A model generated the notes under the pieces. The model was not told the origin of the DNA. It saw nothing but the letters and a program-made list of their open reading frames with translations, and did no database searches. A DNA stretch of 32,000 nucleotides from Fibrobacter succinogenes subsp. succinogenes S85 (GTDB taxonomy: Bacteria > Fibrobacterota > Fibrobacteria > Fibrobacterales > Fibrobacteraceae): NCBI RefSeq assembly GCF_000146505.1, contig NC_017448.1:2340001-2372000 (forward strand), read 5' to 3'. Position 1 is the stretch's first letter, and each line of letters starts with the position of its first letter. A program made the translations under genes and the position numbers. Of the stretch, positions 1 to 32,000 are shown one piece after another.

Positions 1-164
1 GCGACAAGGCCGAATCGGTCAGGCGGCGCGTTTACGAAGCGACAGGTGTTTCTATCCGTACGCCGGTGTGCTTCTCGGCTGGAACTGGCTACAACATGGA
101 TGCCGTGGTCGATGCCTTGATTGAGCAGATCCCGCGCTACCGCCCAGCCGTGCGCCATGCATGA
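1..164 (+). CDS. C-terminal fragment of a P-loop GTPase paralog (5' end lies outside the window)
   Basis: Frame 3 is open to TGA at 162-164. The translated tail DKAESVRRRVYEATGVSIRTPVCFSAG parallels KVESVRRRIKESTGVDVEPIYYSAG of the next ORF. Confidence 0.5.
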   Translation, partial: DKAESVRRRVYEATGVSIRTPVCFSAGTGYNMDAVVDALIEQIPRYRPAVRHA

Positions 165-179
165 AGTTGAAAAAAATGG

Positions 180-210
180 TTGACACTTTCACCGCAAAAG
201 CAGATGTAAT
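180..210 (+). promoter_or_regulatory. sigma70-like promoter candidate for the GTPase gene
   Basis: TTGACA at 180-185, a 19-nt spacer, TGTAAT at 205-210. The block GTTGACnnTTnnnnCGCAAAAGCAGATGTA recurs at 14325-14356. Confidence 0.35.
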
Positions 211-249
211 AGACAAAAGAATTCAACAAGGTTCATAAGGAGAACTAAA

Positions 250-1266
250 ATGACTTACAATACGAACAACATGGAATTTGTTACCAAGATGGAACACGAT
301 ATCGAAGCCTCTGGCCTCCCGGATGCAGTCAAGCACAAGCTTCTTGCCAACTTGCTGCTCCTCAAGAGCAAGAAGGTGAACCTCCTCATCACGGGTGCCA
401 CGGGCTGTGGCAAGAGTTCAACCATCAACGCGCTCTTTAATGCCGACGTGTCGAAGGTGGGTGTAGGTGTGGACCCCGAAACCATGGAAATCGAGAAGTA
501 CGAACTCGGCAACCTCGTTTTGTGGGATAGCCCGGGGCTTGGCGACGGCAAGGAAGCCGACAACCGTCACGCGAAAAACCTCACCGCGAAACTCCTCGAA
601 CGCGACGCCGATGGCAATCCGCTGATTGACCTCGTGCTGGTGATTCTCGACGGCAGCTCCCGCGACATGGGTACTTCCTTCGAGCTTATCAGCAACGTGA
701 TTGTCCCGAACCTCGGCGAAGACAAGTCCCGCATTCTGGTAGCGATCAACCAGGCCGACATGGCCATGAAGGGTCGCGGCTGGGACCGCGTGAACAACAG
801 GCCCGAACCCGCTTTGGAGCAGTTCTTGCAGGAGAAGGTGGAATCCGTTAGGCGCCGCATCAAGGAAAGTACGGGTGTTGATGTGGAACCCATCTACTAT
901 AGCGCAGGCTACAAGGATGGTGATGCTCCGCAGAGACCCTACAACTTGACCAAGCTCCTGTACCAGATTGTCCACTACACGCCCAAGGAAAAGCGCACGA
1001 TTTACGCGAACAACATCAACCGCGACCGTGAAATGTGGAAGGACGACGACGAACTCAAGGACTACCGCAACAGCATTCTGGACGATATTGTTGAATCGAT
1101 TTCGGACTGTGCTGAGACCGGGGCCGAGATTGGCGAAAGTCTGGGTGGCCTTTTTGGTAGCGCAGGCCGTACTGTGGGCCGTGTTGCAGGCCGCGTTGTC
1201 GGTGGCGCTTTCGGGGCGGTCAAGAGTATCGCGAAGTCCTTCTTCGGCGGACTCTTTGGCTGGTAA
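250..1266 (+). CDS. small GTPase (MMR_HSR1/YeeP-YfjP-like) with a Gly-rich amphipathic C-terminal tail
   Basis: AGGAG precedes the ATG. G1 motif GATGCGKSS, G3 motif DSPGLGD, G4 motif NQAD. The C-terminal ~45 aa read GESLGGLFGSAGRTVGRVAGRVVGGAFGAVKSIAKSFFGGLFGW. Confidence 0.85.
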   Translation: MTYNTNNMEFVTKMEHDIEASGLPDAVKHKLLANLLLLKSKKVNLLITGATGCGKSSTINALFNADVSKVGVGVDPETMEIEKYELGNLVLWDSPGLGDGKEADNRHAKNLTAKLLERDADGNPLIDLVLVILDGSSRDMGTSFELISNVIVPNLGEDKSRILVAINQADMAMKGRGWDRVNNRPEPALEQFLQEKVESVRRRIKESTGVDVEPIYYSAGYKDGDAPQRPYNLTKLLYQIVHYTPKEKRTIYANNINRDREMWKDDDELKDYRNSILDDIVESISDCAETGAEIGESLGGLFGSAGRTVGRVAGRVVGGAFGAVKSIAKSFFGGLFGW

Positions 1267-1321
1267 CGCCCCCACCTGCTCCTCATTAGCCACTTTGTGT
1301 GTCCCTTGTGTTGTGGCAGGG

Positions 1322-1352
1322 CGGTCCCGGTGAAAACCGGGGCCGTTTTTTA
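1322..1352 (+). terminator. intrinsic terminator after the GTPase gene
   Basis: Stem CGGTCCCGG / CCGGGGCCG with loop TGAAAA, followed by T6. It is homologous to the sRNA terminators further downstream. Confidence 0.7.
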
Positions 1353-1370
1353 TTTGGCAATTGAGGGCGC

Positions 1371-1544
1371 GGAGCCTAAAATTTCCCATTTTCACTCAAA
1401 AAAGTGTAAATTTAAGGTGTCCGGTCTGCATGGCCGGGTCGCAACTTGACATTTGATACAGACAACAAAAACGCCAATTTCGGGTGCGGCTGTTGCCAAC
1501 GGCCGCCTGGAACCCTTTATTTATGCAGGTTCCAGAGGGGTACT
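1371..1544 (+). promoter_or_regulatory. CRISPR leader copy L0 (internally deleted)
   Basis: Starts GGAGCCTAAAATTTCCCATTTTCACTC like the other leaders. It lacks about 80 nt, including the TTGTAA-N16-TATTAA promoter block. Confidence 0.7.
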
Positions 1545-1575
1545 CCCTGAAAAGCATTCCTCTCGCAAGAGAGAT
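1545..1575 (+). CRISPR. array A0: orphan single truncated repeat with no spacer
   Basis: CCCTGAAAAGCATTCCTCTCGCAAGAGAGAT runs directly into the T-tract and the sRNA promoter. Confidence 0.7.
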
Positions 1576-1625
1576 CTTTTTTCAAAAAACAGGTTGACAC
1601 TTTTGTTGTCTTTGTCGATATATGT

Positions 1626-1706
1626 TATGTCAGACGCTCGTTACGTTCGGCATAACATTTTACTCCTGAGGTTGGCGGTCCCGGTAAAAATCGGGGCCGT
1701 TTTTTA
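1626..1706 (+). ncRNA. trailer sRNA copy 0 (variant 1)
   Basis: TTGACA at 1594-1599, N17, GATATA at 1617-1622. Hairpin GTTATGTCAGACG..CGTTCGGCATAAC, single-stranded ATTTTACTCCTGAGG, then terminator stem plus T-run. Confidence 0.5.
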
Positions 1707-1724
1707 TTTGGCAATTGAGAGCGC

Positions 1725-1979
1725 GGAGCCTAAAAATTCCCATTTTCACTCAAAAAAGTGTAAATTTAAGGTGTCCGGTCTGCATGGCCGGGTCGCAACT
1801 TGACATTTGTTACAGACAACATTCGTGTTACCATGCCGAAATTGAGCTAAAAACGCCAATTTTGGGTGCTTTTTAGGGTTTTGTAAAGAAAAATTAAAAT
1901 TCTATTAAGTGCTTTTGCGTGCAGTTGTTACCAACGGCCGCCTGGAACCCTTTATTTATGCAGGTTCCAGAGGGGTACT
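1725..1979 (+). promoter_or_regulatory. CRISPR leader copy L1
   Basis: Conserved ~255-nt block. Candidate pre-crRNA promoter TTGTAA at 1881-1886, N16, TATTAA at 1903-1908. Hairpin CTGGAACC..GGTTCCAG sits just before repeat 1. Confidence 0.75.
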
Positions 1980-2379
1980 CCCTGAAAAGCATTACTCTCG
2001 CAAGAGAGATTAAGACTTAAACTCTTTTGTTGCTTTGAAGGGATTAAAATAGCCCTGAAAAGCATTACTCTCGCAAGAGAGATTAAGACTTTCATATTGT
2101 TACCTCCTAGAATTTTTCTATTCCCTCCCTGAAAAGCATTACTCTCGCAAGAGAGATTAAGACTTTGCAATCTTTGCCATGATCTTGGTCTTAGTGTTTT
2201 CCCTGAAAAGCATTACTCTCGCAAGAGAGATTAAGACAGAACACGCATTTCAGTATCGAGCCTTTCCTTGTCACCCTGAAAAGCATTACTCTCGCAAGAG
2301 AGATTAAGACCATCACTCATCTTTTTGAGTACCTCTGCAGGTACATCACCCTGAAAAGCATTACTCTCGCAAGAGAGAT

Positions 2380-2468
2380 GGCAACCTGGCGGTTGCCTGC
2401 TTGTCGGCTCGGTCATGCCCACGCAAGCGTGTTCGCGACGCTCGCCTCTGTCGCAGTAAGACTTGGAA
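2380..2468 (+). repeat. RSE, alpha type
   Basis: Splits the repeat that starts at 2349, after GAGAGAT. The 83-nt core ends GCAGTAAGAC, followed by linker TTGGAA and then CTCTCGCAAGAGAGATTAAGAC. Confidence 0.9.
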
Positions 2469-2558
2469 CTCTCGCAAGAGAGATTAAGACGGAGCTGGTT
2501 CCCATTCAGCAGATTCAATTGCTGATCCCCTGAAAAGCATTCCTCTCGCAAGAGAGAT

Positions 2559-2700
2559 GGCAACCTAGCGGCTGCCAGCTTGTCGGCTCGGTCATGCCCG
2601 TGCAAGCACGGTCGCGACACTCGCCTCTGTCGCAGTAAGACTTGGAAAGCGTAAAGCACTAACGTCATTGCAAGGAGTATAACGACGCGACGATCCACAA
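2559..2700 (+). repeat. RSE, alpha-prime type, with a 59-nt tail
   Basis: Core at 2559-2641 with hairpin 2 CGTG-CAAG-CACG. A unique tail at 2642-2700 precedes the terminal half-repeat. Confidence 0.85.
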
Positions 2701-2764
2701 CTCTCGCAAGAGAGTTTTTTTCAAAAATCTGGTTGACACTATTGTTGTCTTTGTCGATATATGT

Positions 2765-2845
2765 TATGTCAGACGCTCGTTACGTTCGGCATAACATTTT
2801 ACTCCTGAGGTTGGCGGTCTCGGTAAAATCGGGGCCGTTTTTTTT
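2765..2845 (+). ncRNA. trailer sRNA copy 1 (variant 1)
   Basis: TTGACA at 2733-2738, N17, GATATA at 2756-2761. Same hairpin, CCUC-containing segment and terminator as copy 0. Confidence 0.5.
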
Positions 2846-2924
2846 ATGTGGTTGACGTTCTTCTATATCAAAGAGATATAATGGTTGTCGGGCGCATGGG
2901 GCGTTCGGAAAAAAGAGGTAAAAT

Positions 2925-3020
2925 ATGAAAACTATTCAGCAAAGCATTTGGACTATTCCGTGGGGCGACATCCCGACTCCCCCGAAAATTTCATTTTTTG
3001 AGTCGGCGCTTTCATTCTAA
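2925..3020 (+). CDS. smORF1, 31 aa (MKTIQQSIWTIPWGDIPTPPKISFFESALSF)
   Basis: TTGACG at 2852-2857, N19, TATAAT at 2877-2882. SD AGAGGT lies 7 nt before the ATG. Conserved in 6 cassette copies, with synonymous-only changes in codons 5-23. Confidence 0.5.
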   Translation: MKTIQQSIWTIPWGDIPTPPKISFFESALSF

Positions 3021-3079
3021 AACGATAAAAACAGAAGGGTGCAATGTTGCACTGTCAAACCTTAACGGAGGATACCTCA

Positions 3080-3142
3080 ATGAGACCGATTGTCGCATCT
3101 GTTGATGAAACCGAAATCGAAATCCTTGCAAAACACTGCTAA
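3080..3142 (+). CDS. smORF2, 20 aa (MRPIVASVDETEIEILAKHC)
   Basis: SD GGAGGA precedes the ATG. Conserved in 6 copies; the differences are an in-frame 6-nt indel and a TAA/TGA stop swap. Confidence 0.4.
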   Translation: MRPIVASVDETEIEILAKHC

Positions 3143-3175
3143 TCAACGAATAAAATTTCAAACTAAAGCTTTAAA

Positions 3176-3204
3176 CCCCGGTGTCAAAAACCGGGCCTTT
3201 TTTG
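3176..3204 (+). terminator. terminator of the smORF module
   Basis: CCCGG..CCGGG stem followed by T6. Confidence 0.65.
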
Positions 3205-3221
3205 TTGTCAATTGGGGATGC

Positions 3222-3477
3222 GGAGCCTAAAATTCTCCATTTTCACTCAAAAAAGTGTAAATTTAAGGTGTCCGGTCTGCATGGCCGGGTCGCAATTTGA
3301 CATTTGTTACAGACAACATTCGTGTTACCATGCCGAAATTGAGCTAAAAACGCCAATTTCGGGTGCTTTTTAGGGTTTTGTAAAGAAAAATTAAAATTCT
3401 ATTAAGTGCTTTTGTGTGCAGTTGTTACCAACGGCCGCCTGGAGCCCTTTATTTATGCGGGTTCCAGAGGGGTACTC
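3222..3477 (+). promoter_or_regulatory. CRISPR leader copy L2
   Basis: Near-identical to L1. Confidence 0.75.
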
Positions 3478-3731
3478 CCCTGAAAAGCATTCCTCTCGCA
3501 AGAGAGATTAAGACTACTTTGCTTCGCAGCGTTGCTTATGGAAGAGCGTACCCCTGAAAAGCATTACTCTCGCAAGAGAGATTAAGACCTCTACGCTTAT
3601 TATAGATAATGAAGTTCTTAGGTTCTCCCTGAAAAGCATTACTCTCGCAAGAGAGATTAAGACCCTTACGCCAGTAAAGTGCAGTGTTAACGTTAAACAA
3701 CCCTGAAAAGCATTCCTCTCGCAAGAGAGAT

Positions 3732-3853
3732 GGCAACCTTGCGGTTGCCTGCTTGTCGGCTCGGAAATGGTCCCGCAAGCGGTCCCGCTTCGCTCGCCTC
3801 TGTCGCAGTAAGACCAAGATGTCATTCTGGAGCCGAAGGCGATAGAATCCATA
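3732..3853 (+). repeat. RSE, beta type, with a 39-nt hairpin tail
   Basis: Core at 3732-3814 (AAATGGTCCCGCAAGCGGTCCCGC variant). The tail CAAGATGTCATTCTGGAGCCGAAGGCGATAGAATCCATA is identical to the tail at 11208-11246. Confidence 0.9.
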
Positions 3854-3944
3854 CTCTCGCAAGAGAGATTAAGACTTTTCTAGCCCCTCCGCTATATGCT
3901 TTTCGAACCTTTCCCCTGAAAAGCATTCCTCTCGCAAGAGAGAT

Positions 3945-4036
3945 TGCAGCTACGCCGCCAAATGGTCGGTTCGGTCATGCCGGAATGCAAGCATTCCGTC
4001 GCGACGCTCACCTTATCCATTTGTAAGACTCTTTAA
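3945..4036 (+). repeat. RSE, gamma type
   Basis: 85-nt core GCAGCTACGCCGCC-AAATGG..GGAATG-CAAG-CATTCC..CCATTTG-TAAGAC plus linker TCTTTAA. Confidence 0.9.
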
Positions 4037-4128
4037 CTCTCGCAAGAGAGATTAAGACTTCTTGAGACGACGCACATACTCGCCTACGTTATGGACACCC
4101 TGAAAAGCATTCCTCTCGCAAGAGAGAT

Positions 4129-4328
4129 GACAATCTTCGATTGTCTGCTCCTAGGCTCGGCAATGGAAATGCAAGCATTTCCGCTGCTCTCGTCTTACGT
4201 CGCAGTGCGAGCCTGGCGGTTGCCTGCTTGTCGACTCGGAAATGGTCCCGCAAGCGTGTTCGCGACGCTCGCCTCTGTCGCAGTAAGACTAAAACAGGGT
4301 CCGTGAACCTGCCGAAGGGCCGCGAAGA
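4129..4328 (+). repeat. RSE, delta type (head-to-tail dimer), with a 39-nt tail
   Basis: The first monomer has GACAATC/GATTGTC and GGAAATG-CAAG-CATTTCC and is fused at ..CGTCGCAGTGCGAGCC.. to a second monomer that ends GCAGTAAGAC at 4289. Confidence 0.85.
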
Positions 4329-4392
4329 CTCTCGCAAGGGAATTTTTTTCAAAATTCTAGTTGACACTTTTGTTGTGCATAGCGATATAGTG

Positions 4393-4437
4393 TATGTTGA
4401 GTGGCTCCGGTGAAAACCGGGGCCGTTCGTGTTTTTG
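4393..4437 (+). ncRNA. degenerate, truncated trailer sRNA
   Basis: TTGACA at 4361-4366 and GATATA at 4384-4389 are kept. The 5' hairpin and the CCUC segment are deleted. The terminator stem is kept but the U-tract is weak. Confidence 0.3.
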
Positions 4438-4441
4438 GTGG

Positions 4442-4470
4442 TTGACATTTTCCCAAAACGAAAAGACATA
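4442..4470 (+). promoter_or_regulatory. candidate cas1-cas2 promoter, homologous to the smORF-module promoter
   Basis: GTGGTTGACATT (compare GTGGTTGACGTT in the cassettes). TTGACA at 4442-4447, N17, GACATA at 4465-4470. The following GGTTGTAGGGG parallels GGTTGTCGGGCG. Confidence 0.4.
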
Positions 4471-4526
4471 AAGGTTGTAGGGGTGCAAAGCCCCGGACAC
4501 AACTCAAAAAATGGGGAATCTATGCT

Positions 4527-5558
4527 ATGCATTTATACGTGACCGAACAGGGGACCCGCCTGGGGAAAAATGGCGGGCATTTGGTGGTCCAGCGCGACGG
4601 CTGTACCATAGACGATATTCTTTTGTCCGAGGTCGATTCGCTTTCGCTCTTTGGGGCGGTCCACCCGACGACAGACGCGATGCTTGCCTTGCTAGATAAG
4701 GGGGCGGACATTGCGTTCCTGAGCAGTGGCGGGCGGTATCGCGGGCGGCTTGTCTCGGCGGTGGGCAAGAATGTGCCTCTGCGGCTTTGCCAGTACGATG
4801 TCTTCCGCGACGATGATCGGGCTTTCGCGCTTGCAAAATCCTGTGTTGTCCGCAAGCTGGAAAACGGTTTGCGCGTCCTGGAGGCGTATTCCAAGAACCC
4901 GCACAATTCCTTCCGTTTTGAAAACCGCGACGAATACTTGCGGAACCTGAACGCTGTCCGGAGATTGCAAGGCTTTGATCGGGATGAACTACGGGGTTTT
5001 GAGGGCAATGGCGCGAGAATATATTTTGAAAACTTTGGTCGATGCCTGGCTTGCGGGCTGGATTTTCCCGGACGGAAATATCACCCGAGTACGGATCCCG
5101 TAAACGCGCTGCTTTCTTTTGGCTACACCCTTACGGCCCGTTCCCTGGAATCGCTGCTGGAGTCTTATGGAATGGACCCGATGTTAGGTTATCTGCACGA
5201 ACCCTCCTATGGCAGGAATTCGCTGGCGCAGGATATGCTTGAGGAGTTCCGGCATCCGCTTGTTGATAGGCTTGTGCTGTTCCTCTTCAATAGACGCGTT
5301 CTGGTGGCGGATGATTTTGAACAAAGAAATGATGAAAACTCGTCGGGACAGCTATTTCTGAAACCTGAAAAAATGCGTGTATTCTTGCACCATTACGAAG
5401 ATTTTGTGGCAAGGCCGAACGGCATCTATCAGGGGTTGGCGAATTTGCCTTGGCGCAGCGTGATGCGGCTCCGGGTCGAAGCGTTCCGTCGGTTGCTCTT
5501 GGAAGGAGTCGAGATGGCGGACTTGCAATGGAATCCCGAATACAGCGAGTCGGCATGA
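4527..5558 (+). CDS. cas1: CRISPR integrase Cas1
   Basis: 343 aa. Contains the typical Cas1 blocks DPVNALLSFGYTL and GYLHEPSYGRNSLAQDMLEEFRHPLVD. Confidence 0.95.
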   Translation: MHLYVTEQGTRLGKNGGHLVVQRDGCTIDDILLSEVDSLSLFGAVHPTTDAMLALLDKGADIAFLSSGGRYRGRLVSAVGKNVPLRLCQYDVFRDDDRAFALAKSCVVRKLENGLRVLEAYSKNPHNSFRFENRDEYLRNLNAVRRLQGFDRDELRGFEGNGARIYFENFGRCLACGLDFPGRKYHPSTDPVNALLSFGYTLTARSLESLLESYGMDPMLGYLHEPSYGRNSLAQDMLEEFRHPLVDRLVLFLFNRRVLVADDFEQRNDENSSGQLFLKPEKMRVFLHHYEDFVARPNGIYQGLANLPWRSVMRLRVEAFRRLLLEGVEMADLQWNPEYSESA

Positions 5559-5830
5559 AGTATCTGGTCGCGTTCGATATTTCAAATTCCCGCCGCCGCG
5601 GGAGGATGGTTAAGCTGTGCCTTGCGACTGGGTTTCGTGTGCAGAAGTCGGTATTCGAGTCGTTCTTGGACTCGGTGCAGGTGGCGAGTTTTGAAAACGA
5701 GGCCGAAAAGATTATTGATCCTGATACGGATTCGGTGAGGCTGTACCCGATTGACGCGCGGGCTGACGAAGGCGTGCGTATAGTCGGTTGCGGAAAGCGT
5801 ATTGAAAATCCCGCCTTCAAGGTGCTGTAG
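5555..5830 (+). CDS. cas2: Cas2
   Basis: ATGA overlap with the cas1 stop. MKYLVAFDISNSRRRGRM..VQKSVFE..DSVRLYPI is a Cas2 ferredoxin-fold signature. I chose the internal ATG over the longer ORF that starts at 5450. Confidence 0.9.
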   Translation: MKYLVAFDISNSRRRGRMVKLCLATGFRVQKSVFESFLDSVQVASFENEAEKIIDPDTDSVRLYPIDARADEGVRIVGCGKRIENPAFKVL

Positions 5831-6086
5831 CGGACCCAGAAATTTCCCATTTTCACTCAAAAAAGTGTAAATTTAAGGCGTCCGGTCTGCATGGCCGGGT
5901 CGCAACTTGACATTTGTTACAGACAACATTCGTGTTACCATGCCGAAATTGAGCTAAAAACGCCAATTTCGGGTGCTTTTTAGGGTTTTGTAAAGAAAAA
6001 TTAAAATTCTATTAAGTGCTTTTGCGTGCAGTTGTTACCAACGGCCGCCTGGAACCCTTTATTTATGCGGGTTCCAGAGGGGTACT
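5831..6086 (+). promoter_or_regulatory. CRISPR leader copy L3
   Basis: Starts immediately after the cas2 stop. Homologous to L1. Confidence 0.75.
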
Positions 6087-6188
6087 CCCTGAAAAGTATT
6101 CCTCTCGCAAGAGAGATTAAGACGTCGATCCTTCTTTTGGCCCCAACCTTCTTCTCCCCCTGAAAAGTATTCCTCTCGCAAGAGAGAT

Positions 6189-6280
6189 TGCAGCTACGCT
6201 GCCAAATGGTCGGTTCGGTCATGCCGGAATGCAAGCATTCCGTCGCGACGCTCACCTTATCCATTTGTAAGACTCTTTAA
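6189..6280 (+). repeat. RSE, gamma type
   Basis: Like 3945-4036 but with hairpin 1 GCAGC-TAC-GCTGC fully paired. Confidence 0.9.
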
Positions 6281-6370
6281 CTCTCGCAAGAGAGATTAAG
6301 ACTCAAATGGAGCTCGACAACCGGAGAATAGGCTTCATCCCCTGAAAAGCATTCCTCTCGCAAGAGAGAT

Positions 6371-6532
6371 TGCAGCCTGGCGGCTGCCTGCTTGTCGGCT
6401 CGGAAATGGTCCCGCAAGCGGTCCCGCTTCGCTCGCCTCTGTCGCAGTAAGACTAAAGAAAAGCGGAATATACCTCACAATGTCATCTCGGTCCTGTGCC
6501 GGGAACGCCATGTTTCTCTGAAGGTAAAAGAC
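6371..6532 (+). repeat. RSE, beta type, with a 79-nt tail
   Basis: Core at 6371-6453 (hairpin 1 GCAGCC/GGCTGC). The tail TAAAGAAAAGCGGAATATACC..GGTAAAAGAC is shared with 13425-13503. Confidence 0.9.
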
Positions 6533-6598
6533 CTCTCGCAAGAGAGATCTTTTTTCAAAAAACAGGTTGACACTTTTGTTGTCTTTGTCGATATATGT

Positions 6599-6679
6599 TA
6601 TGTCAGACGCTCGTTACGTTCGGCATAACATTTTACTCCTGAGGTTGGCGGTCCCGGTAAAAATCGGGGCCGTTTTTTA
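6599..6679 (+). ncRNA. trailer sRNA copy 3 (variant 1)
   Basis: TTGACA at 6567-6572, N17, GATATA at 6590-6595. Hairpin, CCUC segment and terminator are all present. Confidence 0.5.
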
Positions 6680-6762
6680 TTTTATGTGGTTGACGTTCTT
6701 CTATATCAAAGTGATATAATGGTTGTCGGGCGCATGGGGCGTTCGGAAAAAAGAGGTAAAAT

Positions 6763-14239: not shown

Positions 14240-14325
14240 TATGTCAGATGCTCATTACCGTTTGATTGAACATATTACCTCCGTTGTTGAAGGCGGCTCC
14301 GGTGAAAATCGGGGCCGTTTTTTTG
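14240..14325 (+). ncRNA. trailer sRNA copy 8 (variant 3)
   Basis: TTGACA at 14208-14213 and GATATA at 14231-14236. Stem GTCAGATG/CGTTTGAT, single-stranded segment ATATTACCTCCGTTG, then a terminator with T7. Confidence 0.5.
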
Positions 14326-14356
14326 TTGACGTTTGTCGCGCAAAAGCAGATGTATA
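14326..14356 (+). promoter_or_regulatory. promoter candidate sharing a block with the promoter at 180-210
   Basis: TTGACG, N19, TGTATA. Contains CGCAAAAGCAGATGTA, the same sequence found upstream of the GTPase gene. Confidence 0.35.
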
Positions 14357-14401
14357 GATGTGCTTGATGCAGACAAAACGTTAAACGAGGAGGATCGCTC
14401 A

Positions 14402-14830
14402 ATGAGTATACTTGGTAAGATTAAGAAATTTATTATTGATATAATCGGAGATGCCGATGCAGTTTCTGTGCTAATATCAGATTGTGAAGTGCCTGATAAA
14501 GAATTTGAAGAAGGCACTAAAGGATACGACAATACGCTTGATGCGATTGCCGATGGCAAGTTCGGTTATCGTCCTGAGTTTGATAAGTTGCTGCGTAGAT
14601 ACGGAAGGACTTTTAAAGGTCCTAAGCCGAACGCAAAGAAGTACCAGGAATCCAATGTATTTACCAGAACCAAGAAGAATGCCTGGCTGTACGATTCTAT
14701 AAACGAGGCCTTGCGTCAACAGGCTGAATCTGCGGCGCAGTTCAGTTGTGATGAGGAGCCGAAAAGCTTCAAGGAAAAAATCCAAAAAGCTGAATTCGTT
14801 GAAGTGGAGATTGTTGACACGGAACGGTGA
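14402..14830 (+). CDS. hypothetical protein (142 aa)
   Basis: SD GAGGAGGA lies 7 nt before the ATG at 14402; I preferred this start over the ORF-track start at 14333. I recognise no motif. Confidence 0.55.
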   Translation: MSILGKIKKFIIDIIGDADAVSVLISDCEVPDKEFEEGTKGYDNTLDAIADGKFGYRPEFDKLLRRYGRTFKGPKPNAKKYQESNVFTRTKKNAWLYDSINEALRQQAESAAQFSCDEEPKSFKEKIQKAEFVEVEIVDTER

Positions 14831-14846
14831 CGTTCGGGCGTGTAGC

Positions 14847-15191
14847 TTATTTAATAGCGAATGCCGCAGTCATCAGTTTTGCTGACACTCCATGAGCTTG
14901 CAGAAATTTTGCGATCTTCTTGTCTCGTGCTGCAAATTTCCGTTTCGTTTCTGCTCTGCCCTTTGCTTCACCTTTCGCCATGCCTTCGGCTATACCTTCC
15001 TCTTTGCTAATCCGGATAGCGGTGTACAGACACGCATTGTGTTCGTCTTTATCAATCATACTCGTAGCAACCTCCGTAAGGAACTTGTTTGACGTTTTAG
15101 AAATCCGTAGTAGCCTATAGATCCCCTGAAGAACCGAGTCTATTTCCAGACAATATATCTTTTTCGTCGGTAGGCCGGCAAGGCCCCGCAT
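14847..15191 (-). pseudogene. probable C-terminal remnant of an Rpn/YhgA-like (PD-(D/E)XK transposase_31) protein
   Basis: The EEGIAEGMAKGEAKGRAETKRK repeat-like helix followed by ..KFLQAHGVS.. resembles Rpn-family C-termini. The N-terminal nuclease domain is absent. Confidence 0.35.
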
Positions 15192-15372
15192 TTTCCCATG
15201 TCGGAGTGCCGGAAAAGGCTTAATTCTTTCAAAGAAAAGTGATTAATCAGCAGTTTGTCAAAATGTGGCTTAGCTCAGCTTGGCCATTTTCAAATACTTT
15301 TTCCACGCAAAGTCTTTTTTTCTGTAAACTTTTGCTAAAATAGGGTATATTACGAGAAAAGAAGGAAATGCT

Positions 15373-16671
15373 ATGAGTCGAAAAATATTTGTGAGCTTTT
15401 TGGGATTGACTGATTATAAATTAGCCGTCTATAAATCTTGGCGTGGTGAAGGCTGTGCTTCCGAAACGCGTTTTGTGCAAAAGGCGATTGTCGAATTGTA
15501 TCCCAAGACTGATCTTGACAAAATAGTCATTTTTGTAACCAAAGAATCGCGGGAAAAAAACGAGCAAGCTCTTTTGGAAGATCTGAAAGAATTGGGCGTA
15601 GAACCTGAAAAAATTGAGACGGAATTGATCTCTGTGGATGTTTCTGATTTGTCCTTGACTTGGAATTGGTTTGAATCGCTTCAAAGCAAATTTGAGAAAG
15701 GGGACACACTTGTTTTGGATGTTACTCACGGCTTCAGGATGGTGCCTGTCGTATTCTCGGCTGCAGTTGCATATCTGAAAAGGGTGAAAAATGTTCACCT
15801 TGAGTCGGTTCTGTATGGCGCGTTTGAAATGAAAGTGGATGCTAAACCTATCGTTAATTTGAAGGATTTTTACACCATAAGCGACTGGACCGAAGGTGTG
15901 GGACGTTTGGTTGATACGGCGGATGCCTCTTTCTTGAGAAAAACGGCAGAGAGCGAGTCTAATGGTAGCTTTGCTGGGCTTAATAATCAGGATCTGTTGA
16001 ATAGTATTGATGATTTGACTAAAGCATTTCGTAATGTTGAATTGCAGAATATTGAAAGTAAGGCGCGAAAGTCTCTGGATCTGATTTGCAAGTTCCAAAA
16101 GCAATCAAGCGGAAAACTTGAGGGACAAGTCCTTCAAATGATTATAGATCAGTTCCAACCGTTAGTAAGTGAACCGCCTCTTGATGGCTCCTATTCGTTG
16201 GATTATCTGAAGCTTCAGCTTCGCCTCATTAAGATGTTTGCAGAATACAATTTGTACATGCAGGCTTTTACCGCAATGAATGAGTGGCTGGGCTCATTGG
16301 GAGTATTTTTAATGAAGCGCGGGAGCGAGTTTAGGTTTACTTCGCGGGAAAAAGATAGCTCGGCTCGATCTCATGCTGCGGTTTTTTTGAATATGTTGCA
16401 GCACCCTGCTGATTTTGAGGCTGAAAACGAAACAATCGCAATGCTTAAAGCCTCGTTGGATGAGGCTTACAATACCCTCTTTGAAAAATATACGACTCAA
16501 GATGAAATTTCGGATTTGCTGAAACAGTCAAAAAAAATTCGCAACGGGTTTAATCATGGCTGGACTGGGGTTCACCGCAAGGGGGCTCCAAAAGATTTAA
16601 ATGAGAAGTTTGATAGAGCGATGGCAACATTGAATAGAATTGTAGAAAAGATAGGAGACGACAATGGCTAA
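15373..16671 (+). CDS. csx1: CARF-HEPN ancillary nuclease, Csx1/Csm6 superfamily (DxTHG-motif family)
   Basis: The N-terminus KIFVSFLGLTDY and the LDVTHGFR (DxTHG) motif are typical of CARF proteins. The C-terminal IRNGFNHG matches the R-x4-H HEPN motif. Confidence 0.8.
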   Translation: MSRKIFVSFLGLTDYKLAVYKSWRGEGCASETRFVQKAIVELYPKTDLDKIVIFVTKESREKNEQALLEDLKELGVEPEKIETELISVDVSDLSLTWNWFESLQSKFEKGDTLVLDVTHGFRMVPVVFSAAVAYLKRVKNVHLESVLYGAFEMKVDAKPIVNLKDFYTISDWTEGVGRLVDTADASFLRKTAESESNGSFAGLNNQDLLNSIDDLTKAFRNVELQNIESKARKSLDLICKFQKQSSGKLEGQVLQMIIDQFQPLVSEPPLDGSYSLDYLKLQLRLIKMFAEYNLYMQAFTAMNEWLGSLGVFLMKRGSEFRFTSREKDSSARSHAAVFLNMLQHPADFEAENETIAMLKASLDEAYNTLFEKYTTQDEISDLLKQSKKIRNGFNHGWTGVHRKGAPKDLNEKFDRAMATLNRIVEKIGDDNG

Positions 16672-18181
16672 GTTTTTGTACGGTGCCGCAGTGCAAGGCA
16701 TCCAAGGCTTTATTTTTCAGACGAATAAGCTGCGGGATATTGTCGGTGCCAGTGAACTGGTGGAAAGAATTTGTACCACCGATTTTGACGAGTTTGCAGA
16801 ATCAAATGGCGGAGCGAACGACCCCAAGTCTATACTGCGAGCAGCGGGTAATATCAAGTATTTGTTCGAAAGCGAAGATGCTTGTAAAAAGGCTGTGCTC
16901 AAGTTCCCCAAGAAGGTTGTAGAGAATGCCCCCGGTATAACGATTAGCCAGGCGGTTGTTCCTGTTGAAGATGATGCGGATATTGCAGCCGCTATCGATA
17001 AATTGGAAGCCTCGCTCAGAGTTCAGCGCAACAGGCAGATGCGTCCTATCAATTTGGGATTTACGGGCGTTCTCCGTTCACGTTCTACGGGTTTCCCGGC
17101 TGTTGAAGTTCGTAAGGACAAAAATGGGCAAGACGAGTTCCTTGACAAGGCGACTCAAAAAAAGCGTGATGCATCAGAGACGCAGGCTCTTTCTAAAAAA
17201 GCATTTGGTTTTGATGTTCTCACTAAGCAGGTTGCATTTGAAATAGACCAGATTACCGGCAAGAACGATTGGATTGCTGTAATTCATGCTGATGGAAATG
17301 GTCTCGGTCAGGTCGTGCAGAAAGTCGGCAAGAAAACGGACGAGTTCAAGGCGTTTTCCAAAGCGCTGGACGAAGCGACTGTCGGCGCTGCGGTCGATGC
17401 GTTCAATGCGCTTGTTGAACGTAAGTATTTCGATGTGAAGGACGAGTCAAAATTGATACCGATTCGCCCGGTGGTGCTCGGTGGCGACGACTTTACTGTG
17501 ATTTGCCGTGCTGATTTTGCTGTTGAGTACGTACAAAAGTTTTTGGAATCTTTCGAGAAACGTACTGGCGAAGGCGTCATAGCAGAACTGCTCAAAAAGA
17601 ATGCCGTATTCGAAAACGGAAACAAGCTAACGGCTTGCGCAGGCATTGCGTTTGTCAAGTCTTCTTACCCGTTCTACTATGCCTACGATCTTGCGGAATC
17701 TCTTTGTTCCATGGCGAAAAAAGATGCCAAGAAACCGGAAAACCCGCGCTATTTGGCTCCTTCTTGTTTGATGTTCCACAAGGTACAGAGTAGCTTTGTC
17801 GAAAGTTTTGACAAAATTGTTGATAAAGAGCTGACTGCGTCGGGTTGTTTGTATGTATTTGGCCCATATTATCTCGCTGAAACTCCGTATCGCTGGACTG
17901 TGGATAAGCTGATGGAAGTGTGCGACTTGCTGGATGGCGAAGATGGTAATGCGTTAAAATCAAATGTCCGTCAGTGGCTTACGCTACAATCTCAAGATGC
18001 TGGTATGGCAAAACAGAAGGCGGAGCGCATCGTGAGCATTTTGGAAAAGAGTGACTTGCGTTCTATTGCAGAAGAATTGGTGCAGAACGAAGTACTACGC
18101 AATGGCAAGAAGTATTCCCCTGCATACGATGTCTTGTCGTTACATTCGGTCCGCTTTCAGGAAACTAGATCCGCAAAATAA
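16664..18181 (+). CDS. cas10: minimal Cas10 (cyclase/polymerase palm domains only, no HD domain)
   Basis: 505 aa. It starts directly at the Cas10 palm-1 motif VQGIQGFIF..LRDIVGAS. Also has VIHADGNGLG, an intact GGDD (VVLGGDDFTV) and ACAGIAFVKSSYPFYYAYDLAESLCSMAKK. Overlaps csx1 by 8 nt. Confidence 0.85.
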   Translation: MAKFLYGAAVQGIQGFIFQTNKLRDIVGASELVERICTTDFDEFAESNGGANDPKSILRAAGNIKYLFESEDACKKAVLKFPKKVVENAPGITISQAVVPVEDDADIAAAIDKLEASLRVQRNRQMRPINLGFTGVLRSRSTGFPAVEVRKDKNGQDEFLDKATQKKRDASETQALSKKAFGFDVLTKQVAFEIDQITGKNDWIAVIHADGNGLGQVVQKVGKKTDEFKAFSKALDEATVGAAVDAFNALVERKYFDVKDESKLIPIRPVVLGGDDFTVICRADFAVEYVQKFLESFEKRTGEGVIAELLKKNAVFENGNKLTACAGIAFVKSSYPFYYAYDLAESLCSMAKKDAKKPENPRYLAPSCLMFHKVQSSFVESFDKIVDKELTASGCLYVFGPYYLAETPYRWTVDKLMEVCDLLDGEDGNALKSNVRQWLTLQSQDAGMAKQKAERIVSILEKSDLRSIAEELVQNEVLRNGKKYSPAYDVLSLHSVRFQETRSAK

Positions 18182-18192
18182 GGAGTATTGAC

Positions 18193-18744
18193 GTGAATAT
18201 CAATTATACGATACAGTTTTTTTCGGGCTGGCATTGTGGCTCCGGACTTTCGGCAGGTGCCGATGTGGATACTTTGGTTGTCAAGGATGACGATGGCTTG
18301 CCTTTTGTTCCTGGCAAGACTATTAAGGGCCTTTTGCGTGAGGCCGTTGAAGATTATGCCGCATTGACGCAAGAAGTTTCTGCTGAACGCATTGATGCGG
18401 TTTTCGGTTCGTTTGATTCAAAAGAAAAGTTTTCACGAGGGGTTGCCTTTTTTGGCAATGCCGCTTTAAGTGATGACGAGGCTAAAGCTATAAAGAGCGA
18501 CAAATTGCAGCCGTTCCTGTACAAGAGACTTTCGGCTACGGCGATTGGCGAAAATGGTGTCGCAAAGGACCATAGCCTTCGTCGTATTGAAGTTGTTGTC
18601 CCATGCAAATTGCAGGGTAAAATTCTTGATATCCCCGAGGACTTTGTTGAAGTCTTGAAAAAGAGTATGGGGCTTATCAAACGATTGGGCTCCTGGAGAA
18701 ATCGTGGCCTTGGTCGTTGCACTTTTAAATGCGAGGGTTGCTAA
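18193..18744 (+). CDS. RAMP protein (Cas7/Csm3-like), 183 aa
   Basis: GTG start with AAGGAG upstream. Contains WHCGSG..D..VVKDDDGLPFVPGKTIKGLLREA and the C-terminal G-rich loop GSWRNRGLGRC. Confidence 0.8.
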   Translation: MNINYTIQFFSGWHCGSGLSAGADVDTLVVKDDDGLPFVPGKTIKGLLREAVEDYAALTQEVSAERIDAVFGSFDSKEKFSRGVAFFGNAALSDDEAKAIKSDKLQPFLYKRLSATAIGENGVAKDHSLRRIEVVVPCKLQGKILDIPEDFVEVLKKSMGLIKRLGSWRNRGLGRCTFKCEGC

Positions 18745-18746
18745 TA

Positions 18747-20222
18747 ATGTCTACTTTGAAATTTAAATGCACCTTGCTGACCGATGTAATCCTCAACCAG
18801 CACGCTGCTACTGAGGGCAACCAGTCAACACTTGACTTTATTCCTGGAAACAACTTCCTTGGAATTGTGGCAGGGAATGTCTATGCGGAACATCGTGACC
18901 TTGCTTTGGATATTTTGCATAGCGGAAAAGTTCGTTTTGGCGATGCGCATCCGGCCTTGAATGGCGTGCGCTCATTACGTGTACCGTCTTGTTTCTTTTA
19001 TCCAAAGCTTGGCAGCTATAAGGAGGAATGCTATGTCCATCATGGTATCCCTAACCTTGCTAGCGATGACCTCAAGAAAAAGCAACTGAAACAGTGCCGT
19101 AACGGATTCTTGGCATTTAACGATTCTAAGAGCTCGTTTACGGATGTCGTTCCTGAAAAATTCTTTGCGATAAAATCTGCACACGACAGGGAAAAGTTCC
19201 GTTCCAAGGATAGCCAGATGTATGGCTACGAGTCTTTGCGGAAAGGCTTGGAACTGTTTTTTGAGGTGGAAGTAGATGATTCCTTGACCACAGATGTCAA
19301 AGAACTTGTTAGCTCATTGCTTGTTGGGAAAAAACGCGTGGGCCGTTCCAAGACTGCTCAGTATGGCCTTGTTGAAATTGAAACGGTTGACTATGCTGAA
19401 CCCGTTGTGGAAAAGCGCAACGATGATTACGTAATTGTATATGCGGATGCCCGTCTTATCTTTTTTGATGAATACGGAATGCCCACATTTACGCCAACGG
19501 CAGAACAGTTGGGTTGCCCTGGTGGAGAAATTGTGTGGGAAAAATCGCAGGTGCGCACATTCCAGTATTCTCCGTGGAATTTCAAGCGCCAGTCTAGAGA
19601 TATGGACCGCTGCGGTATCGAGAAGGGTTCTGTATTTGTGGTGAGCGAAGTGAAAGATTTTTCAGGCACATCATGTTATGTAGGAGAATTCAAAAACGAA
19701 GGTTTCGGAAAGGTAATTTACAATCCGAAATTCTTGAGTTACGATGGGCAGGGTGCTGCAAGTTATGCTTATGAAAAAGCCTCGGAACCAGATGCTCAAA
19801 ATTCGTCTTTGAGTGCTAAGCGACCTGCCTGCGACAGTGTTCTATTGAATTATCTAAAACACGAACAACGGAAGTTTAACGGTCTGTCTCGCATTTATGC
19901 TTGTGTGAACAAGTTTGTGTCAGATGAATCAATTTACTGGTGTGGCGAAGAATCGTTTGCAAGCCAATGGGGTACTATCCGCAGTATCGCGTCACGACTT
20001 AATAGCCGCACCGAGATTATGGGCGAGTTGTTCAATTCCGAAAAAGCTTACCTGGAGCATGGTGTTGCTGCTGAGAAGTGGAATGAAAATTCGCGCAAGG
20101 CACGTTTGAAGGATTTCCTTGAAAGTACGGCAAAGCAGGAAGGCTTCTCCGATGTGGAATTCAAGTCGCTTGTTGTCAATTTGGCGGCCGAGATGGCTAA
20201 AAAGATTCAGGGAGGTGTATAA
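18747..20222 (+). CDS. large RAMP protein, Csx10/Cas5-like
   Basis: ATG at 18747 follows GAGGG. Contains STLDFIPGNNFLGIVAG and the G-rich loop GRSKTAQYGLVEIE. The size and operon position fit a III-D csx10. Confidence 0.65.
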   Translation: MSTLKFKCTLLTDVILNQHAATEGNQSTLDFIPGNNFLGIVAGNVYAEHRDLALDILHSGKVRFGDAHPALNGVRSLRVPSCFFYPKLGSYKEECYVHHGIPNLASDDLKKKQLKQCRNGFLAFNDSKSSFTDVVPEKFFAIKSAHDREKFRSKDSQMYGYESLRKGLELFFEVEVDDSLTTDVKELVSSLLVGKKRVGRSKTAQYGLVEIETVDYAEPVVEKRNDDYVIVYADARLIFFDEYGMPTFTPTAEQLGCPGGEIVWEKSQVRTFQYSPWNFKRQSRDMDRCGIEKGSVFVVSEVKDFSGTSCYVGEFKNEGFGKVIYNPKFLSYDGQGAASYAYEKASEPDAQNSSLSAKRPACDSVLLNYLKHEQRKFNGLSRIYACVNKFVSDESIYWCGEESFASQWGTIRSIASRLNSRTEIMGELFNSEKAYLEHGVAAEKWNENSRKARLKDFLESTAKQEGFSDVEFKSLVVNLAAEMAKKIQGGV

Positions 20223-21625
20223 TGGAAAGTTTTGCTAGAAGTAATAACGTCCGTTACTTGGCTCGTGTTGTTTTGCAGGCTGAAACTCCGGTGGTTATCG
20301 GGAGTGGAGATAAAGACTCCCTAACGGATTCCCTTGTACAAAAAGATGTAAATGGACTTCCGTATATTCCGGCGTCGTCTGTGGCGGGATGCCTTCGCCA
20401 TGCGTTTGCATCGAAGTTGGATGTCAAAGAATTGGAACGAGTTTTCGGTTATCAAAAGTCTGACGATGGTCAGGGCTCTCGTGTTGTATTTACGGATGGT
20501 CGTTTGGTTGGCCCTAGTGGCGTTGTTGATGGCATTCAAAATATCAATTTCGATACGGATGCTTTCTTTAGCCGTTTTGCCAAGTTGCCCATTCGCGATC
20601 ATGTCCGTATTTCGCACCATGGTGCTGCCGAAAAGACAGGAAAATTTGACGAAGAGATTGTGTTCAAGGGTTCTCGTTTTTGCTTTGAGATTGAGCTAGT
20701 GGGTGAGTCTAATGATGCACAGTATTTTGATTCACTGCTGGAACAGATGATGCATTCGGAATTCCGTATAGGAGCAGGTTCTCGTTCGGGCTTTGGCAAG
20801 GTTAAAATTGTTGAACTTAAAAAGGCGGCTCTGGATCTGACGAACGGTGAAGATTTGGAGAAATATATCGGCAAGTCATCTGACCTTTCTGATCCGACTG
20901 ATTTCTGGAAAGATCTTCCGAAAGAACGCGTTCAGGATTTGAATACGGAGGGCTGGACTCGTTACGAGCTGGAACTTACTCCACGTGACTTTTTCTTGTT
21001 CGCAGCGGGTTCTGGCGATAACGATGCCGATATATGTGCCGTTCGTGCTTCTCAGATAGAGTGGAATGATGGTAAGCCCGTCTTTACGCCGAACTTGTTG
21101 CTGATTCCTGGAAGTTCTGTAAAAGGAGCCATTTCTCATCGTGTGGCTTACCGCTATAACAAGCGCGTGGGTGTGACACTTGAAAAACTGAAAGAAGCTG
21201 CTGAGGCTGCAAATAGGGATATCGCTGATTTGATCAAGGAAAACACCGGCTGCAAAAACAAGGCGGTGCAGACTTTGTTCGGTTCTCAGGACAAGGATAA
21301 TTCTTGCCGCGGTCGAGTTCTTCTTTCGGATGTGATTCAGAAAAAGTCTAGTACCAAGATTCTGAACCATGTTTCTGTAGACCGCTTTACGGGCGGTGCC
21401 GTTGCAGGAGCGCTTTTCTCTGAAAAAGTCTGGTCGAAGGAACCTTCTGAAACGTATACATTGAAGTTCCTGCTGGAACCTGGAGAGGTTGATGCAGATG
21501 TACTCGGTGCTTTTGAAGATGCTCTCAAGGATATTGCCAAGGGTATGCTTCCTTTGGGTGGCGGCGTCAATCGCGGTCATGGTGTTTTTGAAGGCAAAGT
21601 TTTAAAAAATGGCGAGGTATTGTAA
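20222..21625 (+). CDS. fusion of two Cas7 (Csm3-like) RAMP domains
   Basis: Two RAMP cores: GSGDKDSLTDSLVQKDVNGLPYIPASSVAGCLRHA and LLLIPGSSVKGAISHRVAY. G-rich loop LGGGVNRGHGVFEG. TAATG overlap with the upstream gene. Confidence 0.8.
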   Translation: MESFARSNNVRYLARVVLQAETPVVIGSGDKDSLTDSLVQKDVNGLPYIPASSVAGCLRHAFASKLDVKELERVFGYQKSDDGQGSRVVFTDGRLVGPSGVVDGIQNINFDTDAFFSRFAKLPIRDHVRISHHGAAEKTGKFDEEIVFKGSRFCFEIELVGESNDAQYFDSLLEQMMHSEFRIGAGSRSGFGKVKIVELKKAALDLTNGEDLEKYIGKSSDLSDPTDFWKDLPKERVQDLNTEGWTRYELELTPRDFFLFAAGSGDNDADICAVRASQIEWNDGKPVFTPNLLLIPGSSVKGAISHRVAYRYNKRVGVTLEKLKEAAEAANRDIADLIKENTGCKNKAVQTLFGSQDKDNSCRGRVLLSDVIQKKSSTKILNHVSVDRFTGGAVAGALFSEKVWSKEPSETYTLKFLLEPGEVDADVLGAFEDALKDIAKGMLPLGGGVNRGHGVFEGKVLKNGEVL

Positions 21626-22017
21626 TGAATAGGACGATAAATATTGAACAGTGCCAAGGCTATATCTGGAAAAGCGATGCGGACAAGCCGCAGGTCTTTA
21701 ATGGTTGCGCTTGCAATCTCGTGCTAGATGATTCTGCGAATCCCTTTGTTCTGGAGGCGATGCTTTATGACGCTCAGACGCAGGACTCCTATATGATCAA
21801 GTATGTGGATGGCCGTCATCTTATTCAGGAGTATAATTTATTCAATAAGTTCGATGATGTTACTGAAATATCTGTTTTGCCGAACCGTATGGAGGGTATT
21901 CCTGAGCTTAAGCTGAAACAGTTTTGGAAAAAAACTCCTGATAAGTTGTGCAATGGTTTTGAAACATTAACTCCTGCTGAGATTGTTTTTGCAGGCTTTA
22001 AAAAGGTGGGCGAATAA
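21625..22017 (+). CDS. small type III accessory protein (130 aa), possibly Csx19-like; not obviously a helical Cas11
   Basis: Translationally coupled at both ends (TAATG). I recognise no motif. The composition looks beta-rich rather than all-helical. Confidence 0.5.
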   Translation: MNRTINIEQCQGYIWKSDADKPQVFNGCACNLVLDDSANPFVLEAMLYDAQTQDSYMIKYVDGRHLIQEYNLFNKFDDVTEISVLPNRMEGIPELKLKQFWKKTPDKLCNGFETLTPAEIVFAGFKKVGE

Positions 22018-24284
22018 TGACGGTGAAAGCTCCTTTTAATTTTGTTCCTGTCTCTGACAAGGTTTATTTCCCGGAATGGGCTAGTTATATATCGCACGAT
22101 ATTCCTTTTGAAGACGGTGTAAGCGGCAGCATTAAGGTGAAAATTACGGCAAAGTCGCCCATCTTTGTTCGCAATGGCCATACTCAAGGCGATGCCGACG
22201 AAATATCAGATGCTTATAAGCAGTTCTCCAATGTCGATGGCAAGTACTACATTCCGGGAACCTCCATTAAGGGGGCTGTACGCAGCGTGCTTGAAATTAT
22301 GAGCTTCGGCAAGATGAGTACGCAGGAGACGCACAAGTTTGCACATCGCGAATGGGATTACAAAGAACTGTACCAGATAAAGGGCTCACTTTTGAAATTA
22401 AGGTGCGGCTGGCTCAGAAGAAAATCCGATGGAACATACTGTGTTCAAAGCTGTGGCAAACCATGGCGTATCAGTTTCAAGGATTTGGACAAGTATCTTG
22501 GAAAAAACCTGTTTGAACAAAACTTCTCGAATGCGAATAAGAAATCAACTGATTTGAATACTGCGCAAAAGGATGCTCAGAAACGGGGACATTTTGAAGA
22601 AGACCCAAAATCGGCAATGTTTAAATACCGTTTTTTTGATGACTTGAAAAAGACTCGAGATGGTATACATTTTGCAACGATTCCGCCTAAAGAAGGTAAG
22701 CCTGATAAGCGGAAAGTTCGCATAGATGAGAATGGCGAAATGGTGGGGAGTATAGTCTTGACAGGACAACCGGATGTTTCTGGTTTTATCGATCGCAAAC
22801 AGGGTGACGGTAAATTTTATGAGTTCGTTTTTCAGGACAAGCCCGAAAAGAACTACCCAATTTCTGAAGAGATGTTCAAGGATCTCGCTTACATTTACAA
22901 GGATAATCCTGAATGGGCTTACCATGCAAAGAATTTAGAGACCAAGGGCATTCCCGTCTTCTTTAGAGAAGAAGGTTTTGGTGATAGAGCGAAACTTGTG
23001 GATTGTGGTCTCGCCTATATGTATAAGCAACCATTTACAAAATCCCCTGCAGATTGGATTCCTTCTGCCCATAATTCTAATAATCACGATTTAGCCGAGA
23101 GTATTTTTGGCTATATCGCAAAAGAAAAGGATAAGCCCTCGTTAAAAGGTCGTGTTCAGTTCGGCCATGCCTTTAGCAAGGTTACAACGGGTTGTAAAAA
23201 GGATACTGAGTTTGTGCTTGCTAATCCGAGGGCGTCGTATTATCCGCTTTATGCGAGTGACGGAAGCTGGGATGATGCAAATTCAATTGCAGGTCGTAAA
23301 CGCTATGTTGTAAGAACCGGTGAATACGGTGTTGCGGATTCTGTCGGAACTGACAACATGAAGTCTATGGCGAATGTACTAAATGCCGGTGCCATATTCG
23401 AAGAAACCATTACATTCCATAATCTTAAACATATTGAATTGGGAGCTTTGCTTTCTGCTTTGACATTCCATAACAATGCGACGTGCCTACATTCCATTGG
23501 TCAAGGAAAACCTTTTGGCTGGGGTGCAACGTCGTTTGAAATTGAGGAGTTGGTTGTCGAAGGTGATCGCGAAAAAGATTGTCTCAAGTATATGGGCGAA
23601 TTTGAAAACGCCATGGATGATTTTCTGGGATCCGCTTGGGTTGATGATGCTGATATTAAGGAACTCTGTGCTATGGCGACGCCGATACCGACAGAGGCGA
23701 ATAGTACTTTTGAGTATATGAAACTCGATAATGGTGGAGTAAATGAGTTTAACAAACAACCTGCTCGTTGCGAAAATCTAGATCGCTTCACGAAAATTGC
23801 TTCACTGAAAAAGTGGAACAATTGGCAGATGGCCAAACCGAATTCCATCGTGAATATGCCTAGCGATGAAAAAGAAAAAATTCTTGCGGATATGGAAATG
23901 CGTATTCAGGAAAGCCTTGCCAAGGAGGCTGAATATGCTGCGGAGCGTGCCGCTGTTGAACAGGAACGTCGCGAAGAAGAGCAGAAGAAGGCTGCGAAAA
24001 AGGCTAATATGGATCTTTCGTTCTTGAACACGCTAACGACTTTCAAGGATGGGAAAAATAGGCTCGAGGCTAGCTTCAAGAAGCTTGACCTGTTGCCGAT
24101 TACGCCTGATGTCCTTGACCATCTTTCCGATGAAGCAAGACAATGCATTGAAAATTTTGTCGCACGTATGTTTGCTCGCCCAGAAAAGAAGTGGGGGAGT
24201 AAAAACAAGGATGTTGCAAAGGATGCAGCTATAGCTGAAGTCAAAAAATGGTTTGGTTCTGATTATAAGTGTCAGGGGCTTTAA
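22017..24284 (+). CDS. 755-aa RAMP protein (TIGR03986-like N-terminus) with a charged coiled-coil C-terminal extension
   Basis: The APFNFVPVSDKVYF start, YYIPGTSIKGAVRSVLE and the G-rich loop GQGKPFGWGATSFEI are RAMP signatures. The C-terminus contains EAEYAAERAAVEQERREEEQKKAAKKA. Confidence 0.8.
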   Translation: MTVKAPFNFVPVSDKVYFPEWASYISHDIPFEDGVSGSIKVKITAKSPIFVRNGHTQGDADEISDAYKQFSNVDGKYYIPGTSIKGAVRSVLEIMSFGKMSTQETHKFAHREWDYKELYQIKGSLLKLRCGWLRRKSDGTYCVQSCGKPWRISFKDLDKYLGKNLFEQNFSNANKKSTDLNTAQKDAQKRGHFEEDPKSAMFKYRFFDDLKKTRDGIHFATIPPKEGKPDKRKVRIDENGEMVGSIVLTGQPDVSGFIDRKQGDGKFYEFVFQDKPEKNYPISEEMFKDLAYIYKDNPEWAYHAKNLETKGIPVFFREEGFGDRAKLVDCGLAYMYKQPFTKSPADWIPSAHNSNNHDLAESIFGYIAKEKDKPSLKGRVQFGHAFSKVTTGCKKDTEFVLANPRASYYPLYASDGSWDDANSIAGRKRYVVRTGEYGVADSVGTDNMKSMANVLNAGAIFEETITFHNLKHIELGALLSALTFHNNATCLHSIGQGKPFGWGATSFEIEELVVEGDREKDCLKYMGEFENAMDDFLGSAWVDDADIKELCAMATPIPTEANSTFEYMKLDNGGVNEFNKQPARCENLDRFTKIASLKKWNNWQMAKPNSIVNMPSDEKEKILADMEMRIQESLAKEAEYAAERAAVEQERREEEQKKAAKKANMDLSFLNTLTTFKDGKNRLEASFKKLDLLPITPDVLDHLSDEARQCIENFVARMFARPEKKWGSKNKDVAKDAAIAEVKKWFGSDYKCQGL

Positions 24285-24288
24285 TCCC

Positions 24289-24687
24289 ATGCCCCGTCTT
24301 TTCAACGTAACAAACCATTCCGTTACCGATGACCAACGAGCAGATGCGATTGCATCGCTCGGCGTTGGTGATGTTGTCGATATGCCTCCCGATATTGCTC
24401 GTTGCTGGGGGACCGTGCCGCCGGAGCTTGACTCCGTTTGCGGCTATGTTCAGCCTGTAATTGACTGGCTTTCTTCTCAGGCAACAAAAGGCGATGTCGT
24501 GTGGGTGCAGGGCGAATGGGGCGCTGTGATAACGGTTGTGGCGTGGTGCGAGGCGCGTGATTTGCGTGCAGTGTATGCAACGACAAAGCGCGAGGCTACT
24601 GAAATTCATGGCGAAAATGGCGTGCAGATGACACATGTATTTAGGCATGTGCGCTTCCGCGATTTCCCGAAACTTGGAGCCCGTTGA
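24289..24687 (+). CDS. small accessory protein (132 aa), possibly Csx20-like
   Basis: The ATG at 24289 lies 5 nt after the upstream stop. Last gene of the operon. The family assignment comes from memory only. Confidence 0.45.
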   Translation: MPRLFNVTNHSVTDDQRADAIASLGVGDVVDMPPDIARCWGTVPPELDSVCGYVQPVIDWLSSQATKGDVVWVQGEWGAVITVVAWCEARDLRAVYATTKREATEIHGENGVQMTHVFRHVRFRDFPKLGAR

Positions 24688-24735
24688 CGCTTCGGCCATA
24701 CCGAATTTACTACCTTTGGTCTCGGAAATAAGACT

Positions 24736-25641
24736 ATGGGTAACTTACGCGCTATTCTCATGCCGGTCGCTATTCTCGCCGGCATCCTCATTCCTCAGGC
24801 GCACTTTCTGTCGCCGCTCTTGCCGTTCACTATCGGCATCATGATGTTCCTTACGTTCGTGACGAAAATTCCGCCGCAGACGCATGGTTACACGTTCAAG
24901 ATAGAAGCTCGCGCGTTTATCGCAAGTCTCGTGATTATCGCCGCCCTCTGGGGCGTTGTGGAGCTTTTCCACTTGCCGCGTGAAGTGCTTTTGGGCGGTG
25001 CCATCATTGCTCTTTGCCCGCCCGCGAATGCGGCGCCTGCGATGGCAAAAATGCTTGGTGGCAGCGCGTCCCTTGCACTCAAGATTTTCCTTAGCGGTAA
25101 CCTGATTGCGTGCTTTAGCATCCCGATTATCTTTGGCTATTTGACCGGTGCCGAGGCGGACCTTTCTGAAATCGCGATGAAGATTTTCAATACGATCCAG
25201 CCGATTATCAGCATCCCGCTTGCGTTTGCGTTTGGGCTCCGTAACTTTTACCCGGAGCTTGCCGACCGTGCCGCGAAATACCAGAAGTACACGATGTTCG
25301 TGTGGACGTTCTCGGTGTTCATTATTTTGTCCAAGGCGAGCTTCGACATTCGCGAGATGGGCTTTGCCGACTTGTGGAATAGCGGTAAGCTCCCGCTGAT
25401 GGCTGCGGTTTCGCTTGTGCTTTGTCTTTTGCAGTTTTGGCTTGGCTGGGTTTGCGAACGCGGTCGCCGTCCGATTGAAGGCTCGCAGAGCATGGGGCAA
25501 AAGAACACGACGCTTGTCATCTGGGTCTCTAGCCTTTACGCGGGCCCGGTGGTGGCTCTTGCCCCGACTTGCTACGTTGTATGGCAGAACCTCGTGCTCA
25601 GCTACATGACCGCGAAAATCAAGCCGAAGAAAGATAATTAG
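24736..25641 (+). CDS. BASS/SBF-like (bile acid:Na+ symporter family) membrane transporter
   Basis: Polytopic hydrophobic protein. ALCPPANAAPAMAKMLGGSASLAL resembles the BASS signature. Confidence 0.6.
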   Translation: MGNLRAILMPVAILAGILIPQAHFLSPLLPFTIGIMMFLTFVTKIPPQTHGYTFKIEARAFIASLVIIAALWGVVELFHLPREVLLGGAIIALCPPANAAPAMAKMLGGSASLALKIFLSGNLIACFSIPIIFGYLTGAEADLSEIAMKIFNTIQPIISIPLAFAFGLRNFYPELADRAAKYQKYTMFVWTFSVFIILSKASFDIREMGFADLWNSGKLPLMAAVSLVLCLLQFWLGWVCERGRRPIEGSQSMGQKNTTLVIWVSSLYAGPVVALAPTCYVVWQNLVLSYMTAKIKPKKDN

Positions 25642-25750
25642 AACTCCGCCTGCGCGGGCATGACAAAATAAAGTTTGTCAATCATCACATACAAGAAAAT
25701 TTTAAAACTTTTCTTTACTTTTTGCTTACGACCGCTTTATATTTATACAC

Positions 25751-26521
25751 ATGGTGTATTCGAAGCTGGTTTCATTTTTGATTGCCCTTGTGGCAATCCT
25801 TTTCGTGTCATTCTTTGTGCGTGACTGGTATGTGCTGCATCAGTGCGGTGCTGTTCAGTCGTGTCTAGATTCTACCAGCGATTTTCAGAACATCACAAAG
25901 TTTATTGTAACCTTTATTGCAACGCTGCTTGCGTTTACGATTGGCAGACGTTCAGTCACTAGGCGCGACCGCTTCTTTTTACAGATGAGTTTTTTGATGA
26001 TTCTTTGTGCTGACTTTTGTTTTAAAATTCTGTACAATTATTTTGGCACGCCTGACACTCGTGAAAATTTTATAACACTTGGCATCGGCTTTTTCTTCAT
26101 GGCACAGTTGATTTTAATTTATCGGCACTCGCGTACAAAGAATACAGACTGGTCGTTCCCGTGGATTTACTGTATCCCGTTTGCGGCTGTGATTGCGATG
26201 CTTTTCCTTGCGTATTTCAAGGTCCTTGAATCCGTGATGCTCATGGCTGTTATTGCGTACGCGCCGACGTTGCTTTGTTCGCTTTACATGGCGTGCAGGG
26301 CGACAACGCTAGGCTTTTTCCCGGAGAAAAATGCGTTCTTCATCATGTTCGGGATGATTTGCTTTACGTGCTGCGATGCGCTCACGGGAATTTCGCTCCT
26401 TACGGGGGCGGACCATTCAACCCGTGAAATCTTGGCGGTCGTGTCAAATAACTTTATTTGGCTTTTCTACGTCCCGGCCATTGTTTTCCTTGCTTTGAGC
26501 GGATATCGCCGCAACGTTTAG
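25751..26521 (+). CDS. polytopic membrane protein, YhhN/lysoplasmalogenase-like
   Basis: About 8 predicted TM segments in 256 aa. The family call is tentative. Confidence 0.5.
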   Translation: MVYSKLVSFLIALVAILFVSFFVRDWYVLHQCGAVQSCLDSTSDFQNITKFIVTFIATLLAFTIGRRSVTRRDRFFLQMSFLMILCADFCFKILYNYFGTPDTRENFITLGIGFFFMAQLILIYRHSRTKNTDWSFPWIYCIPFAAVIAMLFLAYFKVLESVMLMAVIAYAPTLLCSLYMACRATTLGFFPEKNAFFIMFGMICFTCCDALTGISLLTGADHSTREILAVVSNNFIWLFYVPAIVFLALSGYRRNV

Positions 26522-26581
26522 CCTACATGGTTGGTTCTTTTTTCTTAAAATTCTATTATTACCTCGTTCAAAGAGGTCATA

Positions 26582-26914
26582 ATGATTATTGATTTAAAAG
26601 GTATGGAGACGACTGTTCTCCCGAATTTTAAGGGTGGCGAAAAAGAATACAAGGCCAAGATGTATTTCGATGGTACGACGCGCATTATGCACGGAACGCT
26701 CGAAGCTGGTGCTTCTATCGGTTACCACAAGCACGAAACTAACAGCGAAATTATGTTCTTTGTCTCGGGGAAGGGCAAGGTACTTTTTGATGATGGTGTG
26801 GAATATGTCGAGGCAGGCCAGTGCCATTTCTGCCCGAAGGGCCATTCCCACAGCTTGATTAATGAAGGTCCGGAAGATCTCGTCTTTTATGCGACGGTCC
26901 CGGAACTCGGATAA
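26582..26914 (+). CDS. cupin domain protein
   Basis: GASIGYHKHETNSEIMFFVSGKG and CPKGHSHSLIN match cupin motifs 1 and 2. Confidence 0.8.
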   Translation: MIIDLKGMETTVLPNFKGGEKEYKAKMYFDGTTRIMHGTLEAGASIGYHKHETNSEIMFFVSGKGKVLFDDGVEYVEAGQCHFCPKGHSHSLINEGPEDLVFYATVPELG

Positions 26915-26935
26915 GTTTAATTTAATGGAGAAAAT

Positions 26936-28276
26936 ATGTCTAAATTAATGCGTTCTATTTCTGGTATCCGCGGAATCGTTGGCGATACCCTTACTCCGCA
27001 GGTTTTGCAGAGCCATGTGCGTGCATTCCTCGAAATCACGAAGGCTAAGCGCGTGGTCATTGGCCGCGATAGCCGCCCTACAGGCGATGCCATCGTTCAG
27101 TTTGTCGCTGGCATTTGCCGCCTTTCTGGCGTGGATGTCGTGGATGTTGGCCTTTCGACGACACCGTCTGTGGAACTCTTGACGACGCATTTCAAGGCTG
27201 ATGCGGGTATCATCATTACTGCAAGCCATAACCCACTCGAATGGAACGCTCTCAAGTTCCTCAACAACAAAGGCCTTTTCCTCGGTCCGGATGATGTGAA
27301 GCAGCTCTTTGCTCTCGCTGATGCAAACCAGTTCTGCTATCCGGATTACCGCACGATGGGCAAGTACGAAGTTGCCCCGGATGCCGATGGCATTCATATC
27401 GATGGTACGCTCAAGATTCCGTTCGTGGATGTCGAAGCCATCAAGGCCAAGCATTTCAAGGTCGCTGTCGATGCCGTGAACGGTGCCGGTAGCTTTATTG
27501 TGCCGCGCCTCTTGGAACAGCTCGGTTGTGAAGTTATCCGTGTCCATTGCAGCCCGGATGGCACGTTCCCGCGCGGAGCAGAACCGATTCCTGAAAACCT
27601 CGGTGACTTGCGTAAGGCTGTCAAGGATAACGGCTGTGCTGTCGGCTTTGCCGTGGATCCGGATGCAGACCGCTGCGCTCTCGTCGATGGTTTGGGACAA
27701 AGTATCGGCGAAGAATATACGCTTGCAATTGCAACGGACGAAGTACTTGCTCAGAAGAAGGGTAGCGTTTGCGTGAACCTCTCCACGAGCCGCATGAACG
27801 AAGATGTCGCTGCCAAGTACGGTTGCGAATTCAGCCGCGCGAAGGTCGGTGAAATCAACGTGAGCCTCCAGATGATTGAAAACGGTTGCGTCATCGGTGG
27901 TGAAGGTAACGGCGGTGTGATTCTCCCGGCGCTCCACTACGGTCGCGATAGCCTTGTGGCTGCAGCACTTGTGCTTAGCTGGATGGCCCACCACAATGGC
28001 GGTCCGGAAAAGTTCGTGGCTGAAAATCCGGCTTACGTAATGCCGAAGAAAAAGTTCGAACTCGGCGACAAGAAGGTTGCTGACATTCTCCCGAAGGTCA
28101 AGGCAGAATTTGCTGGCTGGAAGATGGATGAACGCGACGGTCTCTGGCTCGGGAGCGAAAAGTCCTGGGTACATGTTCGCGCCAGCAACACGGAACCTGT
28201 AATCCGCGTGATTGCCGAAGCTCCGACTGCTGAAGAAGCCGAGACTCTTTGTAGTAAAGTTGAAAAATTGATTTAG
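26936..28276 (+). CDS. alpha-D-phosphohexomutase (phosphoglucosamine/phosphomannomutase family, GlmM-like)
   Basis: Active-site loop TASHNPLEWNALKF, Mg-binding FAVDPDADR, and GGEGNGG. Confidence 0.85.
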   Translation: MSKLMRSISGIRGIVGDTLTPQVLQSHVRAFLEITKAKRVVIGRDSRPTGDAIVQFVAGICRLSGVDVVDVGLSTTPSVELLTTHFKADAGIIITASHNPLEWNALKFLNNKGLFLGPDDVKQLFALADANQFCYPDYRTMGKYEVAPDADGIHIDGTLKIPFVDVEAIKAKHFKVAVDAVNGAGSFIVPRLLEQLGCEVIRVHCSPDGTFPRGAEPIPENLGDLRKAVKDNGCAVGFAVDPDADRCALVDGLGQSIGEEYTLAIATDEVLAQKKGSVCVNLSTSRMNEDVAAKYGCEFSRAKVGEINVSLQMIENGCVIGGEGNGGVILPALHYGRDSLVAAALVLSWMAHHNGGPEKFVAENPAYVMPKKKFELGDKKVADILPKVKAEFAGWKMDERDGLWLGSEKSWVHVRASNTEPVIRVIAEAPTAEEAETLCSKVEKLI

Positions 28277-28299
28277 TCGCAAACAACAAATTAAACCAA

Positions 28300-28327
28300 A
28301 AGGGCTCGCCGTTTCCGGCGAGCCCTT
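28300..28327. terminator. bidirectional hairpin between convergent genes
   Basis: AGGGCTCGCCG-TTTC-CGGCGAGCCCT, an 11-bp perfect stem. Confidence 0.7.
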
Positions 28328-28354
28328 GAACATTAGAGAGTGTATAGGAAATCT

Positions 28355-29869
28355 TTAGAACTGTTCGAAGAACTTGTGGACTTCTTCAGGGACCCATGTC
28401 TGTTCCCAGTTCCAGCCAACGCCCATGTTACCGGTGTCGTGAGCTGTCCACTGATGGTCACCCGGCCAGCTGCACCATTTGACCGGGAAGCGTTCGTCGA
28501 CGGTCGTGAAATCGTAGCAGACGTGTCCGGTATTACCGCTCACTTCCTTGGGCTTTTCGGAGCTTGCGTCGGTGAAGTCGCCGTTGGCGTCGGCCTTGCC
28601 GTTCCGCTTGAGGATTCTCGGGAGGGCGCTGTTCTTGGCGCGGTTGTAATCGCATCTGCCGTCGTTTTTGCCGTGAACGTTCATCCAGGCGATCGGCAAG
28701 TTCTTCATGTTGTTGCCTTCGGGGAGCCAAATGTTATAGTCTGCGACGGCGTAAGTGGCTGCAGCGCGGACGCGGCTCTGCATGTCTTGCATAAGTGAGT
28801 AGCTGAACATGGCGCCAAAGCTAAAGCCTGTAATGAACACGCGGCTAGTATCAATGCAATAGTTGTCGTTCAAAGTCGTGAGTGTCTGTGCAAAGAAATC
28901 GTGGTCGCCCTGCCCCTTGGTCCAGAGGCCGCCAATGGCGTCAAGCGAAACGAAGATGTAGTCGCCGTTCTTATCGAGCACTTGCTGGCCGTAGTACGGA
29001 GTCGGATGGTCGTAGTCTGCTTTGTGATGCACGAAGTCTTCACCGCGGCTACCGTAGCAGTGTAAGGCAAAGAGAACCTTGTGCGGTTTCTTGTTGTCGT
29101 AGTTCTTCGGCAAGGTGATAAAGTAATCGCGGGTGTCGCTACCGACTTTGATTTGGAACTGGTCGCCGTTTTCGACGCTTTTGACTTTCTTCAGTGTGGA
29201 GGTGGTGCCGCAGCCCTTACTCGGAGTCGGTGCGTTCTTCAAGGCGTAACCAAACTTGTATGTAGGTTCGGATTTTTTGAGTTTCACGTCAACGGTCGTG
29301 TCGAGTGTTCCGAGCGGCACGGTGAGCGTGTCATAGCCTTCGAATGTAAAGCGGAGTGCTTCGTCCTTGGCGGCATCCTTCATGAGGGCGTTAGCCTGTG
29401 AGCCGAAGGAGCTGGTAAAACTTTCGTCCGTTGTGAACTTGAAATTCTGCTTGGCAGAGCCGACAGAGACCTGTGCAAAGTAAGTACCGCGTGCGTTCAA
29501 ACCTTTGCCCAAGTCGTATGTGCCTGCGCCCTGCAATGTCTTTTTGAAAATCTGGTGGCCGAGCGAGTTGTAAATTTTCACCTGCACGGGCGAGGTGCTG
29601 CTCTGGGAGTAAGAGAGAATGCCTTTGTTTACGCTGATATAGCCAACGGCGTTTCTGAAGCTCGGGTTGATGCCCACTTCGTCTTCCTGGATGGTGAATT
29701 TACCCTTGTCGTCTGTCGTGGCGTTCTTGCCTTCTTTGAGTAAGTCAACCGAGACACCTTTGAGTGCCTTGCCGTCGTTGTCAGAAACGGTTCCCGTGAT
29801 TGTGTATGCCGATGCCATCCCGCACAAGGCAAAACACGCGGCCGTAAATAGATTGGGCGCTTTAATCAT
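28355..29869 (-). CDS. secreted esterase (PHB-depolymerase/feruloyl-esterase-like alpha/beta hydrolase) with an N-terminal carboxypeptidase-regulatory-like domain
   Basis: I chose the start at MIKAPNLF (AGGAG upstream, signal peptide). YTITGTVSDNDGKALKGVSVDL is a CarbopepD_reg-like fold. The nucleophile elbow is GFSFGAM. Confidence 0.8.
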   Translation of the reverse strand: MIKAPNLFTAACFALCGMASAYTITGTVSDNDGKALKGVSVDLLKEGKNATTDDKGKFTIQEDEVGINPSFRNAVGYISVNKGILSYSQSSTSPVQVKIYNSLGHQIFKKTLQGAGTYDLGKGLNARGTYFAQVSVGSAKQNFKFTTDESFTSSFGSQANALMKDAAKDEALRFTFEGYDTLTVPLGTLDTTVDVKLKKSEPTYKFGYALKNAPTPSKGCGTTSTLKKVKSVENGDQFQIKVGSDTRDYFITLPKNYDNKKPHKVLFALHCYGSRGEDFVHHKADYDHPTPYYGQQVLDKNGDYIFVSLDAIGGLWTKGQGDHDFFAQTLTTLNDNYCIDTSRVFITGFSFGAMFSYSLMQDMQSRVRAAATYAVADYNIWLPEGNNMKNLPIAWMNVHGKNDGRCDYNRAKNSALPRILKRNGKADANGDFTDASSEKPKEVSGNTGHVCYDFTTVDERFPVKWCSWPGDHQWTAHDTGNMGVGWNWEQTWVPEEVHKFFEQF

Positions 29870-30113
29870 ACGTACTCCTTTTACCAAACTCCTAAGACAC
29901 ACCTCACTATAAACTAATCTAATTCCAGATGTGATGAATGTTACGCGTTTGCGCTCCATGTTTATGGATGAATTGTCTATAAAATGATTTTTACAAGTCC
30001 CGCTAAGGTTGGCGATGCCGAAGGGCCGGAATGCGCGGGCATGACAGAAAAAAGCGGCTCCTGGGGAGGAATCGCTTTTGGGTAGAGAGCTGATTTATGA
30101 AATTCGTTTATGA

Positions 30114-31661
30114 TTAGAACTGTTCGAAGAACTTGTGAGCTTCTTCAGGAACCCAGGTATCCTGCCAGCCGGCACCGACATTCATGCTGCCGTTGTCATG
30201 AGCGGTCCACTGGTGTCCACCCGGCCAGCTGCAGAACTTCACCGGGAAGCGTTCGTCGACAGTCTTGAAGTCATAGCAGACGTGTCCGGTATTGCCGTTG
30301 TTTTCCTGGGGCTTTTCGGCGCTGGCGTCAGTGAAGTTGCCGTTAGCGTCAGCCTTACCGTTTCTCTTGAGGATTCTCGGGAGAGCACTGTTCTTCGCGC
30401 GGTCGTAATTGCACATGCCGTCATTCTTGCCGTGAACTGCCATCCATGCAATCGGCAAGTTCTTGGCATCATAGCGACCTGTTCCTGCAGCCGGGAGCCA
30501 AATGTTGTAGTCTGCAGTTGCGTAGACGGCTACAGCGCGGAGTCTTTCTTGCAAGTCCTGAGCGAGAGAGTTCGTGAACATGGCGCCGAAGCTAAATCCT
30601 GTGGCGAACACGCGGGTGGTGTCAACGCAGTAGTTGTCGAACATCGCAGTAATCATTTCGTCAACGAACTGGTGGTCTTCCTTGCCGTTCCAAGTACCGT
30701 TGTCGTTACCCTGAGGTGCTACGAAGATGTAGTCGCCGTTCTTGTCCAGTTTCTGCTGGCCATAATACGGAGTCGGATGGTCGTAGTCCGGATTATGGTG
30801 CACAAAGTCTTCGGCCTTAGATCCCATGCAGTGGTTTGCAATAAGGAGCTTGTGTGGCTTGGTGTTGTCGTAATTGTTTGGCAAGGTGATGAAGAATGTG
30901 CGATTCTTTCCTCCAACGTTAATGGAGAACTGTTCGCCATTTTCGACCTTTCTGTTGGATCTCAAGCTGGAAGCCTTGCCGCACCCTTTACTCTTGCGCG
31001 GTTCGTTCTTGAGGGCATAGCCGAATTTGAAGGTCTGTTCTGCCGGTACGCTCTTCGTGAGCTTCACGTTGAGCGTGGTATCGAGCGTGTTGAGCTTAAT
31101 GGTGAGCGTGTCGTAGTCTGTTGCGACAAACTGGATGGCTTCACCTTTCTGGGCGTCCTTCATGAGGGCGTTTGCCTGCGAACCGAAAGAGCTCTCAAAG
31201 CTGCCGTCTGTCGTGAACTTGAATTTCTGCGTAGCAGAACCGACGGTAACCTGTGCAAAATAGGTGCCGCGAGCTTTGAGGCCCTTGCTCAGGTCGTACG
31301 TGCCGGAGCCCTGCAGAGTCTTTTTGAAAACCTGGTTGCCGAGCGAGTTGTAAATCTTTACCTGAACAGGCGAGGTGCTGCTCTGGGAGTAAGAGAGAAT
31401 GCCATTGTTGACGCTGATGTATCCGACTGCGTTTCTGAAGCTCGGATTGATGCCCACTTCTTCTTCGTCTTCGTGGATAGTGAATTTACCCTGGTCGTCT
31501 GTCTTTGTGGTCTTGCCTTCCTTGAGCAAGCTGACGTCAACGTCCTTGATAAGTTTGCCCTGATCGTCGGAAACGGTTCCGCTAATCGTGTAGGCAAATG
31601 ATGTGGTACATAAAGCCGCAACGCATGCTGCGGTAACGAACGAAAGACGTTTCGCTTTCAT
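30114..31661 (-). CDS. secreted esterase, tandem paralog of 28355-29869
   Basis: I chose the start at MKAKRLSF (AGGAG upstream). Same domain order, GFSFGAM, and a shared C-terminus WVPEE.HKFFEQF. Confidence 0.8.
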   Translation of the reverse strand: MKAKRLSFVTAACVAALCTTSFAYTISGTVSDDQGKLIKDVDVSLLKEGKTTKTDDQGKFTIHEDEEEVGINPSFRNAVGYISVNNGILSYSQSSTSPVQVKIYNSLGNQVFKKTLQGSGTYDLSKGLKARGTYFAQVTVGSATQKFKFTTDGSFESSFGSQANALMKDAQKGEAIQFVATDYDTLTIKLNTLDTTLNVKLTKSVPAEQTFKFGYALKNEPRKSKGCGKASSLRSNRKVENGEQFSINVGGKNRTFFITLPNNYDNTKPHKLLIANHCMGSKAEDFVHHNPDYDHPTPYYGQQKLDKNGDYIFVAPQGNDNGTWNGKEDHQFVDEMITAMFDNYCVDTTRVFATGFSFGAMFTNSLAQDLQERLRAVAVYATADYNIWLPAAGTGRYDAKNLPIAWMAVHGKNDGMCNYDRAKNSALPRILKRNGKADANGNFTDASAEKPQENNGNTGHVCYDFKTVDERFPVKFCSWPGGHQWTAHDNGSMNVGAGWQDTWVPEEAHKFFEQF

Positions 31662-31858
31662 CGAACACTCCTTTTTGAAATCCAAAAATTTCTCTCTGGA
31701 CCTCTTAACCCAATCCTAATTTATTTTCCAAAAAGAAAATAATCTCTTATGTAAATATATTGTTATGGACATTTTGTCAAGGACCTTGGACAAAGAACTG
31801 ACTTTGTAAGAAATTTGTAAACTTTGGACGGGTCAAGTTAAATTCTATATATACACCT

Positions 31859-32000
31859 ATGAACCACATTGCAATTTTTATCGACGCAGAAAACTTGACC
31901 AACTGGGTCAAAAATAACGGTGTACAGTCGCTTATGGATGAACTTTTGCCGCTCGGGCAGATTGTCGTGCGCAAGGCTTATGGTAAATGGTCTACGCCGC
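31859..32000 (+). CDS. NYN (LabA/DUF88-like) domain protein, N-terminal part (continues beyond the window)
   Basis: MNHIAIFIDAENLTNW..VVRKAYGKW is the typical NYN N-terminus. The frame is open to the window end. Confidence 0.65.
   Translation, partial: MNHIAIFIDAENLTNWVKNNGVQSLMDELLPLGQIVVRKAYGKWSTP

Follow-up and report, generated by a model that had tools for sequence, protein, structure and literature searches.

A predicted small RNA unit behind the arrays of a Fibrobacter type III-D CRISPR locus appears to be a cargo-less paralogue of the locus's gene cassettes

The CRISPR arrays of Fibrobacter succinogenes S85 are followed by what, judged by its sequence, is a small transcription unit, delimited by its own promoter and an intrinsic terminator and predicted to give a short non-coding transcript. 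This small RNA (sRNA) cassette is likely to be genuine and conserved, and probably makes an RNA of ~80 nt (75–85 nt). The unit appears to be a cargo-less paralogue of the standard cassette of the locus, which is composed of a promoter, a 5′ hairpin, a cargo gene, and a terminator module. That it occludes translation starts is a plausible proposal; the type I toxin-antitoxin (TA) and CreTA readings are unsupported. The reading that we favor, a genuine sRNA unit of cargo-less origin that occludes the translation starts of neighboring cassette mRNAs and is not a TA or CreTA module, is put forward tentatively, since taken as a whole it is possible rather than probable.

Results

The unit follows the arrays of a type III-D system

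The window, that is, the whole 32,000-nt stretch of S85 DNA analyzed here, harbors a type III-D system, with Cas10d, Cas5_IIId, and Cas7_IIId matched at E-values of 1e-149 to 1e-162. A 31-nt promoter block, GGTTGACACTTTTGTTGTCTTTGTCGATATA, occurs eight times in the window with at most one mismatch (chance expectation, 0), and the −35 elements of these copies start at 1594, 2733, 6567, 8077, 9791, 11280, 12404, and 14208. The copies listed in the first-pass annotation agree with these starts, offset by +32; a ninth copy, at 4361, is without hairpin. Every copy, including the hairpin-less one, lies 3′ of an array. V1 together with V1b accounts for five of the eight copies, and V2 for two. The copies other than the focal one are as follows.

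1594–1708, plus strand: sRNA copy c1, variant V1, after a leader and a single repeat; runs straight into the next leader, no smORFs
2733–2846, plus strand: sRNA copy c2, V1; then smORF1 at 2925
4361–4436, plus strand: hairpin-less copy, promoter directly into terminator, upstream of the cas1 promoter
8077–8194, plus strand: sRNA copy c4, V2, −10 also reads TATAAT; then smORF1 at 8277
9791–9905, plus strand: sRNA copy c5, V1; then smORF1 at 9987
11280–11397, plus strand: sRNA copy c6, V2; then smORF1 at 11481
12404–12524, plus strand: sRNA copy c7, V1b, UUAGG duplicated in the unpaired segment; then smORF1 at 12603
14208–14326, plus strand: sRNA copy c8, V3; next is the promoter of a 142-aa ORF (ATG 14402), not smORF1

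The focal copy and its surroundings contain the following features.

6534–6556, plus strand: last, degenerate repeat of the array before the focal sRNA (sequence and D18 family alignment; the junction is also found in relatives)
6567–6595, plus strand: promoter-like element, −35 TTGACA 6567–6572, 17-nt spacer, GATATA 6590–6595
6602–6624, plus strand: 5′ hairpin GUCAGACG / CGUUCGGC with a 7-nt loop (folding and covariation), opening at the predicted +1 G
6625–6646, plus strand: unpaired segment, the "anti-SD" stretch of the first-pass annotation, with ACAU 6628–6631 and CUCC 6636–6639 (alignment)
6647–6679, plus strand: intrinsic terminator (terminator scan), 12-bp GC-rich stem GGCGGUCCCGGU/AUCGGGGCCGUU (6647–6674) followed by U6
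6690–6762, plus strand: smORF1 promoter TTGACG-N17-GATATAAT and 5′ UTR with a 5′-terminal hairpin at 6725–6746 (alignment and sequence)
6763–6858, plus strand: smORF1, 31 aa, MKTTQQSIWTIPWGDIPTPPKISFFESTLSF, conserved in Fibrobacter loci; the start region GAGGTAAAATATG has been proposed as target
6918–6974, plus strand: smORF2, 18–20 aa, MRPIV[AT]SVDETEI(EI)LAKHC, co-transcribed with smORF1; operon terminator at 7009–7027

The terminal degenerate repeat retains a Cas6-type hairpin, CTCTCGCAAGAGAG, and then has a T-run in place of the ATTAAGAC tag, and so resembles an intrinsic terminator belonging to the array itself. In the focal copy, the A-tract behind this repeat lies immediately upstream of the −35 element. 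A consensus promoter scan did not call the sRNA promoter TTGACA-N17-GATATA, because GATATA is without the canonical final T. The promoter is supported by the recurrence of the same layout, TTGACR-N17-GAYRTA, before smORF1, cas1, the 142-aa ORF (ORF142), and the GTPase gene. A start ~7 nt past GATATA would coincide with the invariant G at the first position of the inner stem. The "outer stem" of the first-pass annotation (GTTAT/ATAAC or TTCA/TGAA) is thus probably absent from the RNA. The sigma-70-like promoter at the array trailer would start an RNA of about 75–85 nt, predicted to consist of a 5′-terminal hairpin, 20–30 unpaired nt with ACAU...CUCC, and a strong intrinsic terminator.

Rfam gave no match at the gathering threshold in the whole window, and only chance-level matches (E ≥ 1.8) in 2300–3520. 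A scan of viral contigs gave no matches, and a Cas1 scan of the genome collection found one Fibrobacter relative besides irrelevant Neisseria matches. These Fibrobacter elements were not found described in our literature search. All sampled members of the sRNA family lie in type III CRISPR loci of Fibrobacter.

The structure is conserved at the RNA level

Folding predicted the hairpin, the single strand, and the terminator in every variant (z-scores of −3.5 to −5.3); in the inner stem of the focal copy, 6602–6609 pairs with 6617–6624. Covariation was assessed with 20 distinct homologues, taken from the window and from Fibrobacter contigs. All nine pairs of the 5′ hairpin vary, 91% of cells pair, and three pairs are changed on both sides. 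In the terminator stem 100% of cells pair, and the 12-bp stem is followed by U6–8 across copies. For both helices together 96.2% of cells pair and five pairs are changed on both sides; the observed covariation score was reached by none of 500 shuffles, and slid controls pair at 32–50%. From Fibrobacter contigs, a covariance model retrieved 24 strong copies along with V5 and V6, which are divergent.

The first-pass annotation had described three variants that keep the hairpin through compensatory changes. The variants and stems are as described, and the hairpin is well supported once relatives are added. The hairpin is indeed kept, but most structure-preserving changes are one-sided transitions via G·U pairs and only two to three of its pairs are changed on both sides. 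Overall, the proposal of a promoter-to-terminator sRNA unit with RNA-level conserved structure next to smORF1 is borne out by sequence, folding, and covariation.

On the plus strand the hairpins fold stably, and on the minus strand they are frequently missing; with so many G·U pairs, the fold forms only in plus-strand RNA. A DNA operator in place of an RNA hairpin was rejected on this ground.

In the unpaired segment, ACAU and CUCC are invariant across V1–V6 in the alignment. CUCC is unpaired with a probability of 0.8–1.0 in V1, V2, and V3 (about 0.9 in V1 and V3), and access to it is poor in V4′ and V5. Inspection showed no complementarity of the sRNA to the repeat, and a tracrRNA-like anti-repeat was rejected; V1 resembles the leader-repeat junction in sense orientation only (UACUCCUGA vs UACUCCCUGA). 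A transcription attenuator or riboswitch leader for smORF1 was likewise rejected by inspection: no antiterminator pairs with the 5′ arm of the terminator, and a full second promoter follows.

The unit resembles a standard cassette without its cargo

The smORF1 promoter and hairpin align with those of the sRNA and are paralogous to them, and the standard cassette is predicted to express smORF1 as well. The spacing from the −35 element to the hairpin is identical in the sRNA, smORF1, smORF1b, and L022 ORF151 cassettes. The sRNA terminator module also ends the GTPase gene (1318–1349) and the smORF1b gene of the relative L001. In L001 (at 13298) and L012, an sRNA-type promoter drives a smORF1 homologue with the same terminator, and this cassette looks like the sRNA unit with its cargo still present. 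In relatives, the trailer promoter drives smORF1, smORF2, ORF151, or a terminator only. Three genomes, S85, L001 (9835), and L015 (four times), share the promoter-terminator form that has neither hairpin nor unpaired segment, and its conservation suggests that base pairing may not be needed for the unit to matter.

The sRNA precedes smORF1 in six of the eight S85 copies, as well as in L001, L005–L011, and L019. The two also occur apart. smORF1 has no adjacent sRNA in L012 (= L001 13298), L015 (9853), and L024, where copies elsewhere in those genomes could still act in trans; in L024, an IS element takes the place of the sRNA and smORF1 is intact. L017 has sRNA-like units with no smORF1 within 10 kb, and the L006/L008 copies, like c1 and c8, have no smORF1 downstream.

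The window copies are tandem duplicates (families D2, D8, and D9, 90–96% identity). The first-pass annotation had the unit placed behind every array: each copy does follow an array, but it does so because an array-sRNA-smORF module of 1.1–1.7 kb was amplified in tandem, and the eight copies are not independent placements.

These relationships bear on the main alternative, in which the unit is a cargo-less by-product or a boundary element, transcribed and terminated yet without a specific sequence to act on in trans. What effect it has would then come from promoter and terminator activity at the array boundary, which might, for instance, shield the downstream promoter from read-through out of the array or provide that promoter with its upstream AT-rich element. 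The paralogy with the smORF1 cassette, the terminator module shared with other genes, and the cargo-bearing form in L001 (13298) and L012 speak for it. So do the varying cargo of the trailer promoter (smORF2, terminator only, ORF151), the conserved hairpin-less form of S85, L001, and L015, the IS element that replaces the sRNA beside an intact smORF1 in L024, and a complementarity to smORF1 that is uneven and unspecific. On the other hand, from V1 to V6 the hairpin was kept through roughly a dozen structure-preserving changes versus few disruptive ones, while the sequence was otherwise almost fully replaced, and such upkeep is unexpected for a neutral remnant. The invariance of ACAU and CUCC across the same variants, and the enrichment of low P-values in the pairing tests described below, also argue against it. 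We regard this alternative as a serious one, only slightly less likely than the reading that we favor. It should be mentioned that ACAU may derive from the promoter-hairpin flank and CUCC from the terminator flank (compare L022 GCAUUAACAAUC and L001 smORF1b GUCCCUCCAGGG); if the two motifs were inherited from module flanks, the anti-start appearance of the segment could be a junction accident.

Complementarity to translation starts is variant-dependent

Duplex energies were compared with those of shuffles that keep CUCC. Against the smORF1 start region, V2 reached −16.5 to −19.0 kcal/mol (P 0.003–0.005), a significance that shifts with the target window (P about 0.003–0.03). V6 reached −13.7 kcal/mol (P 0.008), and V3 was marginal (about −12 kcal/mol, P about 0.04–0.045). 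V1, V1b, V4, and V5 were no better than shuffles against smORF1 (P 0.14–0.8; V1, 0.26–0.5). At the string level, V2, V3, V5, and V6 each matched the smORF1 start region with P about 0.02. In most variants the complementarity spans only 11–13 nt with bulges, and it is absent in V1 and V4. Over all pairing tests, 9 of 34 P-values were below 0.05.

The first-pass annotation had proposed an anti-SD match to the smORF1 start, and the reverse-complement strings that it quoted are correct. Measured against chance, the match holds for V2 and marginally for V3, but not for V1, the form of five of the eight copies; in the comparison of duplex energy with CUCC-keeping shuffles, which it had named as a way to refute the claim, V2 and V3 came out narrowly ahead whereas V1 and V4 did not.

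Other real start regions match the sRNA equally well, for example that of the CARF gene. The CARF start region, GGAGAAAUAUG, is matched by V4 at 10 of 11 positions and by V5 at 12 of 13, and V6 pairs with it at −17.9 kcal/mol (P 0.002). Among 54 real start regions of these loci, smORF1 ranked anywhere from the top 6% to the top 78%. In whole-window RNAduplex scans smORF1 was in no case one of the eight best sites by energy. RNAduplex treats loops liberally, which favors GC-rich coding sites, and we used these scans only to ask whether smORF1 stands out. The unpaired segment of the sRNA drifts, while no variation is seen in the start region of smORF1. A specific anti-smORF1 regulator is not supported, given an invariant target facing a drifting segment, equally good matches to other starts, and the separate occurrence of smORF1 and sRNA (L012, L015, L024, L017). 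The case that the sRNA silences the neighboring mini-gene is weak and uneven.

Discussion

In the reading that we favor, the exposed pyrimidine stretch would pair with the SD and start regions of neighboring cassette mRNAs and lower their translation. One candidate target is smORF1; in relatives, another is the first gene of the effector operon, which encodes a CARF protein. Good predicted pairing is kept by V2, V3, and V6 only, and the major variant V1 looks degenerate for a pairing role.

Among the nearest parallels are trans-encoded sRNAs in which an unpaired C/U-rich motif blocks ribosome binding, such as the RsaE/RoxS class of Firmicutes. The Fibrobacter sRNA resembles them in having its own promoter, a Rho-independent terminator, and an unpaired CUCC between two stem-loops, as well as predicted pairing over the SD and start codon and a structure conserved in relatives. 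It differs in that its targets are candidates only, with complementarity that is short, AU-rich, variant-dependent, and not specific to one start; it is also embedded in a CRISPR locus, repeated eight times, and without an Rfam match.

One could go further and regard the sRNA as a non-crRNA-like antisense regulator of Fibrobacter type III loci that lowers smORF1 and CARF translation and whose dose rises with array number. Array number would then set the sRNA dose and couple array content to effector and accessory expression. We consider a regulator dedicated in this way unlikely. CreR and other crRNA-like RNAs from degenerate mini-arrays act via the Cas effector and carry repeat-derived handles (bioRxiv 10.1101/2023.03.10.532045; 10.1101/2023.03.03.530964). 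Like them, the Fibrobacter sRNA is non-coding, lies inside a cas locus, and may tune cas or associated genes, with the CARF start as a possible target in relatives. In contrast to theirs, its hairpin and terminator are of the ordinary kind, and its mode of action would be simple antisense pairing.

The anti-SD segment might instead act in cis. In this scheme, read-through or array transcripts fold onto the smORF1 start ~125 nt downstream, so that translation is limited to RNAs started at the proximal promoter. The MFE fold of the V2 read-through RNA (8112–8300) does pair GCUGAACAUAU-GUACCUC with the smORF1 SD, AUG, and codons 3–6, whereas in the V1 read-through RNA the two paralogous hairpins pair together and leave the start region free. 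The terminator, with its 12 bp and U6–8, is strong, so read-through should be rare, and c1, c8, and the L006/L008 copies have no smORF1 downstream. We judge a cis mechanism improbable.

The first-pass annotation had likened the arrangement to a type I TA or CreTA-like safeguard, with the sRNA as the antitoxin of an addiction module that blocks a toxic smORF1 and protects the CRISPR locus. In type I TA systems with a trans-acting, separately transcribed antitoxin RNA, such as tisB/istR-1 and zorO/orzO, the toxin is typically a small hydrophobic membrane-active peptide and the antitoxin complementarity is usually 18 nt or more. What the Fibrobacter locus shares with them is a small ORF adjoining an sRNA (directly downstream in six of eight copies and several relatives) whose unpaired region is, in V2 and V3, complementary to the SD and start codon of the ORF, here within a CRISPR-Cas locus. 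However, the smORF1 peptide is not hydrophobic: its GRAVY is −0.16, its best 15-aa window is 0.17, and it has no transmembrane-like stretch. It has no match in Pfam or PADLOC, and none to a toxin family. The complementarity is far shorter, bulged in most variants and missing in most copies, and L012, L015, and L024 keep the peptide gene with no sRNA next to it. With a promoter and hairpin paralogous to those of the smORF1 mRNA and a terminator module that other genes share, the unit is not an antitoxin made for the purpose.

The CreTA likeness extends to small non-coding genes inside a CRISPR-Cas locus and to the idea of guarding that locus. CreTA repression needs a DNA-binding effector, of type I or, for CreR, of type V-A. 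CreA is a crRNA-like RNA with degenerate repeats on both sides and a spacer partly complementary to the creT promoter, which is repressed by the type I effector that CreA guides (PMC8501985, PMC9458426, PMC10097628). CreT is a small RNA with a strong SD and a mini-ORF with rare codons (PMC8501985, PMC10097628), or else another toxic RNA. The Fibrobacter sRNA has no repeat handles and no guide matching the units, and CreTA relies on a DNA-binding type I effector (PMC8501985, PMC9458426) whereas the locus here is type III-D. A reverse-strand comparison of the sRNA, smORF, and leader units with the 36 canonical spacers and every array segment gave only chance matches of ≤13 nt; neither the sRNA nor the smORF promoters and transcripts are complementary to any spacer or repeat-flanked RNA. 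Nor does the plus-strand sRNA have a CreT-type SD and mini-ORF, and the minus-strand mini-ORFs are not conserved. An antitoxin or CreTA-like role is thus very improbable.

Least probable of all is minus-strand coding, in which the unpaired segment, read in reverse complement, serves as the ribosome-binding site (GGAG(G)-N4-6-ATG) of a CreT-like mini-ORF of 5–9 codons and the plus-strand RNA its cis-antisense partner: an SD and ATG are present in reverse in every variant (V2 gives MFSQTVMSA*, V3 MFNQTVMSI*), as in the SD-plus-mini-ORF toxin RNAs of CreT (PMC8501985, PMC10097628), but we rejected it as the main reading because the ORF is conserved neither in sequence nor in length (MLCRT* in V1, 25 aa or open-ended in V4 and V5), the window gave no minus-strand promoter and none was seen to be conserved downstream of the unit in relatives, there are no tandem rare codons, the G·U-rich stems fold on the plus strand only, and the strong promoter and terminator belong to that strand.

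Returning to the favored reading of an sRNA that occludes neighboring translation starts, if the RNA is expressed and occludes the smORF1 or CARF starts, a type III CRISPR locus would have an ordinary antisense sRNA of its own that tunes its genes. Such an antisense layer would be distinct from the crRNA-like CreA and CreR regulators of type I and type V systems, and would give a handle on two conserved, uncharacterized mini-proteins that travel with the arrays. If the unit is an empty cassette only, it would caution that tandem amplification of a module can make a hitch-hiking element look deliberately placed behind arrays, and that the junctions of promoter-terminator modules can mimic an anti-SD sequence.

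Module layout of the locus

Nine tandem modules of 1.1–1.7 kb each fill positions 1300-14330 of the window, which is from Fibrobacter succinogenes S85, in the order leader, array, sRNA unit, smORF1, smORF2, terminator, and next leader, smORF1 and smORF2 being mini-genes. The 37-nt CRISPR repeat lies on the plus strand (CCCTGAAAAGCATTCCTCTCGCAAGAGAGATTAAGAC), and modules are 90–96% identical over long stretches (repeat families D2, D8, and D9).

Features of the locus (window coordinates)
250-1266, dynamin/LeoA-like P-loop GTPase gene flanking the locus; its terminator is the same module as that of the sRNA
1320-1710, first module: leader and single repeat, i.e. an empty array
4361-4436, minimal promoter–terminator form
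4361-5860, module with cas1-cas2 in place of the smORFs
4527-5558, cas1, amid the arrays
6763-6858 and 6918-6974, smORF1 and smORF2 (six copies each)
14850-15191, minus strand, 114-aa protein, encoded past the last array and ahead of the effector operon (PADLOC 'putative invertase' C3a178, E 3e-38)
15373-24284, type III-D effector genes: CARF/TIGR02221 protein (15373-16671), Cas10d, Cas5_IIId, Cas7_IIId, TIGR04423, TIGR03986

Adjacent spacers are duplicated at 10803-10840 and 10878-10915 (36 nt identical), and the related contig L001 has identical repeat-spacer units at 11778-11815/11854-11891 and 12226-12263/12302-12339, a pattern that indicates local duplication of repeat-spacer units and not separate acquisitions.

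Promoter and transcript model of the sRNA unit

The promoter block of the sRNA unit occurred eight times with at most one mismatch (0 expected), and a ninth copy (4361) lacked the hairpin, in agreement with the copies listed in the first-pass annotation. The architecture proposed there, a hairpin, an unpaired segment, and a terminator, was reproduced by folding (z -3.5 to -5.3), and a terminator scan of the window listed all nine stems. Each unit begins 10–12 nt past a degenerate terminal repeat, whose hairpin runs into a T-run where the ATTAAGAC tag would stand; the array thus appears to have its own terminator. A simple consensus scan did not call the sRNA promoter, and its GATATA lacks the canonical final T. 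The TTGACR-N17-GAYRTA layout was also found ahead of smORF1, cas1, a 142-aa ORF, and the GTPase gene, so the sRNA promoter is of the usual type for this locus. In the sRNA and smORF1 mRNA alike, the hairpin begins at an invariant G seven nt after GATATA, so that the RNA likely opens with the inner stem; the outer stem, previously taken as part of the RNA, is therefore probably untranscribed DNA.

Conservation of the structure as RNA

A Cas1 scan of reference genomes gave one related locus, L001 (uncultured Fibrobacter MAG, Cas1 identity 80%); loci L005-L012 came from a metagenome scan with smORF1 alignment, and L015-L024 are contigs with CARF homologues. These relatives contribute the sRNA variants V1c-e, V3', V4, V4', V5, and V6 and the distant V7 (type III-B locus). 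A covariance model from ten variants recovered V5 and V6 in addition to 24 strong copies. Among 20 distinct sequences, pairing was present in 96.2% of cells (slid controls, 32–50%), all hairpin pairs varied, and five pairs of the two helices had changed on both sides. None of 500 shuffles reached the observed covariation, for which the alignment was fitted to the covariance model and is somewhat biased toward structure; a hand-made alignment agrees. The stems are G·U-rich and fold on the plus strand, and for V3, V4, and V6 the minus strand does not fold at all. The structure is thus selected as a plus-strand RNA. The G·U-rich stems and plus-strand folding rule out a DNA operator or a minus-strand RNA.

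Pairing with start regions

The smORF1 start region, GAGGTAAAATATG, which the sRNA had been proposed to match through an anti-Shine-Dalgarno (SD) segment, is identical across all six S85 copies and the relatives, and the sRNA segment varies.

Pairing with smORF1: duplex energy in kcal/mol, start region only; duplex P, start region only, versus CUCC-keeping shuffles; P in full-molecule co-folding
V1: -7.1; 0.26; 0.26
V1b: -8.6; 0.19; 0.87
V2: -12.3; 0.03; 0.12
V3: -11.1; 0.04; 0.06
V4: -7.4; 0.51; 0.69

Pairing over an extended target stretch (-20 to +25): duplex energy in kcal/mol; P versus shuffles
V2 with smORF1: -16.5 to -19.0; 0.003-0.005
V3 with smORF1: about -12; 0.045
V6 with smORF1: -13.7; 0.008
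V6 with the CARF start region: -17.9; 0.002
V1, V1b, V4, V5 with smORF1: -7.3 to -11.5; not significant

In the shuffle test, the criterion set by the first-pass annotation itself, the anti-SD claim failed for the majority variant, V1, and held narrowly for V2 and V3. The energy of V2 over the extended target arises because GCUGAACA also pairs with smORF1 codons 3-6. String-level complementarity tests were consistent with the duplex energies. Specificity was poor. Of 54 real start regions taken from the loci, between 6 and 78% matched the sRNA at least as well as smORF1, which was never within the best eight sites by duplex energy, and for V4 and V5 the start region of CARF, GGAGAAAUAUG, was a better match than that of smORF1. 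Since P was below 0.05 in 9 of 34 variant–target tests, the segment seems to bear a diffuse anti-start likeness without a clear cognate target. Some ordinary spacers also run antisense to an ATG and its ribosome-binding site (e.g. TTTCATATTGTTACCTCCTAG; window 2090-2126, L001 8577-8612), as expected of type III crRNAs against mRNA 5' ends; they show the ease with which anti-SD-like strings arise at this locus.

Relationship to the neighbouring cassettes

Promoter-to-hairpin alignment revealed sRNA units and smORF1 cassettes to be paralogous and colinear, with GUCAGACG...CGUUCGG of the sRNA aligning with GUCGGGCGC...GCGUUCGG of the smORF1 mRNA. The terminator and its pyrimidine/GU-rich flank form a module common to GTPase gene ends and one smORF1 homologue. 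At L001 13298 (equal to L012), a smORF1 homologue (MKNVHQSIGVLPWGNLPDPPIGKRG) stands under an sRNA-type promoter and hairpin and ends in the same terminator; this cassette is an sRNA unit with its cargo still present. The trailer promoter drives smORF2 alone at L001 9585, an unrelated 151-aa ORF in contig L022, and a terminator only at S85 4361, at L001 9835, and in four copies in L015. This last, minimal form (window 4361-4436; L001 9835-9912; L015 1510, 3304, 5530, 8505), with an immediate terminator hairpin and a predicted RNA of ~40 nt, is >90% identical across three genomes and lies just upstream of the cas1 promoter in S85, L001, and L015 (copy 3304). GCAUUAACAAUC follows the hairpin in the L022 5' UTR and GUCCCUCCAGGG occurs in the smORF1b 3' flank, so that the sRNA may owe its ACAU and CUCC to flanks inherited with the modules and not to design as an anti-start sequence. 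The position behind every array, as first described, is specific to S85, where it results from module amplification; in L015, the V5 and V6 units do not follow arrays.

smORFs and likeness to toxin-antitoxin systems

Conservation of both mini-proteins extends across the type III loci of Fibrobacter (L001 15686, 13386, 9668; L015 9853, 7320): smORF1 (24-31 aa) has the core QQSIWTxPWGDIPTPP and smORF2 (18-20 aa) the pattern M[RSK]PI[IV]AS[VI]DETEIEILA[KNR]HC. Neither had a family match, smORF1 having been specifically searched against Pfam and PADLOC. In the relatives, the effector operon opens with the CARF gene, and smORF1 is the immediate upstream neighbour of that gene. In L024, an IS element (rve-family transposase, 378-1790) occupies the sRNA position upstream of an intact smORF1 cassette, and of the sRNA terminator nothing but the U-run end is left.

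The suggested likeness to type I toxin-antitoxin (TA) systems is disfavoured by smORF1 itself, which is not hydrophobic (GRAVY -0.16, no transmembrane-like window), by its retention without an adjacent sRNA in L012, L015, and L024, and by sRNA-like units in L017 without smORF1 within 10 kb. In CreTA, a crRNA-like RNA, CreA, directs a DNA-binding effector of type I to the promoter of creT (PMC8501985, PMC9458426, PMC10097628), whereas the Fibrobacter locus has neither a CreA-like guide nor such an effector, its effector genes being type III-D. Spacers and array-embedded elements had no above-chance complementarity to sRNA, smORF, or leader units. We regard the TA/CreTA reading as very improbable.

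In L017, where a related Fibrobacter has a type III-B locus, the promoter type of the sRNA unit drives a short region (9832-9960) that carries AAAGGAGA and a hairpin resembling a repeat (CTCTCGCAAGGGGG) and that directly precedes the CARF gene; it could be a regulatory element of the crRNA-like or CreR-like kind.

Structured inserts in the arrays

Features of this locus that are more striking lie outside the sRNA finding. Probably the most unusual are structured RNA elements of ~85 nt that occupy spacer positions inside the arrays, at the trailer-proximal end immediately before the sRNA unit (16 copies in the window).

Array-embedded inserts
~85-nt elements, window: 2379-2463, 2558-2645, 3731-3815, 6370-6455, 7591-7675, 9304-9390, 10946-11030, 12210-12295, 13341-13425, and others
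~85-nt elements, relatives: L001 9017-9100, 15330-15415; L015 7005-7090; L017
D20-type inserts: window 3944-4036, 6188-6280, 9590-9682; L001 13116-13205

The ~85-nt elements start after a normal repeat hairpin but have an altered 8-nt tag (AUGGCAAC, AUUGCAAC, or AUUGCAGC, not AUUAAGAC) and end in ...CGCAGUAAGAC, after which comes a truncated repeat. Their consensus fold has 26 pairs, six with compensatory changes on both sides, and an Rfam search gave no match. A second repeated, apparently structured non-spacer insert, family D20 (TTGCAGCTACGCTGCCAAATGGTCGGTTCGGTCATGCCGGAATGCAAGCATTCCGTCGCGACGCTCACC...TTGTAAGAC), is also preceded by an altered tag.

Proposed function of the sRNA unit

Our leading but tentative reading is that the unit would yield a stable RNA of ~75-85 nt whose exposed ACAU...CUCC stretch would occlude the start regions of cassette mRNAs, namely smORF1 and, in relatives, CARF. 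V2, V3, and V6 look competent for such occlusion, and V1 looks degenerate. Ranked second, close behind and also tentative, is a cargo-less cassette with a boundary role at most, which fits the conserved hairpin-less promoter-terminator form but not the maintenance of the 5' hairpin. Sequestration of the start region in cis, within a read-through RNA, was predicted for V2, the V1 read-through RNA not being predicted to sequester it. A minus-strand reading, with SD-plus-ATG mini-ORFs encoded opposite the sRNA, is hardly credible, as those found (MLCRT*, MFSQTVMSA*, MFNQTVMSI*, and at least 25 aa in V4 and V5) are not conserved and no promoter for them turned up on the minus strand in a scan of the window.

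At the level of sequence, our analysis shows a conserved unit with a predicted promoter-to-terminator structure, paralogous to the neighbouring cassettes and tandemly amplified. The sRNA unit would be a new candidate in an ordinary class, the small base-pairing RNAs, in an unusual genomic setting.

Follow-up and report, generated by a model that had tools for sequence, protein, structure and literature searches.

The closest described system to the one considered here is the type III-Dv complex of Synechocystis sp. PCC 6803 (CRISPR2; structures 8S9T/8S9U), in which the Cas11 domain and the Cas10 C terminus serve as small subunits and Csx19 is a core subunit that is essential for assembly (PMC11026444). 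Fibrobacter has already been named among the hosts of a Csx19-bearing III-D subclass (Shah et al. 2018, PMC6546367). Maturation of crRNAs without Cas6 has been described in other type III systems: those of Synechocystis III-Bv (CRISPR3) are matured by RNase E and RNase J (PMC12464536), and type III-E, which arose from III-D-like ancestors, lost Cas6 in favor of processing by Cas7.1 (PMC13294483). Here, we analyzed a stretch of 32,000 nucleotides (the window) from Fibrobacter succinogenes S85 (CP001792, ~1.893 to 1.925 Mb), in which a type III-D effector operon stands beside a CRISPR region (Table 1). Judged by its genes, the operon is nothing out of the ordinary, and RNA-targeting defense operons like it have been catalogued before; the array beside it is very unusual and is the surprising part of the locus.

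Table 1. Features of the window, with coordinates counted from its first nucleotide
Feature	Coordinates	Strand	Basis
CRISPR region	1545..14200	+	Eight sub-arrays; 37-nt hairpin repeat; 40 unique spacers of 34-40 nt
84-nt structured RNA, one of 23 copies	2379..2462	+	Strong covariation
84-nt structured RNA, further copies	2558, 3731, 3944, 4128+4207, 6188, 6370, 7413, 7591, 7769, 7953, 9304, 9486, 9590, 10946, 11124, 12210, 13341, 13592, 13919+13998		
~770-nt inter-array module, one of six full copies	2715..3477	+	
cas1	4527-5558	+	TIGR00287, 214 bits
cas2	5555-5830	+	TIGR01573, 53 bits
csx1, CARF-HEPN ancillary RNase, 432 aa	15373..16671	+	TIGR02221, 209.5 bits (cut-off 76)
cas10d, large subunit, 505 aa	16664..18181	+	PADLOC Cas10d PDLC02058, E 1.6e-162, positions 2-440/441
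cas7, stand-alone RAMP, 183 aa	18193..18744	+	PADLOC Cas7_IIId PDLC02110, E 1.5e-68
csx10 (III-D Cas5), C-terminal helical Cas11-like domain, 491 aa	18747..20222	+	PADLOC Cas5_IIId PDLC02088, E 5.6e-155
Putative Cas11 domain, Csx10 residues ~365-488	19839..20210	+	Five-helix bundle; architecture and position
cas7-2x, two fused Cas7 domains, 467 aa	20222..21625	+	PADLOC Cas7_IIId PDLC02107, E 4.2e-142
csx19, core III-D subunit, 130 aa	21625..22017	+	TIGR04423, 143.3 bits (cut-off 40)
cas7-insertion, TIGR03986 RAMP with C-terminal extension, 755 aa	22017..24284	+	TIGR03986, 248.9 bits (cut-off 161)
csx20, ring nuclease family, 132 aa	24289..24687	+	NF040559, 138.7 bits (cut-off 70)

Eight ORFs, all intact and on the + strand, occupy positions 15373-24687 with junctions of -8 to +11 nt, in agreement with the tightly packed eight-gene type III operon that an earlier note on this DNA had described. 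All eight proteins match III-D-specific profiles (NCBIfam TIGR/NF models, PADLOC, and Pfam), several of them above the curated cut-off, which confirms the choice of III-D as the best-fit subtype in that note, as well as its guesses of csx10, a fused cas7, a TIGR03986 RAMP, and csx19/csx20-like genes. At least five RAMP domains, again as proposed, were recovered by profile searches (Cas7, Csx10/Cas5, two in Cas7-2x, and Cas7-insertion), and the catalytic motifs GGDD, R-x4-H, and GSGD are preserved. Cas7-2x is matched twice by Pfam RAMPs, with GSGD acidic loops at residues 27 and 263, and Cas7-insertion also matches PADLOC PDLC02108 (E 1.9e-149). The only PDB relatives by sequence (phmmer) are chains of 8S9T. 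Where the earlier note had called the operon III-D-like, we find a clean fit to a described form, with the III-Dv gene order of Synechocystis and a Cas10 of the usual III-D length. The effector operon taken alone adds little, being one more member of a large III-D family with a solved architecture.

The 130-aa and 132-aa ORFs, previously left as unknowns, are Csx19 and Csx20, respectively; in addition to the NCBIfam matches to TIGR04423 and NF040559, they match the corresponding PADLOC profiles at E values of 8.8e-47 and 9.4e-54. The label “core gene (cas11)” attached to Csx19 in PADLOC/Shah, a 2018 prediction that would make it a Cas11 analogue, is contradicted by the III-Dv structure paper, in which Csx19 is rich in beta-sheet, lies between Cas5 and Cas10, and is no small subunit (PMC11026444). 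In other work, Csx20 has been confirmed by experiment to be a ring nuclease, degrading cA4 in vitro (PMC12409355), and the same activity would be predicted for the protein encoded here.

Cas10 had been taken to be much shorter than usual, yet ~500 aa and no HD domain are normal for III-D: its length equals the median of 76 related loci (505 aa), its match to the PADLOC Cas10d profile runs end to end, and the Synechocystis Cas10 has 575 aa. The protein also matches Pfam Cas10-Cmr2_palm2 and aligns from residue 8 with the Cas10 chain 8s9t_C (phmmer, E 2.8e-38). Its cyclase motif GGDD is intact at residues 273-276, and no N-terminal HD domain was found in it, the sole HD-like match being an internal HAD at residue 208. 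Csx1 (PADLOC CARF_HEPN PDLC01832, E 3.6e-199) has a DxTHG motif with the TIGR02221 match (CARF) and the HEPN motif RNGFNH at residues 390-395. The presence of GGDD, Csx1, and Csx20 at one locus points to cyclic oligoadenylate (cOA) signaling. Going by what is known of these families, binding of a target would turn on cOA synthesis by the Cas10 palm domains; the product, most likely cA4, would activate the HEPN RNase of Csx1 until degraded by Csx20, which would reset the system.

The earlier note had recognized no cas11, and it is correct that the operon has no gene of its own for a helical small subunit. Cas11 most likely forms part of Csx10, as a C-terminal domain of five helices, much as it is fused in the Synechocystis Cas7-Cas5-Cas11 protein. 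The AF2 model of Csx10 (pLDDT 84; the protein would have 497 aa if started at an upstream ATG) has 8s9t_A, the Cas7-Cas5-Cas11 chain, as its top Foldseek match (E 5.5e-22, 566 columns). The C-terminal domain modeled in isolation (pLDDT 88.5) consists of five helices and fits the size of a Cas11 bundle, ~120 to 150 aa. Foldseek gave no significant Cas11 match to this isolated domain (best Cas11-containing entry, 6xn3_E, E 9.8), its profile returned spurious matches and no Cas11 from the PDB, and phmmer aligned Csx10 residues 318-463 weakly with residues 574-723 of the fused chain (i-E 120). The small-subunit role would be filled by the Csx10 domain together with the helical Cas10 C terminus, as in III-Dv/III-D2. 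The single Cas7-Cas5-Cas11 polypeptide is not present here: cas7 stands as its own gene, ending 2 nt before csx10, and its product, the counterpart of the Cas7 domain in the Synechocystis fusion, is in addition matched by positions 11-189 of PDLC02091, the fused Cas5_IIId profile of 709 positions. In one homologue with a RAMP domain (P0004, 689 aa), Cas7 and Csx10 are apparently fused.

The CRISPR region is oriented for transcription toward the cas operon, each sub-array keeps its own leader, and an intact cas1-cas2 pair (4527..5830), with no cas6 adjoining, is embedded between sub-arrays. Each of the six full inter-array modules, which are 92.5 to 96% identical, contains a hairpin with a T-run, a small RNA with its own terminator, ORFs of 31 and 20 aa, a second terminator, and an array leader; both peptides are conserved in all six, the promoters were read by eye, and the terminators are terminator-like sites. 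Sub-arrays nearly always end in an 84-nt element followed by a conserved structured pseudo-spacer and a hairpin with a U-run. We found no description in the literature of this modular layout, in which leader, array, structured trailer, small RNA, and micro-ORFs recur eight times. The architecture as a whole, down to its elements, pseudo-spacers, and small ORFs, is kept in L007, a MAG of another Fibrobacter species that shares the locus with 92% protein identity in Csx10, and its spacers are entirely different.

With the 84-nt element, the arrays expose a previously unannotated structured RNA family that has strong covariation and conserved unpaired cores. The element always starts directly after a hairpin plus A and ends in ...GCAGUAAGAC, mimicking the tag, a rule that holds for three types of Fibrobacter array, one of which (L167) has another hairpin. 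Rfam 15 gave no match to it in the window at gathering thresholds, and an E-value search of positions 1400-15400 gave nothing relevant and no ribozyme family. Ordinary intergenic sequence with no relation to CRISPR also contains diverged copies, most spacers do not adjoin the element, and it is absent from the Csx19-bearing III-D relatives that were set against Fibrobacter.

The absence of cas6 from the operon, correctly observed in the earlier note, extends well beyond it. Searches of all sizeable ORFs with PADLOC, NCBIfam, and Pfam found no Cas6 in the window or in the 10 kb upstream (L001) and 10 kb downstream (L005), 52 kb in total, so that cas6 does not lie just outside the window, and none in 21 kb of the orthologous locus L007. 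A tblastn and HMM search built from 64 neighboring Cas6 proteins reached at best E 2.3 against the six-frame translation. The family, large and conserved, counts 2,284 Csx10 homologues. We fetched 80 loci with the same cassette as our sample of relatives (76 related loci for Cas10 length); cas6 is carried by 68 of the 80, with 50 of these genes within ~150 nt upstream of cas10, and it is kept in ~96% of the loci with enough upstream sequence. In Fibrobacter, csx1 and not cas6 holds the position directly upstream of cas10. In the S85 genome paper (a 2011 annotation summary), a single further CRISPR locus is listed; it has a 48-nt repeat and three cas genes, a type II pattern from which no Cas6 would be expected. 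On these sequences, and on the 2011 summary for the rest of the genome, cas6 really appears to have been lost from the Fibrobacter lineage.

The repeat (CCCTGAAAAGCATTcCTCTC-GCAA-GAGAG-ATTAAGAC; 65 occurrences against 0 expected) folds into the predicted GNRA-capped hairpin 8 nt from its 3' end, at -7.2 kcal/mol. The hairpin had been supposed to be a classical Cas6 substrate, but it is not one by inheritance: Cas6-encoding relatives have 37-nt repeats that are essentially unstructured (-1.1 kcal/mol) and carry the same 8-nt tag, ATTAAGAC. Its restriction to the Fibrobacter lineage that lacks Cas6 speaks for a change in how the repeat is processed. Thirteen repeats that follow an element or pseudo-spacer lack the 5' 15 nt, retain hairpin and tag, and are followed by ordinary spacers, which suggests that no more than these two parts is needed. 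Homology to the repeats of Cas6-bearing relatives persists in the 5' half (CnCnGAnAnGCAT..TCC), a pattern to be expected if the repeat were still read by a Cas6-like protein or by Cas1-Cas2.

We consider it probable, from comparison of the locus with its relatives, that this is a complete III-Dv interference and signaling module with a Csx10-borne small subunit that has lost cas6 and whose repeat hairpin is cut by a non-Cas6 activity. After the loss, the middle of the repeat would have been remodeled into a stable GNRA hairpin with the tag retained. The pre-crRNA would be cut at the 3' base of the hairpin, most likely by a housekeeping endoribonuclease, by analogy with RNase E/J in Synechocystis III-Bv. 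One copy per subunit would then assemble on a crRNA with the 8-nt 5' tag AUUAAGAC, and the Cas7 domains would cut complementary phage RNA.

An effector subunit could be the cutter instead, with the stand-alone Cas7 or Csx10/Cas5 cleaving at the hairpin base, as Cas7.1 does in III-E or Cas5d in I-C. By position, the Cas7 here corresponds to Cas7.1, the replacement of Cas6 by Cas7.1 in III-E counts for such self-processing, and the hairpin-plus-tag geometry resembles Cas5d substrates. However, the Cas6-bearing Bacteroidales relatives have the same subunits, which gives no sign of a catalytic activity gained in Fibrobacter alone; nuclease residues were not identified, and III-E tags are longer than 8 nt. 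We regard self-processing as unlikely. A broader reading, which strikes us as rather improbable, is that Cas6 was replaced by a new maturation scheme, in which the GNRA repeat and the 84-nt RNA would be processing, termination, or stabilization signals for a housekeeping RNase or the 84-nt RNA would itself be catalytic, and that the array was multiplied to eight units with possible addiction cassettes; the small RNA and two micro-ORFs of each unit could be such a cassette, resembling CreTA or a type I toxin-antitoxin pair, that protects the locus.

It is quite unlikely that the 84-nt RNA acts in crRNA biogenesis or in the handling of array transcripts, whether as a docking site or processing signal for a host RNase, a self-cleaving RNA, or a stabilizing or terminating 3' trailer. 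Its fixed placement and tag-mimicking end across three array types, its recurrence with pseudo-spacer, hairpin, and U-run at nearly every sub-array end, its covariation and conserved cores, and its co-occurrence with Cas6 loss would suit such a role, whereas the diverged intergenic copies suggest that it may be a dispersed REP/MITE-like repeat invading the arrays, and both the many spacers without it and the lack of a ribozyme family match in Rfam count against. A cas6 elsewhere in the Fibrobacter genome, orphan or from another system, that processes the array of an otherwise standard III-D operon is distinctly doubtful. Borrowing of Cas6 from other systems in the same host is known for type III, homology persists in the 5' part of the repeat, and in an outgroup at 60% identity (L207) cas6 lies beside cas1-cas2, away from the effector genes; yet the only other reported S85 locus has the type II pattern, the 52 kb around the locus and the 21 kb of L007 hold no cas6, the hairpin is lineage specific, and 5'-truncated repeats still precede normal spacers. 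That the locus is decaying, with cas6 loss and repeat-element invasion marking a system no longer working, is very unlikely. Besides the missing cas6, the breaks and interruptions in the arrays, a number of truncated or degenerate repeats (e.g., 7917-7960, 12358-12390, and 14081-14190), and the failure to find a protospacer for any spacer tested would fit decay, but the eight ORFs and their catalytic motifs, cas1-cas2, the leaders, and 40 unique spacers are all retained, and L007 conserves the architecture with different spacers.

For the favored reading, cutting of the hairpin by a non-Cas6 activity, the loss of cas6 together with the kept tag and the new hairpin constitutes a natural experiment, and Cas6-independent crRNA maturation in type III is directly testable in a cultivable, sequenced Fibrobacter.

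Compared with Synechocystis III-Dv (PMC11026444), the Fibrobacter locus has the same order (csx1/csm6, cas10, cas7/cas5/cas11, cas7-2x, csx19, and cas7-insertion), its effector genes match the five proteins of the complex one after another, and in both, Cas10 has GGDD but no HD domain. The proteins share little sequence identity (~17% by Foldseek for Csx10, the protein with its best fold match there; E 2.8e-38 for Cas10), cas7 is separate rather than fused to cas5-cas11, and csx20 is added at the 3' end. In Synechocystis, cas6-2a and the adaptation genes lie downstream of the operon, whereas in Fibrobacter cas6 is missing and cas1-cas2 lies within the upstream array region. The Csx19-bearing III-D cassettes of Bacteroidales, Tannerella, Campylobacter, and Fibrobacter (PMC6546367) share the eight-gene repertoire at 45 to 62% Csx10 identity and differ in usually having cas6 where Fibrobacter has csx1. 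Synechocystis III-Bv (PMC12464536), a III-B variant from another phylum, is likewise a type III system without its own Cas6 and, with crRNAs made by housekeeping RNases, is the best precedent for the proposed route. Type III-E Cas7-11 and III-D2 (PMC13294483) belong to the same evolutionary series, with fused Cas7 effectors and an insertion-bearing Cas7. Type III-E is also without Cas6 but is a self-processing single-protein effector with a protease partner and no Cas10, and III-D2 has Cas7x3 and Cas7-5, a GGDE Cas10 that makes SAM-AMP, CorA, and its own Cas6, whereas the Fibrobacter locus has GGDD, Csx1, and Csx20.

What merits follow-up at this locus is the loss of Cas6 together with a remodelled repeat, and the array architecture with the unannotated structured RNA that it carries; the effector operon itself is ordinary. 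The eight-gene layout proposed in the earlier note was recovered in full, as eight plus-strand ORFs that overlap by up to 8 nt or lie at most 11 nt apart. Searches of each protein against NCBIfam, Pfam, and PADLOC (PDLC identifiers) named all eight, and because the profile names, the III-Dv gene order, and a family-typical Cas10 length agree, the operon is assigned cleanly to subtype III-D, as had been suggested. Cas10d lacks an N-terminal HD domain. Homologues of Csx10 numbered 2284, and the same cassette is present in 80 fetched loci, chiefly from Bacteroidales, with a median Cas10 length of 505 aa (76 of the 80 loci); the short Cas10, earlier taken for an anomaly, is thus a trait of the subtype. 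The two small ORFs recorded as unknowns likewise proved to encode known proteins: the 130-aa product is Csx19, and the 132-aa product is a member of the Csx20 family, for which cA4-specific ring-nuclease activity has been shown experimentally (PMC12409355). The Csx19-bearing III-D subclass, with hosts including Fibrobacter, Tannerella, Campylobacter, and others, was already named by Shah et al. 2018.

Features of the locus. Unprefixed coordinates refer to the window (base 1 at approximately CP001792.1:1,893,276); L001 and L005 are the 10 kb upstream and downstream of it, L007 is the orthologous locus of a second Fibrobacter species, and L155 and L201 are other fetched loci.
Feature	Coordinates	Strand	Evidence or detail
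Csx1 CARF-HEPN	15373-16671	+	TIGR02221, 209 bits; PDLC01832, E 4e-199; HEPN motif RNGFNH at residues 390-395
Cas10d	16664-18181	+	PDLC02058, E 2e-162, 441-position profile matched end to end; GGDD at 273-276
Cas7_IIId	18193-18744	+	183 aa; profile match
Cas5_IIId/Csx10	18747-20222	+	E 6e-155
Cas7-2x	20222-21625	+	E 4e-142
Csx19	21625-22017	+	TIGR04423, 143 bits (cut-off 40)
Insertion-bearing Cas7	22017-24284	+	TIGR03986, 249 bits (cut-off 161)
Csx20	24289-24687	+	NF040559, 139 bits (cut-off 70)
Sub-array region	1545-14200
cas1, cas2	4527-5830
Full modules	2715-3477, 6547-7309, 8055-8830, 9769-10542, 11261-12033, 12385-13162
Partial modules	1574-1980, 4335-6087
Leader match to repeat	1867-1878		one example
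Near-identical adjacent spacers	10803-10840, 10878-10915
84-nt element	2379-2462		one example
84-nt element, L007	194-277, 3887-3974, 6102-6186
Pseudo-spacers	3815-3853, 11208-11246; 6454-6532, 13425-13503		after element, sub-array ends
Pseudo-spacers, L007	6187-6225, 3975-4049		after element, sub-array ends
TTTCGTC repeats	L155 6369-6420, L201 8690-8720		after non-CRISPR element copies
142-aa ORF	14402-14830	+	no family match
114-aa ORF	14847-15191	-	C3a178, E 3e-38
Dynamin/LeoA-like GTPases (two)	250-1266 and L001 1343-9915
NYN RNase with OST-HTH domain	from ~31859 (L005 14924-16078)

As the earlier note observed, the operon contains no stand-alone small-subunit gene; the absence is explained by what is known of III-D and III-Dv systems, with Cas11 likely residing in Csx10. 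In an AlphaFold2 model of Csx10 (pLDDT 84), a RAMP body is followed by helices at 365-488, and the best PDB match is 8s9t_A, a Cas7-Cas5-Cas11 chain (E 5.5e-22), over 566 alignment columns, a length sufficient for the alignment to extend across both the Cas5 and the Cas11 portions of that chain. A separate model of the 147 C-terminal residues gave a confident five-helix bundle (pLDDT 88.5), a predicted fold with the shape of Cas11. Against the PDB, the isolated domain returned nothing significant with Foldseek (best Cas11-containing entry, 6xn3_E, E 9.8), and a 20-sequence profile of it retrieved no Cas11 from PDB sequences, only spurious lectin matches. Because neither test of the isolated domain confirmed the relationship, we infer the fusion from architecture and position. 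PADLOC labels Csx19 as Cas11, an older prediction superseded by the III-Dv structure.

No ORF matching a Cas6 profile occurs in the 32-kb window or in the 21-kb L007 locus, whose Csx10 is 92% identical to that of S85, and the possibility that cas6 might lie just outside the window was not borne out by the flanking 10 kb on either side; the absence reported earlier therefore holds across these stretches. Six-frame translations searched with an HMM of 64 neighbouring Cas6 proteins gave no match either (best E 2.3). Among the 80 related loci, 63 encode a 227-aa Cas6 (PDLC01381, E 9e-46) and 5 more a second Cas6 family (PDLC01477), the remaining loci without Cas6 being mostly contigs that end near cas10. 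Fifty genes of the 227-aa family lie on the same strand as cas10 and within ~150 nt upstream of it. Where the upstream sequence is adequate, Cas6 is missing only from S85, L007, and four loci of Bacteroidales. In an outgroup locus of 60% identity (L207), csx1 precedes cas10 as it does in S85, but cas6 is retained adjoining cas1-cas2, whereas the S85 cas1-cas2 pair lies between sub-arrays with no adjoining cas6.

The repeat, CCCTGAAAAGCATTcCTCTCGCAAGAGAGATTAAGAC, whose hairpin is present in 65 copies upstream of the operon (0 expected by chance), folds as previously described into a 5-bp stem with a GCAA cap, a GNRA loop, 8 nt from its 3' end (-7.2 kcal/mol). Repeats of the Cas6-bearing relatives (35-37 nt, of the form ...GCATCTTCCATTAnAAnAAGGATTAAGAC) share its length, a homologous 5' half, and an identical 8-nt 3' tag but are practically unstructured (-1.1 kcal/mol). 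Among the loci compared, the GNRA hairpin is restricted to Fibrobacter; the metagenomic locus L167, with a second Fibrobacter-type array, shows another stem, CCACGA...TGTGG, at the same location. Given these unstructured relatives and this restricted distribution, the hairpin is a lineage-specific innovation accompanying Cas6 loss, and not the inherited, classical Cas6 substrate that it was first taken to be. Thirteen repeats without the 5' 15 nt retain hairpin and tag and still precede ordinary spacers, which suggests that the functional unit of the repeat consists of hairpin and tag.

The pre-crRNA would most likely be cut at the hairpin base by a housekeeping endoribonuclease, and the mature crRNA would start at the A of AUUAAGAC; in Synechocystis III-Bv, RNase E/J process crRNA (PMC12464536). 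Self-processing by a RAMP subunit has a model in III-E, and we would give it a low probability here. Lower still is that of a putative Cas6 acting in trans. The only other CRISPR locus in the S85 genome paper, where three cas genes accompany a repeat of 48 nt, fits the type II pattern (PMC3079729, Text S8). A tracrRNA-like anti-repeat was rejected as the processing duplex: each leader carries GCTTTTTAGGG, a near-complement of the repeat 5' end CCCTGAAAAGC (blastn-short), and the match is partial, at only 11-12 nt. The NYN RNase that begins just within the 3' end of the window was dismissed as a dedicated nuclease and is probably unrelated, since it is unlinked to the CRISPR locus in L007.

The region upstream of the operon is not a single array; it is divided into eight sub-arrays, which together contain 40 unique spacers (34-40 nt), each sub-array having its own near-identical leader and ending in a repeat hairpin and T-run that resemble a terminator. 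Counts of separate CRISPRs in the S85 genome ranged from 5 to 29 in earlier surveys. The sub-arrays are separated by modules of ~770 nt, six full and two partial, that are 92.5-96% identical. Read by eye, with the terminator-like sites further supported by a separate analysis, the module contains the repeat hairpin and T-run, a promoter-like site, a small RNA of ~75 nt that has a dedicated terminator, another promoter-like site, a 31-aa ORF, a 20-aa ORF, a terminator, and the leader of the next sub-array. Both ORFs are conserved (MKTIQQSIWTIPWGDIPTPPKISFFESALSF, beginning MKTIQQSIWTIPWGDIPTPP..., and MRPIVASVDETEIEILAKHC), the small RNA (ATTTTACTCCT / GTACCTCC) shows partial complementarity to the ribosome-binding site of the 31-aa ORF, and the small RNA and both peptides have recognisable counterparts in L007. 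The module may be a toxin-antitoxin or CreTA-like cassette. Within the array region, a variant module lies before cas1 and cas2, and a leader comes directly after them. Searches with blastn found no target for any of the 40 spacers in GenBank phages, and three spacer cores found none in IMG/VR. One pair of adjacent spacers differs by a single base (CCTCAGC... versus CTTCAGC...), pointing to a recent duplication of a repeat-spacer unit; two pairs of duplicated spacers also occur in L007.

Within the arrays are 23 copies of an element of ~84 nt, which is also found in L007 and at metagenome loci (L091, L130, L092, L134, L155, L167, L205, and others). Every array copy starts directly after the hairpin plus A and ends in ...GCAGTAAGAC, so that the tag is replaced by a tag-like end. 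Downstream lies either a 6-7-nt linker and a 5'-truncated repeat or, at sub-array ends, a conserved structured pseudo-spacer with hairpin and T-run. Pseudo-spacers follow the pattern ATGTCAT-hairpin-(AT)CGCCA/ATCCA; one of them, CAAGATGTCATTCTGGAGCCGAAGGCGATAGAATCCATA, is kept between S85 and L007, with identity at 38/39 positions, while the true spacers of the two species all differ.

The case for the element as a structured RNA is strong. It has five helices; RNAalifold and a hand-drawn structure concur on P1 to P4, compensatory changes occur at 18 of 24 pairs, and the covariation score is 0.43, against 0.16 for shuffled alignments (0 of 500 reach 0.43) and 0.05-0.10 in controls that were slid. 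A search with a covariance model recovers 40 copies, and on the alignment fitted to that model 21/25 pairs covary and 91% of cells pair. The conserved unpaired cores are GGCUCGG-NN-AUG and CGC-NN-C-N-CUCGCCUU. The element matches no Rfam family, and nhmmer and cmsearch found no copy in 78 non-Fibrobacter loci; a metagenome scan with a loose pattern, followed by cmsearch, gave real copies in 15 of 120 loci among the matches listed. Because diverged copies occur in ordinary, non-CRISPR intergenic regions of metagenomic contigs (for example, directly upstream of ORFs resembling malic enzyme and CoaBC, next to tRNA genes, and as tandem copies), the element is, in Fibrobacter-like genomes, a dispersed structured repeat or a functional RNA. 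In arrays it recurs at one exact position, that of the tag. It may be a mobile REP/MITE-like element, or it may serve as a processing or termination signal. Downstream of some non-CRISPR copies are TTTCGTC repeats, rich in C and poor in G, that look like a Rho-utilisation tract, a hint that the element tends toward transcript ends. Neither the element nor the repeat was found in IMG/VR, which speaks against an RNA anti-CRISPR carried by phages.

The interval from the last sub-array to csx1 contains a 142-aa ORF, with a copy of the module small RNA ahead of it, and a 114-aa ORF of a type III-associated family ("putative invertase"). Farther upstream, the dynamin/LeoA-like GTPases adjoin unannotated 245-aa and 664-aa proteins, a radical SAM protein, a PP2C phosphatase, a VWA protein, and a protein kinase, and this region may be a further defence island beside the CRISPR locus. 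The unannotated ORFs of L001 and L007 and the 142-aa ORF had no defence-profile match.

The only solved structures related in sequence are chains of 8S9T, the Synechocystis type III-Dv effector (Cas10, E 2.8e-38; Cas7-Cas5-Cas11, E 6.9e-08). In that system, csx1/csm6 lies upstream, followed by cas10, cas7-cas5-cas11, cas7-2x, csx19, and cas7-insertion, and Csx19, rich in beta structure, is a core subunit that sits between Cas5 and Cas10 and is required for assembly (PMC11026444). The Fibrobacter operon has the identical gene order, but its cas7 is a separate gene, whereas that of Synechocystis is fused in cas7-cas5-cas11.
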